Shown here piece by piece: positions 1 to 64,000 of a DNA stretch of 64,000 nt. The position numbers were made by a program, and so were the translations under genes. The notes below the pieces were generated by a model. That model was not told the origin of the DNA. It did not search any database and was given only the letters and a program-made list of their open reading frames with translations. The stretch covers positions 1 through 64,000 of IMG/VR virus record IMGVR_UViG_3300043446_005562, one strand, 5' to 3'. Numbering within the stretch: the first letter of the stretch is position 1; every line of letters begins with the position of its first letter.

Positions 1-201
1 CCGGTACTCTTTCCAATCGTATACGGTAAAGACCTCTCCGGTTCGGGTCTCGCAGGTCCAGTCGAAATTGACCTTGTCCTCACCCGTATTATCCGAGTAC
101 TGGGGCGCGCCCAGCATTTCAATGAGGTCGTTTACTGAACACACAAAGACGGTATCGTGAAAGGAAGTGCCGCTTGCTGATTTACTTGATAGTGTTGCCA
201 T
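1..201 (-). CDS. conserved phage hypothetical protein, 3' end cut by window edge
   Basis: Hand translation from ATG at 201: MATLSSKSASGTSFHDTVF...DKVNFDWTC...VFTVYDWKEYR. Open to position 1; early promoter at 227-259. Confidence 0.75.
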   Translation of the reverse strand, partial: MATLSSKSASGTSFHDTVFVCSVNDLIEMLGAPQYSDNTGEDKVNFDWTCETRTGEVFTVYDWKEYR

Positions 202-288
202 GGTCTGATTGTTTTAAGGTTATGGAGTAAATATAAGTATTTTATTTGACACGGAAAAATTTTTATGTCAAAAGTTATTAACAATTGG

Positions 289-582
289 CTAGGCCTTGCG
301 AACCTCAACCCTTTCGATTCGGGTTAGGCTGCCGATCGGCGACCACATGGCCTCCTCAAACGAAGAGTATTTTGACCTGTCCCAGAGCCAGACCCGGCCG
401 TCGCGTTTACAGATTTCTCGAGCAGCGCGCTCGGTCAGGCTAGCCTCGGAAAGCCGGCCTTCAAATAGAGCATGCGCATATACTGTCTTAAAGGTTGCGC
501 TTACGCAGACGGGTCTCTCTGTCTCTCCTGCTCGAGAGGTAAGGAGCCAGACCTGTCTGCTTTTTCGGGTTGGACTAGGCAT
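289..582 (-). CDS. hypothetical protein (97 aa)
   Basis: ATG start, same strand as neighbours. Confidence 0.6.
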   Translation of the reverse strand: MPSPTRKSRQVWLLTSRAGETERPVCVSATFKTVYAHALFEGRLSEASLTERAAREICKRDGRVWLWDRSKYSSFEEAMWSPIGSLTRIERVEVRKA

Positions 583-685
583 TTAACTTATCTTTTTTCT
601 GGATTTAACACGCAGTAGATGCAGAAGCCTATACAGATTAGGGATATTATCGCGCACATAGATATAATTGATTACTGGATTTATA

Positions 686-937
686 TTACCCAAGTTCTTC
701 GCTTAACCTCTTAAGGTCCGCGCATTTCTCGTACTGTTCCTTCTTCTCAAAGTGGGAGATCATGGTCCAGATAGCCTGCTTCTTCTCGTCGATTGGGGCA
801 CCGTCGTGTACAACATCCCGGAATTCTCCGGCCAAGGCTTCGTAAAGCCTGTCCATGAATCCGTCGTAGTCGGTCTCTCGAAGCCGGATAAGCTCCAGCA
901 GAATATCATGGTAGTTGCGATTCTTTTTAGTTGACAT
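686..937 (-). CDS. small protein with C-terminal UvrB/UvrC (UVR)-like motif
   Basis: FEKKEQYEKCADLKR resembles the UVR motif. Confidence 0.65.
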   Translation of the reverse strand: MSTKKNRNYHDILLELIRLRETDYDGFMDRLYEALAGEFRDVVHDGAPIDEKKQAIWTMISHFEKKEQYEKCADLKRLSEELG

Positions 938-1004
938 ATCTTTATTTATACTTTTTATTCTGATTCACCCAGCGTGAATGGTATCCTCTTTATAATATAA
1001 TACT

Positions 1005-1037
1005 AAAAAAGGGGTTTCGGATTACCAAGACCCCTTT
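1005..1037 (-). terminator. intrinsic terminator
   Basis: AAAGGGGT/ACCCCTTT stem with T-run on minus strand, after gene 1056-1382. Confidence 0.6.
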
Positions 1038-1055
1038 AATAATGGATTGCATCCG

Positions 1056-1382
1056 CTATATGAATTGGGTTAGGAATCCCGTCGGCCAGCCCGCTTCGTC
1101 CATCTCAAAGTCCATGTCGATCTGAATCATGTCCGAATAGATGCTTATTTTCTGCCACCCATCCATTAGGCGGAAGCAGTTTGAGATCAATTGATCTACC
1201 GATTCGTCGGGTACAAACTCATCGTCCAGCCTGACGGATCCATCGTCCAACGTTTGGATGTCAACGTTTAGGTACTCTCGCATTATGTCTATTGCATCTT
1301 CAGCTTTAAGCTCGGCTAGATAAGCATCGACCTGGCCGAATGCTTCGGAGATTTCAATTCTGAATAATTCTGGATTTCTCAT
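1056..1382 (-). CDS. acidic hypothetical protein (108 aa)
   Basis: ATG start, followed by terminator. Confidence 0.75.
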   Translation of the reverse strand: MRNPELFRIEISEAFGQVDAYLAELKAEDAIDIMREYLNVDIQTLDDGSVRLDDEFVPDESVDQLISNCFRLMDGWQKISIYSDMIQIDMDFEMDEAGWPTGFLTQFI

Positions 1383-1562
1383 CTTTGTCTGGATTTAGGG
1401 TTTATAAAAGAACAGAATACAGGTCAACACGACCGCGATTGCTATTATCAACAGCGCGCCATTGATGAAGGCGTCTCGCTTAAGCGCTTTAACTTCTTTT
1501 TCTGAAAATTTCTTTTGCATAGTGTATAGAGTTAATTATTATTGATTGTACTATTATTTGGA

Positions 1563-1985
1563 TTAAACGTTCTCGACAAAGGCATAGTCTGCCCATGACT
1601 TGGCCCCTGCTGCACGGTAGTTGGCTTGGCTGTATAGATTAGTATTGCTCCAATCTTGATTTATGTCGCCCACCTTCATGGTTAAGAAGAGTTCAGTATC
1701 CATAAGGATTACCTTATTACCCTTACGCGCGAACACCGTCAGCCAGGAATCCGTGCCTTCGGCCTTGAATTGAATTGTTTGCAGAGCTCCCTTCTTGAAT
1801 CCGCGAAATACATCGATCGCGCGTTTCCATTCCGGCCCGCTTTGCCAATTGGCCTGCACGCCAAGATCGTCGACAACTGTCAAGAAGCCGGCCTGCACCT
1901 TAACGATTGCTCTGAACTCTCCTTTGCTAGAGCCGATGAAATCGACCTGATTGATTCCTTCTAAATTAATGATTTGGTTTTTCAT
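1563..1985 (-). CDS. hypothetical protein (140 aa)
   Basis: ATG directly behind early promoter at 2008. Confidence 0.8.
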   Translation of the reverse strand: MKNQIINLEGINQVDFIGSSKGEFRAIVKVQAGFLTVVDDLGVQANWQSGPEWKRAIDVFRGFKKGALQTIQFKAEGTDSWLTVFARKGNKVILMDTELFLTMKVGDINQDWSNTNLYSQANYRAAGAKSWADYAFVENV

Positions 1986-2060
1986 GGTTTGATTGATTTT
2001 GGTTTAAGTAAATATAATACTTTTTCTTGACACGGAAAAATTTATTTTAAAATATTTTCT

Positions 2061-2369
2061 TTAAATCCACTGTGAACCTAGATGGCTGCAGGTCGGGGAA
2101 TACTTCTCGAGCAGGCTGGCTCCAACCTGCAGCAGAAAGCCGGATGGGGTTATGCTCCTGATCGGGCTGTCCTTATCGATTACGACCGAGCCCAGCTGAT
2201 TGCCACGGCTGTCCAGGGTCAGGACGTAGCTGCCGTCTCGAACAAGCAGAAAATCCGAACAGAATCCCTGTAGCTGGGCGCTTGACGCAATTTGAGTCCA
2301 GCCAATTTCCTGACCGGACTCGTCTAGTATTTGGAGGCTAGTACCTCGCTGTATAACATTACCTATCAT
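2061..2369 (-). CDS. hypothetical protein (102 aa)
   Basis: ATGA overlap with upstream ORF. Confidence 0.7.
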   Translation of the reverse strand: MIGNVIQRGTSLQILDESGQEIGWTQIASSAQLQGFCSDFLLVRDGSYVLTLDSRGNQLGSVVIDKDSPIRSITPSGFLLQVGASLLEKYSPTCSHLGSQWI

Positions 2370-2584
2370 GCTCTTGTTTTTGAATTTTTAATACACTCGT
2401 TAAACTCTTCTTCCGACAGGTCTGGCGTATCTTCCGTAACAAGCTTTAGTAGGGTTGCGGCTTCTATCTGTGTTACTAGGGAGTCCCTATCCACCCGGCC
2501 CGCGAATGGATCGCCTTCGGAAAATAGAATCTCAACTGCGGTCTCGGCCCAGAAGCGGGCTTCAAATTGGGTTGTCATTATCAT
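2366..2584 (-). CDS. hypothetical protein (72 aa)
   Basis: ATGA overlaps on both sides, coupled to sigma gene. Confidence 0.7.
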   Translation of the reverse strand: MIMTTQFEARFWAETAVEILFSEGDPFAGRVDRDSLVTQIEAATLLKLVTEDTPDLSEEEFNECIKNSKTRA

Positions 2585-3300
2585 ACGCCTACCTCCTTTC
2601 TCATTTTAGCGCGGGCAACCTTTAGCGCGCGATTAACTTCGACTGGGGTTTTACCAACGGCTTCCGCAACCTCCTTGGTGGAGAGCCCGTCTCCAACGAG
2701 ACCGTAGAACAGCTCCACGATTTGACGTTCGGTTGGTTTAAGAACGTTAAGTACTCTACGGAGTATTCTGGTTTGGTCCTCACTTTCGAATGGGTCTTGG
2801 AAATCTTCTCTCAACAAGAGATCGCCGACCGTATCCTCACCGTCCTCGCCGATTGGGCGGTCCAATTGGATGTTACGCATGTTGATGCTTTCGCCTGCCA
2901 TCTTGCGTTTGTAAAGATCGTATTCCTGATTTACCGGAATTCGAACGGTACGACCGATCTCGCAAAGAGCAAGGTTTAATCTCTTACGTATCCAGAACTG
3001 GGCGTAGGTAATAAACTTCACGTCTTTATCTGGGGTAAAACGACGAGCGGCTTCGATAAGACCCGCATTACCCTCTTGAATTAGGTCATCGATGGAAAGA
3101 CCCATACCGATAAACTTATTCGCAAGCGTAACAACGAATTTTAGATTTGCTTGTACTAATTGCTGTAGCGCGCGATCGTCTCCCTTTTGGATACGTGCTG
3201 CTAATTGAAGCTCCTCAGCTTTGGTGAGAGGAACTGCTACTGATGCAATATCCTTGAAGTATTGCGGTAGGCTTTCTGATGTTTCGAATCTTTTCGACAT
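2581..3300 (-). CDS. RNA polymerase sigma-70 factor, RpoD-like, lacking region 1.1
   Basis: Region 1.2 (SLPQYFKDI), region 2 (LVQANLKFVV, DDLIQEGNAGLIEAARRF, FITYAQFWIR), region 4 HTH (LKPTERQIVELFYGL...STKEVAEAVG). Confidence 0.93.
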   Translation of the reverse strand: MSKRFETSESLPQYFKDIASVAVPLTKAEELQLAARIQKGDDRALQQLVQANLKFVVTLANKFIGMGLSIDDLIQEGNAGLIEAARRFTPDKDVKFITYAQFWIRKRLNLALCEIGRTVRIPVNQEYDLYKRKMAGESINMRNIQLDRPIGEDGEDTVGDLLLREDFQDPFESEDQTRILRRVLNVLKPTERQIVELFYGLVGDGLSTKEVAEAVGKTPVEVNRALKVARAKMRKEVGV

Positions 3301-3392
3301 GGTTGATTTGGTTTAGTTGATTATTATAATGTAAATATAAACAATATTTTTGACAAGTAAAAACTTTTTGTGAATTATTTTCAAAAAAGTTA

Positions 3393-3611
3393 TTAACGTT
3401 TTTTAGACCATTCGGCAATTACTTCACAACCATAAAATCCATGGGAGCCAAAGCCAAAGGAGTCTCCGGGTTTTGGCGAACAAAGCACAACCATTTGATT
3501 CCACCTAGATTTCTTTTCTTCGCTAAAGGATTCCTTTGCTTGGTCAAGATTGTCAAATAGATTGTAAGAGTCTCCATCCTCGGAGCAAGAAATTAAAAGA
3601 TACATTTTCAT
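3393..3611 (-). CDS. hypothetical protein (72 aa)
   Basis: Own early promoter; stop codon lies inside GTTATTAAC box. Confidence 0.7.
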   Translation of the reverse strand: MKMYLLISCSEDGDSYNLFDNLDQAKESFSEEKKSRWNQMVVLCSPKPGDSFGFGSHGFYGCEVIAEWSKKR

Positions 3612-3701
3612 AGTTTATTAGTTTAATTGATTAATATAAGTAAATATAACAATAATACTTGACAGTAAAAAACTTTTTGTGAATTATTTTCAAAAAAGTT
3701 A

Positions 3702-3941
3702 TTAACATACGAACCACTGTCCGCAGTTACGGCACTCAGAAGCATCGTCGACTCTAAAAGCCCTGATTATCCATGACCACTTGTCCGAGTTAGTTGGTTC
3801 CTGTGGGTCCGCATAGACCTCTCTTGCCTCGCAGTGAGGGCAACATAGACCCTGTGGATTTGGTTCTGAACTACCGGTTCTTTCGATTATTAATCGCTTC
3901 ATTTCCGGATTTTTGATTTCTGATAGGTTTGATGTCTGCAT
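3702..3941 (-). CDS. zinc-ribbon protein
   Basis: CPHC...CRNC; own promoter; stop inside box. Confidence 0.75.
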   Translation of the reverse strand: MQTSNLSEIKNPEMKRLIIERTGSSEPNPQGLCCPHCEAREVYADPQEPTNSDKWSWIIRAFRVDDASECRNCGQWFVC

Positions 3942-4002
3942 GATTGATTTGATTGGTTAGTAAGTAAATATAACAATAATTCTTGACACGAAAAAATTTA
4001 TT

Positions 4003-4353
4003 TTACAGAAAATTATTCAATTTGATTTTACGTTTCTCCGTGTACTTCATACGGCCGAAATTCTTGAAACGAAATAGGAAGTCCATTTCACGAAGCACGT
4101 CCCTACCGTAGGTCTTTGAGAGTCTGGTCTCGATAAGTTCAAGCTTCTTATTCCATTTATGAATTGACTGATTACCTTCAAGCATTGCTTTACGTAGAAC
4201 ATCAACACTAAAGCCAGGCCTCTCGCAGTACATCTCCTCTCTCCAGTCAGAGATGTTGTCTGCCATTGCATCAATTTGGCGAGTCAATTGATATACTTCC
4301 TTTACTTGTACATTGCTTGCGTAGAGAGTTGGTATCTTTTTTCTTTTTCCCAT
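4003..4353 (-). CDS. basic hypothetical protein (116 aa)
   Basis: Own early promoter at 4377. Confidence 0.75.
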   Translation of the reverse strand: MGKRKKIPTLYASNVQVKEVYQLTRQIDAMADNISDWREEMYCERPGFSVDVLRKAMLEGNQSIHKWNKKLELIETRLSKTYGRDVLREMDFLFRFKNFGRMKYTEKRKIKLNNFL

Positions 4354-4445
4354 AGTTTTAGTTTTTTTAGGTTTAAGTAAACATAAACAATTACTTTGAC
4401 ACGGAAAAATTTTTGTGAATTATTTTTCAAAAATTATTAACAGCG

Positions 4446-4469
4446 AAAAGGGGTCCTACCACGGACCCC
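4446..4469 (-). terminator. intrinsic terminator
   Basis: GGGGTCC/GGACCCC 7-bp stem plus T-run on minus strand. Confidence 0.7.
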
Positions 4470-4503
4470 AGTTCTATCAATCAACCAAGTAATATTTTAT
4501 TTT

Positions 4504-4785
4504 CTAATTTAGATGGATACCTGTCTCTCGCAACAGGTTCTCTAACTCTATCTCTGAGTCTGACATGCCCTGTTGACGCTTGACCTGCTTCATGCAGAAC
4601 TGCATTAACAGTTGAGTAAGCTCATGTGTGCTGCGCTCGTCCTGGGTTGCGGACAGGAGGGTTATTAATCCATTTCCGATTAGGATGAGCTCGGGGTCAG
4701 AGGTCTTTAATCCGCCCGCGATTAGGCTGTTGGCTAGGGTTTCGAGCTCGGCTCGGGTTTTCTCTCTTATCTCTTTTCTGTTCAT
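4504..4785 (-). CDS. hypothetical protein (93 aa)
   Basis: ATG, helical composition. Confidence 0.75.
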   Translation of the reverse strand: MNRKEIREKTRAELETLANSLIAGGLKTSDPELILIGNGLITLLSATQDERSTHELTQLLMQFCMKQVKRQQGMSDSEIELENLLRETGIHLN

Positions 4786-4814
4786 GATCGATTGGTTATT
4801 GGTTAGGATTTATA

Positions 4815-5009
4815 TTACTCTTTTCCGATCGTGATGGTCTTGTTCATTGCATAGATTCTTTCCCAGAACTCGTTGTAACCAAGCTCCTGCTCTGGATTAA
4901 CCGTGCTCTGGGCTCTCGCGCCGCCGCCATAGGTTAAGTCAATGGGTTCTCCGATTGATGGATCGAAACCTTGTAGTCTGTCGATTAGGGATTTAAAGAT
5001 TTTCTTCAT
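4815..5009 (-). CDS. hypothetical protein (64 aa)
   Basis: ATG with A-rich leader. Confidence 0.65.
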   Translation of the reverse strand: MKKIFKSLIDRLQGFDPSIGEPIDLTYGGGARAQSTVNPEQELGYNEFWERIYAMNKTITIGKE

Positions 5010-5103
5010 GGTCTATTTGGATTTAATTGGTTACTTGATTAGATGCCAGCCGGGCCCTGTGCTTGGGCCTGGTCCTGGACTTGATGGGCTGTTTGGGTCT
5101 GCT

Positions 5104-5316
5104 TCATTTGGCTTTAGGAATTAAACGAATTAGCGATTGAGTTAATAGACCCGGATCTTCGTCGTACCGGCCGCGAGACCAGCCGTCTACCAGACTCTTT
5201 AGGTCTTTGGAATTCTTGGTTGAGATGCCGGATTCCTCGGCGGACTTGATCGTCTCGGCCGGAATATCCATCCACGTTTTCATTTCTCGGAGCATTGATG
5301 CTAGGGTTGTTGTCAT
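5104..5316 (-). CDS. hypothetical protein (70 aa)
   Basis: Own early promoter at 5339. Confidence 0.7.
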   Translation of the reverse strand: MTTTLASMLREMKTWMDIPAETIKSAEESGISTKNSKDLKSLVDGWSRGRYDEDPGLLTQSLIRLIPKAK

Positions 5317-5369
5317 AGTTTTTGGTTTGATTGATTAGTTAAATATAAGCATTTTAATTGACACGGGAA

Positions 5370-5933
5370 AATAAAGTTATTAACAGTTACTAGGGAGTCC
5401 GGCTAGACCCTTCGCCGCCAAGAACTGGATGCGCTCGATCCGGGCCTGCAATTCCGGCAGGTCCTGTGCCATGCTGTGCAGTATCTTTAGATCGCGTTTG
5501 CTCATGCTTGGCGCGGCCATGGCCAGCGCAACGTCAACTGGATTACCAAGCCGCATGGCCTCGAGAACAGGAGCAGAGCCGGCTGGGGAGATTGATCCTG
5601 GAATCTGGCAGTTTGCGCCGAATTCAAAGCGCCAAAAGCCGGGTCTGTTCCAGCTGTCGATGAGGTTGGCGTCCAGCATCTGACGTACTCGGCTTATGTG
5701 CTTGCTTGTCGTACGGCTGTACTTGCCATTTGTCACGAGCCGCGGTCTGCGGCCGAGCTCCTTTGCAAAGAACTCTACTGTTGCAACATGGGTTTCGTAG
5801 CTTATAACCCTGTCCCCGACTAGGAACAGGTTCTGCGCGATCTTTAGGGTTGGTTTGAGTTTCATGGTTTAAATATAATATTTTTTGTTGAGACCTGACA
5901 ATAAAGTTATTAACAGTTACTAGGGAGTCCGGC
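5370..5933. repeat. perfect 34-bp direct repeat (5370-5403, 5900-5933) flanking one gene-plus-promoter cassette
   Basis: AATAAAGTTATTAACAGTTACTAGGGAGTCCGGC read at both positions. Confidence 0.95.
5380..5865 (-). CDS. hypothetical protein (161 aa)
   Basis: ISYETHVA...YSRTTSKHI motif common in phage early proteins; C-terminus encoded by the direct repeat. Confidence 0.75.
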   Translation of the reverse strand: MKLKPTLKIAQNLFLVGDRVISYETHVATVEFFAKELGRRPRLVTNGKYSRTTSKHISRVRQMLDANLIDSWNRPGFWRFEFGANCQIPGSISPAGSAPVLEAMRLGNPVDVALAMAAPSMSKRDLKILHSMAQDLPELQARIERIQFLAAKGLAGLPSNC

Positions 5934-5938
5934 CGAAT

Positions 5939-6460
5939 CTATACAGATTCAACCGGTGCGAATACTTCATTGACATTAAAATCTCCTGAACGGCTGCTGT
6001 TGAGCATGCGCTCCAGGCAGACAGGCCCGAGAGCGGTGTGGATCGATTCCGGATGGGTAAGCGGTAATCCGCAAGCGCAGCATCTGCCCTCGTGGAATAG
6101 ACCTACACGACCGCGTAGAATCTCTGGATTCTTGATCGCTGACACGACCCAGCCTAGGGCGCGAGCTAAGCGTGAATCCGGTCTGACATTGCGGCCGAGC
6201 TTGACGTGCATTGTCTCGGCAAAGAGAGTGCCGGCGAACTGCGAGCTTTGTCGGCCGTCGTTAAGCAGGGAAATATCAACGTAATAGATCGGCAGCTTGA
6301 TCTTGCGATCCTGCTTGTCGCGCAGCTGCTTGATCTTCACGGTCATGTGGGTGCCTGCCGCAAGGTTACGGAACGTAAGCACCGCACGGCCGGCTAACGC
6401 GAGCTTGGGTAGGGCAAGCGGGTTAAGGTTCGGGCGGGGAATGTTTCTGTGGTTTCTCAT
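5939..6460 (-). CDS. DUF6011-like zinc-binding protein (173 aa)
   Basis: HEGRCCACGLPLTHPESIHTALGPVC; start moved to ATG at 6460 behind promoter 6484. Confidence 0.7.
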   Translation of the reverse strand: MRNHRNIPRPNLNPLALPKLALAGRAVLTFRNLAAGTHMTVKIKQLRDKQDRKIKLPIYYVDISLLNDGRQSSQFAGTLFAETMHVKLGRNVRPDSRLARALGWVVSAIKNPEILRGRVGLFHEGRCCACGLPLTHPESIHTALGPVCLERMLNSSRSGDFNVNEVFAPVESV

Positions 6461-6666
6461 GGTAGATTGGTTTAATTGATTAAGTAAATATAACCAATTA
6501 CTTTCAAATAAAAAAATTTTTTGTGAATTATTTTTCAAAAGTTATTAACAAAGTTATGGACACTGGCGGACTGAAGTGCAGGTCGGAGTATACCCTCTGC
6601 GATCCGGTTGGGGATCGAACCTTAAAAACCGGGCGCTGGGCCCGGTCCTATGGATTATCCGGCTCG

Positions 6667-6810
6667 TTAGAACTCGAAGGCTGAGGTTGAGGAGTAGTTG
6701 CCGGTTACAAGGTTCGCGATTGCGAACAGGATTCCTGATACTGCGATTGCTGCGACGCATACGGTCCAGACTTGCATTACGCGTAGGGCGATGATTTGTG
6801 GTTTGCTCAT
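6667..6810 (-). CDS. small membrane protein (47 aa, not in ORF track)
   Basis: MSKPQIIALRVMQVWTVCVAAIAVSGILFAIANLVTGNYSSTSAFEF; own promoter at 6840. Confidence 0.65.
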   Translation of the reverse strand: MSKPQIIALRVMQVWTVCVAAIAVSGILFAIANLVTGNYSSTSAFEF

Positions 6811-6883
6811 GGTAGATTTGATTGATTGGTTAAACATAGGTAAATATAATAATTATCTTTGAGACCTGAAAACTTTTTGTGAA

Positions 6884-7054
6884 TTATTTTCCAAAAGTTA
6901 TTAACATTTTTGCGGACATGCTGAAGAGCGCGGCGAAGGTAAATGCCAGAATCGGCAAGGTTTCTAGAGGTTGGGGAGTTACGACTAGGGCGATAAGACC
7001 CGCAGCGCTCGCAAAGAACACTGTTGCTAGGGCAAGGATTTCTAGTTTTTTCAT
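6884..7054 (-). CDS. small two-helix membrane protein (56 aa, not in ORF track)
   Basis: MKKLEILALATVFFASAAGLIALVVTPQPLETLPILAFTFAALFSMSAKMLITFGK; own promoter at 7078. Confidence 0.65.
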   Translation of the reverse strand: MKKLEILALATVFFASAAGLIALVVTPQPLETLPILAFTFAALFSMSAKMLITFGK

Positions 7055-7138
7055 GGTGTATAAATTAATTGGTTAAAGCTAATATAACCAAAAAACCCCA
7101 GACTAAAAAATCTGGGGTCATTTATTTTTCAAAAGTTA

Positions 7139-7429
7139 TTAACATTTCTGGCCGCAGTCCCGGCAACGCCAAAGCGTGAGACCGCTTTCGTGACGAACGG
7201 CCGCGTACTGATTCTTGTGCTGACACTCCGCTTCCTGCTCCGCATAGAGCTTTAAGCAGGCCGGACAGCCGATCGTCTCGAGACCGGAGAGCCTGGCCCA
7301 GTTGTTGCTTAGAGCTGGCGTGCCGCACAGGATTCCGTGTCCGCTTTTGTAGATGTGGGCTGTGTTACTCCACACGTTGCCCTTGTTGCCGAAGATGGAG
7401 AAGTTGGGTTTAAGGTCTTTTACTTGCAT
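7139..7429 (-). CDS. Cys/His-rich zinc-finger protein
   Basis: H..CG, CPAC, C.H, CRDC; own promoter; stop inside box. Confidence 0.75.
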   Translation of the reverse strand: MQVKDLKPNFSIFGNKGNVWSNTAHIYKSGHGILCGTPALSNNWARLSGLETIGCPACLKLYAEQEAECQHKNQYAAVRHESGLTLWRCRDCGQKC

Positions 7430-7511
7430 ATCGATCTTTTAATTGGTTAAGTAAATATAACAAAAAAACCCCAAACAAAAAAATCTGGGGTCATTTTCTT
7501 TTAAACTTTTT

Positions 7512-7598
7512 CTAGAGGCAATGCATAAGCAAGCCGTAAAGGCCAATGCCTGCCAAAAAGTAGATCAGGTTATTCAACCACTTTGGATATCTGTCCAT
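7512..7598 (-). CDS. possible 28-aa membrane peptide
   Basis: MDRYPKWLNNLIYFLAGIGLYGLLMHCL after an A-rich leader. Confidence 0.4.
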   Translation of the reverse strand: MDRYPKWLNNLIYFLAGIGLYGLLMHCL

Positions 7599-7626
7599 GC
7601 TTCTCGTGTTAGGTGTTAATAATGTC

Positions 7627-7917
7627 TTATTCAAAGAGACCTTCGGTCAGCTGCATGAAGTAATCGAAATAGAAGCCGTAGCCCGCCGCTCTTAGAGCCT
7701 TGCTTATCTGATGGGCAATGTGGCCTCTTGGCTCAGTATCGAATATCTCGCCGTGCTTCAAGGAGATCTTCTTCATGCCCTGCTTAATGAGATCCTGAAC
7801 CTCAACCCCTGTCACGCGACGTTGGCTCATTATCTTTTTGGTTATCTTGTCTACTAGACTTTGGCAGGCTCTTTCTCCTGCGTCTGAAAACATCTCGTAA
7901 TAGGGTTTCTTTTCCAT
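7627..7917 (-). CDS. hypothetical protein (96 aa)
   Basis: ATG; TATAAT-like element upstream. Confidence 0.75.
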   Translation of the reverse strand: MEKKPYYEMFSDAGERACQSLVDKITKKIMSQRRVTGVEVQDLIKQGMKKISLKHGEIFDTEPRGHIAHQISKALRAAGYGFYFDYFMQLTEGLFE

Positions 7918-7957
7918 GGTCTAATGTGGTTTGGTTAATATTATATTACCATAGGGG

Positions 7958-8119
7958 CTAGGCCTCGGGTCCGATGAGGTCCCAGGCAGTTTCGCCGGTC
8001 GGCTGGCCCCTGAAGGTAATTTCGTAGTTGGGGTCCTGGCCGCTCTCGACGATATCGGCTAAGAGGGCCGGTAGGGTTGGGAATTCCTTTTGGTAGTAGG
8101 CGCAGTCTAATGAATACAT
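7958..8119 (-). CDS. hypothetical protein (53 aa, not in ORF track)
   Basis: MYSLDCAYYQKEFPTLPALLADIVESGQDPNYEITFRGQPTGETAWDLIGPEA; promoter at 8145. Confidence 0.7.
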   Translation of the reverse strand: MYSLDCAYYQKEFPTLPALLADIVESGQDPNYEITFRGQPTGETAWDLIGPEA

Positions 8120-8196
8120 ATAAAAAGATTTAATTGGTTAGGATACAAATATAACCAAAATACTTGACACGGAAAAATTTATTTTAACCAATTTCT

Positions 8197-8724
8197 CTAG
8201 CTGAATACAAGGACCCCATCGTCAGCTGCAAGCTCAAACGCCTTTAGAAAATCAAGGTAAATTTCCAGGAACCAGCCGTTATCCTCGCGTTCAGGATCGC
8301 CGACGTACGCCTCGGCCCTGTGCTTGTATTTAACAAAGTCTTGATAGAGACTCTTTGCAACGGGTCCGCCTATCGCGCCATCGCAGTCCGAATGGTTTAT
8401 TAGACCAAAGAACGGCGCGACCCGCCATTCGGTCTCGTTGTTCCATACCCCTTCGGGCCCGACTCCAAGCATGGTCTGGCTCAGCACCCTACGCCATTGG
8501 TTGTAGCCCGAGTAGGAGCCCGCCCTGAAGGAGAAGCTCTCGCTTTCCGCGGTTGCGTACCAGGTTCCGGGCCTCAAGCCCTTGAATGCCTGCTCATCGA
8601 ACGTTTCGATCGTTATTACCTCTTCGCCGCGTTCGGATAAGCCAAGCTCTTCAAGCCTCTTTTCGCGTGCGCCGAACTCGTGTTCCTCCTTTAGCTTGGA
8701 GTAGGCGTAGATATCTAGTCCCAT
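8197..8724 (-). CDS. conserved phage hypothetical protein (175 aa)
   Basis: MGLDIYAY...GSYSGYNQWRR...LINHSDCDG motifs. Confidence 0.8.
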   Translation of the reverse strand: MGLDIYAYSKLKEEHEFGAREKRLEELGLSERGEEVITIETFDEQAFKGLRPGTWYATAESESFSFRAGSYSGYNQWRRVLSQTMLGVGPEGVWNNETEWRVAPFFGLINHSDCDGAIGGPVAKSLYQDFVKYKHRAEAYVGDPEREDNGWFLEIYLDFLKAFELAADDGVLVFS

Positions 8725-8760
8725 AATAATCTCTTTGTTTCTTCTATTACTTATAATACC

Positions 8761-8795
8761 AAAAAAAGAAAGGGTCTACTCTCGCGGACCCTTTC
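8761..8795 (-). terminator. intrinsic terminator
   Basis: GAAAGGGTC/GACCCTTTC stem plus T7 on minus strand. Confidence 0.7.
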
Positions 8796-8819
8796 AATTG
8801 TGGAGCTTAATCGGTTGGA

Positions 8820-9059
8820 TTAGCCGATCAAGCTCATGTTCGTCTTGCGACCGCGTGTCATGTCGAAAGCCTTGTTTACGATACGATCGTTGCGGTATAA
8901 TCCGTTAAGTACTTCGCTCACGAAGTTAGGGGAGAAGCCCGTGCTCTCCGCAACTCGGGCTACATCGCCCATGCGTTTGCGAGAATTGATTACTGCGATC
9001 TTTGCCGTGATTGGCAACTTGCGATAGGTCATACCTATTTTGCTTTGATTCTTTGTCAT
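8820..9059 (-). CDS. Cro/XRE-like helix-turn-helix DNA-binding protein
   Basis: VARVAESTGFSPNFVSEVLNG. Confidence 0.7.
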   Translation of the reverse strand: MTKNQSKIGMTYRKLPITAKIAVINSRKRMGDVARVAESTGFSPNFVSEVLNGLYRNDRIVNKAFDMTRGRKTNMSLIG

Positions 9060-9126
9060 GTTACTTGAAGTTAAGTTTGTTATAAGGTTATATTACCCAT
9101 TGCTCTAACCGATTGGCCGGCCATCC

Positions 9127-9360
9127 TTAATCTTTTTTCTCCGGCTTGGCTGGATTGGGTTTAAGCAGCAGGCTCGAGAGCATGGATAATCCCCAGGCCT
9201 GGAGCACGGAGATTACAGGTAGTCCAAATATCTCAGGACAGAGCCAGTTCCAGAGCCACTTGACCGGGAAGGCCATTATTATTGATACGATACCAGCAAT
9301 CAGGATTGCGGCGAGAGCAACTCCTATCCGGGTTGCAATTTCTAAGTTGGGTCTTTTCAT
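9127..9360 (-). CDS. membrane protein (77 aa)
   Basis: Two hydrophobic segments; WLWNWL.PEIFGLP motif. Confidence 0.75.
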   Translation of the reverse strand: MKRPNLEIATRIGVALAAILIAGIVSIIMAFPVKWLWNWLCPEIFGLPVISVLQAWGLSMLSSLLLKPNPAKPEKKD

Positions 9361-9383
9361 CTTATTTGGGTTTAAAAATTTAT

Positions 9384-9671
9384 TCAGTTATTTTCCGGTA
9401 GGCTCCATTCGGACAAGAGCTCCTTCTGCCTGACCAGGCTCTCTGCCCATTCAAACTCTTCTCGAGCAACAGCCTCTTCTATGGCGGGGTCCAGCACCCG
9501 ATAGAAGCTTTGTAATAGGTACTCCTTGTATTCCGTTCCCCATTCTTCCCGACCGGCCAGCTGGATAAGATGCTGTTTAAATTCCCAGATTACCCGGTCT
9601 ATCCGAGCCCAGTCCCGGCCTGCCCGCTCGAGAGCAACGATAACCTTGTCTAACATTAAGTCTGCCTGCAT
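9384..9671 (-). CDS. small protein with UVR-like motif
   Basis: IEEAVAREEFEWAESLVRQ. Confidence 0.65.
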   Translation of the reverse strand: MQADLMLDKVIVALERAGRDWARIDRVIWEFKQHLIQLAGREEWGTEYKEYLLQSFYRVLDPAIEEAVAREEFEWAESLVRQKELLSEWSLPENN

Positions 9672-9748
9672 TTTCAGATTTATTTGGATTACAGAATACT
9701 ATACTCTACCGGTCAGATAGGTTTCAAGCAGCGGACCGGGCAGACTGC

Positions 9749-10012
9749 CAATAGACAACTAATAGACAACCCAAACAACCTCCCGCTCTCGAGCAGGCAG
9801 ACCAGACCTGTTACCTGGCAGGTCTATTGGATTACCCGATACGGCTGGCCAGGCTACTGCCAGGTACTGCCCCAGGGGTCAGCCCGGTAGGGTCCAGGTA
9901 CTGCCCCGGGTACAGCCCCAGGGTCACTCCAGGAGGCTGCCCAGGATGACTCCAGGAGCTATACCCAGGTGCCCCGGGGTCACCAAATAGTGACTCCTGG
10001 AGGTGCCCCGGG
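9749..10012. repeat. GC-rich degenerate ~11-12-bp tandem repeat tract at the strand switch
   Basis: CC(A/G/T)GG or CCGG cores at 9849, 9860, 9872, 9884, 9894, 9906, 9918, 9929, 9941, 9952, 9965, 9974, 9996, 10008; AATAGACAAC twice near 9749-9769. Confidence 0.8.
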
Positions 10013-10260
10013 TGCACTTTATGCTGCTATAAAAAAGTATACCGGGAGCAGAAACCATGACTTTTTCCTTTTTTTCCAAAATCCCCTAGCCTCGGGACCC
10101 ATCCCCGGACCAATGCGGCCGGTTCCACGGAGTGCCTGTGTGCGTTTCGAAAAGTCACCGGCCTCGGATTCAAGAATTTCTCCCCGGGCTGGAGAGGCCG
10201 CTGGAACCTTTTCCGGTTTTGCTGTATAATAGACTATATTAATTAAAAACACTACAGCTT

Positions 10261-10470
10261 ATGGAACTTACACCAGTAAAATCCTCTACTGTCGCCAAGG
10301 TAGGATACAATCCAGAAAAATCGGAATTGCTCGTTGAATTCTCTTCGGGCGCCCAATACAGGTATCTCGCCGTTGAGCAAGGGGTCTATGAATCCCTGCT
10401 CTCAGCAGAGTCCGTTGGTAAATTCCTTAACGCTAATATTAAAGAGCAGTATGAGTTCCAAAAGATCTAA
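10261..10470 (+). CDS. KTSC domain protein
   Basis: VKSSTVAKVGYNPEKSELLVEFSSGAQYRY...LLSAESVGKFLNANIK. Confidence 0.9.
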   Translation: MELTPVKSSTVAKVGYNPEKSELLVEFSSGAQYRYLAVEQGVYESLLSAESVGKFLNANIKEQYEFQKI

Positions 10471-10759
10471 TCAGGGGGTTCTACGATTCGGGTTGGGCCA
10501 TCTGGGTCTGACCCTTGTGTTTCGTCATAAATGGGATAGACCCGGCAGCATGTGGACCCAGGAGTTGGAGTACCGTACCAAGACGCTTGGGGTCTTTTTC
10601 AAAACCTGGGAATCAATCGGTACCTACCAGTCGGGTCGGGATCTCTTCTCGCCGGGTAATCTTGGCAGATCATGGATGTTTGGTCTTAACCTGATCGTTG
10701 CGAAGTGTTGGATTGAGGTTTCTTGGCGAGTAAAAATATTTAAAATAACGGACCCATGA
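10451..10759 (+). CDS. aromatic-rich hypothetical protein (102 aa)
   Basis: Start moved to ATG at 10451; ATGA overlap with next ORF. Confidence 0.55.
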   Translation: MSSKRSNQGVLRFGLGHLGLTLVFRHKWDRPGSMWTQELEYRTKTLGVFFKTWESIGTYQSGRDLFSPGNLGRSWMFGLNLIVAKCWIEVSWRVKIFKITDP

Positions 10760-10881
10760 TTGGCCTACTCAAACTCCTGAACCACGAGATCTGGCGTCAC
10801 TGCCGAAACTGTGGACTCCAATTCGATATTAGGGCCTCGGACCACTGCGACGGCTGCGGCCACGGTCCCCAGACCCCCTAG
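10756..10881 (+). CDS. 41-aa zinc-ribbon peptide (not in ORF track)
   Basis: MIGLLKLLNHEIWRHCRNCGLQFDIRASDHCDGCGHGPQTP. Confidence 0.55.
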   Translation: MIGLLKLLNHEIWRHCRNCGLQFDIRASDHCDGCGHGPQTP

Positions 10882-10940
10882 CCGGGCACCGGCCTAGTTA
10901 CCCCCGACGCGCCACCCCAAAAAAAAAAACCACGATAACA

Positions 10941-11162
10941 ATGAAAATCCAGAAAAATACCAAGGCTCCAACCGAGGCCCAGCTCATTGAGCTTGCAAAA
11001 CGCATGCTAGAGCTCTCCACCAAATTTCCCAACAACTACGACCTTGGCGAAAGGGTTCGCAGCCTTCACGAGCTTGCGGTTTCCAACCCCGATCTGCTGA
11101 TAAATAACCAGAAAGACCGCGACACAGATGAGTCGAATAAAACCATTCTTGGCCCACATTAA
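10941..11162 (+). CDS. hypothetical protein (73 aa)
   Basis: FPNNYDLGERVR motif seen in small phage proteins. Confidence 0.65.
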   Translation: MKIQKNTKAPTEAQLIELAKRMLELSTKFPNNYDLGERVRSLHELAVSNPDLLINNQKDRDTDESNKTILGPH

Positions 11163-11763
11163 CGAGAACGATAAGTTCAACCGCCTTAAACAACTGGGCC
11201 TCTCCCAAAACGACACCCCGCAGGAAACTTTCAGCCAGCTATCCGAGGTATTTCAAAATGATCCGCAGCTGAGCTCACTCTTCCAGCAGATCGATGCCCG
11301 CGTTGAAGAGCTCTTTGCTCCAATTCTGGCAAGAGCGGACGAGGAGTCGGATGAATGGCAGGAAATCATGGACGACATGGGCTGGAGCTGGGCCGAGGAT
11401 GCTGGGAACTACTGGATCTGGAACGCGATCTCTGGCTTTGGAGAAGGTGGCGGCATGTACGAATCAGAGGAACACCCAGAGCGTGAGCGCAATGTTGAAA
11501 GATTAAGAGGGCTAGGCCTTGCACCCAAAAAGGAATTCGATGAGCGTTGGGAAGAGATGATGGATGAATGGGGCTCGGATCCCGATATTGATAGGGCAAT
11601 CACAACGCTCAAGGCCAAGACCAACGAGATCATCGACAAGCACATTGACCTAGACGATTATGAGGACGAAGGTGAATGGAATGAGCGTGTTGATTGGATG
11701 TATCAAGCTAGCATTGACGATCTCGGCTTTTTTGAGTACATGGTTGCATCAGGCTCGCTATAA
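11128..11763 (+). CDS. acidic putative virion internal protein
   Basis: N-terminal MSRIKPFLAHINE leader; RLKQLGL and RLRGLGL motifs. Confidence 0.75.
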   Translation: MSRIKPFLAHINENDKFNRLKQLGLSQNDTPQETFSQLSEVFQNDPQLSSLFQQIDARVEELFAPILARADEESDEWQEIMDDMGWSWAEDAGNYWIWNAISGFGEGGGMYESEEHPERERNVERLRGLGLAPKKEFDERWEEMMDEWGSDPDIDRAITTLKAKTNEIIDKHIDLDDYEDEGEWNERVDWMYQASIDDLGFFEYMVASGSL

Positions 11764-11795
11764 TATAAATAATAAGACAAAAATATAAACAAAAA

Positions 11796-12581
11796 ATGAA
11801 ACACACAATCATTAAAGATTTTAAAGGCTGGAACCGCCTGTTTGAAGCTGAAACAGCCGGTACGGCTGGCTCAGCCGGGGTTGCCGGTACAACCGGTACA
11901 GCTGGTACTTCCGGTACTGCCGGTACCGCAGCCGCTGCTCCGCTAACCGCAATCACAGGTGCGGACGGAGCCCTAACCGCTGACGATATTAAAAAGGTGC
12001 AGGCTGTTGTCTACAATGCACCTCTCACCGACACCAAATCATGTGACGGTAAAGTTGGGCCAAACACCATTGCTAAAATCAAGGAGTTTAGAACCGCTAA
12101 CTCAATCACAGACGAAACGCTTGAGCCAACTCAAACCACAATCGGGCCAAAAACCCTTGCCAAAATTGCCGAAAAGATCGCGGCAGGCTTTACGCCCGGC
12201 GCAGCTGCAGGTTCAGCCGGCACTGCAGGTACCGCAGGCACTGTGTTTGATCAACGTAATCAAAACGACGACAAAATTGCAATGGGCATCTGCGATCAGA
12301 TCGTTGCAAAATTCAAGGAAACCGAGTTTTGGAAACCATTTAAGGGTACCTTTAACGATGATGAGTCTGCGGCCGGTATGGCCTACAACAACTGGTACAC
12401 GACCACGATCGTACCGTTGGTTAAGACGCTTAGAGCGGGCGACCCCAACATTGCAAAGCTGGAGGCGGCTGACAAATCGACCCGTGCAAAACTACAGGGC
12501 GGAACCGCAAACGATACTTCATCTTGGAGCATTGATACGCTAAACGGGCCGATGCAGTACACGGTCAACACCGACTTCTAA
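11796..12581 (+). CDS. putative virion protein with AGTAG low-complexity linkers and a peptidoglycan-binding-like segment
   Basis: MKHTIIKDFKGWNRLFE leader; CDGKVGPNT...IGPKTL. Confidence 0.75.
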   Translation: MKHTIIKDFKGWNRLFEAETAGTAGSAGVAGTTGTAGTSGTAGTAAAAPLTAITGADGALTADDIKKVQAVVYNAPLTDTKSCDGKVGPNTIAKIKEFRTANSITDETLEPTQTTIGPKTLAKIAEKIAAGFTPGAAAGSAGTAGTAGTVFDQRNQNDDKIAMGICDQIVAKFKETEFWKPFKGTFNDDESAAGMAYNNWYTTTIVPLVKTLRAGDPNIAKLEAADKSTRAKLQGGTANDTSSWSIDTLNGPMQYTVNTDF

Positions 12582-12605
12582 AAAACTCTTTTTTAAATCT
12601 CTAAC

Positions 12606-14390
12606 ATGAAGCACTCAATCATAAAGGATTTCAAGGGCTGGAACCGTTTAATCGAGTCAACCCAATACATGCGGGAGGCGGCTGATCCAAACACGCCAAT
12701 TGAAACTCTGTTACAGCAGACCGATCTTGAGGGTCTATACCAAAGAATTCTCACCAGCGATGATGCGAATACCAAGGCTCTACCCAACTACGCAGCCATC
12801 ATTGAATGGTGGCACCAGGGCGGACCGGACCTTAACCTATGGAAGACTATTTTCAAGGCGGGCGGCGAGGCCAAGCGTGACAAACAGAATTCAGCCAAGA
12901 GCATGTACTATTGGTTGGGAGGTTTTGCCAAACAAGGCACAGCGGCGACCAGCGCAAGCCAATACAATTACGTCAAGAACGTTGAGGACTTTTGTACTGC
13001 AATAAAGCAGTTTGCACCAAGCATCTCAGCATCAGTTGCAAAGTTCACAAAACCGGCCGAACAAAAACGCTATGAGGGCTGGAAGGATGCGGCTCAAAAG
13101 GCGGATGCAGTACTTGCCCTAATCGCTCAGGTGAAGGCCAAGGGTCTCAATCTAAGTCAACAGTCCGCTAGACTGCTCATACCTGCGGTTGCGGTAGACG
13201 GTTCATTTACAATCTCTCAGCAACGAGTACCTTTTGCAACCTATTTTAAGGAGGTTGACGATGCATTTAAGAAGGGTTCAGATGATGGTATTACAACTAA
13301 TTCTTATGCCTTTAGCTCAGGTAATTGGCAGATTGGCGGCAATACAACCCCACTACAGACGATTCAACAGAACGTCCAAACTTTGACCTCAGCAATGGGG
13401 GATCAGACAAAGTTAAGCCAATACTTTTCAGCAAATAACACCCTAGGCTTTGAGGAAAAGAAGACCATCGCGGACTACATTAATCAACGGGTTCAAAAAT
13501 ACGTTGACCGAAAAAATTCAAATCCAAAACCTGGTCAGGCACAAGTCGATGCGGCGACCGCTATTAAAACGGCGACCGATCTCTATATTGTGCCAGCCGG
13601 CACAAGCCTAACCCTGCCGCCTGAGACAATTCAGCCTAGTCCAGAACCAATTATTATTAACGGTTCATACCCAGAAAATCCAAATGGAGATTGGGCCTCT
13701 GCTGCAATGAACAAAGCAAAACAGTTCTTCGGCGACGATAAGATTCAAATAGAAGCACCCGCACTACAAGAGATGACAACTGGTATTAAAACCTATCTGG
13801 ATCAAATCAAGGCAGACGGCGCCCAAATCACAGGAGTTAAGATCTCCGGTATTTCAAGCACAAGCCGCGTACCAAGTTCCTACGATCCGGGCTCAAAGAC
13901 AGCCAATCCTGCTTCGGGTTATACTGAAGCGCATAACGTGCCCCTAGCTCAAGATCGATTGGCCTCAATTAAGGCTGCGATGAAACAGGTTTTTGCCCAA
14001 AATGGAGTTGCTGATAATCTAATAACTGAAGATACTGCTAGCGATGTTGTAAATGCAAACGCTGGCGATGCATGGACCGATGCAGATAAGACCAAATTCG
14101 CGAATCGCAAACAGCCGGGCCAAGAAGCCCTAATGAAGGAATATGAGGACAAATTCGGTAAATACAAGTACGCCTTTGCCAGATTTGAAATTACCTATAC
14201 CCTGCTAAAACCTGTACAAAAGACCTTTCAAGCGGACCCAATTCCTAACTCTAAGTGGAAAGTTTTCATTAGCTGGAGAGACGAAACCTGGCAACCTCCA
14301 AAAATTGACATACCGCACATCGGTATTGGACCTGGGCCAAGCAAACCGCCAAAGACCAAGGGCAATCCGATGCAGTGTCCAGTTTTTTAA
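12606..14390 (+). CDS. large putative virion protein (594 aa), possible OmpA-C-like segment
   Basis: Leader paralogous to preceding gene (MKHSIIKDFKGWNRLIE); ISGISSTSRVP...LAQDRLASIK. Confidence 0.7.
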   Translation: MKHSIIKDFKGWNRLIESTQYMREAADPNTPIETLLQQTDLEGLYQRILTSDDANTKALPNYAAIIEWWHQGGPDLNLWKTIFKAGGEAKRDKQNSAKSMYYWLGGFAKQGTAATSASQYNYVKNVEDFCTAIKQFAPSISASVAKFTKPAEQKRYEGWKDAAQKADAVLALIAQVKAKGLNLSQQSARLLIPAVAVDGSFTISQQRVPFATYFKEVDDAFKKGSDDGITTNSYAFSSGNWQIGGNTTPLQTIQQNVQTLTSAMGDQTKLSQYFSANNTLGFEEKKTIADYINQRVQKYVDRKNSNPKPGQAQVDAATAIKTATDLYIVPAGTSLTLPPETIQPSPEPIIINGSYPENPNGDWASAAMNKAKQFFGDDKIQIEAPALQEMTTGIKTYLDQIKADGAQITGVKISGISSTSRVPSSYDPGSKTANPASGYTEAHNVPLAQDRLASIKAAMKQVFAQNGVADNLITEDTASDVVNANAGDAWTDADKTKFANRKQPGQEALMKEYEDKFGKYKYAFARFEITYTLLKPVQKTFQADPIPNSKWKVFISWRDETWQPPKIDIPHIGIGPGPSKPPKTKGNPMQCPVF

Positions 14391-14944
14391 TTTATTTTTT
14401 GAGAAACCACACCGGTTCCATAGTAGTACCAGGTTGAAGTTTTTGAGTCGGTCATTAGGCCTATTCCGAAAGCAATGTGAGTAACCTCTGGGTCCATTAG
14501 GATTGATCTATGGCCTGGTGAATTCATCCAGCCCTTAAAGAACTCCTGCACAACCTGGTCCCTAGACCTGATTGGAAATCTTTTAAAATTTGCAACTAGC
14601 GAATCACTCATACCCTCGGCTGCGCAAACTTCGCGGCTTAATCGATATGAGAATTGATCATTAGATAGATTTGCAAATCTCTTAACCCGGTCACGGCCTC
14701 CATAAAAGGTTTGGGTTTCGCCAGGTTGAGGTTCGTATTCAGTATGATCTATTTTATTATGGGAAACCATGTAGCGAGTATGAAACTCGGCAGCGGAGTC
14801 CATTACAATCGAATACTGCAGGGGTTTTAAACCCAATTTCGCTCTTTCCTGATTGGTTAACCTGATCAGGACAGAATCTTCATGATTTTGCGCAACTGCG
14901 GTGCTTGCGAAGAGGATTGCGATGCTGAATACTAAGCTTTTCAT
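14387..14944 (-). CDS. CAP/SCP domain protein with signal peptide
   Basis: LTNQERAKLGLKPL, AAEFHTRYM, WMNSPGHRSILM; cleavable N-terminal signal. Confidence 0.88.
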   Translation of the reverse strand: MKSLVFSIAILFASTAVAQNHEDSVLIRLTNQERAKLGLKPLQYSIVMDSAAEFHTRYMVSHNKIDHTEYEPQPGETQTFYGGRDRVKRFANLSNDQFSYRLSREVCAAEGMSDSLVANFKRFPIRSRDQVVQEFFKGWMNSPGHRSILMDPEVTHIAFGIGLMTDSKTSTWYYYGTGVVSQKIN

Positions 14945-14996
14945 GTAATTAATATACTACCTATTTGGGCAGATTGACCTAAAATAAATAAAGTAT

Positions 14997-15659
14997 ATGA
15001 AAACTTTTAAAATCTGGTTAGTACTTCTAATCGTAATTATCCTGGGTACATCATTTTCGCTGGTTCAACTGCCGAAACCCCCGATCGTTATCCTAAAACA
15101 TGCCGGCTACGTATCTCACTATAATACAACCCTAAAATATCCGGTCGAGGTTGAGTGGTGGGCAACCAAATCTCGACTCGTATGTCCAGACACAAAGGTT
15201 CCACGAAAGGACGAGTTTGCACAGGATCCACTCTTACCCAATGAAACTGATTTAGCTGACGACTATAAAGGTTCAGGCTTTGATAGAGGCCACATGTGCC
15301 CGGCCGCCGACAACCAGTGTAATGCGGACTGGCAACGCGAGTGCTTTTATTTCTCAAATATGTCTCCACAGTATCATTCGCTAAATGCTGGAGTCTGGAA
15401 AACTCTTGAGGTTAGAACCAGAGAACTTGCCTCCCAACTAGACTCGGTTAGAGTTTGGTGCGGTAATGTGGGTAACGTTGCTAAAATTGGAGAGGTCGCA
15501 GTTCCTTCTAAATGTTGGAAAGTGATTTACATAAAGAAAACCAAAGTTTGGGAAGCCTATATCTTTGAGAACACAAAGGATCAAACAAAAAAGCTTGATC
15601 AGCTCGCGGTTAAGGTATCAGACGTTGAAAAATTAACCGGCTTTAAATTTAAACCATGA
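14997..15659 (+). CDS. DNA/RNA non-specific endonuclease (NucA/EndoG family) with N-terminal membrane/signal segment
   Basis: GFDRGHMCPAAD, FYFSNMSPQ, LNAGVWKTLE, VPSKCWKVI. Confidence 0.92.
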   Translation: MKTFKIWLVLLIVIILGTSFSLVQLPKPPIVILKHAGYVSHYNTTLKYPVEVEWWATKSRLVCPDTKVPRKDEFAQDPLLPNETDLADDYKGSGFDRGHMCPAADNQCNADWQRECFYFSNMSPQYHSLNAGVWKTLEVRTRELASQLDSVRVWCGNVGNVAKIGEVAVPSKCWKVIYIKKTKVWEAYIFENTKDQTKKLDQLAVKVSDVEKLTGFKFKP

Positions 15660-16063
15660 AACACCTAAAGCAGTTCTCACAATTCATAAGTGAATCACTA
15701 GATCACAATCAGCTCGTTGAGCTTGAAAAGTACGCGGACGGGCTGTTCAGCGAACTTGGCCTCGATGTAGTATTCACCAAACACTTTAAGGATAGAATCA
15801 ATGATGTTCGCAACGGCAAGCCAATAACCTATAACGAACTTAAAGTCCTCTTTCTAAAGGCATACCTAAATGCGGGCCAAAAAATATCCGAGCTTCCTGC
15901 TGAGACTGAAGCGGTACTAAAGGACTTAAGCTCAAATCTTAACGCCCCGTTCAAGATCCAGGGCGCACCCGATGATGCTGGCCACACCGAACACGACATG
16001 ATAATGAAGACTATTATGAAGAAATCGGGATTCATGTCGACCAACCCAGCGATCGTCGTTTAA
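15656..16063 (+). CDS. conserved T4-like phage protein, possible RelE/BECR-fold nuclease
   Basis: MKHLKQFSQFISE leader; DVVFTKHFKDRIND...IMKTIMKK. Confidence 0.6.
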   Translation: MKHLKQFSQFISESLDHNQLVELEKYADGLFSELGLDVVFTKHFKDRINDVRNGKPITYNELKVLFLKAYLNAGQKISELPAETEAVLKDLSSNLNAPFKIQGAPDDAGHTEHDMIMKTIMKKSGFMSTNPAIVV

Positions 16064-16086
16064 TTTTACGCCCACCCAATTCACAT

Positions 16087-16116
16087 AAAAAAAGCCAGAT
16101 TGATCTGGCTCCTTTT
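16087..16116. terminator. bidirectional terminator between convergent genes
   Basis: AGCCAGAT/ATCTGGCT stem with A-run and T-run flanks. Confidence 0.7.
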
Positions 16117-16135
16117 ATTATTGTCCATCGACGAA

Positions 16136-16702
16136 TTACATTTCGTTTTCAGTGTTTGCGCCCTTTTTCTGAAATCCAAAAGGCTTTGACTGCTTGGCAG
16201 CAGGTTTTTCTGCTTTTTTACCGAAAGGCATTCCTTTTGCAGCAGGTTTTTCTGCTTTTTTACCGAAAGGCATTTCTTTTGCAGCCGGCTTGGCTTTACC
16301 TCCTTTTTTAGGAGCCTCTTCCATCTCTTCCTCTTCTTCAGGCATTGCCTTCTTTTTACCAACCGGTTTTAGGTTAGCGAATTTTTTGTCAACCGCCTTA
16401 AGAGCTTCAATCTGAGCCTTTTTCTTTGCTTCATAAAGCTCATGTGGATCTAGGTGAATTTCCCTAGGCGGAGCGGCTAAATAATTATCAGGATCAGCTT
16501 TATGCTGTCTGTCGTAGTGAGAATATGAATCATCTTGATCAGCGTATTCGCCGCACTCTGTGCAATATCCATCAGTATCAATATCAGAATCACAGCATGG
16601 TGACTTCTCCATTGACATAGAGTCTTCCATGTCGCTTAAGTGATGATTATGCGAGTGATACTCATTAACGAAATCTGTAAATCTTTTTACTTGGTGTTTC
16701 AT
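16136..16702 (-). CDS. putative virion protein with CxxC motifs and a Lys/Pro/Ala-rich tail
   Basis: MKHQVKRFTDFVNE leader; CCDS..YCTECGE; KPAAKxMPFGKKAE repeats. Confidence 0.75.
   Translation of the reverse strand: MKHQVKRFTDFVNEYHSHNHHLSDMEDSMSMEKSPCCDSDIDTDGYCTECGEYADQDDSYSHYDRQHKADPDNYLAAPPREIHLDPHELYEAKKKAQIEALKAVDKKFANLKPVGKKKAMPEEEEEMEEAPKKGGKAKPAAKEMPFGKKAEKPAAKGMPFGKKAEKPAAKQSKPFGFQKKGANTENEM
16197..16284. repeat. 42-bp in-frame tandem repeat (two units plus partial)
   Basis: GCAGCAGGTTTTTCTGCTTTTTTACCGAAAGGCATT(C/T)CTTTT at 16197 and 16239. Confidence 0.9.
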
Positions 16703-16723
16703 TTTTAGTTTTTCTTTTTTTGA

Positions 16724-17164
16724 TTAGGGTTCGATATCTTCATCCCCTTCAGCATTCTCAACGTCAGCTGAAAGACCCAGCATTTCGTCATTGAATTTAT
16801 TGAAAGCGGATTCAGCATCCTTCATTGTTTTATTAAGTGCAATAAGTTCATCCTTTAGGGTTTGAACCTTTTGCTTGTCCTCATCCGATGTAGGATTCTT
16901 ACGAGAGTCCTCAGGCATTTCTAAAAATTCCTTCTGCTTTTCTTTGAATGCTTTAACCGCATCCTTGCGAGCCTGATCTAATTTTTTAAATTTACCAATT
17001 TCGGTTGAATCATCGATTTCCTCAACGCTCTTTGGTTCTGTCTCGTCCATTTCAGCTGGAGGAGCCGGTGCGGCAGAAGGGTCAGCGGCTGGGGCGTCTA
17101 TTGCTGGAACAGTCGCGTCAACCTTTTCAGATTCTTCAAGCCATTGATTATACCTGTAAATCAT
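16724..17164 (-). CDS. acidic coiled-coil protein, possible prohead core component
   Basis: MIYRYNQWLEE leader; ATAAATA upstream. Confidence 0.7.
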   Translation of the reverse strand: MIYRYNQWLEESEKVDATVPAIDAPAADPSAAPAPPAEMDETEPKSVEEIDDSTEIGKFKKLDQARKDAVKAFKEKQKEFLEMPEDSRKNPTSDEDKQKVQTLKDELIALNKTMKDAESAFNKFNDEMLGLSADVENAEGDEDIEP

Positions 17165-17221
17165 TTCTTAGTTAACTATTTTAGTTTATTTATCTGCGGC
17201 CCTTGAATAAATAACTCTATA

Positions 17222-17998
17222 ATGAAACTATTACAATTTAGTACGTGGTTGACTGAGAATTCCCGACCCCTAATCAAGTTAAGTGATTTGGACATTAACC
17301 GAAAGTATAAGCATGAAAGATACGAATATGAGCTCTTTCCAATGTTTAGAAGACTTAAGACCCGAATCAACGAACTTGATAAGATGCCGACTCTTGAGCA
17401 ATGGTTTGCGATGATGCAGAATTCGGATGCCCAGTTCTACACTCTTGTGCAGACTGCGCAGTTGGGTCAGCCAGACGTTAGGGAGCTCTTTAGGGACCTA
17501 ACCGGCCGACGTGCTGCAAAAATGGCAAAGTACAATCTGGAAGAGAGCGCCGATCAGGTTGCGGCATTTCAAAGCAAACTAGATCCTGCGTGGACCGTGA
17601 TTGTGCTGTGGCCGACTGACTCCGGCTATGCTGAACTCTCCAAAGTATTTGATCATCTGGGCATTGCATTCGGCGATCTGCTAAACCAGACAATATACGT
17701 CGATGGAGTTCAGCTTGAGGAGGCCAACCTAACACAGGATCACCTGCTTGCGATTGAGGCCCATGAAATTGCGCACGGCATTCTAGAGCACGCCTCATCC
17801 AATCGTGACTTTGCAGAATACGATGAACGTCAAGAACGTGAAGCTGACTGGTTAGGGATTAGAATTTTGGATGAACTCGGTCATCAGACCGCAGCCCAAA
17901 TCCTAGAAGATCGTTATCTGGATCACTATTCAGAAAGTTCAGAGGATCTGGTTGGGACTGAAAAATTAGAGTCTGCACTACAGAGATATTTTAAATAA
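17222..17998 (+). CDS. HExxH zinc metallopeptidase-like protein
   Basis: IEAHEIAHGILEH...EREADWLGIRIL; MKLLQFSTWLTE leader. Confidence 0.75.
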   Translation: MKLLQFSTWLTENSRPLIKLSDLDINRKYKHERYEYELFPMFRRLKTRINELDKMPTLEQWFAMMQNSDAQFYTLVQTAQLGQPDVRELFRDLTGRRAAKMAKYNLEESADQVAAFQSKLDPAWTVIVLWPTDSGYAELSKVFDHLGIAFGDLLNQTIYVDGVQLEEANLTQDHLLAIEAHEIAHGILEHASSNRDFAEYDERQEREADWLGIRILDELGHQTAAQILEDRYLDHYSESSEDLVGTEKLESALQRYFK

Positions 17999-18021
17999 AT
18001 AACAAAAAAATAAAAACAAAG

Positions 18022-18312
18022 ATGGCTAAAAAATACTTTTTCGGATGGGAGAACATTAAATGGTTGATTAAAGAACTTGGCGCAATGTACAGCGGCAAGG
18101 ACTCCTACTTCTCAAAAAAGAGAGTTGAATCCGGTATTGCATTCGTTGTTGCACAATGGGGCATGATCTTTTTTCTACTTAAAAAATATGAAGGCTTAAG
18201 CATGACCGATTTTTTAATCTGGGCGGGCGTTGAGTTTGCAGTGTCAGGTTATATGATTAACCAGATTCAAAAGGAAAAAGCCGCAACCTCACAAACTGAA
18301 GAGCAGGCTTAA
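18022..18312 (+). CDS. two-helix membrane protein, possible holin
   Basis: FSKKRVESGIAF plus two hydrophobic helices and basic C-terminus. Confidence 0.6.
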   Translation: MAKKYFFGWENIKWLIKELGAMYSGKDSYFSKKRVESGIAFVVAQWGMIFFLLKKYEGLSMTDFLIWAGVEFAVSGYMINQIQKEKAATSQTEEQA

Positions 18313-18328
18313 TCACTAAACTTTACAG

Positions 18329-19387
18329 ATGAAAACTTTTTCTCAATTCATAAATGAAAATTCTCAGCCTTCACATTACACTGATGTGATCTCTAAATTC
18401 GCGGATGGAATGCGTAGAGCAGGATATCACGCAGATATTTCGGTGGAACCTAATGGTTTAATTAAGATTGACTCTAATTGGGAACTTGATACAATGAAGA
18501 TTAGCGGACTTGGTCGAGTTGAGCCCAGCTCCTATTTTACGATGGTGCTGCAGCCCAACTTTACTAAACAGGCTCCAGAAAAGCTGACAAGACTGATTCA
18601 ATTGGGCTTAGGCACAGCTGCCTCTCTGCTTGAAGGATTTACAATAACGACCTCCTTACTCGTTGAAGTCTATGAGGTTGAGGGCTATGAATACGCTGAG
18701 GGTCCAGACACCGACTCTCATTCCCTAAAAGATTTGGGCATTGATCATTATTTTGAGAATGGAGACATTGAGGGAGCCGGTGAATCTTTCATGGAGTGGT
18801 GGGACGAAGCTGGCAATGAATACGCCTATATGCTCTACACCAGCGTTGCGGAAGATCTGGAAGAATACGTTGCAACTCATCAATCCGATGAAGACGATGA
18901 CGAAGAGGAAGAGGAGGAAGATGATGAAGACGATAATATGTTTGAATCATATCATGACAAGTTTAGACGGCTTCACCAATTAGGTCTTGCTGAACCTCAG
19001 ATTAACATTCAAACCCTGGATGGAGATGAAAGTTGGGCCGGCGATCAGGCCAGACAACTATCAATTGAAGCAAAAGAGTGGTCCGATTCAAAGGGCCGTC
19101 AAATTGTCAGAATCGAAGGTCAACTAGGTAGCGAAGTTGCAATGCTGTTAATTGAGTTAAGCGATGGCTCAATCATTCAACTTGATAACTTCTACCATAT
19201 TGGTCCTGGAAGTTCAGCTCGAGATTACTGCAGACTCTTCATTAAGTCAGAGCGTGGCGAATTTGATATTGATGTAAAGAAGGAAGGCCGCGAAGTATAC
19301 TCAGACGATGATCTGTGGATGTACATGCTTGAGCAAACTGGTTCAATCCTCAGATCCGTAATGACGATTGCTAAACCATATCTTTAA
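18329..19387 (+). CDS. two-module acidic putative virion internal protein
   Basis: MKTFSQFINE leader; poly-D/E linker; second leader-like NMFESYHDKFRRLHQLGL. Confidence 0.75.
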   Translation: MKTFSQFINENSQPSHYTDVISKFADGMRRAGYHADISVEPNGLIKIDSNWELDTMKISGLGRVEPSSYFTMVLQPNFTKQAPEKLTRLIQLGLGTAASLLEGFTITTSLLVEVYEVEGYEYAEGPDTDSHSLKDLGIDHYFENGDIEGAGESFMEWWDEAGNEYAYMLYTSVAEDLEEYVATHQSDEDDDEEEEEEDDEDDNMFESYHDKFRRLHQLGLAEPQINIQTLDGDESWAGDQARQLSIEAKEWSDSKGRQIVRIEGQLGSEVAMLLIELSDGSIIQLDNFYHIGPGSSARDYCRLFIKSERGEFDIDVKKEGREVYSDDDLWMYMLEQTGSILRSVMTIAKPYL

Positions 19388-19582
19388 TTAAACAGACGGA
19401 TTTCCCGTCATAGTTTCATAATATTCCCAAAGCTCTTGGCAGGTTTCATACTCCTCAAGATCCTCAAGCCATTTTATAACTATAAGTATTTCTGACCAAT
19501 AGGGAGAAGCAATTCCCCGTTTTTCTAAATCTTTACACTTCTTGCGCATCTCTGCGAATTCGCCGGCCTGATCCAATGGCAT
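19388..19582 (-). CDS. small protein with UVR-like motif
   Basis: WLEDLEEYETCQEL. Confidence 0.55.
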   Translation of the reverse strand: MPLDQAGEFAEMRKKCKDLEKRGIASPYWSEILIVIKWLEDLEEYETCQELWEYYETMTGNPSV

Positions 19583-20543
19583 TTAATTCCCCGTATTTTT
19601 GGCGAGGCTGTACCTCTATAGTATATTTAACGTCGAGGCCAATCGTTTGTCGTATGCACTCAATTAGATCCATTGTGTGTAGGCTCAATACTGAAGTATA
19701 ATCGTCATCTCGGTATCCGCCAAATAGCGCGCAAGATACGGGTAATGGTTTACCTAGAATTAGGTCCATTTCGCTGACCCAGCTCCAGAAAAAATTTGCG
19801 CATTTAACCCACCATTCAGTTGAACACTGATGTCCTAACTGATCGTCTTCGTGAGAGTCTGCGCCATGGCACCAGACAACATAGTCAATTTTACCAGATA
19901 GAATTGCGGGCTCAAGTTGAGTCTTGATAAAATTGACCAAATCTTGATAATATTCTTCGTTTGAAAATTTTGGATTAAAGTTGAAACCCGGCGGCACAGC
20001 TAAGTCCAGCTCAGGTTGAAAGGATCTGGTGTCTTCTATTGAATTACCGAAATGTCCGTCCAAATCTAAGTAACAGCCAACCTTGCCCAGTTCCCTCCAT
20101 ATTTTAACTGAGGCAATCGCCTGACCGCTAAACGTGCAAAAACCGCTACCTCCGCTTGGTCTTGCATGGTGAAAACCACTGGTTGGACTAAAGCTGATCT
20201 CAGCTGGATTTAGGATTGAGTTTTTAATTGCTGCATGCAAAGACGCGTTCGTATAGCGAACCGACTCCGCGAATTGATGATTCCAACTTAAACCGTTTGA
20301 CGAAGCTTTGGGCCCACCCTTAAAAAAGTCGTTGACGTATTTTTTAGTGTGTGCAACTAAAAAGTCAGAATTGCCAAAACGGTCAAAGACTTTAGTTATT
20401 TCAAAATGATCGAGTAAGCCCTTCTTGGCCAGATACTCGATCAAGAGCTTGGGCTTTAGAGGGGACTTACTGTAGTTTGAGTATGAGTCCTTCTCTAGCA
20501 CCTGCTTGGGATTGTAAAATGTCTTTATTTTTAAGCGTCTCAT
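19533..20543 (-). CDS. histone deacetylase family (Zn-dependent) deacetylase
   Basis: HTKKY, GFHHA, GFC, DLDGHFGN, GADSHEDDQLG, GGY all present; start set at ATG 20543. Confidence 0.9.
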   Translation of the reverse strand: MRRLKIKTFYNPKQVLEKDSYSNYSKSPLKPKLLIEYLAKKGLLDHFEITKVFDRFGNSDFLVAHTKKYVNDFFKGGPKASSNGLSWNHQFAESVRYTNASLHAAIKNSILNPAEISFSPTSGFHHARPSGGSGFCTFSGQAIASVKIWRELGKVGCYLDLDGHFGNSIEDTRSFQPELDLAVPPGFNFNPKFSNEEYYQDLVNFIKTQLEPAILSGKIDYVVWCHGADSHEDDQLGHQCSTEWWVKCANFFWSWVSEMDLILGKPLPVSCALFGGYRDDDYTSVLSLHTMDLIECIRQTIGLDVKYTIEVQPRQKYGELNAIGSGRRIRRDAQEV

Positions 20544-20559
20544 ACTCTTAATAATATAC

Positions 20560-20585
20560 AAAAAAAGTCGGCCAAATGGCCGACT
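20560..20585 (-). terminator. intrinsic terminator after hsp20 gene
   Basis: AGTCGGCC/GGCCGACT stem plus T-run on minus strand. Confidence 0.7.
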
Positions 20586-20612
20586 CTATGAGTAACCTGT
20601 TGGGAACAGTTT

Positions 20613-21029
20613 TTATTTTATTTTTAGGGTTTTTGGTTTGGCTTCCTCTGCGAAAGGTACGCAAATTTTCAGTAAACCGTTTTTCATCTCAGCCTCAGCG
20701 TTTTGCAGTGAAAATTTTGAGGCAATTTTATAACCCAAATTAAAGGATCGACGTGCAATCCCACGATGAATAAATTTGGTTTTCGGCTCTGAGCCTTCGT
20801 CTGGTTTTTCGTAAATTACTCTTAAAATATCGCCTTCGATTTGAATGTCGATATCGTCTTTGGCTAGACCAGTTCCAGCGATTTCAAGATGAAGACCCTT
20901 TGTGTCCTCATAAATATCGACAGGATGAGTGATTTTAGCTTCAACTACTGGGGCGAAGAATGAATCGCTGTTGAAGAAATTTTTGAATAAGAGATCAAAT
21001 GTCTCTAGATTTCTGGTTGTGTAAGTCAT
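20613..21029 (-). CDS. small heat shock protein (Hsp20/alpha-crystallin)
   Basis: PVDIYE, LEIAGTGLAKDDIDI, HRGIARRSF, AEMKNGLLKI. Confidence 0.93.
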   Translation of the reverse strand: MTYTTRNLETFDLLFKNFFNSDSFFAPVVEAKITHPVDIYEDTKGLHLEIAGTGLAKDDIDIQIEGDILRVIYEKPDEGSEPKTKFIHRGIARRSFNLGYKIASKFSLQNAEAEMKNGLLKICVPFAEEAKPKTLKIK

Positions 21030-21142
21030 AGTTCTTAAATCTATTTTTTTTGTGCTCCCGATTGGTGAGCGGTTTGGACCCTAAGGTTACTCAATAATTA
21101 ATACAACAAATTGTGTGCCAACCTTGATTTTATGACAAGATG

Positions 21143-21862
21143 TCACTTATTTAGAAAAATTGTGTCAAGATCGTGAAGCCAATCCCAAACATGAGATATT
21201 TCAACTGGGCCGGCCTGAACAGGCTGAACCGTACTATTTTTTGAAACAGCCTGTGTTATCTGCAAAGTAATTGCAGCTTGAGATAGGATGGTTGAAATTA
21301 TTTCGCTGAAAGTCCAGTTAATGACACACTCAAATTTTACAGAAGAGTCTTGAGAATCGACGATCTCCAACCAGTCATCTGCTAGAATAGGCAGATCACA
21401 CCAATTTTCAAAATTAATTTGAGAGAGTGGGTGCAACACGTCTGATTCCGGATCCTCTTCGTTAACTATCTCTAGGCCCATTAAAACTGGATAAATTGAC
21501 AGAAAATCGATCGCCTGATCATTTTGATTGATCTTTTTGAGATCTGCAATTTTAAGTAAAAAAACCTCCTTTGCCGCAATTTCTTGTTTGATAATTTTGG
21601 CCTGGTCAGCGATCATGAAAATTTCTTCAAGCTCAACCCCTCCCAGATTTTGCACAAAATAAAATTTCAAAGCCTCAGCATGAGGCTTTAACTGATCCAA
21701 TATTTCTCTAACTGTCATGCCCATTTCAATCTCAACTGCATAATTCATGAACCAAGTTATAGGTAAATTTGAGTCAGCCAGACTCTTTTCAATCCATTTT
21801 TCAGATTGGTCATCCCAGAATGAAATGTTAATGCCAGTTTTATTGATTGATACTTTTTGCAT
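21143..21862 (-). CDS. hypothetical protein (239 aa)
   Basis: Long ORF behind exact TATAAATA at 21868. Confidence 0.8.
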   Translation of the reverse strand: MQKVSINKTGINISFWDDQSEKWIEKSLADSNLPITWFMNYAVEIEMGMTVREILDQLKPHAEALKFYFVQNLGGVELEEIFMIADQAKIIKQEIAAKEVFLLKIADLKKINQNDQAIDFLSIYPVLMGLEIVNEEDPESDVLHPLSQINFENWCDLPILADDWLEIVDSQDSSVKFECVINWTFSEIISTILSQAAITLQITQAVSKNSTVQPVQAGPVEISHVWDWLHDLDTIFLNK

Positions 21863-21942
21863 ATAGTTATTTATAGTTTAGGTCTTTTACTTCATTTACT
21901 GGTAAGGATCTAACGAATAAATAACCAAAAGAATCTAATTTA

Positions 21943-23937
21943 ATGATTAATTCATTTATACAAATGGTTAACGAGTCAGCTGATCAAGCTCTTGGTCAAG
22001 ACGGGCTGGTTGACGAAATGGGCATAAAAAGACCAGAAAGACTTTCTGGAAGCCAAATGGGTCCAATAAGACAGTCTTCAGTAGACAGGGCTCGTCAATT
22101 ACAGGGTCAGCCGAGGCCCAAAACCTATTTTGAACTTGCAACCGAGCTGGTGCAGAAATTCAAAGAGATTAAATCAACCGATATCTCAATGTTTCAGACA
22201 AGCTCAAGCGAAAGAACCTACTATCCAAAATTTGACGCACAGGTCCGAGAACTTTTAAACAAGACCAGACAGGCTGCGCCGAGCGAAGATAAATTTATTG
22301 CGGATTTTGGTAAATGGAGAGATCTATTTAATTCATCAAGCGCTATTCACTTCAACATTGATTCACCATCCGCCTGGCAACGAAGCCATTTTCCAAATGA
22401 CGGAATTCCAAAAGGCTTGCGAGGCATTGGCTTGGGATATAAACTATATCGTGCTCTGCTTAGACACGTTGGCTATATTTCTTCAAATAGATCGGGAACA
22501 GATGAAAAGGACAAGGCTTGGGGTTCTCTACTTGATCAAAAATTAAATGCTGACGGCTCTGTTTCGGTTGATGATGCACACGCAATCATTGGCCCAGCGA
22601 ATTGGATGGCAATCGATAAGCAATTTCAAGAGAATAAAAAGATTGAGGTTGCGGAAAGTTTCATATCAAATCAAATTGGTCTGAACCGTACTCAGCCTGA
22701 CCGTTTTGACATTGATGATGAACTGCTTGCAATTTTACCAAACGACTTTTTAGTTAAATTAGATCCAGCCTATTTACAATCTCTAGTTAATGATGATCGC
22801 TTAACCGAAAGAAGATTCAACGAAATTGAAAATTCAAGAAGTGAAGCCGATCGCCGTGAAAGAGAGCGTCAAGCTCAAGCCGAGCGCGAGGCTCGTGAAC
22901 GTCGAACCAGGGAAGAGGCCGAGACACGTCGAAGACTTGCAACCAGAATTCAACAGTACGGTGCCGATCCGGATGCAGAGTGGAATGTTGGCGACTTTAT
23001 TGTTGTTAAGGCATACCTGTTTGATGCATCGTATTCAGGTCTTCCTATTCGTCAAGTAGTTACGCGAAGAAACGATGGCTCCTACGTTGCTGTCAAAATA
23101 TCTGAGGCAATTGCGATTGCACAAGGCACACTAAGATTTCAGGACGCTAGGGATACTAGAACAACTTCTCAAAAGGAGACCTGGGTAAAGGTTAATATTG
23201 AAGATATTCCGGATCTTTCTCGAGTTAATTTAGACCCGGCCGAAAGAGCCTTCATTGAGCTTCAAATGAATCCGGAAGCAGCCGAGCGCGCACGAACTCA
23301 ACGTGAGACGGCTGACCGCGAAAGACGCGAAGCTGAACGTCGTGAAAACGAAGAGCGCGCTAGAAATAGAGAAACATTCGGTGAGGTGCCTGAAAACGGT
23401 GATACTCTTAAGCGTTTACAGGCAGCCAGAAATAATGGTTCGAACGCGAATTCAGGTATTTTGAAGATGTTTAGAGACTCTTATTTCATCAATAGAATGC
23501 AGATTATTGTGCTGGGACCTCAACAGAGAGAGTCTCTACGAAATTCATTTGGAGTACCAGTATTCATTCCATGGACAGGGTCTTCAAGACGTCCAACTCC
23601 TGCTACTCTTGAAATGTTAAACACTGACCCACAATCGGTTAAATTGACCGATGCTGTGACCGGCTTTACAATCGATGCCCCGTTTACTGGATTGGGTCTA
23701 ACCGCATATCCGCTAAGCGAAGTAACAGTTGATGATAAATTAAGAGCGCGCGCGGGAACGCATTACTACATCGCAGGCCATAAGAATGCATTTGGTATTC
23801 TTGCAAAAAGCGATTACGGTACAGTTAATACCTCTTCTCAAAAATTTATTTACGTAAAAGCATACGGTTACGGAGAACGTAGCGTATCGGTTCGACTTGA
23901 TCTACTCAGAAAGCTCGGAGAGCCTACTGAAATCTAA
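21943..23937 (+). CDS. large putative virion protein with GNAT acetyltransferase-like domain and charged coiled coils
   Basis: IPKGLRGIGLGYKLYRALL (acetyl-CoA-binding motif A); MINSFIQMVNE leader; late promoter. Confidence 0.65.
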   Translation: MINSFIQMVNESADQALGQDGLVDEMGIKRPERLSGSQMGPIRQSSVDRARQLQGQPRPKTYFELATELVQKFKEIKSTDISMFQTSSSERTYYPKFDAQVRELLNKTRQAAPSEDKFIADFGKWRDLFNSSSAIHFNIDSPSAWQRSHFPNDGIPKGLRGIGLGYKLYRALLRHVGYISSNRSGTDEKDKAWGSLLDQKLNADGSVSVDDAHAIIGPANWMAIDKQFQENKKIEVAESFISNQIGLNRTQPDRFDIDDELLAILPNDFLVKLDPAYLQSLVNDDRLTERRFNEIENSRSEADRRERERQAQAEREARERRTREEAETRRRLATRIQQYGADPDAEWNVGDFIVVKAYLFDASYSGLPIRQVVTRRNDGSYVAVKISEAIAIAQGTLRFQDARDTRTTSQKETWVKVNIEDIPDLSRVNLDPAERAFIELQMNPEAAERARTQRETADRERREAERRENEERARNRETFGEVPENGDTLKRLQAARNNGSNANSGILKMFRDSYFINRMQIIVLGPQQRESLRNSFGVPVFIPWTGSSRRPTPATLEMLNTDPQSVKLTDAVTGFTIDAPFTGLGLTAYPLSEVTVDDKLRARAGTHYYIAGHKNAFGILAKSDYGTVNTSSQKFIYVKAYGYGERSVSVRLDLLRKLGEPTEI

Positions 23938-24702
23938 TTACTTGGCTGAGGTCTGCTCAGCGACTGGATGCATTTCATAAAATTTAGCAAGTCTCTCTCT
24001 AAATTTAAAATAGTATTCCTTCATTTCCGCTGATGTCATTGTGAAGTGTTGCGGCTTGTCGTCCACTTCATTTGAAATCCAAATCTGACAACGCGTTGTT
24101 TTTATCTGCATTCTATCCCAAACTGCAACAGAATAGGCTGCAACCTGGTGCTTATAATCTTCAATCCACTTTTCGTCCTTTGGCTTGCGAGCAGTTTTAA
24201 AATCAACAATCGCGTAGTCGTCTGTGATCAATTGAGAAACATTATCGACAGTGCCGGCATATCCGCCGTCCCTTGGCGTCCATAGAAAACGCTCTTGTGC
24301 AATAACCTTTTTAATCTCATCAAACGACCTGGATTTAATGAAATTATAGAATAGGGTTCCGCCTACTATTTTTGCTCTATTATCAAATTTTTCAATTTCA
24401 TCGTCCAGTCTTGATAGAGATAGAGTTTCCTCCAATCTGTCCTTTGCGCTTAATGATGCTGGCAAATTAAGATAAATTTCGCAAAGTCGATGCATCACAG
24501 TTCCACGATTAGCAGCGTCCTTGCCAATTTGATCTGCTTTCTGATGACCAACTCTGTCTCGCCAGGCATTCAAACCAGCCTTGTCTGATGTCTCTCCGAG
24601 GACAGTTGTCACACTAGGAAAGGTTCCAATTATATGAGTATCATTGCTGACCTGATAATACCTGAAGCCATTAATTTCAACTCTTTTTATTTTCTCGTTC
24701 AT
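23938..24702 (-). CDS. PD-(D/E)XK exonuclease (Cas4/MGME1-like phage family)
   Basis: FPSVTTVL, RGTVMHRLCE, GYAGTVD, IVDFKT, QVAAY. Confidence 0.9.
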   Translation of the reverse strand: MNEKIKRVEINGFRYYQVSNDTHIIGTFPSVTTVLGETSDKAGLNAWRDRVGHQKADQIGKDAANRGTVMHRLCEIYLNLPASLSAKDRLEETLSLSRLDDEIEKFDNRAKIVGGTLFYNFIKSRSFDEIKKVIAQERFLWTPRDGGYAGTVDNVSQLITDDYAIVDFKTARKPKDEKWIEDYKHQVAAYSVAVWDRMQIKTTRCQIWISNEVDDKPQHFTMTSAEMKEYYFKFRERLAKFYEMHPVAEQTSAK

Positions 24703-24757
24703 GTAGATAAATAATTAAACCTATTATATAGTACATAAAATATGATTAAAGTTTAGC

Positions 24758-25132
24758 ATGTTTAAGAAATTTGATGAATTTAATGAAACCTTGAATGAAG
24801 GTTTTTGGGACTGGCTGACCGGCAAATCCGAAAAGGGAGAAAAGAAGGAAAAGTCAACGAGCGCAAAAGAGGGTCCAATCGATTCACAAGTTGAAGCCTA
24901 CTACAAAACGCTGCAAGATTTTGCGGACTCAAATAAATCAATTGAGGTCCAAGCGGCCGGTAGTATGGAATATTCTAAGCTGGTTGAAGACATTCAGCTT
25001 GCGCTGGAATTTTTGGGTTATAAACTTACTAAATACGGAGTCGATGGTTATTTTGGACCAGAAACGGCCGAAGCAATCGTTAAATTTAATGAGGACACCC
25101 TAAAGAAAATACCCGATAGCCAACATGATTAA
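24758..25132 (+). CDS. peptidoglycan-binding domain protein
   Basis: IQLALEFLGY...GVDGYFGPETAEAI; MFKKFDEFNETLNE leader. Confidence 0.8.
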   Translation: MFKKFDEFNETLNEGFWDWLTGKSEKGEKKEKSTSAKEGPIDSQVEAYYKTLQDFADSNKSIEVQAAGSMEYSKLVEDIQLALEFLGYKLTKYGVDGYFGPETAEAIVKFNEDTLKKIPDSQHD

Positions 25133-26372
25133 AGGATTCGACCAATTTGCTGGAAAATTAAATGAGGCAGCCAACGGTAAATTGAATACTGATGATTTGG
25201 TTGCAATTCAACCGTTAGGCAAAAGCGGCGGCAATCATAAATTGAATGCGGAGGCCGCAAAAGCCTATGAAGAAATGAAAGCCGCTGCTGAAGCGGACGG
25301 AATTACCTGGGGAATAACTGATTCCTATCGAGATTATGAAGCCCAAGTTAGTGTTGCTGCACGTAAGGGTCTTTATAAAAATGGCGGACTTGCTGCAGTA
25401 CCCGGAACTTCAAATCACGGTTGGGGTAGCGCGCTAGATCTCAAATTAGATTCAGACGCCCAAGACTGGTTAAAGAAAAACGCTTCAAAATTTGGATTCT
25501 CAACCATTCCCAGAGAGCCTTGGCACTGGGAACACAAAGCAAGCGTAGATTCAGCAAAGGGCGGAAAGGAAGGAACCGATTCATCAGCTAAGGTTGGAGC
25601 AGTTTTAATAGACTCTGATTTAATTAAGCGGTTAATTTCCAAATTAAAGGAAAAGGGTTTTAGCCAAAAGGACCTTGATAAAAAATCCGACCTGCAACCG
25701 GGTAAGGGTGCAAAATTCAAAGGAGGCGGAGGCTTTCCAGCTGAGAACATGAAGGCTCTTGAAAAGGCAATGGACGATCACGGTATAACAAATGAGTACG
25801 CAAGAAAAGCAATTCTTGGAGTTATTTCAAAAGAGTCTCCAAACCTTGCGTCTGAGATAAGCTATTCAACAACAAGTCCTTCCAGAATTAGAGAAGTATT
25901 TCCAAGTAAGTTCGGCAGCATGTCGGACGAAGAGATCAATGATATTAAAAAGGACGATTCTAAATTTTGGGATATTGTTTACGGTGGAAAATACGGTAAT
26001 ACTGAGCCGGGCGATGGTTCAAAATACCGAGGCCGTGGTTTTAACGGTATAACTTTTAAATCAAATTACGAAAATTTACAGAGAATATACGAAAGAGAGG
26101 GTTCTAGACTTGGATCAATTGATATTGTTAAAAATCCTGAGCTACTTGAAAAACCTGAAGTTGCCGCAGAATTCGCGGTTCTGTTTTTTCTAGATTCATT
26201 CAAGCGCAAGGGTAAAAATCCAAACGATTATTCGGACCTTGAATCTGCCGTAACTGATTACGTTCAATCAAATGCAGGTTGGGGTACTTCCCTTGCGGGA
26301 GCAGTCACCTCATCCGGCCTGCAAAAGGCAATGGCATTCGCTCAAACTCTATCTAAAACTCAAACTGCTTAA
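25125..26372 (+). CDS. bifunctional cell-wall hydrolase: M15B (VanY-like) peptidase plus GH19-like lysozyme
   Basis: SYRDYEAQ, AVPGTSNHGWGSALD, EPWHWE; YGGKYGNTEPGDGSKYRGRGFNGIT. Confidence 0.88.
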   Translation: MIKGFDQFAGKLNEAANGKLNTDDLVAIQPLGKSGGNHKLNAEAAKAYEEMKAAAEADGITWGITDSYRDYEAQVSVAARKGLYKNGGLAAVPGTSNHGWGSALDLKLDSDAQDWLKKNASKFGFSTIPREPWHWEHKASVDSAKGGKEGTDSSAKVGAVLIDSDLIKRLISKLKEKGFSQKDLDKKSDLQPGKGAKFKGGGGFPAENMKALEKAMDDHGITNEYARKAILGVISKESPNLASEISYSTTSPSRIREVFPSKFGSMSDEEINDIKKDDSKFWDIVYGGKYGNTEPGDGSKYRGRGFNGITFKSNYENLQRIYEREGSRLGSIDIVKNPELLEKPEVAAEFAVLFFLDSFKRKGKNPNDYSDLESAVTDYVQSNAGWGTSLAGAVTSSGLQKAMAFAQTLSKTQTA

Positions 26373-26373
26373 T

Positions 26374-27288
26374 ATGAAATATTTAATAGAATATCGGCTA
26401 TTCGAATCAGCTGAGGCAATTCTTAAAGCCACTGCCGGTTTTGGCACTGATGAAGAGGCCCTAGTCAAAGCAATCATTGAAATTCAATCGGCTGACGAGC
26501 TTGCAAAAATTGACGCTGAACTTGCTGCAAACGGTTCGGCTGAATACAAAAGCGTGAAGGCGGCAGTTGATGGAGAGCTTGGAATATTCGATAGAGTTTA
26601 CAAGCAAATGATCTCTAAAAAATTTGAAGAGCTTGGACTAACTAGCTATTTGAAAGACGGAATAATTCCGGCGCAGGTTAAAAAATCTCAAGCTGAACCG
26701 GTTAAGAGCCAGTCGACCACCTCTGGTGAAACTAAAAAGCTTTCACAAGGTAAAGTTTCAATCAATTCAAATAAGAGTGCTCCCCTAATCGTTGTATTTG
26801 GAGGAATTGATGTTGGTGGTCGAACCAGCGGAGACTACATGTACGATTATTTCAAAGAGGATACTCTTGGCAAAACCACAACATTTGTTGCAAATTCTTC
26901 AAGGATAGATGGAGTTAAGGCATGGGACGAGATTTCTCAATTGGGTCTCTCGCCATCTAAAAAGATTCTTTACCTGTTCTCAGGTGGATATTTACCAGGT
27001 ATGAGTCTTTTGGCCAAGGTGCCCGCTGAGAATTGGGATAAAATTTATCTAGTTGATATCTGGATCGGTAACAATCAAAATACGCAAAAGATCTATACTG
27101 AACTTGCCGAAGCTCATCCCGATAAAGTCAAATACTATTACACAGGTGGAGAGAATGGAGCCGGCGGCTCAAATAATTTAACAGCTAAAAAAGAGATAAT
27201 TGCTGCAGTAAAAGATTCAAAGGCTGCAAGCTCTCACATGGGTGCAAATGATATTGCGGTAACTGATCTTAAATCTGATATTGCCTAA
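26374..27288 (+). CDS. annexin-like repeat fused to alpha/beta-hydrolase-like domain
   Basis: AILKATAGFGTDEEALVKAII...DGELG; LIVVFGG, YLFSGG, LVD, H; start moved to ATG 26374. Confidence 0.7.
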   Translation: MKYLIEYRLFESAEAILKATAGFGTDEEALVKAIIEIQSADELAKIDAELAANGSAEYKSVKAAVDGELGIFDRVYKQMISKKFEELGLTSYLKDGIIPAQVKKSQAEPVKSQSTTSGETKKLSQGKVSINSNKSAPLIVVFGGIDVGGRTSGDYMYDYFKEDTLGKTTTFVANSSRIDGVKAWDEISQLGLSPSKKILYLFSGGYLPGMSLLAKVPAENWDKIYLVDIWIGNNQNTQKIYTELAEAHPDKVKYYYTGGENGAGGSNNLTAKKEIIAAVKDSKAASSHMGANDIAVTDLKSDIA

Positions 27289-27929
27289 ACTTCTTTACCG
27301 GATTTATCTGATCCAAATTTGGATAGAAAAATATCAGCAGTTGTTTCAAGAACTTTATTGAAGGCTGTGTCCTTTGCTGCTCTAATCTCCTTAAAGTAGT
27401 CAACAAATCCTACCATATCGCTAATTCGATAAGTGTTCATCTTAACTCGATCAGACGAATTTCCATCGATTGAGTTGAAAGTTCCGTTGGAGTTGACCTT
27501 TAGTACAATACCGGTATGACCCTTGCCTGAAGAAATTCCACCCCTTGATTTGATGAAAATTTGACCTGGTTGAACTTGTGATGGATCAAACTTTGAAGAG
27601 TTCACGGTGATTTTGTTTTCGGGGTCAGCCTGTGACCAGTGAACCATGACCCCAGCCGTCTTGGGTAGAGGATTTGATATTCCAAGATTTGAACAAAGCT
27701 CATCAAATACTGAGTAGACAAATGCCATACACCAGGGATTACCTACGCCTAAGCCCAATTTACCAAGAAATTTCTTGACCATTGGCCCGGCATTATTACC
27801 TTCTTCTTTTTTACCAACATAGTCAGCAAGCACATGGCCGAATGTTTCTGCAGCCTTGGTAGCGCTATCTGGTTGTATTGCCAAGTCGGATTCGTTTAGG
27901 AATCCTTTAAAATCCTTGATGAATTTCAT
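27285..27929 (-). CDS. CHAP-domain amidase/peptidase
   Basis: GNPWCMAFV, GHTGIV, SIDGNS; MKFIKDFKGFLNE leader. Confidence 0.88.
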   Translation of the reverse strand: MKFIKDFKGFLNESDLAIQPDSATKAAETFGHVLADYVGKKEEGNNAGPMVKKFLGKLGLGVGNPWCMAFVYSVFDELCSNLGISNPLPKTAGVMVHWSQADPENKITVNSSKFDPSQVQPGQIFIKSRGGISSGKGHTGIVLKVNSNGTFNSIDGNSSDRVKMNTYRISDMVGFVDYFKEIRAAKDTAFNKVLETTADIFLSKFGSDKSGKEV

Positions 27930-27953
27930 AACCCAATTAACTCTTTTGGTTAT

Positions 27954-28181
27954 TTATTCTGGCCTTATCTCCAGGTCTCGATAGAACTGAAGACCAATGT
28001 CCCAAATCAAAAATCCAAACCCGATTACAAATAGATCAGTATGAACCCCCTGTTCAATGAACCAGCCATAGGGATTATGGCAAATTGTCAAGCTTGGAAT
28101 TGGTGTGACCTGTTTAAATTCTCCTTTTTTCCAAGTTTTGTGACAGTACGGTTTTACTACTAGTTTCATTCTTGCATTCAT
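27954..28181 (-). CDS. hypothetical protein (75 aa)
   Basis: ATG, coupled to thyA. Confidence 0.6.
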   Translation of the reverse strand: MNARMKLVVKPYCHKTWKKGEFKQVTPIPSLTICHNPYGWFIEQGVHTDLFVIGFGFLIWDIGLQFYRDLEIRPE

Positions 28182-28183
28182 AA

Positions 28184-29389
28184 TTAATTACTTAGTGGGG
28201 CTTTAATTGTTGGGTGTGATTGATAATCTCTAATCTCAAAATCAGATATCTCAATATGTTCTATTTGTTCAATTAAACCAACATCAGGGTTCCAAAACTC
28301 ATCGTTAATAACTAATTTCGGTAACTTGAAAGGCTCTCTGGTTCTATACGGTATTTTATAACTAGCGTAGTACTCAGATAGCCCTCCGCCAAATGGCATT
28401 AGCTCGCTAACTGCAGTCGAATACGCATCTTCGCCCATTGCTTCCTTTAACAATTGGGCTCTTTCGTCAGGTGAATAGTATCTTCCTAACTGTTCTTCTA
28501 CTGCGTCTGCGTGGTTCAAATAGAGATGAGTGTCTCCAAGATTGCCAATCAATTGATCAGGAACCATATTAACTGCTTTGGCAATGATTTCAAGTAGTAA
28601 ACCATAAGAAGCAATGTTAAATGGTAAACCTAAGAATGTATCTACTGAACGTTGATTCCACATTAAAGAGATTGCTCTGGTTGGGATATTAAGTTTATCA
28701 CACTCTTTCATAAATTCTTTCATTTTAGTCTTTCCATCTCCGTAGTCTAAAAAGAAAAGAGGCCTATTAGTTAATTCAACTAATTTAACATACCTTTCAT
28801 TTTCACTCAACTCTCTTGTATAAACTTGAAATCCATAATGACAAGGTGGGAGTACCATTTGGTCTAATTCACCTACATTCCAAGCTGAAACCATTAGTCG
28901 TCTTGAGTCTGGATTTGTTTTAAGGTCGTTGATTAGGTTTTGGATTTGGTCTATTGGGTTGGTTAAATAATCTGATGGGTAAGTTGACCAACTTCTCCAT
29001 TGCTTACCATAAATTGGTCCTAGATCACCCCATTCCTCAGCAAACGCTTTATCCATTTTAATCCATTGGATAAATTCTGCTTGTGGCATTCCTTTATAAT
29101 CTGCATTTTGTAGGTAATTCTTATAAGCATCACCATTCCAAATATTACAACCATTATCAACTAAATACTTGATATTAGTATCACCTCTTAAGAACCATAG
29201 TAGCTCAATTACGATTGACTTCCAGTGCATTTTCTTTGTTGTAAGCAAAGGAAACCCATCTTTCATGTTGTGACGGATCGTATATCCAAATATTGACCGT
29301 GTGCCGGTTCCTGTGCGATCCTTTTTTACCACTCCATACTCATTAATTGCATGAAGTAGGTCAATGTACTGCTTATCGAGAGTGTTCAT
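28184..29389 (-). CDS. thyA: thymidylate synthase with two insertions
   Basis: DRTGTGT, FPLLTTK, ELLWFLRG, LGPIYGKQW, LPPCH, QRSVD..LGLPFNIASY. Confidence 0.97.
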   Translation of the reverse strand: MNTLDKQYIDLLHAINEYGVVKKDRTGTGTRSIFGYTIRHNMKDGFPLLTTKKMHWKSIVIELLWFLRGDTNIKYLVDNGCNIWNGDAYKNYLQNADYKGMPQAEFIQWIKMDKAFAEEWGDLGPIYGKQWRSWSTYPSDYLTNPIDQIQNLINDLKTNPDSRRLMVSAWNVGELDQMVLPPCHYGFQVYTRELSENERYVKLVELTNRPLFFLDYGDGKTKMKEFMKECDKLNIPTRAISLMWNQRSVDTFLGLPFNIASYGLLLEIIAKAVNMVPDQLIGNLGDTHLYLNHADAVEEQLGRYYSPDERAQLLKEAMGEDAYSTAVSELMPFGGGLSEYYASYKIPYRTREPFKLPKLVINDEFWNPDVGLIEQIEHIEISDFEIRDYQSHPTIKAPLSN

Positions 29390-29531
29390 TTATTAAACTT
29401 TTTAATCTTTTTATTTCTTCAATTACATCATCGCCAAGTTCAATCTTTGACATCAGCGTTAGGTCAACGATTTGTCCTTCGTAAATGTTGATAAGTTCTT
29501 GTTGAACTTTTATTAAGTCAGAGTCATTCAT
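29373..29531 (-). CDS. hypothetical protein (52 aa, not in ORF track)
   Basis: MNDSDLIKVQQELINIYEGQIVDLTLMSKIELGDDVIEEIKRLKSLINEHSR fills gap with overlaps. Confidence 0.6.
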   Translation of the reverse strand: MNDSDLIKVQQELINIYEGQIVDLTLMSKIELGDDVIEEIKRLKSLINEHSR

Positions 29532-29904
29532 CTTCGTTTATTTTGTTTAATAATTGATTGTCCGTTATTGCTCCAGCCGTCATTAGCAATTTAAGTAGAG
29601 CTTCTAGATCCGTAAAGTGCAAGCTTATTTGATCCTTACTATGGGATCGCTCAATCGTAATGTCCCAACCTTCGCCGTTGGCCCATTCGGTAACCTCGTA
29701 GAAATCACCTTTTTTACTCCAAGTATCATCTGTGTTTACGCATAGAGCCCATGACTTTCTCTGATTATTTTCAATTTTGTATTCTCCCAAAAATGAAGGT
29801 TTGAAATTATCGCAAATCGGATCATTGCTGGTCTTTAAATGATCGGCCTCGCGCTGAAGCCTTTCAATTTCTTTAGATATTTGTGTTAGTCTGTCCATCT
29901 TCAT
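29524..29904 (-). CDS. hypothetical protein (126 aa)
   Basis: FYEVTEWANGEGWDITI motif; tight packing. Confidence 0.75.
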   Translation of the reverse strand: MKMDRLTQISKEIERLQREADHLKTSNDPICDNFKPSFLGEYKIENNQRKSWALCVNTDDTWSKKGDFYEVTEWANGEGWDITIERSHSKDQISLHFTDLEALLKLLMTAGAITDNQLLNKINEDE

Positions 29905-30106
29905 TATATTTTACGTAAAATTCTCGATTTGGGTCGCATGATCCATCTATTGAGTACCAATCCTTTTCAATAGCTGATTTGATCCATTGCGCATCGCGTT
30001 CAGTCTCAGCATAGGCAATCGTCCCAGTCTGTGATCTCTCGCCGCTATCCGGATCAATGTCAACAAATATTACTTTCCAGTTTAAATTATTCATTTTATG
30101 AGTCAT
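29873..30106 (-). CDS. hypothetical protein (77 aa)
   Basis: ATGA overlap with upstream ORF. Confidence 0.65.
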   Translation of the reverse strand: MTHKMNNLNWKVIFVDIDPDSGERSQTGTIAYAETERDAQWIKSAIEKDWYSIDGSCDPNREFYVKYNEDGQTNTNI

Positions 30107-30246
30107 GGCGTTTTATCGTGAATGATGTGTTGATTGAACCATTTTGAAAATCCCCAGTTAGGAAATTTTCTTTTGCAGAATTCGCCAAATGCCATAAACG
30201 AATAGGCAATGACTGCTGCTGAAAAATAGGTAATTAAGGCTTTCAT
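30103..30246 (-). CDS. small membrane protein (47 aa, not in ORF track)
   Basis: MKALITYFSAAVIAYSFMAFGEFCKRKFPNWGFSKWFNQHIIHDKTP. Confidence 0.55.
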   Translation of the reverse strand: MKALITYFSAAVIAYSFMAFGEFCKRKFPNWGFSKWFNQHIIHDKTP

Positions 30247-30249
30247 TTT

Positions 30250-30609
30250 TTAAAATTTAATTTCCCTGAATGAACCTGAGTCAGACCAAAATTCAAATGT
30301 GTCGCCTGCTTTGGGTTGAGGCCTGTCGTATTCAGCTCGGGCTTTTGCTAATTTCAAATCAATTGCAGCTTTATCAAATTGCAATTTTAAATTCTTCCAT
30401 TCCGAATCTAGCGATTCTAGCACCGAATCTGTAAAGTTTTTGCTCAAGCCGCTGGGCTCTATCAAAATCCACTTATTTGAGTTTATGACGCTCCATTTGG
30501 TTGATGTAGTCACACCATACAAAAAGAGTAATCTGGACTCTTCAATTTCGTGATGTTCTTTAATTAGATGGTTGAACACCAGATTCCCCAAGTCTATCAA
30601 GTCCTTCAT
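30250..30609 (-). CDS. hypothetical protein (119 aa)
   Basis: Start set at ATG 30609. Confidence 0.65.
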   Translation of the reverse strand: MKDLIDLGNLVFNHLIKEHHEIEESRLLFLYGVTTSTKWSVINSNKWILIEPSGLSKNFTDSVLESLDSEWKNLKLQFDKAAIDLKLAKARAEYDRPQPKAGDTFEFWSDSGSFREIKF

Positions 30610-31201
30610 TGTGTTTTTGTATTGTTTGTTTAACCCATTCAAAATTAACCGGTGTGTAATCTGTTAAGCACGCGCATACCGAATAGGCATTCTTGATTGG
30701 GTGCAAAACTTGATGTGAGTGGCCATATAGGTGGTATGATCCGTGAAATTTGCCGTTAAACTCCAAGATTGGATAGTGAAACAACACAACTCGACGGAAT
30801 CCTATTTTCTGTTCAGGATCAGGAAAGAAAATCTCTTCGTAATCTTTGAACTCTACGATCTTTGCAACTTCACTTAGTTCCCTGAACCAGTGAGAGTCAA
30901 TATGAGTATCGTGGTTGCCCTTTAGCCAAACGATATTTCCTTTTAATTGGCTGAATATCCATTTAAGGTAACTTAATTTTATTCGATGCATTGAGGCATC
31001 CCCCAGGAAAAAAACAGTATCATCCTCTTGCACAACTGAATTCCAGCGAGAAATTATCTCATTATCATGTTCTTCAATTGATTGGAAATTATGAAAGCCT
31101 TCTTCAAAACGCAGCACGTTATTGTGATCGAAATGCGGATCACTTATGAACCAGGTTTTTGCTGGATCGTAAATTTTGTTTTGTGGAATTTGAACACTCA
31201 C
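30560..31201 (-). CDS. calcineurin-like metallophosphoesterase
   Basis: FISDPHFDH, FFLGD, KGNHD, LFHYP, GHSH; GTG start. Confidence 0.92.
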   Translation of the reverse strand: MSVQIPQNKIYDPAKTWFISDPHFDHNNVLRFEEGFHNFQSIEEHDNEIISRWNSVVQEDDTVFFLGDASMHRIKLSYLKWIFSQLKGNIVWLKGNHDTHIDSHWFRELSEVAKIVEFKDYEEIFFPDPEQKIGFRRVVLFHYPILEFNGKFHGSYHLYGHSHQVLHPIKNAYSVCACLTDYTPVNFEWVKQTIQKHNEGLDRLGESGVQPSN

Positions 31202-32265
31202 GTTAGTAATTTTGTACTAACATACCCAAAAGCGGTTTCAGCGTCACTCATTACTTTGGATCTTTGTTGAAAGGCTAGATCAGTTTGGGCTTTATCGTAT
31301 TTGGAAGAAGACGTGTGTTTGTCTATTTTCGTCTTGTATATTTTAACCACTTCCTGTAAGAATTCGGTTGAGTTACGATATTTTGACCTAGCTAGATCGA
31401 ATGTTCCGTTCTGCTCCAAGGTTCTGGCAAATCCCAAGATTCCATTACAAATCTGTTCAAGACTTAAGCTGGTCACGTCAATGCCGGGGTGCTGTTCGAG
31501 ATATTGATCGAGCTGTACTGCCTTCTTCTCACCACGAGTAAATTCATCCGTGAATTCCGCAAGTTGAGCCAGAAATCGGTTGAAATCCCGAGTAACAACA
31601 CGCTCCTCAACGTCTTTACGAAATGCCGGGCTTACAAGTTCGCCGGCTTTTATTTTTGCTACGACTCCGCGGTCGGTCACTGAAACGCCCAGCGCATTAC
31701 CGAATGCCTGATACAGAAATCCTACCACGAAACCTTTAATACCTCTAATTGGCGTATAACGAGCCTTTGCCCAATCCGCCGAGTAGGTGAACGTTGGAAT
31801 GACGTCGACCTGCACCGGCCCAGTTTTTAAATTTATGACCAATTTGAGATTGCCTTCAGAGATGGCATCAGTTTCTTCTTTGTCTAGGTCCGGGCGATTG
31901 GCCTCGGCTGCCCACTGTAAAAAAAGACTATTGTACTTTTTAAGAGTATCGATCTCAACTCGACGACCCTGTGGCTCGTCAAGCGGATACATTACCAAAA
32001 TATCAACATCACCATAAGTTTTTTCAGGAGCCTCCTCAAGGTCCTTTTTGAAATAGACACCAGATCCGCCTGGACCAATCACCTTGACTGGTGCAAATCC
32101 GTGTGCTGAGCTCCAACGATTGAATTCTGCAAAAATTGACTCAAGGGTCTCTATTGCCTCCTGTAAAACAGCTGGCGTTATTTTAGTGCCCTGTGTCTTG
32201 GTTGTTGCCCAGCCTCCCATCTCATTGATATCGGTAAAATCAGTAAATGATTTAATGTTCTTCAA
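31198..32265 (-). CDS. DNA polymerase beta-superfamily nucleotidyltransferase
   Basis: GGSG...YGDVDILV (GS + DxD) and QVDVIP third Asp; MKNIKSFTDFTDINE leader; TTG start. Confidence 0.75.
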   Translation of the reverse strand: MKNIKSFTDFTDINEMGGWATTKTQGTKITPAVLQEAIETLESIFAEFNRWSSAHGFAPVKVIGPGGSGVYFKKDLEEAPEKTYGDVDILVMYPLDEPQGRRVEIDTLKKYNSLFLQWAAEANRPDLDKEETDAISEGNLKLVINLKTGPVQVDVIPTFTYSADWAKARYTPIRGIKGFVVGFLYQAFGNALGVSVTDRGVVAKIKAGELVSPAFRKDVEERVVTRDFNRFLAQLAEFTDEFTRGEKKAVQLDQYLEQHPGIDVTSLSLEQICNGILGFARTLEQNGTFDLARSKYRNSTEFLQEVVKIYKTKIDKHTSSSKYDKAQTDLAFQQRSKVMSDAETAFGYVSTKLLT

Positions 32266-32289
32266 AATTAAAAATCGTCTTTAGAGTAT

Positions 32290-33093
32290 TTATCGCTGAA
32301 CTTCAGGTACCCAATGCGTGGTCCGACCGTCCAATGTCTCTTCACGAATAACGGTATTTCCCTTGGAATCAAGCGGTTGAGCATACACTTCAAACTCAAA
32401 TACAAACTCTCCAAGGCCTCCGCCGACTCTTTGATAATTGCGAATGCTCGCTCCGCCCTGGTCGTATGAGGTCTGCATGATCTTTTTGATCCAGCCAAAG
32501 AGCACAGTCGACTCAACCGGGTCAATGTCCTTAACTAGCCGGTGGGGTGAAATTCCAGATCGATAGAGCACTTCGCACTTGATGTAATTGCCTATGCCTG
32601 CGCACACTCTCTGATCCATCAGCACCTCTGTAATGGTTTTGTTTGGGTACTTATTGATTCTCTGATTAAATTCAATAGGGGTGAAATCTGCATCATTCAG
32701 AGGATCTCGACCAAGGCTCTTAATCTTCTTATCGAGCTCAGCCCGGTCATGAGAAAATTTAATGGTGCCGAACCTACGCTGATCCACAAAATACAGGGCC
32801 CTGGAGTTCTCGATACCTATTCCAAAATGAGAATGCGTACCGCTTTCTTCTGACCAGTATCCGCTCATGCCCAAAGTTATCCACATGGTTGCACCAGTTT
32901 CAAACTCAAGCCACATGAACTTGCCACGAACTCCACCGTCTATTACCCGGCTCGGCAAAATCACCTGGTCCAGCCCAATTGGGCGCTTCTTGAGAAACCT
33001 GCCGCTAAATACCTGTAATTGGGTTACTCTGGATTCGCCGATCTCTTTTCTAAGATCCTCGTACACACGTCTGACTTCCGGTCCTTCTGGCAT
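32290..33093 (-). CDS. nei: Fpg/Nei DNA glycosylase/AP lyase, zincless-finger type
   Basis: N-terminal PEGPEV, RGKFMW, LGMSG, DQRRFG, H2TH GIGNY; no four-Cys finger; GRTTHW. Confidence 0.9.
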   Translation of the reverse strand: MPEGPEVRRVYEDLRKEIGESRVTQLQVFSGRFLKKRPIGLDQVILPSRVIDGGVRGKFMWLEFETGATMWITLGMSGYWSEESGTHSHFGIGIENSRALYFVDQRRFGTIKFSHDRAELDKKIKSLGRDPLNDADFTPIEFNQRINKYPNKTITEVLMDQRVCAGIGNYIKCEVLYRSGISPHRLVKDIDPVESTVLFGWIKKIMQTSYDQGGASIRNYQRVGGGLGEFVFEFEVYAQPLDSKGNTVIREETLDGRTTHWVPEVQR

Positions 33094-33130
33094 AAGATAA
33101 ATAATTTAAGAAAAAAATACCAAATACTAT

Positions 33131-33586
33131 ATGAAAAGGCATGTTCAAGGTTTTGAGTCATTTGAGAGAATCTATGAATACACTCTAAACGAGAAGAAAA
33201 AGATTGACCAAGACGGCGATGGTGATACTGACTTCGTTGATGCAAAAATTGCTCAATACACAAAGGGTGGTATCAAAAAGGACAAGGCAATCGCTAAGGC
33301 AAAAATGTTTGCAAAAAAGAACAATATCAAGGATTCAGCCAAGGCCGTAAAAGAGGGTTTCTGGAACAGATGGACCAAACCTACAGTCGACGATGCGGCT
33401 CACGATTCGCTACGTGGCCAGGGTCATAGTCACCGCGGCAAAGAGGATTCAGAGGAATACATCATGTTTGACGGCCAACGTTTTAGCCAAGATCAAATTG
33501 AATACGCAGATCTTCATGACACTGGCCGAATTCCAAGAATCGAAGGCGGCAAGCTGATCATTGCAAATCCTAACTGGAGTCTGTAA
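33131..33586 (+). CDS. putative head/core protein
   Basis: MKRHVQGFESFERIYE..LNE leader; DQDGDGDTDF Ca-loop-like motif; late promoter. Confidence 0.7.
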   Translation: MKRHVQGFESFERIYEYTLNEKKKIDQDGDGDTDFVDAKIAQYTKGGIKKDKAIAKAKMFAKKNNIKDSAKAVKEGFWNRWTKPTVDDAAHDSLRGQGHSHRGKEDSEEYIMFDGQRFSQDQIEYADLHDTGRIPRIEGGKLIIANPNWSL

Positions 33587-33589
33587 CCA

Positions 33590-34069
33590 ATGTTTAAATA
33601 TCTTTCCAATATACTATCAACAATAACGCCGGGGCAGCGCTTGATTGCGCTGTGCGTGCTCCTGCTCTCAATCGTAATCATTACGCTTGGCCCAAATTTA
33701 ATTGATGCAACGACTAAAGATACTGAAGAACTAACAACAAAAATTAATTTGCAAAGAGTTGAGATCAAGGACCTCTCCGACCAGATTAAAAAGTTGAATG
33801 ATCAACTGGTTTCAAACGAGAGCGAGTGCACCAATCGCTTGATTGACAAAGAGCGCCGAATTTTGACCGTGATAGACGAACTAGAAAGGGATCTTGCGCC
33901 GAAGCCAACCGTTAGACATCAGGCGAACTATCGTATGATTCAGGATTCAACTATGGCCATGATGATGCCTCCTCCACCAGAGCAGGCACAGCCCCAAGAT
34001 AATTCTAGGGCAATCAAGAAGTTGAAAAACCTCAAGCTTGATTTGATTAAAGACGTAAAGAAGCCTTAA
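33590..34069 (+). CDS. membrane-anchored coiled-coil protein, possible spanin-like
   Basis: N-terminal TM helix followed by long coiled coil. Confidence 0.65.
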   Translation: MFKYLSNILSTITPGQRLIALCVLLLSIVIITLGPNLIDATTKDTEELTTKINLQRVEIKDLSDQIKKLNDQLVSNESECTNRLIDKERRILTVIDELERDLAPKPTVRHQANYRMIQDSTMAMMMPPPPEQAQPQDNSRAIKKLKNLKLDLIKDVKKP

Positions 34070-34118
34070 AACTGGTTTAGTTTCTTAAGTAGAATAGGCT
34101 AAATCAAAACTTAAAAAC

Positions 34119-34316
34119 ATGTATTATTTAGCAAAATTACGCTTTGAGTCAGAGGACGACAACGGCAAAACCAAAAAGATTAGAGAACAGTACTTGGTAC
34201 AGGCATCTTCGGTAGGAGAAGCTGAGCAAAAGCTAATGGATCGATTTGGTCAAGGCATTTCGCCTTGCCAGTTAGAAGCAGTTCAAGAATCAAAAATCTT
34301 AGGCCTTATTGACTAA
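34119..34316 (+). CDS. DUF4494-like protein (Bacteroidota-type)
   Basis: YYLAKLRFE...GKTKKIREQYLVQASSVGEAE. Confidence 0.75.
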   Translation: MYYLAKLRFESEDDNGKTKKIREQYLVQASSVGEAEQKLMDRFGQGISPCQLEAVQESKILGLID

Positions 34317-34331
34317 AAGTTGACCGAGACT

Positions 34332-34364
34332 AAAAAAGAAAAGGAGCTTAGCGCTCCTTTTTTT
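34332..34364. terminator. bidirectional terminator
   Basis: AAAAGGAGC/GCTCCTTTT between convergent genes. Confidence 0.75.
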
Positions 34365-34584
34365 ATGTGAAATAGATTGGAAATTTCTCGACTAGACTCT
34401 TGAGTATAATTGAATCCTTTTCGCCTTTACTGAACATATCGTGTGCGTGTTCAAACATTTGAATGCTGGTTTCGTTACCTATGATTGCATCAATTTTTCG
34501 ATTGACAACTGCTGATGCACCGTTTTTTAATATCGATTGGGCCAGATCAGTTGGTTCAGGAATATAGTACTTGTTGAAACTCAT
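34363..34584 (-). CDS. hypothetical protein (73 aa)
   Basis: MSFNKYYIPE; AGTATAAT upstream. Confidence 0.75.
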   Translation of the reverse strand: MSFNKYYIPEPTDLAQSILKNGASAVVNRKIDAIIGNETSIQMFEHAHDMFSKGEKDSIILKSLVEKFPIYFT

Positions 34585-34607
34585 AATAATATTATACTTT
34601 ACTAAAC

Positions 34608-34639
34608 AAAAAAAGGTTAGCTTTTTAGGGCTAACCTTT
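34608..34639 (-). terminator. intrinsic terminator closing the putative ncRNA
   Basis: AAAGGTTAGC/GCTAACCTTT 10-bp stem plus T-run on minus strand. Confidence 0.8.
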
Positions 34640-35020
34640 GGTATCGTGGGGAAAACGTATGGAAGGATTAGGGTTCACCTTCAATTTGATGCTAAGCTTG
34701 CGTGTTTAAGCGACAACCTTCATACCCTCCTGTCAGAGGCGACTCAAAGCAAGTTGGATCCGCTTGAATCACTATCGTGTTTACCACAACAGTATGAGTG
34801 CTTTATCCCACCTAGCGAAGGATTATTCAGCCATTTAACGGGATTCTTGTATACCCGTATGCCGATCGCAAAATACCATTATATGTATATCAAAACCATA
34901 GATTCCAGTGGTTAGCTGGTTCAAGTTGACCGTTTGGTCTGCCGTTTACAGTCGGCCCTTGCGGAGCATCCTCCTAATCTACACCATTACCTGTTTTGCA
35001 AGCAGGTTGTTCTGGCACAT
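34640..35020 (-). ncRNA. candidate large structured non-coding RNA (~380 nt), family unknown
   Basis: No credible ORF; at least 10 hairpins and long-range helices seen by eye; ends at a strong terminator. Confidence 0.55.
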
Positions 35021-35022
35021 AC

Positions 35023-35301
35023 TCAGCTGAAGCTCATGACTTCTTCAACTGTTTCCCCTCGTAATTTTAAAGAACTTATGTTACTATTATACCAATACAA
35101 TTGAGAAGGTTTTGGTACAAATCCACTTTTTTTCAAAAATTTTTCAAATGAATCGTAAGGATAGTTTACTGTTGTAGAGCTGTCAACCTTTGCAATCTTG
35201 ATATAGGTTGACATTAACGGCGTCAAAAAAAATCCAGCAACCCTGTGCTCGATTCCGTCTTTTATTAAAATAAGTTCTTCTAATTGTACAGAATCTTGCA
35301 T
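35023..35301 (-). CDS. hypothetical protein (92 aa)
   Basis: ATG, tight packing. Confidence 0.7.
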   Translation of the reverse strand: MQDSVQLEELILIKDGIEHRVAGFFLTPLMSTYIKIAKVDSSTTVNYPYDSFEKFLKKSGFVPKPSQLYWYNSNISSLKLRGETVEEVMSFS

Positions 35302-35304
35302 CTT

Positions 35305-35523
35305 TTACTGTTTTTTATAACGCCAACGAAAGAAGATAGAGAGTCCAAAGAAAAATGCCGCTATAAAATACAACACGACATTCGCTCGCAACAAACTCCC
35401 AGTTACTTGGATTAGCCAGTACTGGACCACGTCGAACCCGAACGGATTGAAGAACAGCGCTATCATCATGCACCAAGTCGCTAGGTTGCCCAGCAAAATT
35501 TTTCTCCAAGTATCTACTATCAC
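35305..35523 (-). CDS. membrane protein (72 aa)
   Basis: LATWCMMIALFFNPFGFD plus second TM helix; GTG start. Confidence 0.65.
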   Translation of the reverse strand: MIVDTWRKILLGNLATWCMMIALFFNPFGFDVVQYWLIQVTGSLLRANVVLYFIAAFFFGLSIFFRWRYKKQ

Positions 35524-35610
35524 CGTCCATAGGATTTTGTTTTTTCATGAGTCTTAATCTAATTTAAGAGTCAAGGAAATTTTTGAAACTTCAAGATTTA
35601 TTTATTAGGC

Positions 35611-35877
35611 CTACCACTTCGCTTCTTGACCAATATCCGGTAATGCGCAATGAAATGCCTGCAGTCTAGTTTTAGCCTCTAGAAAACAGCCACAAATTTT
35701 ACACTGAATAAATGTTGGATTGAAGTGCTCACACTCCCTACACAGGTTCATGCGACGAGTCTTTTCAATATCGGACACAAACACCTTGTTCATGATCCTT
35801 GATAGAACGGTGGGTCGAGTCTGTTGTTGATTTGAACCGCAGCCGCAATCTTCAGTAGTCTGAGTGGTTTCTGACAT
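35611..35877 (-). CDS. Cys-rich DUF6171-like protein
   Basis: RMNLCRECEHF...CKICGCFLEAKTRL...CALP. Confidence 0.75.
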   Translation of the reverse strand: MSETTQTTEDCGCGSNQQQTRPTVLSRIMNKVFVSDIEKTRRMNLCRECEHFNPTFIQCKICGCFLEAKTRLQAFHCALPDIGQEAKW

Positions 35878-35878
35878 T

Positions 35879-36853
35879 TTAAACTAGAGTATTTTCAAAA
35901 GCTCTTTTATCATCAAATTCCAGGTAGTTTTCAAGTAGACTATTGGAATTTTGACGATACTTAAGTACAGCTAGATCCTTGGCCTTTGCCTCGACCTCGA
36001 TGTCAAAAGTGAGTCCATAAGTATTTATTTGCTCATAGACATAATCGGCATGGGACCTAGCAATAACACTTGGATCCTCGAAAGTTTTTCGACAGCTTGA
36101 GTAATGAGTGAGAGGAGTTCGACCGTGCCAAGTGGTTGAGGCAAGGCGCAGAGCAGCCTCCTCGGTAAGATCGCCGGTATTGAAGCGATGATGATGAAAG
36201 TCAAAGGTAATGGGTGTACCGATTTTAAGATAGACCATTGAATAGAGATCGGCCACCGAGTACTGGGCAGCCTTGTCATCGTTTTCGACAACTAGCCTGG
36301 CACGTGTACTGTGCTTAAGCAGATTGAAATTTTCGCAGAACCTGGCCGCAGCAGCTTCCTTGTCGCCATAGGATCCACCTAGATGAATATTGATTGGAAA
36401 TTGATAGTCAATCGGCAAGCCCATTAGGGTCATGATTTCTGCATGCTGATCAAGATCCTTGACTGTTTTGCGAACAACCGCTGGATTTGGAGAACACAAA
36501 ACATCGAACTGGCCCGGGTGCATTGAGATACGCATGTTGTGTTTTAGCACAAACTCGCCAATCGCCTGCATGTCCTGTAAAATAAAGTCAAAGTTGGGCA
36601 GCTCGGTGATTTCGTATTCGGACATCCACGGAAAAATATCGCTGGACATGCGATACACCATAATGTTGTTTGCAAGATTCCACTCAAGTATCTTGAGAAT
36701 GTCACGTACGTTTTGATGGGCAAGCTCGCCGCAGTAGGCTGGGCCCTTTTCTTGAAAGGTACGCTTGATCATACCACGATTGGCAGTGATGCGTTGGTCG
36801 GCTAGAGACAGATTAATACAGCAATAGCCAAGTCTGACGTTAGAATTTTGCAT
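35879..36853 (-). CDS. uvsE: UV-damage endonuclease (UvsE/UvdE)
   Basis: RLGYCCIN, RMSSDIFP, SMHPGQF, LVVENDD, FDFHHH, HAD, EAKAKD; start at ATG 36853. Confidence 0.95.
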   Translation of the reverse strand: MQNSNVRLGYCCINLSLADQRITANRGMIKRTFQEKGPAYCGELAHQNVRDILKILEWNLANNIMVYRMSSDIFPWMSEYEITELPNFDFILQDMQAIGEFVLKHNMRISMHPGQFDVLCSPNPAVVRKTVKDLDQHAEIMTLMGLPIDYQFPINIHLGGSYGDKEAAAARFCENFNLLKHSTRARLVVENDDKAAQYSVADLYSMVYLKIGTPITFDFHHHRFNTGDLTEEAALRLASTTWHGRTPLTHYSSCRKTFEDPSVIARSHADYVYEQINTYGLTFDIEVEAKAKDLAVLKYRQNSNSLLENYLEFDDKRAFENTLV

Positions 36854-36866
36854 AGGTTTAATATAC

Positions 36867-36891
36867 AAAAAAGAGGACGCTAAGGTCCTCT
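36867..36891 (-). terminator. intrinsic terminator
   Basis: AGAGGAC/GTCCTCT stem plus T-run on minus strand. Confidence 0.65.
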
Positions 36892-36896
36892 CTAGC

Positions 36897-37109
36897 TTAT
36901 TTTATTATCCAGTGCCAGAATTTCTTGTGCAGAGCTGGAATAGCTGTGCCCATTAAAGGAACCAAAATCATGGTAAAAACCAGAGTTCTGAGTAATGGAT
37001 GAAAGTTCTGAATCAATGGAAATAGCGTTATGAACATGATGTTTATGACAGGATATACGAATAGCCAGCTAATCAACATCATTTTCCAAATTTTTGGACG
37101 TTTTTGCAT
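36897..37109 (-). CDS. two-helix membrane protein (70 aa)
   Basis: PKIWKMMLISWLFVYP...LRTLVFTMILVPLM. Confidence 0.7.
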   Translation of the reverse strand: MQKRPKIWKMMLISWLFVYPVINIMFITLFPLIQNFHPLLRTLVFTMILVPLMGTAIPALHKKFWHWIIK

Positions 37110-37111
37110 TG

Positions 37112-37741
37112 TCAAAAGGTTATTTTTGTGTAATCAACGGTTACTGATCTCATTACTCTAATCACGTCAATTGCGTCCTGTAGAGCATCGTGAGTTACCT
37201 CACCTTCGACTCCAGCGCGTTTCATGCACTCGGCTAAATTAGGCAAGCCCTTATCGTTGGCCCAATCCATACACAGAATTGCTGGATCAATCATGCGCTG
37301 TCTGATTTGAATAGACGACGACCAGCCGGTTAGCTTCTGTAAGAACAGCTTGTCAAAGGTTGCAAAGTTTTTACCAGCAACGGTGATTCTAACTTGGCCA
37401 GTTTTTGACTCTGGGTCTCCCAAGCCGTGGGCCTGTAACCACATGCCCAAAGACTTTGCGACAAGACCCTCGGGCAAAATATTGTACTTTTTGCGAAGCT
37501 CAGCGCGTTCTTCTTTATTGGCGCGCTCCAACTCGCCAAGCTGAGCAAGAATATCCTTGTTCATGACTAGCGCAAATGGACTGCCTGTGTACTGTGGGTG
37601 TTCAACAAGGCATTTGAATCTAGGCAGATCATTAATCGGCACAAGATTTTCAGTATCCTCAATGACTGCCCCAATCTGAATGGTTTGGCAGGTTTCCGGA
37701 TCTAGCCCAGTTGTTTCAATGTCTATTGATACGTATTTCAT
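37112..37741 (-). CDS. DEDDh 3'-5' exonuclease
   Basis: IDIETTGLD, GKNFATFD, MID, HDALQDA. Confidence 0.92.
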   Translation of the reverse strand: MKYVSIDIETTGLDPETCQTIQIGAVIEDTENLVPINDLPRFKCLVEHPQYTGSPFALVMNKDILAQLGELERANKEERAELRKKYNILPEGLVAKSLGMWLQAHGLGDPESKTGQVRITVAGKNFATFDKLFLQKLTGWSSSIQIRQRMIDPAILCMDWANDKGLPNLAECMKRAGVEGEVTHDALQDAIDVIRVMRSVTVDYTKITF

Positions 37742-37754
37742 ACTTAATATTATA

Positions 37755-39179
37755 CTAATGTTTTACAGTAATGGTCTCAATCTGCAAATCGCCGAGGTGT
37801 TGACCGTTGTGCTTGTAGACAAAGACTTCGTACTTTTCGCTGGCCGGCACTGTGTATTCAAATGTGAATAGAGGTCGACCGTTCTTTAGTGGACGACAGC
37901 ACCCCTTTTCGCAAGATTCGCCCTGGACCTTGTGATCGCTACCAAAGAAAGTCATGTAGCCAGCAAAGCCCTCTGACGTAAGCATTGGCCAATCCTTGTC
38001 GGCATTGACATAGACCTCATAAACTCCTCTTGGTACCTTTGTGAATGATACAGTAATTTCAATTATTGCCTTATTGACAGTCGGCGCTGACTTGGCAGGC
38101 CTAATCGTTACGGCATCAGTTATTTGATCGTTTACTCGTATTGGGCGAGTTGACTGTCCAACCACTTGAGCTTTATGAAATTTTGCAAGCTGATGATTCT
38201 CACAAGGTCTGACCTCAGTGTCGTCGTAATCATAGTCCATTTCATACAGAATATCAATGATCTGTTCTGGCGTGTACTCAACTTTAGCGCCGTTTTCATC
38301 AAAGAAAACATAGGGCCACGGTGCAGATTTCAACTCTTCAAGAGTAACCTGCTGTCCATTTCTGGAATTGGTCCATTGCTGCCAGATTCTGTCAATATTG
38401 GAATGGTGCATCCAAAAGATGGGGTCAAAACCGGCGGTCGGCACCCAACCCATCAGTCCAGTGTTTGTGACTGTGCCGGTAATTGGATTATTAAAATGTA
38501 AATTACCCGTTACGTCGTTGCCCGCTCCTATGTAGTCGTGCATTGCACCGTGAGGAGCCGCATTGATTTGCAGATTGAATGATCGATAATCCGTGCACTC
38601 AAATAGTTTACCAAGGTATAGCGCTCTCTCAATTTCGCCAGAGATTGGATAGCCTCGATTCAAAGAGTCGAACCGACAGGCCTCATACAGGCTTGAATGA
38701 GGATCTCTAAAAGTTGCCTCTAGTCGTTTATGATCTTTCAGCCCACCCGTATAACCCCAATATGGTAACGCAAAATCTTTGTAACCGGAAAGGGTTCTGA
38801 CAATTTTTTCAAAATGATGAATGTAGAGTCGGTGCCAAACTAGAAAATGAATCTTCTCCTGTCCGCCTGGCGTGTGAGTGCAATTGTCCCAAGCCTCCTT
38901 TAAATCAGCTGGAGTTTGATAGGCATCGCATAGCGGATTGGGTTGAATTGTGTCCGGTATCCAATGAATCGCGCCCTGATAGTACCAACTTACGGGATCA
39001 ATGCAATTTTTGTTACGCATTATTCGTAATGCTTTTTCCATTGCCTGAATGTGGGGCACCGCCTCTGGCGAGTGCATTTCGTGTCGAACGTATCTCTTGT
39101 TATTAGAGGTCGGCCATTGACACGAGTGTAGGGCTGCAATTAGTACAACAATCCCAAATTTAATTAACGAATTTTTCAT
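37755..39179 (-). CDS. tyrosinase / polyphenol oxidase (type-3 copper), predicted lipoprotein
   Basis: CuA NCTH...HFLVWHRLY; CuB PHGAMHDYIG...FDPIFWMHHSNIDRIW; signal MKNSLIKFGIVVLIAALHS-C; start at ATG 39179. Confidence 0.9.
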   Translation of the reverse strand: MKNSLIKFGIVVLIAALHSCQWPTSNNKRYVRHEMHSPEAVPHIQAMEKALRIMRNKNCIDPVSWYYQGAIHWIPDTIQPNPLCDAYQTPADLKEAWDNCTHTPGGQEKIHFLVWHRLYIHHFEKIVRTLSGYKDFALPYWGYTGGLKDHKRLEATFRDPHSSLYEACRFDSLNRGYPISGEIERALYLGKLFECTDYRSFNLQINAAPHGAMHDYIGAGNDVTGNLHFNNPITGTVTNTGLMGWVPTAGFDPIFWMHHSNIDRIWQQWTNSRNGQQVTLEELKSAPWPYVFFDENGAKVEYTPEQIIDILYEMDYDYDDTEVRPCENHQLAKFHKAQVVGQSTRPIRVNDQITDAVTIRPAKSAPTVNKAIIEITVSFTKVPRGVYEVYVNADKDWPMLTSEGFAGYMTFFGSDHKVQGESCEKGCCRPLKNGRPLFTFEYTVPASEKYEVFVYKHNGQHLGDLQIETITVKH

Positions 39180-39192
39180 ACTGTGATATTTT

Positions 39193-39606
39193 TTAAAAAG
39201 GTAGATCATCATTGCTCCAGTCGAAATTGGTCTCGGCTTGAGGTTTTGTTTTTGTGTCAAGATCACCGAATGCGTCATCGTCAAAGTCGCCAGCATCAGC
39301 CGTTACGTTGATGTTTGAGTTCTTTTTCTGACCGCTGATTCGCCAAGCTTCAAGCGTCGTGAAGTACTTTACCGAACCTAATTTGTCGGTCCAGTCACGG
39401 CCCTTTATGTCAAATGAAACGGTTACGGTGTCGCCAACTGAGTAAGATTCCAACATATCACATTTTTCTTGCACAAGTTGGAATAGAATTTTTTGTGGGT
39501 ACTTATCTCCCACCTCAATTACGAATTCACGTTTACGGAATCCCTTATTGAAAGTTTGCGATGGAAAAATCTCAATGATGATTCCGGTTAAATCAAATTT
39601 GCTCAT
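39193..39606 (-). CDS. DUF3127 OB-fold protein (SSB-like, Bacteroidota-type)
   Basis: GFRKREFVIE..KYPQ.I.FQL, VSFDIKGRDW, YFTTLEAWRI, C-terminal DDLPF. Confidence 0.88.
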   Translation of the reverse strand: MSKFDLTGIIIEIFPSQTFNKGFRKREFVIEVGDKYPQKILFQLVQEKCDMLESYSVGDTVTVSFDIKGRDWTDKLGSVKYFTTLEAWRISGQKKNSNINVTADAGDFDDDAFGDLDTKTKPQAETNFDWSNDDLPF

Positions 39607-39607
39607 G

Positions 39608-40090
39608 TTAAAAGTCTGGATTTGTTATTTTTATGTCGTAGTTTTGAAAGTTTGCGAAATCAAGTTCGTCTGCCTCTATGCGACGCTCGACCGAGTCACC
39701 TGGCATGTTACGGTCCAGCATACGCTGGCGTCGAATGGACTGATCAATATCCAAGAACATCACGAAACTTGAACGGCGATCCTCTTCCGAAAGATGGCTC
39801 AAGCCCTTTGGGGTCATGATGAAAACGTCGTCGTTATAGAACTGCTTAACTGTGGTTCCATAAATCCAGCCGTTGAAGTTGACCCATTCATAAAAATCTC
39901 CACTGTCTATCATGTCCTGAGCAGAGGCCGGCGTAATAAAAATGTAGTCGTGCCCGTCAACCTCACCCGGTCTTGGCGGTCTGGTTGTATAGCTTACGGC
40001 GTACTTGTAACCCCTTTTTTCTAGGGTTTTGCGCATGTGATCCTTGCCGCTTGCGCCTCGGCCAACTAAGATGATTCTGCTCTTTTTCAT
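39608..40090 (-). CDS. gmk: guanylate kinase-like nucleotide kinase
   Basis: GRGASGKD P-loop, SYTTRPPRPGEVDGHDYIF, YGT. Confidence 0.88.
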   Translation of the reverse strand: MKKSRIILVGRGASGKDHMRKTLEKRGYKYAVSYTTRPPRPGEVDGHDYIFITPASAQDMIDSGDFYEWVNFNGWIYGTTVKQFYNDDVFIMTPKGLSHLSEEDRRSSFVMFLDIDQSIRRQRMLDRNMPGDSVERRIEADELDFANFQNYDIKITNPDF

Positions 40091-41383
40091 TTAAAATTCG
40101 CGATGTGTTTCATATACTGTTTTTATAACTGGAAATCTGAGTGAATGATTTCCGTGTTGATCTGTTGTCTCTTCAAAGAATTGCACGGTAATTGTTTTAC
40201 CTAGAATATCATTTGGGTTTTGAAAATAGTGTCGACGCTGTTCAAGCGAAAAGCCTGAACCCACTCTAACCTGATTGCCCCTGTGCTGCACAAAAACGGC
40301 CTTTAGCATTTCCTCCTCCTCTTCGCGCTCGTTTACGATAACCCTGTGAGTTCCCATCTCCAAGCCAGTCACCTCATACTCGGCATCGTGCATTTTTTTG
40401 ACCTTGAGTAGATTCTTTGAGCGCTTGCCCTCATAACCCACATCCTTACGAATCATGATGCCTTCATAGCCCATTTCGGTTGCATCAGCCGCGACCTTTT
40501 CAAAATGCTCGCGATCGACTAATTTGAACTGTGGCAACGGCTCAGCAAACTGTAGGCCAGATTCAATTAAGAAACCGTTTAGCATTATCAGTCTAGCCGA
40601 AAGAGTTATCTCACTTGAGCCAGCGGTAAATTCGTCAAGCTCTAATAGATCAAACACATAGTACTTTGGGGTTTCGATTGTGTGATCCTTTTTGCCGATC
40701 TCCTTGATTATTCCCTGGAAATCTTCAAGGCCGGACTCTCGCATGATACAAACCTCGCCGTCTAAAACCTTGGATCGAAGCCCTAATTTCATGAGATCCT
40801 GACGTAAGTTATCTAGGGTTAAGAATTCCTTGCCCTGTCTAGAAAAGAACTTGATCTGACCTGCCTCATCAATTACTGTGATGCAGCGAACTCCATCCAG
40901 CTTGCGGCTTGCCCACCACATACCCGAATCAAAGTCCACCTTCTTCTCGGCAGATTCAAACTTTTCAGCTAGGGCAACTTCAAATGTTGGTACCGTGCCC
41001 GGCAGAACTGAATTGATTAGTGTAGAAGTTGCTCTAGTTTTTATGTTGCGATCTATCACATCATAGATGATGTCTGCAAATTCCTGATATTTTAAGATAA
41101 AACCATTAACTGCCTGTATTGCAGTGTGGCCAGTCACACGACGTTCATTCAGATCATCGAGCATTTCAAACAGATCTAAATAATTATCAGAAATTAGATC
41201 GGATCTCTTTTTAAGATTGGCTGAAGTAACGTGGTACTGCTTAAACGGCGTGTACGTGTACTTAAATATTTTTCGTAGAAACGGAGAATCGTATTTTAAT
41301 AAAATCTCTTTTTTGGCATTCGTCGAAGACGTTGCCTTCATCTCTTCAATGAATTCTCTAAGTTTAATAAAATCAGTTTGCAT
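40091..41383 (-). CDS. ATP-dependent DNA ligase
   Basis: SRKLDGVRC, LDGEV, VFD, EGIMIR, LLKVK, RFP. Confidence 0.95.
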   Translation of the reverse strand: MQTDFIKLREFIEEMKATSSTNAKKEILLKYDSPFLRKIFKYTYTPFKQYHVTSANLKKRSDLISDNYLDLFEMLDDLNERRVTGHTAIQAVNGFILKYQEFADIIYDVIDRNIKTRATSTLINSVLPGTVPTFEVALAEKFESAEKKVDFDSGMWWASRKLDGVRCITVIDEAGQIKFFSRQGKEFLTLDNLRQDLMKLGLRSKVLDGEVCIMRESGLEDFQGIIKEIGKKDHTIETPKYYVFDLLELDEFTAGSSEITLSARLIMLNGFLIESGLQFAEPLPQFKLVDREHFEKVAADATEMGYEGIMIRKDVGYEGKRSKNLLKVKKMHDAEYEVTGLEMGTHRVIVNEREEEEEMLKAVFVQHRGNQVRVGSGFSLEQRRHYFQNPNDILGKTITVQFFEETTDQHGNHSLRFPVIKTVYETHREF

Positions 41384-41406
41384 AGAATTATTATACTATC
41401 TAAAAT

Positions 41407-41436
41407 AAAAAAAGTCGACACAGGGCCGACTTTTTT
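41407..41436 (-). terminator. intrinsic terminator
   Basis: AAAAGTCG/CGACTTTT stem. Confidence 0.7.
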
Positions 41437-41455
41437 ATAAAAAATATGGTATTAA

Positions 41456-43162
41456 TTATCTAGCTTTCAAGAAATCCGCAAACGATGTGATTACGGCCTG
41501 TTCCTTAACCGGTTGAGCTTCTGCTGCTGGAACTGCGCCCTTTTCCAAATTATTCTTTATTGTTTGAACGCTGTTCGCTAATGGACCAACTCCACCAATA
41601 CCTCCAAGATAACCGTCAACCAACACTGCAAGATCACCGCTTAATTCGGAACTAACACAATAATCATATAGCGTACCTTCCTCGCCGTAATTTTTATTCC
41701 AGATAGCATTTAGCTTTTGCCAAACGTCTGGGGTTAAACTAAGCATTGCAAATGCAATCTTAAGTTCTCCGTCCCCGCCGGTATAGCCTTTAGCCTCTTT
41801 GTGCAATTCATCACACATTTCAGTTAATTTTTTATCGTCCATTTGACCAGAAGCACCCGCTGATAACGGTTCTCCACCTTTCATTGCTGCAACTGCGTCT
41901 GGGATTGCGTCGACCGCTAAACTAGCACCGCCGACAATTAGAGCAGCAGTTTTTGGATCAAGCTGAGATAAACCTTGTTTAACTGCTTGTGGCGCAACTC
42001 TTGCAACCTCTTTTAGGGATTGAAAGAATGTTGATGAATCTTTTGCCATTTCAGCTGCCATACGTTCTCCGTTTAGGCTCATTGCGCCGCCTTTTGTTGC
42101 AGTCAAGAATCTTTCAATTGATGAGAAATTTTTGACGCCCTTTAGTACATTAACCTCTTCTGCGCTTAATGAAATTGCAGTTCCTAGGTTTTTTAATTTA
42201 CTAGCGGATTGGATTACTTCACCGGTTTTTGCTGCCTGATAGGTAAGTTTAGCTGCAGTTAATGCCTCTTCGCCGGCTGTAACCGCAGTATTTAGATTTC
42301 TAACTTCCGCTCCAGCTCTGCCTAATGTTGCGATATTTTTAAAGGCTGATCCGACCCTAGCTGTTGAAGCGACCGCTGTTGGCGCTGCTCCGCCTGCAGT
42401 AAATGCAGTCAATGCATAAGTACCAGCCATGATTGTTAGGTCAACTAATAAACTCTGCATTGCATCAACCCCTAGCGCGGTTGAAATATCGCTTTGTGTT
42501 AATTCAGCTCCAAACAGGCCTCGTGCAAATACGTCAGGCGAACCTGTGAATTCTCCGTCCACCATATTGAGTAAAGAGGTTCCGAATCTCTCTTGGTATC
42601 TAGCTCCAATCGCCAACAGTACCTCTTTTGCTGGGGCTTTTTTGTCGTAACAATACGCGTATATTGCACCAGCAACAGATGCCATTTTTTCTTCGTCTGT
42701 TCCAAAATCAATTCCCAAGAAAGTTTTATCGGCTGATTTGTTAAGTTGCGTTGTGATGTAGTCTAGATCTAATCCTTCAATTAATTTAGCAGTTGAGTCA
42801 AAATCGATCCAGATTCCAATTTTACTATCTGGAGTATTGGTCTTATTGATGACTACCTTGTAATCAGTCTCTCCAATTTTTACTGAAAATTTAGCTTGAG
42901 TTTTTGAAGCATCCCCCGCTAGAATGTTAGCCTGAGAATCAATTGCATCAAATGCCTCCTTTGGAGTTTTACTAATAATGACGTTTTTTAAGGCCTTAAC
43001 CTCTTCTGAGTCGGTCGGCAAAATCGAAATTGTTGAACCCTCAGGTTTTGCGCCGACGCTCGTTGATGCAGGTTTTGCTGCATCCTTTTCGATTAATGAA
43101 TAGTAGCCCAAAGATTTATTTTCATTAAGTAGAGCGTAATTCGTTATATTGATATTTCTCAT
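41456..43162 (-). CDS. large putative virion protein with two annexin-like repeats and a hydrophobic central segment
   Basis: FGTDEEKM...YQERFGTSLLNMVDGEF; LHKEAKGYTGGDGE...YGEEGTLYDYCVSSELSGDL. Confidence 0.65.
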   Translation of the reverse strand: MRNINITNYALLNENKSLGYYSLIEKDAAKPASTSVGAKPEGSTISILPTDSEEVKALKNVIISKTPKEAFDAIDSQANILAGDASKTQAKFSVKIGETDYKVVINKTNTPDSKIGIWIDFDSTAKLIEGLDLDYITTQLNKSADKTFLGIDFGTDEEKMASVAGAIYAYCYDKKAPAKEVLLAIGARYQERFGTSLLNMVDGEFTGSPDVFARGLFGAELTQSDISTALGVDAMQSLLVDLTIMAGTYALTAFTAGGAAPTAVASTARVGSAFKNIATLGRAGAEVRNLNTAVTAGEEALTAAKLTYQAAKTGEVIQSASKLKNLGTAISLSAEEVNVLKGVKNFSSIERFLTATKGGAMSLNGERMAAEMAKDSSTFFQSLKEVARVAPQAVKQGLSQLDPKTAALIVGGASLAVDAIPDAVAAMKGGEPLSAGASGQMDDKKLTEMCDELHKEAKGYTGGDGELKIAFAMLSLTPDVWQKLNAIWNKNYGEEGTLYDYCVSSELSGDLAVLVDGYLGGIGGVGPLANSVQTIKNNLEKGAVPAAEAQPVKEQAVITSFADFLKAR

Positions 43163-43190
43163 TATTTTATTGAGATTTTTTTAAGTGTTT

Positions 43191-44342
43191 TTATTTTCCA
43201 GTAGTAACAGTTCCGCCAGTCGGTGCGGCTAAAGGAGCAGCTGTTGTTGTATTAGTCGTCTCACCAGGTGCAGATTGAGTCACGGTAGCAGAGGTTGCTC
43301 CTTCTGGCTTGTTAATGTAGATGAAGCCGCCTTGACCGGAAGTTCCGCCTGTTCCGCCTGTTCCACCGGTACCGCTTGTGCCTGAACTACCGGACGTACC
43401 TTTGCCTGAAAGATCCCAAAGCTGTTTTAGTCGATCTAGGGTAATTCCTACTTTTTTACAGAATTTTGCAAGATAGGTAGTATCTGCTTCAGTCACAGCA
43501 TTGTGTTCTGCATCCTTACCGTCAAAGAACATTCCAAAGGCAACCGCTGTATTTGCACCGAAATCGCCGTCTGCTGCTCCAAGCTTATCCTGAACCTTTT
43601 TTGCAGGATCACCGTATCTGTCAACGAATACTTTTTCTTTAAGAATTAACTGTGCAAATTTTACCTCTCTGGCCTTGGTGCCTCTATTGACCTTGGTACC
43701 ACTAACTGTACCATTGGTCATGGAAAGAAGTTTTTCCTGTAGAAATTGAAGTATTGCATCCGGGCTGTCCAACTTGACATCATTCCAATCCCATGGATAG
43801 GTACCGCTGGTACCACTTTGACCACCTGAGCCTGAATTGTCCTGAACTTTAACCTCCTCACTCTTGTCCTTTACTGGCTGTGTGCCCATTTTTTGAGCGT
43901 CCTTTACGTCATAAAGTTTAAGCTTGCCGTCTTTGCTTGTTAATATCGGTTGGGCTTTAGTCGTATCAAAGTCCTTTGCATTCCTAACTGATAAAATTCC
44001 CTTGAATATGTGTTGCCCGGTTAATTTTCTTTCGCGGTCTTTTGTTACCGCAATGAATACGATATTTTGACCGACAGCGTTCATTACTGTGCTACTTGCC
44101 GCAAGCTGATTGGCTGCTTCTTGCTTGGCTAGATTTTCGTCTTCGGTTTCCATTTTCATTACAAAATGAAATGCTGCGATTTCTCCAGAGTTAGTGTCAG
44201 GCTTATCGGTATCAACTTTAAATTTTTGGTCTGGTGTTAGAAATGAGAACAGAGCCTCATTTATTGGCATTGTGCCCTTTTCTCCAGTAGTTTTTCCGTA
44301 ACTTTCATTAACGAAGTCATCAAATGATTTGAAACTTTTCAT
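43191..44342 (-). CDS. putative virion protein with GTSG linkers and PG-binding-like segment
   Basis: MKSFKSFDDFVNE leader; VKFAQLIL...ADGDFGANT. Confidence 0.7.
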   Translation of the reverse strand: MKSFKSFDDFVNESYGKTTGEKGTMPINEALFSFLTPDQKFKVDTDKPDTNSGEIAAFHFVMKMETEDENLAKQEAANQLAASSTVMNAVGQNIVFIAVTKDRERKLTGQHIFKGILSVRNAKDFDTTKAQPILTSKDGKLKLYDVKDAQKMGTQPVKDKSEEVKVQDNSGSGGQSGTSGTYPWDWNDVKLDSPDAILQFLQEKLLSMTNGTVSGTKVNRGTKAREVKFAQLILKEKVFVDRYGDPAKKVQDKLGAADGDFGANTAVAFGMFFDGKDAEHNAVTEADTTYLAKFCKKVGITLDRLKQLWDLSGKGTSGSSGTSGTGGTGGTGGTSGQGGFIYINKPEGATSATVTQSAPGETTNTTTAAPLAAPTGGTVTTGK

Positions 44343-44449
44343 CTATATAGATTTGTTTTTTGTGTATACCTTTTCATTCGGTAAGATTATTTATTAGGGT
44401 AAAGCCATCACTTTATTATTGGGCCACTCTCTAATAAATAATAAAGTAA

Positions 44450-45574
44450 ATGAAATATCTATTTGAATTTGCTCAGTATTCGTCAACTGGTTCGACCGAG
44501 TCCTCATTTGGTGTGCTTGGTGATTTGGGCAAAGACTCAAAGTTTGGCGAGCAGACCGGCTATTTCAAGAGCCTAATGCAGGAGGCCCAGGCCAGGGGAA
44601 TGGATGCGTTTGTCTTTACCGAATTTAGCCCAACCGGCGTGACTGCCTGGCAACTAAACGGCGATGATTGGGCCGAGTCTACTCGAGCAATACCTGGAGT
44701 ATTTTACGATCGAAGTTTCCGAAAAAAGAATGGAGCTGGCAAAACCTCAAATACTCGGGCCCTGTGCTCGCTTGGCTCAACTCCAATCAATTCACCGGAT
44801 TTTAGAAAACTTGCGCTCGACAAACACCTGATGTACGAGAATCTTAAGAATCACGAAATTGACGGCATGGGCTTGCCACATACTCAAAAGTTTAGTGAGG
44901 ACTCGACCATTGGCTTTTTAGAAAAGTGGCCGACTGCCATTTTAAAACCCAGGTTTGGGTCAGGCGGTCAAGGCATCATAAAGATCGCAAAGACCGGCAC
45001 CGATTATTCTCTTAACTACAAGGATCATTCATTAAGCTGTCAGGCTCATGAATTGAAAAACAAGATCAATGAGATTCGTCAAAAGATGAATTCCGATAAG
45101 CGACTCTATATTATTCAGGAGTGCATTGACCTGCCCAAATACAATAACGGGGTTTTTGACGTTAGGGTGATTTATCAGAAAGGCAAGGGTGGCAGCCCGC
45201 TTAGAACGGGCATGGCGGTCAGGCTCGCAGCACCAAATAAAGTAACAGCAAATCTGCACCAAGGCGGCAGCAGAGAAACTCTTGGCACAGTATTGGGCGA
45301 GCTGTTCAATCAGGACATGAACGGCCAGATAGCTGAGTCGATTCGCAAATACTCAAAACAGATATTTGAAATTCTAGACGATCGAGTTGGTCCAATTGGC
45401 GAAGTCGGTATTGACTTTTTGATTGATCAAACTGGCAAGGTGCACCTTATTGAGGTTAATTCCGTGCCCGGCCGAAATCTATTTCATATTTTGCCGGACA
45501 TTCGCCAGACCGCAATAAAGAGACCTGTTGAATACGCACAACACCTACTTGAAAAACAAAAAAAGTCGCACTAG
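44450..45574 (+). CDS. ATP-grasp ligase, YheC/YheD-like
   Basis: DKHLMY, ILKPRFGSGGQGI, IIQECI, FDVRV, NLHQGG, GIDFLID, IEVNSVPG. Confidence 0.88.
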   Translation: MKYLFEFAQYSSTGSTESSFGVLGDLGKDSKFGEQTGYFKSLMQEAQARGMDAFVFTEFSPTGVTAWQLNGDDWAESTRAIPGVFYDRSFRKKNGAGKTSNTRALCSLGSTPINSPDFRKLALDKHLMYENLKNHEIDGMGLPHTQKFSEDSTIGFLEKWPTAILKPRFGSGGQGIIKIAKTGTDYSLNYKDHSLSCQAHELKNKINEIRQKMNSDKRLYIIQECIDLPKYNNGVFDVRVIYQKGKGGSPLRTGMAVRLAAPNKVTANLHQGGSRETLGTVLGELFNQDMNGQIAESIRKYSKQIFEILDDRVGPIGEVGIDFLIDQTGKVHLIEVNSVPGRNLFHILPDIRQTAIKRPVEYAQHLLEKQKKSH

Positions 45575-45588
45575 GCGACTTTTCTTTT
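45558..45588. terminator. bidirectional terminator
   Basis: AAAAGTCGC/GCGACTTTT between convergent genes. Confidence 0.7.
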
Positions 45589-45604
45589 GATTATTAGTTA
45601 ATAA

Positions 45605-46165
45605 TTAGGGATTTGCCTCTTTCTCTTCTTCAGCCTTTAATTTAGCAATCTGATCGTCTAACACCTTCATTTCCATAATTGGTCCGTTCAAGGCAACCGC
45701 GATTCTAAATAGACGCTGTGCTGCATCCAAACCTGAAGCCTTATGGCGATTTAGCATTAGCGCACAAGCTTCAATCGCTGAGGCCTGTAGTGCAGGAGCT
45801 GGTGGATTTTCAATTTTCATTTTTGCAACCTGTTCTTCGCGAGCAACGGTCGCGGCAAAGCCAAGATAACAATTCATTAGCATGAATGCCTCATTTGGAC
45901 CGGTGAATTCAAATTTGTTGTTGCACTGATTTTTAACCCATTTAAGGTCGCTCAGATCCAAATCAACTTGCCAGTAACCTGTGCGTTTATTGATCAATTT
46001 TTGAACTTCGCTTAATTCTGCAGTTGGTTCGGGAATGTTTTCTTCTTGTGGAAATTCCGGACCGGCTTCCATTACCTCCTGGTCAGGAGCCTGTTCCATT
46101 TCAATAGTTACTGAGTCGGCTGCTTCCATTAAAGCATCTGTAACAAGTGTGTTTTGTTCTGTCAT
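45605..46165 (-). CDS. hypothetical protein (186 aa)
   Basis: ATG, acidic N-terminus. Confidence 0.75.
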   Translation of the reverse strand: MTEQNTLVTDALMEAADSVTIEMEQAPDQEVMEAGPEFPQEENIPEPTAELSEVQKLINKRTGYWQVDLDLSDLKWVKNQCNNKFEFTGPNEAFMLMNCYLGFAATVAREEQVAKMKIENPPAPALQASAIEACALMLNRHKASGLDAAQRLFRIAVALNGPIMEMKVLDDQIAKLKAEEEKEANP

Positions 46166-46213
46166 GTGTATAAGAATTGTTTAGTAAATTCTACTCAAAA
46201 ATCTGAGCAAGTT

Positions 46214-46693
46214 TTAACGAAGTCTATCTAAAATTATTCGTTGAGATGCTGCAACATTTGCATAGGCCTGATCAATATCAACAAAACCGGCCCAATCCAA
46301 CTCTTCCTCTTGTAGATTCTGCTTTGGCACTCGAAGTCCATCGAGACCAATTTCCGCTGGATCAGATATTCTACACACAAGATAATGAATGTTATTTCTG
46401 AACTTTTTACCGCTCCAAACCTCAGCAGTTTGAATTGCCGGCTCTACCTGATCGGGTCTAATTTTTAATCCGGTCTCTTCAAAAGTTTCCCGGAAAGCGG
46501 CCGCCTCCGGCGATTCGCCCTCTTCCATTTTACCCTTGGGAATTCCCATTACGGGCTTGACCCAGCTTGAATTGGTTGGATGAACCAGCAAAATCATTTT
46601 TTTACCAGTGTCGACTTGAGTATAGACAATTGCAATGCCAGCTGAATCGCTTCTCTTTTTTGGAGCCGCGAAATTTTCAAAATCTTTAATCAT
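46214..46693 (-). CDS. Nudix hydrolase
   Basis: GKMEEGESPEAAAFRETFEETG Nudix box. Confidence 0.93.
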   Translation of the reverse strand: MIKDFENFAAPKKRSDSAGIAIVYTQVDTGKKMILLVHPTNSSWVKPVMGIPKGKMEEGESPEAAAFRETFEETGLKIRPDQVEPAIQTAEVWSGKKFRNNIHYLVCRISDPAEIGLDGLRVPKQNLQEEELDWAGFVDIDQAYANVAASQRIILDRLR

Positions 46694-46883
46694 TAGAGTT
46701 TGAACTATTAAGTGATTGACGGTATTTCGCCTTTTTGATTTCGTCTCGACGCTGCACGCTAGGTTTTTTAAATTCTCGACGTTCGCGTAATTCAGAAAGA
46801 GTCTTGGTCTTGTCGAATTTCTTCTTTAGGACCTTTAGCGCCCTATCAATTGAACCAATTTCCTTAACGTTGACTATTAGCAT
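46686..46883 (-). CDS. rpsU: 30S ribosomal protein bS21
   Basis: MLIVNVKEIGSIDRALKVLKKKFDKTKTLSELRERREFKKPSVQRR..IKKAKY; Bacteroidota-like. Confidence 0.93.
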   Translation of the reverse strand: MLIVNVKEIGSIDRALKVLKKKFDKTKTLSELRERREFKKPSVQRRDEIKKAKYRQSLNSSNSND

Positions 46884-46886
46884 AAT

Positions 46887-47618
46887 TTATAAAATGTATG
46901 GACACTTTTTCAAAACTTCTTCTCTATTAATATACTCATTTAGATAGGTTTTGAGCATGTTATTTTGGACTTTGTGCTTGTACCATGCAGGCAACTTTCC
47001 AAGATAGGATTCATGAATTTTAAAATAGAGATTTACAAGTTCAGGTCGGTTTAACCTAAAGTTTTCCATTGCAAGCAGCACAGGTGCTTCCTCATCCAGA
47101 CCCAATCTAAATCTCATGAATTCTGAATCCAGCTTTGAGTGTAGAGTCTCGGTCAAATTGACCAATTGTTCGCGATAAGGTAGTCTGGTTAGATCTAAAT
47201 ACACGGGCTTACCGTCTATGATTTGACGAGCTCCAAATATTTGACCGTTGTGGGCCGCAATCTGCACCTGATTTTCAAATTTTGGTTTGGTAAAATACAG
47301 GGAACCCTTTTGAATTGGCGTAACGTTTAAGTGCCTGAAGGTCGGATAGGTTTTTATCTCAGACATTGGCGATACCACCGTGATAGGTGTTTTAAGTTTT
47401 CTTGCTCCAAATTTGCCAGTTGTGGAATTTGGAATGAATGCTGAGCCGGCAAGTCTATTGAAAACTTGATACGTTGAAAATTGATTTGGAATAATAGTTA
47501 ACAGTATCTCAGAATCCTGATCTCCATACAGATCCGGCATGTCATGATTTTCGCCGATCAGGCCAATTTTTTTAGAGTAGGTATCGTATACCTGAAAATC
47601 GTCAAACCTTTTTAGCAT
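46887..47618 (-). CDS. hypothetical protein, possibly a degenerate ATP-grasp fold
   Basis: AFIPNSTT...LKTPI and a spacing of later motifs reminiscent of ATP-grasp, but catalytic residues are not evident. Confidence 0.5.
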   Translation of the reverse strand: MLKRFDDFQVYDTYSKKIGLIGENHDMPDLYGDQDSEILLTIIPNQFSTYQVFNRLAGSAFIPNSTTGKFGARKLKTPITVVSPMSEIKTYPTFRHLNVTPIQKGSLYFTKPKFENQVQIAAHNGQIFGARQIIDGKPVYLDLTRLPYREQLVNLTETLHSKLDSEFMRFRLGLDEEAPVLLAMENFRLNRPELVNLYFKIHESYLGKLPAWYKHKVQNNMLKTYLNEYINREEVLKKCPYIL

Positions 47619-49960
47619 TAGCGTAGTGTTGATAATTTTCCTATTCTAAAAAATGACTCTTTAATTATATCGGTTGTCTGCAATTCATTTGGCAATTGAT
47701 TGGTTTCCCAAAGATGCAAAGTTTCGGTCTTTAATTGAGTCTTGTCGTCAGCTTTAATTTTGCCAGCCTTTTCAAGATCTTCAAGCACCTTGTCTATTCT
47801 AGACTGACTAGATTCGTTTGGCGAATAGGTTTTTAGATCATCGTCCCATATATCTGAAAAATAGGCTTTAACTCGTGGGCTCTGCTCAGATAATGGGTGT
47901 TGAGCATCAATGTTTGCATCTTGGCCTAGCTGCTTGAGAATTCCCTTTGTGTATTCGTTTAAGCCAGACTCTTCCCATTCCTTTTCCGTTCTTAAATCAG
48001 TTTGTCTGCGGTGTGGATCAATACCCTTTGGCATTTTTATCACGCAGCCAGTCGCTGCTTCAGCAACAGTCGCCTCACCAATACATGGATTTATTGATTT
48101 GGTTTTTTCAACTAATTTTGCCTTGGCCTCTTTTCCAGCATTCACCTGTTTCATTAATTCAGAGTAGCCTTCTGGGTTTGAGGTTTTGAATTTTTCAAGA
48201 TCATCGGGTGTAATATCAAGGCTTGTCTCTTCGTCTTTTTCAAAAACTATCTTGTTTAAAATTTGCTTGGTCTCCTTGATATTCAGAGAGACTGCACTCA
48301 TTGTGCCAGCCGCAGTTGCTTTAACCTTGTCCAAAGCTTCGTCTGGCGTACCGTTTACGAGGTACTTGGCACAATCACTACCTTTCAAAAAGGCTTTGAT
48401 TATGAAAACAATAAAGGCGCGACCGCTAATTCCACGATACGCCATTTTTCCCGTGAATTTGGCAAGATCCGCCTGTATTTTACCTAAATTTTGAGTGCTC
48501 TTTATTAAGAGCTCAGGGGATTCCTTGAATATTGCGGCAGTTTTAGCAACATTTGGAGATATTAACTTGCTAACAGCCGGATTCGTGATTACTTCATCCA
48601 TTAATTTGGAAACCGCTGCACTATCACCGGCTTTGATTGCATCGGCTAGTGCCTTATCTCCAAGTTTTGAACCTGATTTTCCAAGTTCAGCAATTAATTC
48701 TGGAGATTTTAGCAATTCATTTAGGCTCTTACCTGTTATTTGGCCTTCTTTTGCTAAAATATTACCAACAAGCTTTTCGGTCATTGCACCTTGAATGTAC
48801 ATTTTCTGGATTGAATCGGACGCGCCGTTTTTCATAATTGCTTTGAACCCATCTGACGTAATTATCTCAGCCTGCATTGCTTTATTGAAGCCTGGAATGT
48901 CTGCGAATTTTGCACCAATTTTTTCAGCATCTGCTGTTGCAATGCCGGCCGCCTTTGCTGCATCAGTTGATGCAATTGCAGCCTTTTCGCCGCTTGCAAC
49001 AAGCTTGGCGTCCTCTTTCATCAAGAGCTCTCCAGCCTCAGTTGCGCCTTTACCAAAGCTTGTCATTTTTAGAGCAAGCTCATCGATCCATTTAATAAGA
49101 CCGGTTGGTTTTGGGATGAGACCAAATGATACTTTATTGATTGCAAATCCAATAAATTCAGCAATTCCCTTGATTACCTTAAGAGCAGCGGTCGCAATAA
49201 ATTCGCCAATACCCTTTAAGGCTTTACCCATCGTTTCAATGATTCCGCCTGATGCCTTTGCTCCGGCTTCAATCTCCAGTGCGCCAGTTTTAAAAGCCAT
49301 GGTCTCAGCTTTGATTGCAGCACTTTCTCCCTTCCAGATAACGGCGAATAACTTTTCGCTAATTTTAGCAAAAGGCTTAATGATTCCCTTTAGGGCTCCA
49401 CCGATTACTTGACCTGTACCTGGAATTGCAACGACTAGATTAAGGCAGCCCATTAGATAATTTCCACGATAAAAAGAGATTGCAGCATTTAATAAATTGG
49501 CAACAGTATCAACTGGAATACCTGCCCAAGAAAAAGGAATAAGACCAATAATATCAAGCACAAATTGTAGGATTCCAATCGCAGATCCGCCCTCAGTCAT
49601 CATCGAGACAAAGTTCTTAACTGCATCTAGCAAACCCTCATTTATTGACTGTAGATTGTTAAGCGTATCAAGATAAGCTCCCTCCAGAGTCAAGAACACT
49701 GGATTATAACCGTGCTTGATTAAGTAATTTTCAGTTGCATTGATTTCATCAATTGTATCAAATGATTCTAGCAGTCCAAGTTGATGATCTAGGATCGCTG
49801 CTGCCTCCTGTTGGGTTGCAGGCTCATATTGGGTTAAGGTTAGAGAATCAAGATTTTGCCACATTTCGGCCGGAACGGCCATAATGGTTTCGCGTATTGA
49901 AGCTAGTTGAGAATCTTTGTCATAATTAAAGAATTCTTCAGCAGAAGATACATATTTCAT
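47618..49960 (-). CDS. large putative virion protein with pre-toxin TG (PT-TG)-like domain
   Basis: LDIIGLIPFSWAGIPVDTVANLLNAAISFYRGNYLMGCLNLVVAIPG; late promoter. Confidence 0.65.
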   Translation of the reverse strand: MKYVSSAEEFFNYDKDSQLASIRETIMAVPAEMWQNLDSLTLTQYEPATQQEAAAILDHQLGLLESFDTIDEINATENYLIKHGYNPVFLTLEGAYLDTLNNLQSINEGLLDAVKNFVSMMTEGGSAIGILQFVLDIIGLIPFSWAGIPVDTVANLLNAAISFYRGNYLMGCLNLVVAIPGTGQVIGGALKGIIKPFAKISEKLFAVIWKGESAAIKAETMAFKTGALEIEAGAKASGGIIETMGKALKGIGEFIATAALKVIKGIAEFIGFAINKVSFGLIPKPTGLIKWIDELALKMTSFGKGATEAGELLMKEDAKLVASGEKAAIASTDAAKAAGIATADAEKIGAKFADIPGFNKAMQAEIITSDGFKAIMKNGASDSIQKMYIQGAMTEKLVGNILAKEGQITGKSLNELLKSPELIAELGKSGSKLGDKALADAIKAGDSAAVSKLMDEVITNPAVSKLISPNVAKTAAIFKESPELLIKSTQNLGKIQADLAKFTGKMAYRGISGRAFIVFIIKAFLKGSDCAKYLVNGTPDEALDKVKATAAGTMSAVSLNIKETKQILNKIVFEKDEETSLDITPDDLEKFKTSNPEGYSELMKQVNAGKEAKAKLVEKTKSINPCIGEATVAEAATGCVIKMPKGIDPHRRQTDLRTEKEWEESGLNEYTKGILKQLGQDANIDAQHPLSEQSPRVKAYFSDIWDDDLKTYSPNESSQSRIDKVLEDLEKAGKIKADDKTQLKTETLHLWETNQLPNELQTTDIIKESFFRIGKLSTLR

Positions 49961-49986
49961 TAAAACTAGTCACTTTTTGTTATTTA

Positions 49987-51048
49987 TTAGAGGTGACTAG
50001 CTATTTGGGTCAGGATTTTAAAGTAGTCTGAGCTCGAACAGTCAGACAAAAACTTGCTGATTTCAAAAAAGTCTTCTACTGTATCGAATGACATGGCCGG
50101 ATGAAATCTCGGATCTCGATATGAAACTGGAATTGTACCAAAGATGACAGATTCATAAACTCTCGCTGGTGTGAACTTCTGTTCAAGATAAAGATCCTTG
50201 CTCACATTTACTGATACTTGAGCAAGTTGCATACTTTGCCAAATGGTGGCCCTGTCTGCTCGTGAGCACAAGGCAACACGCTTCATACCAGCAAGCCACG
50301 ATTCAAGAGCGGGGTCCTGCTTTGCAGCAAGTAACATTGAGAATGGAGTGCCATCAAATTTTGAAGTTTCATCAACTGCTGAAATAATGTCCCTAATTAT
50401 CGGATTCTTTGAATGACCCTCTTTGTAATTAACAAATGAAAGATTGCCGTAATACACTAGATAATTTGGCACCTTGTTTGCGGATTTTTCATGAACCGCC
50501 AGACATTCATTAATGAATTGCTGACTGCAGCCTGGCATCGTAATTGATGGAATTTGTCTGGTGATTCCCAACTTGGAGATTGTATCTACGAAGGTTTGAG
50601 GTAGAGAAAGATCCGTATCTAGAATAACAATATCGGCCGGGTTATAACCGGTTTGAAGTGCAAGCTCAATAATTCTTTCAAAGTAGGCTGCGTCCTTTAA
50701 TTTTTTTTGCAGAGTTGAAAGATTTCTAAATCTGGCTTTTAAAAATATTTTTGAGTAGCGCTTATTTCTAATATTTTCAATTACTTGACCTGAGCCTATT
50801 TGATATTCATCAATCAAGCTGTCTGAAAATTTGGTGAAGACCTTTCCTAACGGATCCCTTGGAAAGACTGGTTTAGAGGTTGAGTCGCCTATTGGATTAA
50901 CATAATTCAAAAAGTCAAACTTTTCAACTCCATACATTTTTGAAAGTTCATCAATCAGACCCAATTGATAAAATGTGTGGCCTGGAATATCATCATTGAA
51001 TAATCCTAATTGGCCAAAGTAGGCGTAGAGTGCTTTGTTCGTTTCCAT
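49987..51048 (-). CDS. GT-B glycosyltransferase resembling T4 DNA beta-glucosyltransferase
   Basis: ILDTDLSLP, LVYYGNLSF and FTPARVYESV align by eye with recalled T4 BGT YLFTDIRLP, VIYGGSFR and ITLRVWETM; similar length (353 aa). Confidence 0.6.
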   Translation of the reverse strand: METNKALYAYFGQLGLFNDDIPGHTFYQLGLIDELSKMYGVEKFDFLNYVNPIGDSTSKPVFPRDPLGKVFTKFSDSLIDEYQIGSGQVIENIRNKRYSKIFLKARFRNLSTLQKKLKDAAYFERIIELALQTGYNPADIVILDTDLSLPQTFVDTISKLGITRQIPSITMPGCSQQFINECLAVHEKSANKVPNYLVYYGNLSFVNYKEGHSKNPIIRDIISAVDETSKFDGTPFSMLLAAKQDPALESWLAGMKRVALCSRADRATIWQSMQLAQVSVNVSKDLYLEQKFTPARVYESVIFGTIPVSYRDPRFHPAMSFDTVEDFFEISKFLSDCSSSDYFKILTQIASHL

Positions 51049-51425
51049 AATACGTATTTTACTAGGACTCCATCATTTGGTTCTATATCAAGTCGATTAT
51101 TGTAGAAAATATCCCAAGAGTCTGCCGCGTATTGACCAATTCCATAGAGCTCACGCGGGTGAGTCCACGGTCTTTCAAGCCACTCGGTGCTAAACCTAAT
51201 TAGGGATTTAGCTCGACGATTATAGAAACCCAGAGGTCTCAGTATTTCAGACAATTGAGCCGAGTCCGCCTGTGACATTGCTTGCGCGCTAGGATACTTG
51301 GTGAAAAGCTCATCCCTAATTCGATCCACTTGAACTCTTCTGGTGCAATTCAATAAAATACAACAGACCTGAGATTTCCAAGGATCCTTATGATAGATTT
51401 CTTGAAGTAATTGAAATGGACTCAT
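51006..51425 (-). CDS. MBD4-like HhH-GPD DNA glycosylase (T/U:G mismatch type)
   Basis: DPWK..VCCILLN.T, KYPSA, LRPLGFYNRRAK, ELYGIGQYAADSWDIF with catalytic Asp retained. Confidence 0.88.
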   Translation of the reverse strand: MSPFQLLQEIYHKDPWKSQVCCILLNCTRRVQVDRIRDELFTKYPSAQAMSQADSAQLSEILRPLGFYNRRAKSLIRFSTEWLERPWTHPRELYGIGQYAADSWDIFYNNRLDIEPNDGVLVKYVLWKRTKHSTPTLAN

Positions 51426-52226
51426 TTACACGTTTTTAAAACCGGCAAAGTGAGTAATAAAATGTTTGTTCGTGGCAGCGCTGCGATTAACAAAGATTCT
51501 GTCAAAATTATTCTCCATAATTGACATTACTTCATTAAATTTAGCTAGTCGATTTTCAAGCAACCAGCTATAGTGAAAATGATACTCGACAATGAATAGT
51601 TTAATGTGACTCCAATCAGTAATTGACTTAATCATTTCATATTCCATGCCCTCAATGTCCATCTTTACACAGTTAACCTTTTTAAGCACGTCATTGATAT
51701 TTTCAGCTGGGACATGTACGACTTTACGGCCCTTCACTGGATGAACTGAGTGTTTACCTGAATCCTGTGATAAAAAGAATTCAACCTCAGATTCGTGGCC
51801 AGGTACAATTGCCTTTTCAATAATTTCACAACGATCCTGCACACCATTCATTTCCAAATTCTGTTGAGCAAATTCAACATTATTATGGAAAGGTTCATAG
51901 GAGTACACCTTCTTGATTCGTGGAAATTGGGTCAATAGTCTAGTTGCAAAAATACCGATGTGTGCACCAGCGTCTAACCAAGTATCCTCCTGATTGAGAT
52001 CTTCTAGGGTCAGCGGATTGCCGTCCTGTGCATAATGCGGTAAAAATAGGGGTTTAAAATACTCTCCACCGGTTGGCTTCATCGAGATATTTTGAGACAC
52101 GTTAAATTTTATTTCGTCTTCTGAGCGAACTAAAAATTGATATTCGTGGTATTTAGTTTTCTTTTCAAAAACTTGAAGGGTTCCTGCTTCACGAGCTTCC
52201 TCAATCGAGCATAATACGTCTGCCAT
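51426..52226 (-). CDS. FkbM-family SAM-dependent methyltransferase
   Basis: WLDAGAHIG, YEP, KMDIEGME, VEYH. Confidence 0.9.
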   Translation of the reverse strand: MADVLCSIEEAREAGTLQVFEKKTKYHEYQFLVRSEDEIKFNVSQNISMKPTGGEYFKPLFLPHYAQDGNPLTLEDLNQEDTWLDAGAHIGIFATRLLTQFPRIKKVYSYEPFHNNVEFAQQNLEMNGVQDRCEIIEKAIVPGHESEVEFFLSQDSGKHSVHPVKGRKVVHVPAENINDVLKKVNCVKMDIEGMEYEMIKSITDWSHIKLFIVEYHFHYSWLLENRLAKFNEVMSIMENNFDRIFVNRSAATNKHFITHFAGFKNV

Positions 52227-52259
52227 TATCTAAGTAGTGTTTAGACTATTATACTACAA

Positions 52260-52556
52260 TTACTTATCTTGGTCTAGATTGAATGGAGTATCTTTGATTG
52301 AAAGTTTGCTCTGGTCGTCTTTGTTTACTCCAGATATTTGATAATCAGAATCTTTTGGCTTCTCTAATTTTTCAATATCTGTTGCTTTTACTCTGAGCAT
52401 ACGGTTGTCTGAAGTCATTATTTGATAGACACCGTTGGTTGGATCGGTTCCGACAATTCTACCGGTACGGCCATCATTAAGGACGATTCGATTACCGGCT
52501 TTGTACTTAGATGAGGTTGGAGAGACTAGTGTAATGTCCTCAGCCTCATTTAGGCT
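52260..52556 (-). CDS. start-less 98-aa reading frame continuing gene 52550-54088 in the -1 frame (SH3/KOW-like)
   Basis: SLNEAEDITLVSPTSSKYKAGNRIVLNDGRTGRIVGTDPTNGVYQIMTSDNRMLRVKATDIEKLE...; begins at an A9 run. Confidence 0.55.
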   Translation of the reverse strand, partial: SLNEAEDITLVSPTSSKYKAGNRIVLNDGRTGRIVGTDPTNGVYQIMTSDNRMLRVKATDIEKLEKPKDSDYQISGVNKDDQSKLSIKDTPFNLDQDK

Positions 52557-54088
52557 TTTTTTTTGGACTGGTCCAATGAAATGTAATGATTACGTAGAGA
52601 GTTTACGTTTTTCTCAATTGAGATTTTTAAATCATTTAATTGAGTTTGATATTCTTCAGAAAGAGATTGATCCTTTAGGGCTTCTTCAATTTGACTAATT
52701 GATTTTTCCAATTTAGTTAGATCGCTTTCAACAAGTTTTTTCTCTTCATCGATTTGACGCAATTGCTTTTCGCGCTCTTCCAATTCAATCTCATAAAGAT
52801 CGCTAACGTCATAGTTGAAATTTTCCATAACGTAATTATGGAATGTTAAACCTTCCATTTTCTTAATGATTCTGCTTTGGCCGTACTTCTCAAAAACATA
52901 AAGAGTTTCGCCCATTGTAAAAACGATTGAATCAGCGTTTAATCTTTCGTTAACTAATTTCTTAGCAAATTCTAAATTAACTATCATGTCTAATCCTCTG
53001 AATAGAGTTGTTAATTTAGAACGAGTTTCCAACTGTTCCATTAAGAAGATTTCAGATAATTCAATTTTAGTTAAATCTTCAACAACTGAACCGTTTATCT
53101 TTAGGTAAAGAGTATTGTCTTCGTTTACTGCAAATACAACCTCTAGCCCACGACCACGTGATACGATTTCGTTTTCACGATCTTGGAAGTTTAGACCAGC
53201 AAAGGCTTCGCAAACTTCAAAAAATTCTGGATACTCTTCAAGCTCTTGTGCAGTTACTTGAACTGGATCTTGATCTTCTTCTAATTTTATGAATTTATTA
53301 TCAACAAAAACGATTGCAGCGGATTCAGATATTTTACAGAAAGGAGCGATCATTGACTTAACTTTAGCATCTCCATTACCGATTCCAATATTGAATTTAC
53401 CAGCAACCTTTGCCTCAAACATGCTCAAAGAATTAATTAATCGATTGATGATTGGCATTGCTGGCTTATTACGCATTTTCATCTTTACAGTATCAGCTGT
53501 AAAAGTATTCTCAAGAAGACAATTTTCCAATTCTGCGATTGCTTCACGGTATAAAATTGCACCAGTTTGTCTCATTTCAAAAATAGCATTGATTACCTCT
53601 AATTTTGAACGATTTTCATTAACATAATCAGTTACTTCTTGAATTGTAGCAGCAACAGTTGAATCATACGAGTATGGAGTCAACGCCTCTAGTAGATGGC
53701 CGATTGCTCTAAATTCAGGTTGAGCAGCTATGCGCTGTTCAACTAGAGAAATTGAGTATTTAAAAGTAGGATCCTTGTAGATTTTTGACTCTTTAAGGGC
53801 TTTGATTTTTAAAGATATGCCAGCCTCTCTTGCCATGTTCTGCAAACGCTGGGTTGGTTTTTCTGCTAATTTCTTGAATTTAGCAACAATCTCTTTAAGA
53901 TTTTCATTTAAAGTAGCTGTTGCAAGCTCAGATAGGGTAGACAGAGTATTCTCTAGGATTTGATCAGATGGAACTCCTAGTAATACTGAATTATTTATGG
54001 ATTCAAGCATAACTTTTACAGCAACGCTATCTTTAACGCTTGGATTGGATTTTAACTCTAGTGTTAATTCTTGTATGAGACTGTTCAT
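52550..54088 (-). CDS. acidic coiled-coil structural protein, possible prohead scaffold
   Basis: Many (L/I/V)xE sites; late promoter at 54111. Confidence 0.7.
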   Translation of the reverse strand: MNSLIQELTLELKSNPSVKDSVAVKVMLESINNSVLLGVPSDQILENTLSTLSELATATLNENLKEIVAKFKKLAEKPTQRLQNMAREAGISLKIKALKESKIYKDPTFKYSISLVEQRIAAQPEFRAIGHLLEALTPYSYDSTVAATIQEVTDYVNENRSKLEVINAIFEMRQTGAILYREAIAELENCLLENTFTADTVKMKMRNKPAMPIINRLINSLSMFEAKVAGKFNIGIGNGDAKVKSMIAPFCKISESAAIVFVDNKFIKLEEDQDPVQVTAQELEEYPEFFEVCEAFAGLNFQDRENEIVSRGRGLEVVFAVNEDNTLYLKINGSVVEDLTKIELSEIFLMEQLETRSKLTTLFRGLDMIVNLEFAKKLVNERLNADSIVFTMGETLYVFEKYGQSRIIKKMEGLTFHNYVMENFNYDVSDLYEIELEEREKQLRQIDEEKKLVESDLTKLEKSISQIEEALKDQSLSEEYQTQLNDLKISIEKNVNSLRNHYISLDQSKKKA

Positions 54089-54175
54089 TGAACCGGGTGT
54101 CTTTTTTTGTTATTTATTTGGCACGTTCGCTAACTTTATTTATCTGTGAACGCCGATTGTTATTTTGGTATTGGG

Positions 54176-56119
54176 TTAAACCCCGAAAGCTGAGCCTGAA
54201 TTTATATTAGCAGCATCTTCCCTTTTTGTTTGAGTGGCCCGTACATTACCACGAAGTTGTGATCTCAATTGGGTATTTGCCTCGGTCAGGGCTGCAACTT
54301 GTGAATTAAGTTGAGCAATTAGCACCTCGTTACTGATTGCCGTGGCTGCGTCCTCGCCTGCTGAAATTACACTGGCATACTCGGTTGATGAAACCCATTG
54401 CCCGGTGTAGAGTAGACTCTCTGTACCGTCTGTTTTTGACACTAGCGTAATTGTAAACGTATTATCAGTTGAATCCAATATCATTTTAGCCTTTTCTTTG
54501 GGAATTCTAAATGCAATTTGGCCGTTACTAGGTCGGGTCAAATTTGAATCAGTTAGTGCGGCAAATACTAGATCAACGTTATCGCTAAAATTAAGATTGA
54601 ATTGTGAATTGTTGTTCAGATCAAGGGCTTTGTAGGTTGCATCAGTTTTGGTTGAACTTGCTTCGTAAACCGTAAACATGATCACATTGTCTACTGGATC
54701 AATTGGCACAGTTAGTCTGCCCTGACCGTAAATAACCGCATCTCCGCCTGCACTGGCTTGGGATAGTACGTTTTTTTGGCTTAGTCTAATTAGGGGCTGT
54801 TTGATTGGCAGGTACTCGGGTACCTTGACTTGAATGGTTGTGCTTGTGCCGGCCGAGCTTGCTAGATTTGAGGTGCTGGCTATCACCTGTGCTGATTTTG
54901 GAGAAAAGATTGAGCTTGTCTCAAAGTTTTTCTGAACTATTTTATTGTAGACTTTCATTGATTGCGGAGCCTCAGCAAAAGAAATTTTTGCTAAAGTCTT
55001 ACCGTACTTATTGGGATTAATCACGCTCAAAGAACCTGTCCGAATAACTTGGTCTCCGTTCTTTCGATTTATAAGACGTAGCGTATAGTCAATCGACATT
55101 GAAACGGCAAAGCCTGCCTCTTTTAGAATTGGACGATACGTCAATACTTCGTCGAAGTTATTCTCTTGATACACAATCATGTTGCCGGACGGCACCAGGG
55201 TTGAGCCAATTTGTTCATAAATTTGTAATTGGTGAGATATTATCCAGTCCTGATCAGGTCCGCTGTCGTTTAGGGTATCGATTAGGGAATCCGGGAATCC
55301 GCCGTTCCAGGTTCCAAAGAATTCTAGATAATCGCCATCCGCTGCCTCAGCTAAATGGCAGCCAAGTCCATCAAATTTATTGATTTGAGAAACTGCCCCT
55401 TCGTAATAGTTGACGATTTGATAGCGGTCGTACGTCACGTTATTTGGAGCATTGTACTCTTCATAATTTGCCTCCGCTAAAAATACTGAGATTGGCGCGC
55501 CTTTGATAAAACCTAGTCCTCCAGTAATTGCCCATTCAAATGAAGCGCTGCCGAACTGTGAAAAATCTTCGTCAAGCCAAGGAATTGATGGAATCAAAAT
55601 ATCAACGTATCTATCGTATATTGTATTCGCTAAGAATAGGGGTCTAGTGTTATATGTGAATATGTCTTGGGCGGTTTGGGCATCCAACAAAACATTGGCA
55701 AGCTGAATTTGACTTAGATTGTTTAGTTTATGCTTGACTCCGATTATTATGTTTTGAACTTCTGTAAAATTAAAACCTGAAGCAAAATGTACCCTAACCG
55801 TGTCCATTACTAAATTTGAACTTAGGTTAGCATCAAGTTCAGTTTCAGTAATATTTACGTCATATTGGGAATAAATTGGAATTAGTGTAGTATCATTGTA
55901 AATTGCTTTAGATCCACCGACCGAGATTACGCTGAGGTTTCTGGAATTATGAGTTTCATCAGCATAACCATCTGTGTTATAAATCTGAAGAGTGTCTATG
56001 TTTTTGTTATCAACTAGATAGTACGAAGACGACAGCAATGGCGGATTGATTTCGCCAAGTGGAGTTGCTCTGTATTCTAAAACGCAATAGTCGGATAAAT
56101 TTACAAAACTTGAATTCAT
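54176..56119 (-). CDS. putative structural protein (647 aa)
   Basis: Beta-rich long ORF in structural cluster. Confidence 0.7.
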   Translation of the reverse strand: MNSSFVNLSDYCVLEYRATPLGEINPPLLSSSYYLVDNKNIDTLQIYNTDGYADETHNSRNLSVISVGGSKAIYNDTTLIPIYSQYDVNITETELDANLSSNLVMDTVRVHFASGFNFTEVQNIIIGVKHKLNNLSQIQLANVLLDAQTAQDIFTYNTRPLFLANTIYDRYVDILIPSIPWLDEDFSQFGSASFEWAITGGLGFIKGAPISVFLAEANYEEYNAPNNVTYDRYQIVNYYEGAVSQINKFDGLGCHLAEAADGDYLEFFGTWNGGFPDSLIDTLNDSGPDQDWIISHQLQIYEQIGSTLVPSGNMIVYQENNFDEVLTYRPILKEAGFAVSMSIDYTLRLINRKNGDQVIRTGSLSVINPNKYGKTLAKISFAEAPQSMKVYNKIVQKNFETSSIFSPKSAQVIASTSNLASSAGTSTTIQVKVPEYLPIKQPLIRLSQKNVLSQASAGGDAVIYGQGRLTVPIDPVDNVIMFTVYEASSTKTDATYKALDLNNNSQFNLNFSDNVDLVFAALTDSNLTRPSNGQIAFRIPKEKAKMILDSTDNTFTITLVSKTDGTESLLYTGQWVSSTEYASVISAGEDAATAISNEVLIAQLNSQVAALTEANTQLRSQLRGNVRATQTKREDAANINSGSAFGV

Positions 56120-56120
56120 T

Positions 56121-56945
56121 TTATCGATTGTTTAATTTAATTGTCAACCATCTAGGCGAGTAATAGACTCCAACTCCAACCATTGGTGATAGGATTACCG
56201 GACTTTGCATCACTGCACCATAGCCACCAAATAGAGCTAGTCCCAAATAGCCGCTTGGCTTTTTATTTAATTCATGTTCAATTTGAGTTATTCCGCTTAA
56301 ATCAATTTTTGCTGGAAAAGCGGTTTTTGTTGTAATATTTGCAATTTTCGTCTTGGGATCGCGTGCAATTCCAAGTTCTATTCCCATGCCGACGGTCGTC
56401 GTTAAGTCAATGTTACCGGTTTGGATTTTATTGTCCCGAATCTTTGCAAAAACTGATCCCGCAATTTTATAATAATTTAAAGTATCATAGTGCTTGGCAA
56501 TATCAATTAAAATAGTTGAATCATTTATAATACGGCTGCCCTTATCTGCTGATGAATTTTTAAGACCGCTAATTTCTCGATCCTTGAATTCGATTTTTGT
56601 GTTTAAATAGGCGATCATTTCGCCGTCCTTTGAATGATCTTTAACTAGATCCTTAAATTTGGAGTTAAGTTCACGATACTCAGAGTTGAGCATGTCCTTG
56701 TCAGCAGAGAGTAATTTTATTTCAGATAGAGTGTTACCCTGTTTGTCTTGCCAGTATTCCATTGAATCTTTCATGACTTCAACGTTACCGGCGGTTACAA
56801 TTGCTTTTTGTTTCAATAGGGCATTTTCTCTAGCCAAATCATCGGCTTTGCTGCACTGTCTTAATGATAATAAAACAAATAGTGCAATTGCGACAAGCGC
56901 AATGTACTTTAAATTAGAATTAACCAATGACACCAGATTCTTCAT
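56121..56945 (-). CDS. membrane-anchored coiled-coil protein, possible inner-membrane spanin
   Basis: N-terminal TM, coiled coil, C-terminal GLALFGGYG..VGVGVYY. Confidence 0.6.
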   Translation of the reverse strand: MKNLVSLVNSNLKYIALVAIALFVLLSLRQCSKADDLARENALLKQKAIVTAGNVEVMKDSMEYWQDKQGNTLSEIKLLSADKDMLNSEYRELNSKFKDLVKDHSKDGEMIAYLNTKIEFKDREISGLKNSSADKGSRIINDSTILIDIAKHYDTLNYYKIAGSVFAKIRDNKIQTGNIDLTTTVGMGIELGIARDPKTKIANITTKTAFPAKIDLSGITQIEHELNKKPSGYLGLALFGGYGAVMQSPVILSPMVGVGVYYSPRWLTIKLNNR

Positions 56946-57165
56946 TTAGTTCTTGTATAATTTTATAAAAGTCTGGAGACTGTCCAGTCTCTGACTTTAT
57001 TTTATCTATTAGGAGAGTCTCAGCTTCTCTAAGTTTGACAAGTTCCAGTTCAACTTGATTTTTCTGCAAAGTCAACAATCTGGTCTGCTCTTCAATTATG
57101 GATAGAGATTTACGGATTCTATTGTAATCCGAGATGATCTTTTTTATTTCTTCAAGGTGTCTCAT
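56920..57165 (-). CDS. coiled-coil protein (81 aa)
   Basis: ATG, heptad pattern. Confidence 0.7.
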   Translation of the reverse strand: MRHLEEIKKIISDYNRIRKSLSIIEEQTRLLTLQKNQVELELVKLREAETLLIDKIKSETGQSPDFYKIIQELNEESGVIG

Positions 57166-57167
57166 TT

Positions 57168-59246
57168 TTATATGCTTTTGATTTTTATACCCTGGCTCAC
57201 TAGTACATCGTATATTGCGTGTAGATAAAAGTCCGATAGACTTGTCTCAGATTTAGGCTCCTCTTCCTTGTCTTTCTTGGAGTCCTCTGACTTTTGAGAC
57301 TGCTCGGTTTTACTAATATTTGTCGTATTATTTGAAACATTTGAGGTGTTTGAAACAGATGATTCGGCGGGTCGATTGACCGTGCTGGTTATTGCCTTAT
57401 TGATTTGAGTTGAGGTTTCCTGGCTGGTATTTTGAATTGTTTGACTTACCCCCTTTAGACTCTCAACCACTGGATTTGGTGGATTAAGAACTTGGCTTGC
57501 CTGATAAGGCCTGATCTGTTTATTCGATTCAAGTCTCGACAGATCCATACGTTTAGACTCTTCGGTTGTGCTGGCAACATCTTCTGCCGGATTTTCGGAC
57601 TCTGATTTTTGGTCGGCTGCTCCCAATAAGGTCGAGGCCGCGCTCTTTCCAAGGGTGGTTTGAGTCTCTTTTGTTTTTGAATCACTAACCGATTTTCTAT
57701 CAACCATTAGCGAATTAATCTCCTTTTGAAAGTCCTTTTGCGTGACATTTGAAGCTGAGGTAGTATTGGTTGTCTCAGCCAATATTGTTGAAATAATTTG
57801 TGGTAAATTACCGGGATTTTTTACATACTGTTGAGCAAATTCTTGCTGCTTTCCCTGATCTAAAGTTAAAAATAACTTTCTTAACTTATAGCTATTTTTC
57901 ATGCCTGGCACCTTTAAGTCCGCATAAAATTTTGCAGTAATAGCGTCCGGCGAAAGGCTATATGTTTGTTGTATTATTGAACCTGTTGTAATGTTTGAGA
58001 GAGAATTAGTAATTGAACTAATTAAATTGTTTGCAGTATTAGTAACTGTCTCCAATTGAGTTGAATTGGAATTGGTCGTGGACTGAGCTGCCTCCTCTTG
58101 GGTCTTTGTTGGAGTTTCCGCAGATTTGGTACCAGTTTCATCAGCCGTCTCTTGCGCTTTTTCGACCGGGGCCGCGCCGGGTACAGTCGGTTGATTTGTT
58201 TTTACCTCAGCTTTTGCAGTCGAAGAGACTGGAGCCTGAGCCTGTTTAGACAGCAGGTCTTTGCTAGTGGCCGGTTCGCCAGTGGAGGCAGATCCTCCAC
58301 CCGCTATACTGGTCAACAGACTACTTGGTTTTAGTGAGTCTTCAACGCCAGGCGATTCAAATGAAAATTTTTCAAAAAAGTATTTAATGAAAATCGGTAT
58401 ATTAAAGTACTTTGCTTTGAATCTAGTGTAAATTGCAGAATTGTCGAGACCCGTCTTATCAACGGTTCCCCTATCTAAAATCTTTCTTACTATTTTTTCA
58501 ATAGTGCCGTTTGGGCCAATGAGCTTTGATACTTTCGCAATGGTCGCCCCATTTTTTTCGTATATTCCATTGGGCTCTTTTTCTTTTTTATAGAGTTCCA
58601 TCAACTCTCCAATGAGTTGAGAATACATTGAATTAAAATCAGATCTTAAAATTTCATCGGTAACTTCGGTTTCCTTGGTATGAGCAATATTCCATTTTGC
58701 AAAAGAGGTCGATAGGAGAGTTTTAAGTCGTGGTTTTATTCCAGGATAGGCTGCTATTAGTTTTAGCATATCCGTGCCTAACTCATTAAACTGATCCTTT
58801 GATATTACGCTGGACCCGCCTTGACGAAATGTGTCATTAACTAACTTGAAGTATCCAGATAGATTTGTATCGTCAACTTTTCTAACCGAATAGGGTTTTT
58901 TGGCGTCCTGCCATTTTATTAAATTCGCCTGGCCGATATCAAGCAGAATTGGACGATCCTTTGTATCAACTAACCAAAAACCTCCATTTTTTCTATCAAA
59001 AAATAATTCTACTAATTTGATCCATGGAGCGGCCTCTTCTGGAGTCTCACCCAAGAATGGAAAAATGAATTGGTCTAGTTCAGAATATGCGGAGTCATAG
59101 GCATCAGCCGCTGTTTTAAAACCGGAATTGATTCCAGGATCAGCTTCTGTGTTGAATCGTTCAAGCCCGACTACCTTTTCACTTCCAGGATTTCTGGAGT
59201 CTTTAATTTCTTGAAAATAGGTATCGTATAGTATGTATTCTGCCAA
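57168..59246 (-). CDS. large low-complexity structural protein (baseplate hub / tape-measure-like position)
   Basis: S/T/Q-rich C-terminal half; follows gp26/gp51-like pair; TTG start. Confidence 0.6.
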   Translation of the reverse strand: MAEYILYDTYFQEIKDSRNPGSEKVVGLERFNTEADPGINSGFKTAADAYDSAYSELDQFIFPFLGETPEEAAPWIKLVELFFDRKNGGFWLVDTKDRPILLDIGQANLIKWQDAKKPYSVRKVDDTNLSGYFKLVNDTFRQGGSSVISKDQFNELGTDMLKLIAAYPGIKPRLKTLLSTSFAKWNIAHTKETEVTDEILRSDFNSMYSQLIGELMELYKKEKEPNGIYEKNGATIAKVSKLIGPNGTIEKIVRKILDRGTVDKTGLDNSAIYTRFKAKYFNIPIFIKYFFEKFSFESPGVEDSLKPSSLLTSIAGGGSASTGEPATSKDLLSKQAQAPVSSTAKAEVKTNQPTVPGAAPVEKAQETADETGTKSAETPTKTQEEAAQSTTNSNSTQLETVTNTANNLISSITNSLSNITTGSIIQQTYSLSPDAITAKFYADLKVPGMKNSYKLRKLFLTLDQGKQQEFAQQYVKNPGNLPQIISTILAETTNTTSASNVTQKDFQKEINSLMVDRKSVSDSKTKETQTTLGKSAASTLLGAADQKSESENPAEDVASTTEESKRMDLSRLESNKQIRPYQASQVLNPPNPVVESLKGVSQTIQNTSQETSTQINKAITSTVNRPAESSVSNTSNVSNNTTNISKTEQSQKSEDSKKDKEEEPKSETSLSDFYLHAIYDVLVSQGIKIKSI

Positions 59247-59291
59247 GACCTTTAACTTTTTTGTTATTTATTAAGAAGATTGCACGGTCGA

Positions 59292-59465
59292 TTACTTTGG
59301 ACCGCTCGGCTCAATCTCAAAAGTTTCATTCTGATTCGAGCCAGTCTCTTCAATCAGAAATTTAAGATATTGACTGTATTCATAATACGGCAGCTCATAG
59401 AGAGTCGTAAATGATTGGTTAAGCTTCACGGCAAGAATTCGGTTAATCTCAAATAAGTTCGTCAA
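59292..59465 (-). CDS. T4 gp51-like baseplate hub assembly protein (57 aa, not in ORF track)
   Basis: MTNLFEINRILAVKLNQSFTTLYELPYYEYSQYLKFLIEE...; overlaps end of gp26-like gene. Confidence 0.55.
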   Translation of the reverse strand: MTNLFEINRILAVKLNQSFTTLYELPYYEYSQYLKFLIEETGSNQNETFEIEPSGPK

Positions 59466-60459
59466 GTCCGCCTGAAATAAGGAAAAGATCTTTGACCGTG
59501 AAGCCGGACTGCGAAAAAAGAGGCGATGATACCTTATTTCCGCATTTTGGGCATTGAGTATTAACCATTGATGATCGAGCGTCTTCGATCATTTCTGTGA
59601 ATTTCTTAATGAATGTGAATTTGTTGATATGCCAACCGAATGAACCCTTAGCCAACTCGTTGTACTCCTGTAAATTTAGAGTAGACCAATCTTGAACAAG
59701 ATACGGCGCAACTCCAATAAAGGCTCTATCTGGATTTTTGCCAGTTTTCTTGACGTCTGTGATCCTTGCACGAAGTCGCTCAATTGCACCGATCGTTGGC
59801 ATATAGAGATAGAATGTCTCATTTAATTTTTTGGAATTGATTTCAAAGCACTTGTACTGTGGCGAATAATATTTCATTACCTCTTCAGGTAAATCAATAA
59901 AGCTTAACATCGGGCTCTTGATTTTAACATCATCTGCCCATTTGGTATCGTCTTCGCAGCCAGTTGTACATTCGAATCTTACGTATAGCGAATTTTGATC
60001 AGCTGGAAAGGTCAATTCCTGAATCATGAAGATTAGCGAAAGACGATCTAATTCGGAAATATCTCGCCAAGACAACCAGGATTGGCCGCCCTTGATTTTG
60101 AAACGGCAGCATTTTTCAATTATGTAATTCAGTTTATCATCAACGTCCAACATATCAGCGTCATCGATTGTAGACCACTGTCTAATTTCAGAAACGGTTG
60201 CCGATTTAATTGTGATTTCCGAATTTTCCGGATAGAATAGCCCCTTTGATGGAAGATTCTCCAGAGGTACGTTCTTCCAAAAGAGATCGTTTGGACCGCC
60301 GACCGTTGATTCAAGCATTGGTGTTCGGGCCTGGCCTAGTGAAGTAGGCTGAGTTTCTGCGGGGTTCGGCTGCTTGATGTCCGAATTTAATCCGTACGTT
60401 TTGTCCTGCTTTTCCAAAAAAGCCGACGCTTCGTCCAGAAGATCATCCTTCTCTGTCAT
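59449..60459 (-). CDS. T4 gp26-like baseplate hub assembly protein
   Basis: LPSKGLFY, ITIKSATVSE, DRLSLIFMIQELT, CPKCG, C-terminal KDLF. Confidence 0.7.
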   Translation of the reverse strand: MTEKDDLLDEASAFLEKQDKTYGLNSDIKQPNPAETQPTSLGQARTPMLESTVGGPNDLFWKNVPLENLPSKGLFYPENSEITIKSATVSEIRQWSTIDDADMLDVDDKLNYIIEKCCRFKIKGGQSWLSWRDISELDRLSLIFMIQELTFPADQNSLYVRFECTTGCEDDTKWADDVKIKSPMLSFIDLPEEVMKYYSPQYKCFEINSKKLNETFYLYMPTIGAIERLRARITDVKKTGKNPDRAFIGVAPYLVQDWSTLNLQEYNELAKGSFGWHINKFTFIKKFTEMIEDARSSMVNTQCPKCGNKVSSPLFSQSGFTVKDLFLISGGLDELI

Positions 60460-60482
60460 TTGTACTAGATTTGTTTAAGTAA

Positions 60483-60935
60483 TTATATCACGAATTCCAG
60501 GAAGGTTTTCGCTACATGGGATCTAGATTCGTTTAGGCGATCTAGGGTTTCAGGATACACTTCAATTACCTTTGAAGTTTTTGGATCCCGAATAAAGGCT
60601 CTGATTGTTTTGGTTGCCTTGTCTATTTTTAAGGATTCAAATTTGCCAATTACAATTTGTGGATTTTTATCCTTATTTGAGAATGTTGAATTTACCTTTA
60701 CTCCGCTAATTCTAGAGCCCTTTTTGAATTGTTGGCTCATTGCCTTAATTTCATTTTCAAACTCGTCAGTTTCAACTTGAGCCGGTCTAGATAGGTCGGA
60801 TAGTGGTAACAATTTAATTGCAATCCCGTTACTAAATGGGGACTTTGACGCAACAAAATTAAAATCGGCCTTGCCGTAAAACGGTAGGCCCTGCATTGCT
60901 TGCTGTCTCTGTCCAAATGTTAGTACTGGTGTCAT
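60483..60935 (-). CDS. hypothetical late protein (150 aa)
   Basis: ATG, tight packing. Confidence 0.75.
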   Translation of the reverse strand: MTPVLTFGQRQQAMQGLPFYGKADFNFVASKSPFSNGIAIKLLPLSDLSRPAQVETDEFENEIKAMSQQFKKGSRISGVKVNSTFSNKDKNPQIVIGKFESLKIDKATKTIRAFIRDPKTSKVIEVYPETLDRLNESRSHVAKTFLEFVI

Positions 60936-60936
60936 A

Positions 60937-61254
60937 TTAAACTATACCCGGCGTATTTGTTGTACCCAATAGAGTTACGTTACCTGTAACCTGAATTTTT
61001 GCAATTCTTGCATAAAAGGTTGAACCCTTAAGTAGATGAACGGTTGCACCGGAACCTGATGTTCCCTGTTCAACTGTCCATATTGTAACGTCTTGTGCAG
61101 CGCTTGGATTGTGAACTCCAAAATAGTTAGGAGTCCAGGTTCCAAGAGAACCTGTCGCGGAGCCAAATCCAGATCCATCGGTGAAGGTTGGAGTGTAATC
61201 AGTTGAGGTGTCGCTACTTGTGTGAGTCTTTAAGTATCTTGCGGTTGGTGTCAT
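60937..61254 (-). CDS. Thr/Gly-rich putative structural protein
   Basis: ATG, beta-rich composition. Confidence 0.7.
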   Translation of the reverse strand: MTPTARYLKTHTSSDTSTDYTPTFTDGSGFGSATGSLGTWTPNYFGVHNPSAAQDVTIWTVEQGTSGSGATVHLLKGSTFYARIAKIQVTGNVTLLGTTNTPGIV

Positions 61255-61269
61255 TTGTGTTTATGTTTT

Positions 61270-61986
61270 TTAACAAGCACAGTCGCTTGGATCAGTATTG
61301 CTTTTTGTATAGATCACCAATCCTGTAACTTTAATGCTAAACTTAGAGTTTGGATTGTATATCTCTAGCTTATTTATTAAACTGTCAGCGCCACGAGTTT
61401 CTGGATTCGCGAAGTGAGCAAAAAATTGGTGTAGAGGAACTTCAAAGGTTTCAAATAGCCGATTGGTGAATTTTATCTTGCATTCATAATCAGCCGGTAA
61501 AATATCATCCCCGTTTTTATCCTTGGTTGGATACTTGACGTAGAGAATACAGCCTCTAACGTAATTACGGTCGTTTGCGATTACGTAATAGATTGGAGTA
61601 TTTGAAGGATCTAGCGTATAATCAATGTATTCTTCAATTCCTTCGCTAGTTAATGGATAATTAGACGGAGCTCCTGGATAACTGCTTGGGGTAACGTTGT
61701 AAACTGAGTCAGAGGTGTCCGTTGTATTGTCGTCGGTGTGATTGTCAAAAACAACTAGAGTTTCGCCGGCACAAACTTCAAAATCGATCGACAGGCTACT
61801 GTCTACTGGATAGATGAAATTTTCAAGTTCGCAAAAGCTTGCCTCTTTTTTTGAGCCGTTAAAGATGCTGAAACAACGATCAAGTAGCTTGAGAATCTTT
61901 TTCTTTGGATCGGTTGCACATAGATTTGCAAAAGCTGCACTCGTTCTTTTGGCTAATGGATCATCATTAAATTTAATGTACGACAT
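61270..61986 (-). CDS. putative structural protein (238 aa)
   Basis: Long ORF in structural cluster. Confidence 0.75.
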   Translation of the reverse strand: MSYIKFNDDPLAKRTSAAFANLCATDPKKKILKLLDRCFSIFNGSKKEASFCELENFIYPVDSSLSIDFEVCAGETLVVFDNHTDDNTTDTSDSVYNVTPSSYPGAPSNYPLTSEGIEEYIDYTLDPSNTPIYYVIANDRNYVRGCILYVKYPTKDKNGDDILPADYECKIKFTNRLFETFEVPLHQFFAHFANPETRGADSLINKLEIYNPNSKFSIKVTGLVIYTKSNTDPSDCAC

Positions 61987-62001
61987 TCATACTAGACTTT
62001 T

Positions 62002-62709
62002 TTAACGATCAAACGGTTTCTTTAAAGTATTGGTTCCGGCAAGCGGAAGGCCTCTAGCAATAATATCATCAATTGATCTAGTCTTATCTATTCGAGGGTT
62101 TGGAGTAGTTGTTTCAGAAGTCGGTACTGGTTCTTCTTCAATTTGGGAGTCAGCTGGTTCCACCTCGTTGGCCGGGTGTTCATACGGAACCTCAACCGGT
62201 TCAGTCTTGGCCTCAACCTGCTCGGCTTGAGGCTCATCAGCCTTGGAAAGGGTCGATTCAGCCTCTACTGCAATCTCGCTGGGTTTAATGTAGTCAACTA
62301 AAGATTTAATAAAGCCAAGCGCAACAACTGGTAAAATTGCACCGCTGACTATTGAGAGCATTCTCTTTTGATAGATTAACTCCTCATCAACTAGCCCAAA
62401 CAATTCAATCCAGCCCTGAAAATCATGCAGGTGAGTGAATGCATAGTAAGTATTACCCATGGCCTGCATTGCGGTTAAGATTATGAAAAGTCCCCAAACA
62501 ATGCCCTTGTTCATTTTTTCAAGGGTTATGAGAGACGCAAGAGATGCGGCTGCTCCAACTTCAAATGCAATCGCTAGACTTATGGCCAACCAGGTTGGAT
62601 TGGACAACATAAAGAAGTCAATTACGTGAATTGTTGAAATTACTGAAACTAGTAGATAAAGGGTAACAAATGTACCGATTATGAAATAGCCAGTTGCCTT
62701 TTTTCCCAT
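62002..62709 (-). CDS. multi-pass membrane protein with acidic tail
   Basis: Four hydrophobic helices; AIAFEVGAAASL. Confidence 0.75.
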   Translation of the reverse strand: MGKKATGYFIIGTFVTLYLLVSVISTIHVIDFFMLSNPTWLAISLAIAFEVGAAASLASLITLEKMNKGIVWGLFIILTAMQAMGNTYYAFTHLHDFQGWIELFGLVDEELIYQKRMLSIVSGAILPVVALGFIKSLVDYIKPSEIAVEAESTLSKADEPQAEQVEAKTEPVEVPYEHPANEVEPADSQIEEEPVPTSETTTPNPRIDKTRSIDDIIARGLPLAGTNTLKKPFDR

Positions 62710-63002
62710 TATTTACTTGATTCTAATTTTTTGATCTCGTTATCGATTTCAGTTTGACGATTTACATCAAGAATCTTACGATCGGTCGATTGAATCATAC
62801 GCTTCTCGGCCTTTAGTCCCTCAATCTCAAGAAACTTGTTAAGCTCTTTGGTTGTGCATAGCGAATCCAGGTGAGAATTTGTAATTTTTTCCTGTTTTTC
62901 AATTTTAGAGATTCGGCTTGAATTGCCGCATTGTTGTACGAATAGGATCAATAACAGACCCAATACAATCTTGTTGAAATGCTTATTTAAGAAATTCATC
63001 AT
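62709..63002 (-). CDS. membrane-anchored protein (97 aa)
   Basis: TM helix ending in QQC; late promoter. Confidence 0.7.
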   Translation of the reverse strand: MMNFLNKHFNKIVLGLLLILFVQQCGNSSRISKIEKQEKITNSHLDSLCTTKELNKFLEIEGLKAEKRMIQSTDRKILDVNRQTEIDNEIKKLESSK

Positions 63003-63028
63003 TTTTAAAAAGACTTTTTGTTATTTAT

Positions 63029-63535
63029 TTATTTTCGGTTAAAGAAGTTAGTGATAGCCTCTCCGATCTCACGATAGTGTAGTGCACCCTGAGTGATCCA
63101 ATAAATTAAAAAGGCTGCTGCTGTTAACCAAGTAAGAACATAAAAATAGTCCCTAAATTTAGCAGATGGTCGATACTTGATTTGAATGAGATAGGCGTAA
63201 TAGTCTTCGGTTTTGATTCGCTCGGTCTTGGCCTCAATCAATTCACCAAGCTCAGCCTTTTCAAAAATTGGTTTTCTTAGACCCAGTGACTCAAAAACTC
63301 GGCTTCTTTCCAACTCTAAAGCATCAGCTCCGGCCATTAGGGTCTCGGGCTCTAAATTGAGAATGTAATAGGCTCGGGATCTCATATCGAGTCTCATGCT
63401 AAGCTGTTTTAGAGAACCGTCATTTTTTAATTTTTTGACCTGCGATTTATAAAATCTGTGATTAACAATATTTCTTACGCACCTGACTAGGGTCTCGTAA
63501 AACGTAATGGGATTAAGTAGATTAAGTATTTCCAT
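63029..63535 (-). CDS. protein with C-terminal TM helix (168 aa)
   Basis: LRMDMRSRAYYILNL-like segment; C-terminal hydrophobic helix. Confidence 0.75.
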   Translation of the reverse strand: MEILNLLNPITFYETLVRCVRNIVNHRFYKSQVKKLKNDGSLKQLSMRLDMRSRAYYILNLEPETLMAGADALELERSRVFESLGLRKPIFEKAELGELIEAKTERIKTEDYYAYLIQIKYRPSAKFRDYFYVLTWLTAAAFLIYWITQGALHYREIGEAITNFFNRK

Positions 63536-63537
63536 AA

Positions 63538-64000
63538 TTAAAAGTATTGTTCTAAATTATCTTTCATTTGCGGATTTTTCTCCAGCACCCGGTCCCTAAC
63601 CATTTTTCTGGCTTTGCGAATTTTGGTCTTGACTGTATTGAGATTCATGCTGTATTTTTCAGCAATTTCATTGCCTTTCATTGAATGAATCTCCTTGTCA
63701 ATTAGGATGGACTTTTCAATGCACTCAGGTAAATCAGCCATCTCCATTTGAGTCATTGTGTAGAGAGAATCAAGATAGAGTTCCTTTTCAAAATTAAAGG
63801 CTGAATCATCCTCAATCGCAGGCGGTGTCAACATATTATCCAAACGAACTGCCCATTGTTTTTGAAGCTTATGTTTGTGTAGTAGAGATTCGTTCTTGGC
63901 AATCGTATAGATCCAGGTCGTGAATCTAAAGTTGTCGTTGTACGATGAGATTCCCTTGAATATTTTAAAAAGAGTGTTGTGTAGCACCTCGTCAGTCTCG
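63538..64000 (-). CDS. ECF-like sigma-70 factor, 5' end outside window
   Basis: EVLHNTLFKIF...FRFTTWIYTIAKN (region 2); MKGNEIAEKYSMNLNTVKTKIRKAR (region 4 HTH). Confidence 0.85.
   Translation of the reverse strand, partial: ETDEVLHNTLFKIFKGISSYNDNFRFTTWIYTIAKNESLLHKHKLQKQWAVRLDNMLTPPAIEDDSAFNFEKELYLDSLYTMTQMEMADLPECIEKSILIDKEIHSMKGNEIAEKYSMNLNTVKTKIRKARKMVRDRVLEKNPQMKDNLEQYF

Follow-up and report, generated by a model that had tools for sequence, protein, structure and literature searches.

The early promoters of a jumbo phage of Bacteroidota (IMGVR_UViG_3300043446_005562) carry a near-invariant 9-base element, GTTAATAAC on the coding strand, at whole-helical-turn distances upstream of a Bacteroidota-type -7 box. 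We found that a degenerate form of this element, TGTTRAWAA, sits at the same distances upstream of gyrB and dnaN in Flavobacteriales, taken here as the host order, so the phage appears to borrow a host regulator, possibly the replication initiator DnaA. Our literature searches found no description of this element.

Anatomy of the early promoter cassettes

We analyzed a 64,000-nucleotide stretch of the phage genome (the window), for which the initial annotation had claimed that DnaA-box-like elements lie 37, 37, 47, 56, 57, 57, 57, 58 and 58 bp from the promoter anchor, in steps of about 10 bp. This observation is correct. TTATTAAC occurs 13 times in the window against 3.2 expected, and 0 of 100 shuffles reach 13. 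Nine copies lie on one strand between 275 and 7143. All genes in 1-8200 are on the minus strand, where the motif reads GTTAATAAC, with 8 exact copies plus the one-base variant GTTAATAAT, while only 3 more copies occur in the remaining 245 kb of the genome. The nine copies in 1-8200 belong to 9 of the 13 promoter cassettes in this region.

We then measured the offset from the G of each motif to the TA of the -7-like box TTATATTTA and recovered exactly the list of distances given above (all features are on the minus strand). The copy at 274-282 lies 47 nt upstream of the box at 228-236, in the promoter of ORF 1-201. The copies at 3389-3397 and 3698-3706 both have an offset of 58, to boxes at 3332-3340, the promoter of a sigma-70-family gene (2581-3300), and at 3641-3649. 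The variant GTTAATAAT at 4433-4441, just after a terminator hairpin at 4450-4469, has an offset of 56 to the box TTATGTTTA at 4378-4386. Two short-form copies, at 5376-5384 and 5906-5914, have an offset of 37 to boxes at 5340-5348 and 5870-5878, the latter being near-leaderless since the ATG follows 12 nt after the TA. The remaining copies, at 6541-6549, 6897-6905 and 7135-7143, have an offset of 57 to boxes at 6485-6493, 6841-6849 and 7079-7087 (TTATATTAG). In the last case, which was assigned to its box by hand, a strong terminator hairpin (7094-7119) lies between motif and box. In 4 of the 9 copies, those at 3389, 3698, 5376 and 7135, the first TAA of GT-TAA-TAA-C is the stop codon of the upstream ORF (3393-3611, 3702-3941, 5380-5865 and 7139-7429, respectively), which the initial annotation had missed. 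The other four cassettes lack an intact 9-mer. There is no 9-mer upstream of the boxes at 2009-2017 and 7452-7460, the latter lying directly after a terminator at 7467-7492, and the upstream motif is decayed for the boxes at 3965-3973 (ATTGAATAATTTT) and 8146-8154 (TTATATTTG, with motif ATTGGTTAAAATAA). Within this region, the quantization rests on only three independent arrangements, since the two 37-nt copies share 18 further upstream bases and are duplicates, and the 56-58 copies are one cassette type. It is confirmed independently in unrelated phage contigs and in host genomes.

The boxes conform in sequence to the Bacteroidota primary-sigma promoter, defined by a -7 TAnnTTTG box about 12 to 5 nt before the start site and a T-rich -33 element, TTTG, about 19-21 nt upstream, without a Shine-Dalgarno sequence (PMC6847099, also the source of the numbering T-12, A-11 ... 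G-5). The box is TAtaTTTA, with A in place of the final G, in 10 of the 13 cassettes, and TAtgTTTA, TAtaTTAG or canonical TAtaTTTG in the other three, while it is TAtaTTTG in related Chryseobacterium phage cassettes. TTTt lies at -35 to -32 and the leaders are A-rich without GGAGG.

The initial annotation had also described an inverted partner, TGTGAATTA, at the 37-38 position of the long-form (56-58) cassettes. TGTGAATTA occurs 6 times in the window against 0.85 expected, and on the coding strand TAATTCACA is found in 5 of the 6 long-form cassettes, at 3369-3377, 3678-3686, 6522-6530 and 6878-6886 (offset 38) and at 4414-4422 (offset 37). However, it is specific to this phage and is not a conserved element. 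CACA occupies that place in only 2 of 43 non-redundant long-form cassettes, and the sequence varies in the closest relatives.

The phased element in other phages and in Flavobacteriales

Next, we determined whether this architecture extends beyond this phage. In 233 non-redundant sites from more than 100 unrelated IMG/VR contigs, the -7 box falls at 37/38, 45-48, 55-59, 67-70 or 78-80 nt, with troughs between, in 129 sites, against 10 on the mirror side. Single-base variants of the 9-mer and the opposite orientation show about 5% background association, against 130 of 237 for the exact 9-mer, in which G, C and the central base are invariant.

We then searched host genomes. In 401 Flavobacteriales genomes, there are 586 matches of GTTAATAAC-N28-58-TANNTTTG. 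Among 150 of these, 32 fall at 46/47 and 73 at 56-59, with 1-5 per other offset in our tally from the coordinates. The downstream genes include DnaN, GyrB, ParA, thymidine kinase and CarB, but also transketolase, a GFO/IDH/MocA oxidoreductase, biotin carboxylase, SecDF and a 180-aa unknown with three boxes, which are not classic DnaA targets. A survey across the order showed that TGTTRAWAA sits at the phased offsets upstream of gyrB in 24 of 30 genomes and dnaN in 13 of 30, but upstream of dnaA in 0 of 29, recA in 0 of 30 and tdk in 1 of 27, with 0 for a reversed-motif control. About 58 other promoters were without it. In the 35 host sites, T at -1 is invariant although it was not imposed by the search, and +8 is free, so the core is exactly a 9-mer.

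In the other orientation, the host core reads TTWTYAACA, which matches the universal DnaA box TTWTNCACA at 8 of 9 positions in the same frame, with A in place of C at position 6, while the phage site TTATTAACA matches E. coli TTATCCACA at 7 of 9. The DnaA-box consensus is TTATNCACA, with the 5' TTA read by Arg399 (PMC4588119). In Thermoanaerobacter tengcongensis, the consensus is TTATCNACA, which allows A at position 6, and an oligonucleotide with TGTTGATAA next to TGTGGATAA is bound by DnaA at 8 nM (PMC1888806). All 30 Flavobacteriales DnaA proteins examined carry GGKDHATV where E. coli has DHTTV, a change at a specificity residue (Thr435). However, new-type boxes also precede dnaN in genomes whose DnaA keeps DHTT or DHST, so residue and box do not covary cleanly. 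We also looked for origin-like arrays. Three same-orientation boxes within 90 nt occur in only 2 of 121 genomes, and both are promoters. There are no boxes near dnaA or mnmG, where no oriC was located either, so absence at the origin is not proven, and the one cluster in a complete genome lies in a 160-bp promoter region.

Candidate factors and the role of the element

Our preferred explanation is that these elements are upstream activator-type sites in early promoters read by the host's primary RNA polymerase. These promoters carry the Bacteroidota -33 TTTT and -7 TAnnTTT elements. Taking the T of the box as -12, the motif is centered at about -45, -55, -65, -76 or -87, always on the same face of the helix. 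In this view, the sites are near-invariant copies of a host cis-element, a host protein binds them, and the phage uses it to drive early genes according to that protein's activity. The analysis establishes the anatomy, the phasing, the invariance, the spread among phages and the presence and gene specificity of the element in hosts, whereas binding itself, activation rather than repression and the identity of the protein are inferred. We are fairly confident that this is a host-factor site co-opted by phage early promoters. DnaA is the leading candidate because of the 9-mer frame of the host core, but the whole statement including DnaA remains tentative, slightly less likely than not. The box is absent from the 300 nt upstream of dnaA in 29 genomes, although DnaA autoregulation is common, and the phage copies are invariant and carry conserved flanks (AAATT...CTTT) that host sites lack, which DnaA recognition alone does not explain. 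The interpretation in the initial annotation, that host DnaA or a phage factor binds in phase with RNA polymerase, is therefore partly supported: a protein-binding site in helical phase with RNA polymerase and a host-encoded factor are supported, and coupling of early transcription to host replication state is a reasonable reading, whereas the inverted partner is not a conserved element and there is no evidence here for its alternative that about 14 boxes sequester DnaA like datA and stall host replication.

Strict orientation and helical phasing fit a dedicated transcription factor equally well. The site might be bound by an uncharacterized Bacteroidota regulator of gyrB, dnaN and other growth-linked genes, acting as a class-I-type activator, which would be in line with the gene-specific, order-wide conservation, the lack of origin-like clusters, the absence at dnaA and the non-classic targets. 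This is possible but less likely, since no candidate protein is known and the match to the DnaA box would then be a coincidence. That the element is an optimized UP element, with RNA polymerase alpha-CTD directly binding GTTAATAAC-TTTTT-GAAAA and phages having selected the strongest version, is unlikely. AATAACTTTTT does match the E. coli distal UP subsite AWWWWWTTTTT at 10 of 11 positions, the 47-nt class places it at about -56 to -46, where the E. coli subsite lies, and alpha-CTD sites tolerate displacement by whole turns. However, position is compatible only for the 37 and 47 classes, the element is restricted to particular host genes whereas UP-like tracts should be a graded, general feature, its invariant G, C and central base are unlike minor-groove A/T recognition, and Chryseobacterium phages keep the TTTTTGAAAA tract but replace the 9-mer.

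A phage-encoded early protein, either an activator of delayed-early promoters or a shut-off repressor, is similarly unlikely. The motif is far more frequent and more uniform in phage contigs than in hosts, and two small early protein families (83 aa at 686-937 and about 100 aa at 1-201) co-occur with it, including in three jumbo relatives but not in two motif-less cultured jumbo phages. Yet models of both families show no DNA-binding fold, no HTH protein was found among 20 early ORFs, and the same core at the same offsets in host gyrB and dnaN promoters needs a host protein. We consider it still less likely that the main role is sequestration, in which the roughly nine boxes per genome, multiplied by phage replication, would titrate DnaA or another factor away from host promoters or the origin. 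There are eight exact copies in the first 7.2 kb here, 9 in the first 10.5 kb of one jumbo relative and 7 within 8 kb in another, and the host targets are replication genes. However, the nine sites are spread over 6.9 kb, one per promoter at a phased distance, which titration does not need, rather than packed in a compact cluster like a datA locus. In addition, small phages carry only 1-3 copies per 10 kb, and nothing suggests a hydrolysis-promoting architecture. Least likely is that the motif has no binding role and is the conserved edge of a mobile promoter cassette, maintained by recombination, that also supplies tandem stop codons. Although four copies end the upstream ORF, the 18-bp extension is shared by two cassettes in different reading frames, and metatranscriptome contigs join different cassettes (286>3373, 3147>3659 and 3954>3330), recombination explains neither phasing at five discrete offsets with diverged spacers nor the element at orthologous host promoters whose spacers have diverged completely.

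Gene regulation in Bacteroidota and the transcription programs of their phages are poorly known. These findings define a promoter architecture shared by more than a hundred uncultured phage contigs, a conserved regulatory site (inferred from sequence) in front of gyrB and dnaN across a bacterial order, and a direct link between the two. A bolder possibility, which we hold even more tentatively, is that Flavobacteriales DnaA recognizes a shifted box, TTWTYAACA, which would entail a preference for TGTTAATAA or TGTTGATAA over scrambled DNA, and acts as a phase-dependent activator of gyrB and dnaN. Many unrelated Bacteroidota phages, marine and freshwater, from 30 kb to 290 kb, would then have wired their early promoters to this DnaA signal, timing infection to the host's replication status, and replicating phage DNA could in turn drain DnaA from host targets. 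If the binder is DnaA, this would show a lineage-specific DnaA box, a role for DnaA as a phased activator and a widespread phage strategy of reading, and possibly depleting, the host's replication initiator. Either way, the 15-base phage consensus is a ready-made bait for identifying the protein and a candidate strong-promoter part for Flavobacterium genetics.

Comparison with known systems

The closest parallel is with DnaA boxes at DnaA-regulated promoters, including DnaA stimulation of phage lambda pR, and with the T. tengcongensis boxes TTATCNACA (PMC1888806). The element is likewise an asymmetric 9-mer in the same frame, keeps the 5' TTW and 3' ACA, and sits upstream of replication genes (dnaN, gyrB and parA), with pairs occurring 12 or 21-22 bp apart. 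It differs in having A rather than C at position 6 throughout, in not being found at dnaA promoters or in origin-like arrays, in being locked in orientation and helical phase to a promoter and, in the phage version, in its invariance and extra conserved flanks. In early promoters of Bacillus phages phi29 and Nf, Spo0A boxes similarly build binding sites for a host master regulator into the promoter, so that infection follows the host's physiological state (PMC2731898). However, Spo0A represses and leads to spore entrapment, whereas here the phased position (-45 to -87) suggests activation by a regulator yet to be identified.

The rrnB P1 UP element with phased Fis sites, and T4 early promoters with extended upstream consensus, share with these cassettes A/T tracts upstream of the -35 equivalent in strong promoters plus a factor site that works, here by inference from position, only on one helical face, with phage promoters lying closer to consensus than host promoters. 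In contrast, the 9-mer is gene specific in the host and invariant at G/C positions, and the polymerase is of the Bacteroidota -33/-7 type. By position alone, the element behaves as a class-I-type activator site, and in class I CRP-dependent promoters (sites at -61.5, -72.5, -82.5 and -92.5), activator sites are likewise tolerated only at whole-turn displacements, but here the site is a 9-mer used in one orientation rather than a 22-bp symmetric dimer site, and a -55 position is also used. Finally, as in the PeSL promoter and stem-loop cassettes of T4-like phages, repeated early promoter modules flank small ORFs, with 13 cassettes and 3 terminator hairpins here, some fused to terminators, and signs of cassette-mediated rearrangement in contigs from relatives, although without direct evidence of mobility. 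PeSL, however, has no phased far-upstream factor site shared with host genes.

Early cassettes and the phased 9-mer in the window

We first examined the genomic context of the 9-mer. The window is the first 64 kb of a virus record that is 252,618 bp long (41% G+C, linear, estimated 93% complete), and near-identical DNA occurs in freshwater, reservoir, estuary, and river metagenomes, while a search for near-identical cultured phages found none. All genes in 1-8200 lie on the minus strand and are about two dozen small ORFs, of which only a sigma-70-family protein (2581-3300) and a DUF6011 protein (5939-6460) match Pfam. The sigma-70-family factor (regions 1.2, 2, 3, and 4), which presumably directs middle or late transcription, is itself preceded by a motif-bearing early cassette. 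Thirteen intergenic cassettes, which occur nowhere else in the 252 kb, end in TTATATTTA or a one- or two-base variant. This matches the Bacteroidota -7 element TAnnTTTG (consensus and numbering from PMC6847099), with a T-run where the -33 element lies and A-rich leaders without a Shine-Dalgarno sequence. A scan for sigma-70-type promoters was at background level, and no Rfam family matched. Several features fit a Bacteroidota host, without narrowing it further: a ribosomal protein S21 gene (46686-46883, minus strand; PF01165, E 7.6e-14), a family that appears in 17 of the motif-bearing loci; related cassettes in Chryseobacterium jumbo phages, whose box is the canonical TATATTTG; and a full cassette on a contig binned with a Cryomorphaceae genome. 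Outside the window, at genome positions 75657-91666, two adjacent giant ORFs of 2,810 and 2,514 aa are related to each other and to proteins in 27 motif-bearing loci, and are probably fiber or surface proteins.

Next, we tested the observation made in the initial annotation that DnaA-box-like elements lie at helically quantized distances from these early promoters, and found that it holds. TTATTAAC is overrepresented (13 against 3.2 expected), as is TGTGAATTA (6 against 0.85). On the coding strand, the former reads GTTAATAAC, and its G lies 47, 58, 58, 56, 37, 37, 57, 57, and 57 nt upstream of the TA of the -7 box, which is the list originally reported, while TAATTCACA sits at 37-38 in five of the six long forms (the last copy was measured by hand). 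Within the window, this amounts to only three independent arrangements because the two 37-nt copies are duplicates and the long forms are one cassette type. An 18-bp block (CCGGACTCCCTAGTAACT on the minus strand) precedes both short-form cassettes (5385-5402 and 5915-5932), is read in two different frames by the two upstream ORFs, and recurs before a cassette without the 9-mer in a 271-kb relative (L187). The ATG of ORF 5380-5865 lies 12 nt after the TA of its -7 box (5865-5878), so this mRNA would be leaderless or nearly so. Strong intrinsic terminators are fused to promoters at 7094-7119 and 7467-7492 (minus strand), and also at 4450-4469: the hairpin occupies the -33 region and its T-run abuts the -7 box. 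Many cassettes in other phages do the same, with the -33 T-run in the hairpin loop.

Phasing of the 9-mer in other phages

We wondered how general this spacing might be. A scan of IMG/VR with GTTAATAACTTTTNGAAAA returned at least 119 stretches, in contigs from 4 kb to 294 kb, nearly all of which had TTATATTTA about 57 nt downstream. To remove any bias on spacing, we rescanned with ATTGTTAATAACTTT alone, pooled all GTTAATAAC sites from the retrieved loci, and dereplicated them at 70% identity over the next 100 nt, leaving 233 sites. A TAnnTTT[GA] box starts at 37/38 (9 sites), 45-48 (34), 55-59 (85, mode 57), 67-70 (7), or 78-80 (2) nt, with 3-4 sites in each trough. In total, 129 of 233 sites are phased, against 10 of 233 on the mirror side. 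Every single-base variant, including the opposite orientation GTTATTAAC, shows only about 5% association, against 130 of 237 for the exact 9-mer. The conserved block is aAATT-GTTAATAAC-TTTt..AAAA, and with T-12 numbering the motif center falls at about -45, -55, -65, -76, and -87. The helical quantization is therefore real and general, and it cannot be explained by repeated insertion of one 10-bp unit because the spacers differ. In contrast, the inverted partner proposed in the initial annotation does not generalize: CACA occupies that place in 2 of 43 nonredundant long forms and a relaxed DnaA box in 1 of 43, while close relatives carry TAAATCACA, TAATTAGCC, TAATTGTGA, and other sequences there.

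Among cultured phages, Chryseobacterium phages MA9V-1/-2 share the core cassette but not the 9-mer, and Tenacibaculum pT24 and MA9V-1 carry the 9-mer only at chance level. Cassettes of MA9V-1 (record 38838-62918) share AACTTTTTGAAAATAA...TTTTC...GTCAAA...TATATTTG with the window, but carry GC(A/T)AAAAC, sometimes as an inverted repeat, where the 9-mer would be, which suggests a different upstream factor in that lineage. Related phages in river samples join different genes at the cassettes (joints 286>3373, 3147>3659, and 3954>3330 in metatranscriptome contigs, which were too fragmentary to map transcript ends), and a 38-bp promoter core (3964-4001) occurs in contigs with entirely different flanks, so the cassettes appear to act as recombination points.

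The element in Flavobacteriales promoters

We next asked whether the element is specific to phages. Searches with the phage-flanked 19-mer and 14-mer showed that these are rare in bacterial genomes, without enrichment and not followed by promoters, and the raw 9-mer looked underrepresented, which at first suggested a phage-specific element. This reading was overturned when spacing to a -7 box was scored because host sites lack the phage flanks. In a Fluviicola genome, 4 intergenic copies out of 40 had a -7 box at exactly +47 or +58. A search of 401 Flavobacteriales genomes for GTTAATAAC-N28-58-TANNTTTG gave 586 matches; in 150 of these, 32 lie at 46/47 and 73 at 56-59, with 1-5 at each other offset. 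Several are orthologous promoters conserved over 7-12 genomes while their spacers have diverged, and the genes behind them include DnaN, GyrB, ParA, thymidine kinase, CarB, transketolase, biotin carboxylase, SecDF, and a GFO/IDH/MocA oxidoreductase. A conserved 56-aa gene (METT..LQEEIDNL...HIDC.GCG) keeps the full phage-type 19-mer GTTAATAACTTTTTGAAAA 58 nt upstream of its -7 box in four species (Crocinitomicaceae/Fluviicola genomes, loci L252, L260, L272, and L275). The densest arrangement of boxes belongs to a conserved 180-aa host protein of unknown function (loci L471, 96-635, and L520), with three at 59, 47, and 26 nt in Fluviicola and repeated AATAAC units in eleven other genomes; it might be a key member of the regulon or the regulator itself.

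We then sampled promoters without reference to the motif, taking 30 genomes of the order for each gene. GTT[AG]A[AT]AA at a phased offset from a -7 box precedes gyrB in 24 of 30, dnaN in 13 of 30, dnaA in 0 of 29, recA in 0 of 30, and tdk in 1 of 27, while the reversed motif scores 0 throughout. In these 35 host sites, the base before the G is T in all 35, although the search did not require it, and the base after the last A is free. The host core is therefore exactly TGTTRAWAA. A host protein must recognize it, and the phages carry its near-invariant, flank-extended form (the sequence AAATTGTTAATAACTTT would serve as bait for the binder). We found no published description of the element.

Candidate proteins and an inferred mode of action

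Which protein might this be? Read on the other strand, the host core is TTWTYAACA, whereas the general DnaA box is TTATNCACA or TTWTNCACA, whose 5' TTA is read by Arg399 in the minor groove (PMC4588119). The two differ only at position 6, which is variable in Thermoanaerobacter tengcongensis, where the consensus is TTATCNACA and an oligonucleotide with TGTTGATAA and TGTGGATAA 3 bp apart is bound by DnaA at 8 nM (PMC1888806). TGTTGATAA is the commonest form at Flavobacteriales gyrB promoters. All 30 DnaA proteins of the order examined (dnaA loci L522-L551) carry GGKDHATV in the DNA-recognition helix where E. coli has DHTTV, and Thr435 is a specificity residue. Pairs of boxes 12 or 21-22 bp apart occur in hosts and phages, and gyrB, dnaN, and parA are the genes that surround DnaA-box clusters in many bacteria. 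Other results speak against DnaA. Neither canonical nor variant boxes lie within 300 nt upstream of dnaA in these genomes, where dnaA and dnaN are unlinked, and arrays of three boxes are almost absent, the two found being promoters. Our searches for oriC did not find an origin: canonical TTATCCACA is not clustered or enriched, nothing was found next to dnaA or mnmG, and a 3-box cluster in a complete genome lies in a short promoter region (an apparent strand skew in the list of boxes is probably a listing artifact). When the DnaA signature residue was compared with box type across the phylum, new-type boxes were also found to precede dnaN in genomes with DHTT or DHST DnaA.

The strict promoter phasing and the extra conserved flanks in phages also speak against DnaA, as they would suit a dedicated transcription factor. 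We regard DnaA as the leading but only tentative candidate and another host factor as somewhat less likely, while each of the remaining readings appears very unlikely. A plain UP element does not fit the gene specificity or the invariant G and C. A phage-encoded binder does not fit the host sites, and 20 early ORFs gave only a sigma factor and DUF6011. Two small early protein families of unknown function, at 686-937 (83 aa, with an EEYEKC...LKKL motif) and 1-201 (about 100 aa, with GTS..G...FTIYDWK), both on the minus strand, are shared with 50 and 21 of 119 motif-bearing loci from distant phages, but neither has a PHROG or Pfam match, and their AlphaFold models (pLDDT 82 and 77) had no significant PDB match and no DNA-binding fold. 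An RNA hairpin or weak terminator in the long form reaches -7 kcal/mol in two copies but is absent in others, and so is not conserved. Cassette recombination appears real in relatives but cannot create phasing at diverged host promoters, and a role as a stop codon is secondary since only 4 of the 9 copies end the upstream ORF.

Taken together, the interpretation in the initial annotation, that host DnaA or a phage factor binds in phase with RNA polymerase, is partly supported: a host, replication-linked factor acting in phase with the polymerase is supported, DnaA is plausible but unproven, and the inverted partner and the analogy to sequestration by datA are not supported. While the phasing, its occurrence across phages, and the host sites were established by our analysis, DnaA binding, activation, and the following mode of action are inferred. 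The host primary polymerase would read the cassettes as soon as the DNA enters the cell, the cluster lying at or near the genome end in this record and in two jumbo relatives. Because the same factor would drive gyrB and dnaN, early phage transcription would be strongest in cells that are preparing or conducting replication. Titration of the factor by replicating phage genomes is possible but has no evidence here. In this view, the 9-mer is a modulator and not part of the core promoter, since 4 of the 13 cassettes lack it (two carry decayed copies). The factor, bound one to five turns upstream of the -33 element on one face of the helix, would contact the polymerase and raise initiation as class I activators do, and the T- and A-tracts lying between it and the core resemble UP subsites.

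What the first reader, a model, noticed from the sequence alone, without database searches (positions are those of the whole stretch)
5370..5933. Promoter-box cassettes: 34-bp direct repeat, and stop codons supplied by the box
Seen: a perfect 34-bp repeat brackets gene 5380-5865 with its promoter, and encodes that gene's last residues. Four early genes (3393, 3702, 5380, 7139) end exactly on the TAA inside TGTTAATAAC. Known: T4-type phages shuffle early genes by recombination between repeated promoter elements (PeSL-type cassettes). Inference: box-to-box recombination inserts and excises genes, with the box providing a ready stop codon, much like an integron array without an integrase.
Basis: partly seen in the sequence, partly recalled or inferred. 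Interest (0 to 1): 0.6.

Follow-up and report, generated by a model that had tools for sequence, protein, structure and literature searches.

The report
Promoter cassettes that shuffle phage genes
Two identical 34-base promoter heads flank one small gene in a freshwater giant phage, and near-identical sister strains show that such repeated heads are where single genes are gained, lost and swapped; this mechanism is already known from T4-type phages.

Summary
They bracket gene A (5380-5865, minus strand, DUF8033) and its promoter. Four genes stop on the TAA inside TGTTAATAAC.

The window opens a 252.6-kb uncultivated freshwater phage with a Gp23-type capsid. Bases 1-8700 hold about 20 small minus-strand genes. 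Twelve have their own conserved promoter, and nine have the box upstream.

Strains 97-99% identical to the window differ by whole cassettes, with junctions inside the repeated heads:
- g72: 309 bp, 39-bp repeat.
- g56a: 238 bp, junction in the box.
- g116: junction in the promoter core.
- A 191-bp insert inside the 34-mer's second copy, flanked by a 15-nt duplication.

More distant relatives lack A or carry it elsewhere. No near-identical strain lacking A was found, and some indels are not at boxes.

The 34-mer is not a fresh scar. It joins an oriented motif (core CTCCCTAGT), the palindromic box and a T-tract. The motif is under nucleotide-level selection. In relatives it is confined to the early region and always accompanies an oppositely oriented IS607-type HTH-resolvase homologue. 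Its role is open.

The parts
5900..5933 (-). Copy 1 of the 34-bp repeat. Non-coding head of gene A's promoter cassette: 15-nt motif 5916-5930, box 5906-5915, T-tract.
5370..5403 (-). Copy 2 of the 34-bp repeat. Head of the g70 promoter cassette. It also encodes the last 8 codons and the stop of gene A: motif 5386-5400, box 5376-5385.
5380..5865 (-). Gene A, 161 aa, DUF8033 family, function unknown. The tail after KGLA is a read-through into the repeat and is predicted disordered.
5866..5899 (-). Core promoter and leader of gene A (GTCTCAA, 10 nt, TTATATTTA, then ATG).
5939..6460 (-). Gene B, 173 aa, DUF6011. In relatives it is always followed by the motif, but by different genes.
5104..5316 (-). 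Gene g70 (70 aa), expressed from the cassette headed by copy 2. It sits at other places in L013, L088 and L150.
5317..5369 (-). Core promoter and leader of g70.
2472..2486 (-). Third copy of the 15-nt motif, inside the 72-aa gene after the sigma gene (codes DSLVT). Conserved at this place in relatives.
3359..3397 (-). Lower copy of a 39-bp perfect repeat (box plus upstream AT-rich element), head of the sigma-gene promoter.
3668..3706 (-). Upper copy of the 39-bp perfect repeat, head of the g72 promoter.
3393..3611 (-). Gene g72, ends on the box TAA. The whole 309-bp cassette is absent from strains L160, L161 and L154, with one hybrid head left.
3702..3941 (-). Gene g79, ends on the box TAA (box 3698-3707).
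4003..4353 (-). Gene g116. The cassette is absent from L160, L161, L149 and L154, with the junction in the promoter core.
6884..7054 (-). Gene g56a, reads through box 6897-6906 in another frame. The 238-bp cassette is absent from L149, with the junction in the box and upstream element.
7139..7429 (-). Gene g96b, ends on the box TAA (box 7135-7144).
7094..7119 (-). Terminator-like stem-loop sitting where the -35 region of the next promoter would be (PeSL-like composite). A second one lies at 7467-7492 and a third at 4450-4469.
2581..3300 (-). Sigma-70-family gene, the conserved anchor of the array.

Best explanation
The 34-bp repeat is the shared upstream head of two copies of one class of early-promoter cassette. 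These cassettes sit in a hyperplastic array of small genes in an uncultivated freshwater phage of the T4 superfamily.

Read in the direction of transcription, a cassette head holds an oriented motif (core CTCCCTAGT), a 9-bp palindromic box (GTTAATAAC) and a T-tract. The core promoter and a short leader follow.

The heads are repeated every few hundred bases, so they give 15-40 nt of homology. General recombination, by phage or host, then deletes, inserts or replaces single gene-plus-promoter units. This is the PeSL type of modular shuffling.

The stop codon in the box is a by-product. The box reads TAA TAA in one frame and backs up any gene that abuts it. Gene A reached it only after a 5-nt loss removed its own stop after KGLA.

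Shown: the anatomy, the conservation and the cassette polymorphisms with their junctions. Inferred: promoter activity, early timing, the recombination pathway and the direction of each event.
For: Anatomy:
- Promoter and box motifs occur only at 1-8200, all on the minus strand.
- Twelve intergenic regions share the core promoter and nine have the box.

Junctions in strains 97-99% identical to the window:
- g72 is absent, with one head that joins the left flank of the upper copy to the right part of the lower copy.
- g56a is absent, with a crossover in the box and upstream element.
- g116 is absent, with a crossover in the promoter core.
- L151 and L161 carry a 191-bp insert at 5377-5391, bracketed by a 15-nt duplication of the motif end plus box.

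In L010 versus L013, the f35 cassette is bracketed by a 17-nt box repeat. The .51 cassette shows a hybrid box, and one replacement has its border exactly at the box.

Gene order differs widely among 18 relatives. A is absent or sits elsewhere, and five different arrangements follow A.

The composite of motif, box and short promoter precedes A, g70, f48, f52 and f84 in different genomes.

A's tail: relatives end at KGLA plus stop, and the window lacks 5 nt there. The tail is disordered in the model.

The genome has a Gp23-family capsid gene. The PeSL description matches, including stop codons in the AT-rich head.
Against: - No strain lacking A was seen among about 19 contigs that encode an identical B or g70.
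- Logan contigs break at the 34-mer, so a deletion could not have been seen there.
- At least four indels or junctions are not at heads: g96a.123.73-f50-g70 and the L150 junction 7 nt before the g70 start.
- The 34-mer is identical in the window and L009, whose flanks are about 12% diverged, with 53% and 70% identity right beside it. Selection on a regulatory element, not only recombination, therefore keeps it.
- Only 3-5 cassettes carry a stem-loop.
- Promoter function, timing and circles are untested.
Confidence: 0.8

Rival explanations
1. Site-specific cassette exchange. The CTCCCTAGT motif inside the 34-mer is the site of the IS607-type HTH-resolvase homologue encoded at the far end of the early region in relatives. 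That enzyme excises and integrates motif-flanked genes such as A, as in an integron.
For: - The motif and the recombinase homologue co-occur in every genome tested that has either one: 21 of 21 recombinase loci, always on opposite strands. Both are absent from G012 and G013.
- Arrays of 2-5 motif copies with a 57-58 nt period lie at the 5' end of the gene.
- IS607 transposases bind short direct repeats.
- All copies are co-oriented.
- A sits after B or after f14, both of which are motif sites in other genomes.
- One X12 contig leaves the window exactly at 5387, the box/motif border.
- R90, D166, R167 and R170 are invariant.
Against: - The g72, g56a, g116 and f35 events have junctions in heads that lack the motif, so no special enzyme is needed.
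- The canonical nucleophile position is an invariant Ala. The nearby Ser follows a 10-residue insertion and is missing in L086.
- Motif copies lie inside conserved genes (f6, f12, the 72-aa gene), where exchange would be lethal.
- The window's record is cut before the place where the gene would lie.
Confidence: 0.1
2. Purely regulatory duplication. The two copies are operator-like sites kept identical by selection because A and g70 share one control, and they play no part in gene flux at this locus.
For: - The same 34-mer stands at both places in L009 despite diverged flanks.
- The core motif shows nucleotide-level selection. In f6, only 2 of 89 conserved degenerate codon columns are identical in all 11 genomes, and both lie in the motif.
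- The box is a palindrome.
- A is stably present in near-identical strains.
Against: An insertion with a 15-nt duplication lies inside copy 2 in L151 and L161. Five different arrangements follow A's motif in relatives. Regulation and recombination are not exclusive.
Confidence: 0.08
3. Chance or assembly artefact.
For: None found.
Against: The pair recurs in independent assemblies from other samples. The chance expectation is negligible.
Confidence: 0.01

Closest known systems
PeSL (promoter-early stem-loop) cassettes of T4-type phages (Arbiol et al. 2010, PMC2839356; Comeau et al. 2014, PMC4122927)
   Same: Repeated intergenic cassettes with a host-type early promoter and an AT-rich upstream part that holds the stop codon of the gene before. 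They are concentrated in hyperplastic regions before small ORFans. Indels and replacements between close relatives end in the cassettes.
   Different: - The promoter consensus differs: weak -35, a conserved GTGTCAA, then TTATATTTAC, and no Shine-Dalgarno.
- Only a minority of cassettes carry a stem-loop.
- The head holds a palindromic box and, in one subclass, an oriented motif that also occurs inside genes.
- The phage is a very distant, uncultivated member with its own sigma-70-family gene.
- Mini-circles were not tested.
Integron cassette arrays
   Same: Co-oriented single-gene units with a repeated element at each border, and presence/absence of units between relatives.
   Different: No IntI tyrosine recombinase and no attC hairpin sites. 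Every unit has its own promoter. Most junctions are explained by short homology.
IS607-family serine transposase TnpA with short direct-repeat binding motifs (PMC6188088, PMC4058570)
   Same: The relatives' protein has a MerR-type HTH in front of a resolvase catalytic domain. Its best matches among solved structures are IS607-family TnpA. Short co-oriented motif copies cluster by its gene.
   Different: No TnpB and no recognisable element ends. Motif spacing is 57-58 nt rather than about 10. Copies are spread over 10-20 kb and lie inside genes. The active-site serine motif is interrupted.

Membership tests
PeSL-type regulatory cassettes | Repeated intergenic motif with an early, host-type promoter and an AT-rich upstream part | tested here: met
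   Twelve intergenic regions share the core. Motifs are confined to 1-8200 on the minus strand. Promoter activity itself was not tested, and a generic sigma-70 scan is not enriched.
PeSL-type regulatory cassettes | Stem-loop (terminator/attenuator) as part of the cassette | tested here: inconclusive
   Stem-loops with a T-run lie at 7094-7119, 7467-7492 (both replacing the -35 region) and 4450-4469. The two cassettes that flank A have none.
PeSL-type regulatory cassettes | Concentrated in hyperplastic regions in front of small genes of unknown function | tested here: met
PeSL-type regulatory cassettes | Indels and replacements between close relatives end inside the cassettes | tested here: met
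   Four events against strains 97-99% identical and three in L010 versus L013. Some other events do not end there.
PeSL-type regulatory cassettes | Stop codon of the upstream gene lies in the cassette's AT-rich head | tested here: met
PeSL-type regulatory cassettes | Mini-circles formed by exchange between neighbouring cassettes | not testable with these tools
   Only k=31 contigs were on hand, and they break at the 34-mer.
PeSL-type regulatory cassettes | Carried by a T4-type phage | tested here: met
   Gp23-family capsid gene at G000 159628-160932, E 9e-41. Otherwise the phage is very distant: most large proteins have no PHROG, and there is no near DNA match among cultured phages.
Integron | IntI tyrosine recombinase beside attI, attC sites at cassette ends, promoterless cassettes | tested here: not met
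   No such gene or site was seen in the array of the window or its relatives. Each unit has its own promoter.
IS607-type serine recombinase system (for the motif) | MerR-type HTH followed by a resolvase catalytic domain | tested here: met
   Met in relatives only. The window's record is cut before this place.
IS607-type serine recombinase system (for the motif) | Intact Y-x-R-V-S-S nucleophile motif | tested here: inconclusive
   Y88 and R90 are invariant, and the next-but-one residue is an invariant Ala. A Ser follows a 10-residue insertion in 7 of 8 sequences. D166, R167 and R170 are invariant.
IS607-type serine recombinase system (for the motif) | Short co-oriented repeats bound by the enzyme near its gene | tested here: inconclusive
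   The repeats are present and co-occur with the gene in 21 of 21 loci. Binding was not tested.

The most novel reading that the evidence does not exclude
The oriented 9-mer CTCCCTAGT at the core of the 34-mer is the DNA site of a domesticated IS607-type HTH-resolvase. This protein is conserved at the end of the early region in this phage clade. It would use the 7-13 co-oriented copies for site-specific exchange of motif-flanked genes. That would be a phage-borne, serine-recombinase counterpart of an integron. A milder form is a region-wide switch that silences the early array.
Probability: 0.12. Interest if true: 0.8.

Novelty: new member of a known kind. Interest (0 to 1): 0.45.

Why it matters
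PeSL-type shuffling has been shown mainly in cultured T4-like phages of proteobacteria. Here the same logic appears in a very distant, uncultivated freshwater lineage with a different promoter type. It can be read directly from natural strain variation at single-base resolution. This supports the idea that repeated regulatory cassettes are a general engine of accessory-gene flux in large lytic phages.

The array is also a source of small, probably host-takeover or anti-defence genes that turn over between strains.

Separately, the strand-specific motif under nucleotide-level selection, and its strict association with a resolvase-like HTH protein, is an unexplained system worth testing.

Tried and rejected
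- Near-identity search of cultured phages found no match.
- A single-protein scan of viral contigs with A found nothing.
- No tRNA or Rfam hits in 1-12000.
- Function of A: Pfam gives only DUF8033. The fold model is good (pLDDT 87), but no PDB fold match reaches E 0.001.
- Reads test for a variant lacking 5404-5933: only Logan contigs (k=31) were on hand. They end at the 34-mer (pieces 5374-5929, 4906-5398, 5904-6566), so they can show neither a deletion nor a circle.
- The 'skips 309' joint in X12 rests on one multi-piece contig and on one base beyond the shared 39 nt. I do not count it as a clean deletion. The clean evidence comes from L160, L161 and L154.
- Most of the 65 viral-contig hits to the 15-mer are at chance level for that collection. 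Only records with several hits were relatives.
- Motif as a sigma-type promoter: there are no consistent partner elements at -35 or -10 spacing (by inspection).
- Motif as a T7-like promoter on the other strand: all copies would then point against the genes.
- Co-variation between recombinase clade and motif: the motif is the same down to 44% identity, so this test has no power.

Full report
WHAT IS THERE

The window is the first 64 kb of a 252,618-bp IMG/VR virus record (41% G+C, CheckV 93%). The same DNA occurs in freshwater, reservoir, river and estuary metagenomes from 11 studies. Cultured phages give no near match, and most large proteins have no PHROG. The genome does have a Gp23-family capsid gene, so it is a remote member of the T4 superfamily.

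Bases 1-8700 hold about 20 small genes on the minus strand, around a sigma-70-family gene at 2581-3300. Twelve intergenic regions share a core promoter-like element: GTGTCAA, 10 nt, then TTATATTTAC. Nine carry, further upstream, the box TGTTAATAAC, whose inner 9 bp are a palindrome. In the whole record these motifs are confined to 1-8200 and to this strand.

THE OBSERVATION

The 34-bp perfect repeat is real (5370-5403 and 5900-5933) and recurs in independent assemblies. It brackets gene A (5380-5865, DUF8033) and A's promoter. Copy 1 is non-coding, just after gene B (5939-6460, DUF6011). Copy 2 encodes A's last eight codons and its stop.

The four named genes do end on the box TAA. A longer perfect repeat of 39 bp (3359-3397 and 3668-3706) brackets gene 3393-3611 in the same way.

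WHY A ENDS IN THE BOX

Fifteen of 18 homologues of A end at or near KGLA. Only the window and its two closest relatives carry the extra GLPSNC. In L010, L013 and L083 the stop stands right after KGLA and 2 nt before the motif. The window lacks those 5 nt, so the frame runs through the motif to the TAA of the box. The tail is predicted disordered. L113 shows a second, independent case of A ending on the box. The box is thus a back-stop, not a designed terminus. The PeSL papers already note stop codons in the AT-rich head of the cassette.

DOES GENE CONTENT VARY, AND WHERE ARE THE JUNCTIONS?

I anchored on the sigma gene and on A, and compared 18 non-redundant relatives. The array is hyperplastic. 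A follows B in the window's clade. It is absent after B in L086, L090, L092, L098, L093 and L099, and lies between f14 and f29 in L088/L089. Families g70, g79, g96b, g72 and g56a sit at different places in different genomes.

The decisive material is contigs that encode an identical B or g70 protein and are 97-99% identical in DNA. At single-base resolution:
- L160, L161 and L154 lack the 309-bp g72 unit. They keep one head made of the left flank of the upper copy and the right part of the lower copy.
- L149 lacks the 238-bp g56a unit, with the crossover in the box and upstream element.
- L160, L161, L149 and L154 lack g116, with the crossover in the promoter core.
- L151 and L161 carry a 191-bp insert with a small ORF inside copy 2 of the 34-mer (at 5377-5391), bracketed by a 15-nt duplication of the motif end plus box.

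In the 95%-identical pair L010/L013, the f35 unit is bracketed by a 17-nt box repeat, with a single copy at the empty site. The .51 unit leaves a hybrid box. One replacement has its border exactly at a box.

Three other indels there are not at boxes; they show 6-nt microhomology or none. The L150 junction lies 7 nt before the g70 start. No near-identical contig lacks A. The contigs laid on the window cannot bridge the 34-mer, so they do not settle this point.

WHAT THE 34-MER IS MADE OF

It is not a fresh scar. L009, whose A protein is 83% identical, has the same 34-mer at both places. Identity drops to 53% and 70% immediately outside the two copies, against about 88% overall. In five strains the copies differ by one base, in the spacer between the 9-mer and the box.

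The head is a composite of a 15-nt motif (core CTCCCTAGT), the box and a T-tract. This composite, followed by a short form of the promoter, precedes A, g70, f48, f52 and f84 in different genomes.

THE MOTIF

The window's record has only three copies of the 9-mer: the two heads, and 2472-2486 inside a gene.

In relatives there are 7-13 copies, all on the gene strand. They are confined to 10-20 kb and absent from the remaining 230-260 kb. They lie right after stop codons, inside conserved genes, and as a 57-58-nt-period array.

In the ATPase-like gene f6, 89 columns hold a conserved degenerate amino acid across 11 genomes. Only two of them have the same codon in all genomes, and both lie in the motif. 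The sequence itself is therefore selected.

The array abuts the only oppositely oriented gene of the region. That gene encodes a MerR-HTH plus resolvase-domain protein, whose best solved relatives are IS607-family transposases. Gene and motif co-occur in every case examined and are both absent from two more distant genomes. The enzyme's serine motif is interrupted, but its Arg and Asp residues are invariant. The window's record is cut inside the f29 homologue at base 1, so this part of its own genome is missing.

HOW IT MOST LIKELY WORKS

Repeated cassette heads provide short homology. General recombination between them removes, adds or swaps one gene with its promoter. The heads are kept by selection because they are regulatory. 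This accounts for all the box- and promoter-located junctions, including those without the motif. A dedicated enzyme is therefore not needed (confidence 0.8).

Promoter activity, early timing and the recombination pathway are inferences. The promoter shape (T-rich element, 19 nt, TAtaTTTA/G) and the lack of Shine-Dalgarno sequences hint at a Bacteroidota host. That is a weak inference.

The motif may be the binding site of the HTH-resolvase, as regulator or as recombinase. It could also be an RNA-level signal. I could not decide between these.

COMPARISON AND VERDICT

The system works like PeSL cassettes and meets five of their seven listed features. The stem-loop feature is inconclusive, since only some cassettes carry one, and mini-circles are untested. 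It is not an integron.

The finding is a new member of a known kind and is of moderate interest. The motif-plus-resolvase association is the part that could prove new.

Noticed in passing
window 2472-2486, 5386-5400, 5916-5930; relatives G001 173699-184735 and others: The strand-specific 9-mer CTCCCTAGT is under nucleotide-level selection. In relatives it is confined to the early region and forms 57-58-nt-period arrays. It always accompanies an oppositely oriented IS607-type HTH-resolvase homologue (G001 174014-174682). Its function is unknown.
   Followed up: partly
window 6556-6650 (minus strand): A conserved non-coding element: a hairpin with compensatory changes between genomes, followed by an invariant 20-nt stretch containing TATACTCCG. 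Relatives have 1-3 copies per genome, each behind its own promoter. It has no Rfam or tRNA hit and is a candidate small RNA.
   Followed up: partly
window 1-201 and the record's end: The record is cut inside the homologue of gene f29 at base 1. About 10 kb that follows in relatives is missing from this record. That stretch holds the ATPase-like f6, f12, the resolvase homologue and the motif array.
   Followed up: yes
window 5380-5865 versus 5939-6460: Against G001, the A protein is 63% identical while its neighbours B, g93 and sigma are 92, 84 and 96% identical. Nucleotide identity falls at the end of B. A looks like a swapped-in divergent allele.
   Followed up: partly
window 2027-2056, 3350-3378, 3659-3687, 4396-4423 (plus strand): Good sigma-70-type matches (TTGACA, 16-18 nt, AATTAT or AATATT) lie on the strand opposite to the genes, formed by the reverse of the conserved GTGTCAA. 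They are probably incidental.
   Followed up: no
window 11853-11951 and 9859-10016: Runs of 9-nt repeats. The first encodes a Gly-Thr-Ala/Ser triplet repeat inside ORF 11796-12581, which is collagen-like.
   Followed up: no
L116-L118 (distant homologues of A): In these loci a distant DUF8033 gene lies two genes from a protein with the integron-cassette domain VCH_CASS14 (PF18315).
   Followed up: no
window 40091-41383 (minus) and 25125-26372 (plus): An ATP-dependent DNA ligase and an endolysin/peptidase-like protein are the only large ORFs among ten tested that have a PHROG match.
   Followed up: no

What the first reader, a model, noticed from the sequence alone, without database searches (positions are those of the whole stretch)
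9749..10012. Helically phased GC-rich repeat tract at the divergence point
Seen: about 14 CC(A/G/T)GG-type cores spaced mostly 10-13 bp apart, 10 of them CCWGG between 9849 and 10000, in a ~570-bp non-coding gap where genes switch from minus to plus. It is flanked by an AGACCTG/CAGGTCT hairpin on one side and an A/T-rich stretch on the other. Inference: iteron-like replication origin, packaging or terminus signal, or a methylation-sensitive switch, since CCWGG is the Dcm-type site.
Basis: partly seen in the sequence, partly recalled or inferred. Interest (0 to 1): 0.6.

Follow-up and report, generated by a model that had tools for sequence, protein, structure and literature searches.

The report
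Conserved iteron-like array in jumbo phage
A unique, evolutionarily conserved row of about 14 evenly spaced CCNGG sites lies between two divergent gene clusters of an uncultivated ~250-kb freshwater phage. It is most likely a docking platform for a DNA-binding protein and a candidate replication origin, not a packaging signal or a Dcm methylation switch.

Summary
The window is the first 64 kb of a 252.6-kb jumbo myophage contig. At 9849-10012, fourteen CCNGG cores follow one another with a period of 11.35 bp (residual SD 0.9 bp). This is 17 CCNGG hits per 200 bp against at most 4 anywhere else in the genome.

The array sits in a 589-bp non-coding gap between a leftward and a rightward gene cluster. 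Ten distinct relatives keep the same array: 8-17 cores, period 11.15-11.45 bp, span about 165 bp in most. This holds even where the adjacent protein is only 38-48% identical. In close relatives the gap is more conserved (88-91%) than the flanking genes (75-86%).

CC and GG are conserved, but the centre base drifts. The motif is therefore CCNGG, not the Dcm site CCWGG, and the phage record holds no DNA methyltransferase match.

No structured RNA is predicted, and no contig from three RNA libraries covers the tract. In seven unrelated phages, 11-bp CCNGG arrays lie in the inter-domain linker of lambda-O-like initiator genes, the classic origin layout.

Best reading: an iteron-type nucleoprotein assembly site and probable replication origin. 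An operator array for the divergent promoters is the close rival. The binding protein is not identified and function is untested.

The parts
9384..9671 (-). 95-aa gene, the first gene of the leftward cluster. It is the conserved neighbour of the array in every relative found, although relatives were found through this gene. The product is an acidic four-helix protein with LExAGRD and EEYEWA motifs.
   Evidence: ORF. Homologues. Alignment A5. AlphaFold model with pLDDT 85, four helices. No informative fold match.
9698..9727 (-). Sigma-70-like leftward promoter, TTGAAA-N18-TATAGT.
   Evidence: Consensus scan, 10 of 12 matches. Invariant in the close relatives.
9750..9770 (+). Two tandem copies of AATAGACAAC(T). 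Relatives keep a GACAAC...AACAAC version.
9804..9825 (.). Inverted repeat AGACCTG-N8-CAGGTCT with a CCTGG in its loop. The right arm CAGGTCTA is invariant. The left arm is replaced in L012 by a direct copy.
9849..10012 (.). The array: 14 CCNGG cores, period 11.35 bp. Units alternate roughly between CCNGG-GTCACT and CCNGG-AGGCTG types, so that CTCCNGGAG and CCCNGGG palindromes recur. The last two units are inverted.
   Evidence: Conserved in 10 relatives.
9979..9994 (.). A/T-containing interruption of the array (one unit skipped), with the dyad GTCAC-N6-GTGAC. The dyad is not kept in relatives; the A/T patch is.
10023..10037 (+). Box GCTGCTATAAAAAAG, invariant in the close relatives and present in L021 and L024. 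It reads as an extended -10 (TGcTATAAA) and/or serves as the A/T-rich element beside the array.
   Evidence: Unique in the genome.
10041..10045 (.). One further CCNGG core 34 bp (three periods) after the last array core, beyond the A/T box. Its centre base is G, A or T in different relatives.
10046..10224 (.). Highly conserved non-coding DNA (about 90% identity). Indels of 3 and 5 nt exclude a conserved reading frame. No supported RNA structure.
10225..10230 (+). Perfect TATAAT -10 hexamer about 30 nt before the first rightward gene. The -35 is weak (TGGAAC).
   Evidence: Read. Invariant. An RNA-library contig covers 10203-10527.
10261..10470 (+). KTSC-domain gene (69 aa), the first gene of the rightward cluster. 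Genes further right are mosaic between relatives.
   Evidence: Pfam PF13619, E = 4e-20. Mosaicism.

Best explanation
The tract is a cis-acting iteron array: about 14 copies of a short palindromic-core site (CCNGG, often extended to CTCCNGGAG or CCCNGGG) laid out every 11.35 bp over about 165 bp.

Proposed mechanism. A sequence-specific, probably dimeric, DNA-binding protein binds cooperatively along the array and builds one large nucleoprotein complex. Because the period is 11.35 bp and not 10.5 bp, the bound DNA must be either untwisted by about 1.3 turns over the array or wound into a shallow superhelix. Either would load torsional stress onto the adjacent A/T box (10023-10037).

Most likely role. 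I take this complex to mark a replication origin of the jumbo phage. It sits at the point where its two early-looking gene clusters diverge, so origin firing and promoter activity may be coupled.

Shown: the array, its uniqueness, its conservation and fixed geometry, its non-coding and apparently untranscribed state, and the use of similar arrays inside initiator genes of other phages.

Inferred: protein binding, the identity of the function, and the untwisting mechanism. The binding protein is not identified.
For: 1. Regular array far beyond chance and unique in 252.6 kb.
2. The same array is present in 10 distinct relatives: 8-17 cores, period 11.15-11.45 bp, R 0.82-0.95, span about 165 bp in most. 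It persists when the neighbouring protein falls to 38-48% identity.
3. In close relatives the gap is 88-91% identical while flanking genes are 75-86%. One relative differs by an 11-nt, one-unit indel.
4. CC/GG positions are invariant in 85% of columns against 50% for the centre base. This is the pattern expected of a CCNGG-reading protein.
5. The sequence is not coding: the period is not a multiple of 3, and indels are of 11, 5 and 3 nt. It is not a structured RNA: z-scores are +1.3 and +0.5, and the covariation term is unfavourable.
6. Three metatranscriptome assemblies have contigs on the genes either side but none between 9637 and 10202, while a DNA run covers it.
7. Among 66 viral contigs with five CCNGG cores at 11-bp spacing, 19 arrays lie deep inside long ORFs. 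Seven of those ORFs match PHROG 'replication initiation protein / O-like' families, with the array in the inter-domain linker. From my own knowledge, that is the lambda O/ori layout.
8. The phage encodes its own DnaB-like helicase and DNA polymerase, so it needs a loading site.
9. In T4, active origins lie at points of transcriptional divergence, and one (oriE) carries evenly spaced 12-nt repeats (PMC3016281).
Against: 1. No initiator was found. Six-frame searches with two O-like PHROG families gave no match at E <= 1.
2. The neighbouring small proteins have no family assignment. The conserved 95-aa neighbour is an acidic helical bundle with no DNA-binding look.
3. The 'A/T-rich' element is short and only modestly richer in A+T than this 59% A+T genome.
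4. There is no E. coli-type DnaA box in the gap.
5. GC skew does not turn at the tract.
6. The replication genes lie about 135 kb away.
7. In IMG/VR, exact-spacing CCNGG arrays are as common at 8, 10 and 14 bp as at 11 bp. The motif-plus-spacing pair is therefore not a diagnostic signature of origins.
8. The array abuts promoters on both sides, which fits an operator role equally well.
Confidence: 0.42

Rival explanations
1. Operator or enhancer array. A phage (or host) regulator coats the array and switches the two divergent promoters, and the TGcTATAAA box promoter inside the gap, on or off. This would resemble ribbon-helix-helix repressors that polymerise on tandem sites. It has no direct role in replication.
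For: The array lies between a sigma-70-like leftward promoter (9698-9727) and a rightward TATAAT (10225-10230). Its last two units cover the -35 region of the TGcTATAAA box, and one more in-phase core follows the box. In relative L021 the array starts only about 25-30 nt from the start codon of the leftward gene, so it must overlap that promoter. No RNA-library contig lies over the gap, as expected of an untranscribed control region.
Against: Fourteen sites over 165 bp with a fixed span is much more than typical operators need. No regulator gene is identifiable: the only HTH-like neighbour (8820-9059, PHROG E = 0.006) is not conserved in the distant relative L022. The unit motif occurs nowhere else in the genome, so it is not a general regulator's site. 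In L021 the right-hand neighbour is a gene pointing towards the array, so the element is kept independently of the rightward operon.
Confidence: 0.3
2. Packaging initiation (pac) site or genome terminus. The small terminase oligomer wraps the phased sites and directs the first cut, as in P1 or SPP1.
For: Phased repeated sites are what a ring-shaped small terminase would wrap (my own knowledge). Many short metagenomic contigs end in or beside the tract.
Against: The large terminase gene is at 65184-67130, about 55 kb away. Pac sites normally lie in or next to the terminase genes (my own knowledge). Neither this contig nor the 253-kb relative ends at the tract, and their ends do not coincide. 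Contig breaks at a repeat are ordinary assembly behaviour. The terminase is of the T4-like headful kind by family. No raw reads were available, so termini were not mapped.
Confidence: 0.05
3. Centromere-like partition site of a plasmid-like (pseudolysogenic) state, analogous to R1 parC (11-bp iterons around a promoter) or tubC.
For: The 11-bp unit, the number of units, and the iterons on both sides of a promoter-like box resemble R1 parC (my own knowledge).
Against: No ParA-type ATPase, ParB or tubulin was found in the record. The ParM search was silent, but its control was silent too. None of the genes within 5 kb looks like an NTPase. The record is only 93% complete.
Confidence: 0.05
4. Methylation-sensitive switch based on Dcm-type CCWGG sites.
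For: Ten of the 14 cores are CCWGG. CCWGG is mildly under-represented in the rest of the genome, O/E 0.57-0.80.
Against: Four cores are CCSGG. At orthologous positions relatives read CCAGG, CCCGG, CCGGG or CCTGG, so W is not selected. There is no C5 or N4/N6 methyltransferase in the phage record. The host is unknown.
Confidence: 0.03
5. No specific function: a tolerated, decaying tandem repeat or a curvature element.
For: Exact CCNGG tandem arrays of any unit length are common in viral contigs.
Against: Period, span and cores are kept across relatives whose neighbouring proteins are only 38-48% identical. The tract is more conserved than the flanking genes.
Confidence: 0.05

Closest known systems
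Lambda-type origin (ori iterons bound by the O initiator) and iteron plasmid origins such as R6K gamma
   Same: A tandem row of short sites with internal dyad symmetry, a total length of about 150-170 bp, and an A/T-rich element directly beside it. Seven other phage contigs carry 11-bp CCNGG arrays exactly where lambda carries ori, in the linker of an O-like initiator gene.
   Different: Here the array is intergenic, not inside a gene. No O-like or other recognisable initiator is encoded. Units are 11.35 bp apart rather than about two turns, though a 23-bp super-period is visible. The A/T element is weak.
Phage T4 oriE 'iterons'
   Same: Evenly spaced 11-12-nt repeats in a large myophage that, like this one, uses TATAAATA-type late promoters. 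In T4, active origins sit at points of transcriptional divergence, and the role of the repeats is equally unproven (PMC3016281).
   Different: The T4 repeats lie inside gene 5, with a 24-nt (8-codon) period, so they may simply reflect a repetitive protein. The present array is non-coding, GC-rich and palindromic-cored. No sequence similarity.
R1 parC / ParR type II centromere-operator
   Same: 11-bp iterons on both sides of a promoter-like box, about 10-15 units, cooperative coating expected.
   Different: No ParM/ParR or any partition NTPase was found. The arrangement is asymmetric (12 + 2 + 1 units), and the genome is that of a lytic-looking jumbo phage.
P1 pac site (methylation-controlled repeated hexamers)
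   Same: Clustered short palindromic sites that could be methylated.
   Different: Not near the terminase genes. The centre base is not conserved. No methylase was found. Termini are untested.

Membership tests
Iteron-type replication origin (lambda ori / plasmid Rep-iteron origins) | Tandem, regularly spaced direct repeats that serve as initiator binding sites | tested here: met
   14 cores, period 11.35 bp, residual SD 0.9 bp, unique in the genome, conserved in 10 relatives. Binding itself is not tested.
Iteron-type replication origin (lambda ori / plasmid Rep-iteron origins) | Adjacent A+T-rich DNA unwinding element | tested here: inconclusive
   An invariant GCTGCTATAAAAAAG box and a T-rich run follow the array. 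They are short and only modestly richer in A+T than a 59% A+T genome.
Iteron-type replication origin (lambda ori / plasmid Rep-iteron origins) | Cognate initiator gene encoded around or beside the iterons | tested here: not met
   No match to phrog_16167 or phrog_1408 at E <= 1 in six frames. Neighbours have no Pfam or PHROG initiator hit. The 95-aa neighbour is a generic helical bundle. An unrecognised initiator cannot be excluded.
Iteron-type replication origin (lambda ori / plasmid Rep-iteron origins) | Replication starts there | not testable with these tools
   Only assembled contigs of public runs were available. There is no time course of infection.
Iteron-type replication origin (lambda ori / plasmid Rep-iteron origins) | Host DnaA boxes (present in many but not all such origins) | tested here: not met
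   No TTATCCACA with up to 1 mismatch in 9672-10260. The host and its box consensus are unknown.
T4 oriE iteron cluster | 12-nt repeats within gene 5 next to repEA/repEB | tested here: not met
   The T4 repeats have a 24-nt period inside the gene 5 coding sequence. The present array is intergenic and unrelated in sequence. RepEA/RepEB homologues were not searched.
Type II partition centromere (R1 parC-like) | Adjacent genes for an actin-like ATPase and a ribbon-helix-helix adaptor | tested here: not met
   StbA_N search gave nothing, but its control was silent too. No AAA_31, tubulin or ParB_N either. Neighbours lack NTPase motifs.
pac site / physical terminus | Location in or beside the terminase genes, with read starts or contig ends piling up there | tested here: not met
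   TerL is 55 kb away. The long contigs G000 and G002 do not end at the tract. Read-start analysis was not possible.
Dcm-type (CCWGG) methylation switch | The sites are CCWGG and W is maintained | tested here: not met
   4 of 14 cores are CCSGG. The centre base is invariant in only 50% of cores against 85% for CC/GG. Centre bases differ in every relative.
Dcm-type (CCWGG) methylation switch | A cognate cytosine methyltransferase acts on the phage DNA | tested here: inconclusive
   No PF00145 or PF01555 match in the phage record. A host enzyme cannot be assessed because the host is unknown.

The most novel reading that the evidence does not exclude
The array, its A/T box and the about 200 bp of conserved DNA beside it form the origin of a lineage of huge freshwater phages. 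This origin is fired by an initiator of a so far unrecognised family. The initiator could be one of the small orphan proteins always found next to it, such as the 95-aa four-helix protein with the LExAGRD/EEYEWA motifs. The complex would work by holding about 165 bp of DNA at 11.35 bp per turn, which forces the neighbouring box open.
Probability: 0.15. Interest if true: 0.6.

Novelty: new member of a known kind. Interest (0 to 1): 0.4.

Why it matters
Replication origins and early control regions of jumbo and huge phages are almost unmapped, and most such phages are known only from metagenomes. This tract is a compact, conserved cis element of about 600 bp with fixed geometry. It could be cloned and used as bait to fish out its binding protein, or tested for infection-dependent replication. 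That would give a first experimental handle on how this lineage starts replication or early transcription. It is not a surprise in kind, because iteron arrays are textbook elements. The value lies in a well-delimited candidate and in showing that the Dcm and packaging readings do not hold.

Tried and rejected
1. Structured RNA in the conserved 10012-10260 stretch. Rfam gave no hit at gathering thresholds. Single-sequence folds are no better than shuffles on either strand. The alignment fold has an unfavourable covariation term and one compensatory pair. An apparent CGGG/CCCG to CUGG/CCAG compensation seen by eye did not hold up.

2. Small ORFs over the tract (for example 9832-10017, 9969-10229). 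Rejected because of 11-, 5- and 3-nt indels between relatives.

3. Function of the 95-aa neighbour. Pfam and PHROGs gave nothing. The Atlas gave only hypothetical viral clusters. AlphaFold gave a four-helix bundle. Foldseek against the PDB gave only designed helical proteins, E > 0.8.

4. The 79-aa HTH-like protein as binder. The PHROG hit is weak (E = 0.006). There is no PDB relative. It is not conserved in L022.

5. DNA similarity to known phages and plasmids. None, apart from a collagen-like repeat.

6. CCNGG at 11 bp as a special class in IMG/VR. Rejected: 66 loci at 11 bp against 70, 78 and 83 at 8, 10 and 14 bp.

7. Relationship of the 222-kb contig L035, which has a larger CCNGG array followed by an AT-rich stretch. 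Its flanking proteins are unrelated and TerL is only 24% identical.

8. A second array-like region in the other large divergent gap (69803-70334). None found.

9. GC skew. It follows gene orientation and shows no turn at the tract.

10. Read-based terminus mapping. Not possible, because all runs were held as contigs.

11. Literature searches for this motif arrangement found nothing specific.

Full report
**What the genome is.** The window is bases 1-64000 of a single 252,618-bp contig with 41% G+C. IMG/VR classes the record as a linear virus record, about 93% complete. It encodes:
- a T4-type large terminase (65184-67130), a baseplate wedge protein and topoisomerase II;
- tail sheath, major head protein, prohead protease, GroEL, ribonucleotide reductase, a DNA polymerase, a DnaB-like helicase and an SbcC-like protein.

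Its terminase is only 31-38% identical to those of uncultured huge phages, Sphingomonas phage PAU and Lak phages. The T4 late-promoter word TATAAATA stands 7-33 nt before at least nine gene starts. It is therefore an uncultivated jumbo myophage. Public runs that hold it are freshwater, river, reservoir and estuary metagenomes.

**The observation.**
- Fourteen CCNGG cores start at 9849, 9860, 9872, 9883, 9894, 9905, 9918, 9929, 9941, 9952, 9965, 9973, 9996 and 10007.
- Ten are CCWGG and four are CCCGG/CCGGG.
- A linear fit gives a period of 11.35 bp with a residual SD of 0.9 bp. Phase coherence is 0.87 at 11.3-11.4 bp and 0.27 at 10.5 bp.
- Random placement never reproduced the regularity in 200,000 trials.
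- Dinucleotide shuffles of the tract give 3.5 +/- 1.7 CCNGG hits against 17 observed.
- No other 200-bp window of the genome has more than 4, and no other chain of more than two phased cores exists.
- Autocorrelation peaks at 11-12, 23 and 34 bp. Units alternate loosely between a CCNGG-GTCACT and a CCNGG-AGGCTG type, so that the palindromes CTCCNGGAG and CCCNGGG recur.
- The last two units are inverted relative to the rest, after a one-unit gap that holds an A/T patch (9979-9994).

The tract lies in a 589-bp gap (9672-10260). To the left is a minus-strand 95-aa gene preceded by a good sigma-70-like promoter, TTGAAA-N18-TATAGT at 9727..9698. To the right is a plus-strand KTSC-domain gene preceded by a perfect TATAAT at 10225-10230. 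The hairpin-like AGACCTG/CAGGTCT (9804-9825) and the A/T box GCTGCTATAAAAAAG (10023-10037) flank the array as reported.

**Conservation.** A neighbouring 594-aa protein led to two IMG/VR contigs, one of 253,137 bp. They carry the same array at the syntenic place.

The 95-aa protein led to further metagenomic contigs in two tiers. Close relatives have the protein 71-97% identical. Distant ones are about 38-48% identical in the alignment, or 39-51% by phmmer.

All ten distinct sequences have the array: 8-17 cores, best period 11.15-11.45 bp, coherence 0.82-0.95, span about 165 bp in most. L021 and L024 follow it with the same TATAAAAAAG box, and one more in-phase core lies 34-35 bp further on in the relatives whose sequence reaches that far.

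Against the close relatives:
- the array and the right half of the gap are 87-91% identical to the window;
- the flanking genes are 74-86% identical;
- the 594-aa protein is only 64% identical;
- gene content further right is mosaic.

One relative differs by an exact one-unit (11-nt) indel. Within the array, CC and GG columns are invariant in 85% of cases, spacers in 79% and the centre base in 50%. In the distant relatives the spacers diverge but the cores and their spacing stay. Selection therefore acts on CCNGG cores at a fixed pitch and over a fixed length.

One caveat applies. Relatives were found through genes next to the tract, so the linkage to the 95-aa gene is partly by ascertainment.

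**What it is not.**
- Not coding. The period is not a multiple of three, and relatives differ by 11-, 5- and 3-nt indels.
- Not a detectable structured RNA. Rfam is silent, folds are no more stable than shuffles on either strand, and the alignment fold has an unfavourable covariation term.
- Probably not transcribed at any level. In three river metatranscriptome assemblies, contigs lie on the genes to the left (up to 9636) and right (from 10203), but none lies between. A DNA run covers 9423-9762 and 9880-10046 without differences. These are contigs, so a hole is weak evidence and strand and ends cannot be read.
- Not a Dcm switch in any simple sense. The conserved word is CCNGG, four cores are not Dcm sites, and the record has no C5 or N4/N6 methyltransferase.
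- Not evidently a pac site or terminus. The terminase gene is 55 kb away. The two long contigs end elsewhere, and the ends of this contig map 24.5 kb apart inside the relative. The many short contigs that break at the tract are what assemblers do at repeats.
- Not evidently a centromere. No ParA-like, ParB or tubulin gene was found. The ParM search and its control were both silent.

**What it most likely is.** A unique, non-coding, apparently untranscribed row of palindromic-cored sites, with conserved pitch and total length, is the signature of a platform on which many copies of one DNA-binding protein assemble.

The pitch matters. At 11.35 bp the sites are not on one face of relaxed B-DNA, because they drift by about 29 degrees per unit. 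A continuous protein coat would therefore either untwist the DNA by about 1.3 turns over the array or wind it into a shallow superhelix. Both would stress the adjoining A/T box. This step is inference.

Two functions fit such a platform: a replication origin, and an operator array for the flanking promoters.

The following points favour the origin reading.
- The phage has its own helicase and polymerase and must load them somewhere.
- In T4, active origins lie at transcriptional divergence points, and one has evenly spaced 12-nt repeats (PMC3016281).
- I scanned IMG/VR for five CCNGG cores at 11-bp spacing (66 loci). Nineteen arrays lay deep inside long ORFs, and 16 of those ORFs were scanned against PHROGs.
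- Seven (L040, L054, L073, L052, L078, L086, L091) match 'replication initiation protein' or 'O-like' families. In each the array sits in the linker after the N-terminal domain. By my own knowledge of phage lambda, that is exactly where lambdoid phages keep ori.
- Such arrays do therefore serve as origin iterons in other phages, by architectural inference.

The following points weigh against the origin reading.
- No initiator is recognisable in this phage.
- The neighbours are orphans. The conserved 95-aa neighbour folds as an acidic four-helix bundle without a DNA-binding look.
- The A/T element is weak, and there are no DnaA boxes.
- GC skew tracks gene orientation only.
- The T4 parallel is loose, because the T4 repeats sit inside gene 5 with a 24-nt period.
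- CCNGG arrays are no commoner at 11 bp than at 8, 10 or 14 bp in viral contigs.

The operator reading is helped by the promoters on both sides. The last units cover the -35 region of a TGcTATAAA extended -10-like box. In L021 the array reaches to within about 25-30 nt of the leftward start codon.

The two roles are not exclusive. I put the origin reading, with or without a regulatory side, at about 0.4 and a purely regulatory array at about 0.3. Packaging, partition, methylation switch and no function each get 0.05 or less.

**Comparison and novelty.** In kind this is a known thing: an iteron-type array. It is not a member of the lambda O/ori family, nor of the parC, P1 pac or Dcm-switch types, because a defining feature failed in each case (see the membership table). 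It is a new, well-delimited example in a lineage of huge phages with no cultured member. It has an unusually regular geometry, and its binding protein is unknown.

Noticed in passing
window 209-8186 (copies at about 209, 1990, 3313, 3622, 3946, 4359, 5314, 5869, 6481, 6837, 7075, 7433, 8127): At least 12 copies of a 60-80-nt intergenic element lie between the small leftward genes. Its + strand boxes are GTAAATATAA, TTGACACGGAAAAA and GTGAATTATTTTTCAAAAGTTATTAAC. It looks like a repeated promoter/terminator cassette of an early gene cluster, possibly read by the phage sigma factor at 2581-3300.
   Followed up: partly
whole genome, e.g. window 11764 and 21875; genome 163277, 195194, 236799: The T4 late-promoter word TATAAATA stands 7-33 nt upstream of at least nine gene starts. 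These include the collagen-like gene at 11796 and the prohead protease. This suggests T4-style late transcription.
   Followed up: partly
window 10941-11763 versus L012 8282-9307: Right of the conserved gap the gene content is mosaic. The window's 73-aa and 211-aa genes are replaced in the close relative by an unrelated 341-aa gene. The nearby 594-aa protein is only 64% identical although TerL is 94% identical.
   Followed up: partly
genome ends (window 1-1000; genome 251619-252618): The two ends of this contig map 24.5 kb apart in the 253-kb relative, at 154138-155136 and 179687-180668. This record therefore lacks a stretch that the relative has, and its ends are not physical termini shared with the relative.
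   Followed up: partly
L035 3873-4360 (IMGVR_UViG_3300012007_000007, 222 kb, 61% G+C): An unrelated jumbo contig has a roughly 300-bp array of about 30 CCNGG units in a divergent gap. It is followed by a strikingly A/T-rich stretch that shares the 12-mer TTACAGAATACT with window 9689-9700. The flanking proteins are unrelated. This may be a convergent origin-like region or a coincidence.
   Followed up: partly
window 11796-12581: A 261-aa protein with collagen-like G-T-A/S-G repeats. Its repeat DNA gives the only (weak) hits to Lactobacillales plasmids. It is preceded by TATAAATA, so it is probably a late structural (fibre-like) gene, together with the 594-aa gene after it.
   Followed up: no
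L015 1-60 (ena:ERZ27299106 contig end): The contig end next to the tract carries Illumina adapter sequence. This is an assembly artefact in the public record.
   Followed up: no
window 26373-27284: The largest gap without an ORF in the genome: 912 bp between convergent genes. There is no Rfam hit and no tRNA.
   Followed up: no
L040, L054, L056, L073, L034, L049: In other phage contigs the CCNGG array stands directly beside a second, different short tandem repeat, for example CCTGATT x5, CCTCAGCAAAGT x3, TCGGTAG x3 or CCCGA x5. These are compound iteron regions, several of them inside O-like initiator genes.
   Followed up: partly
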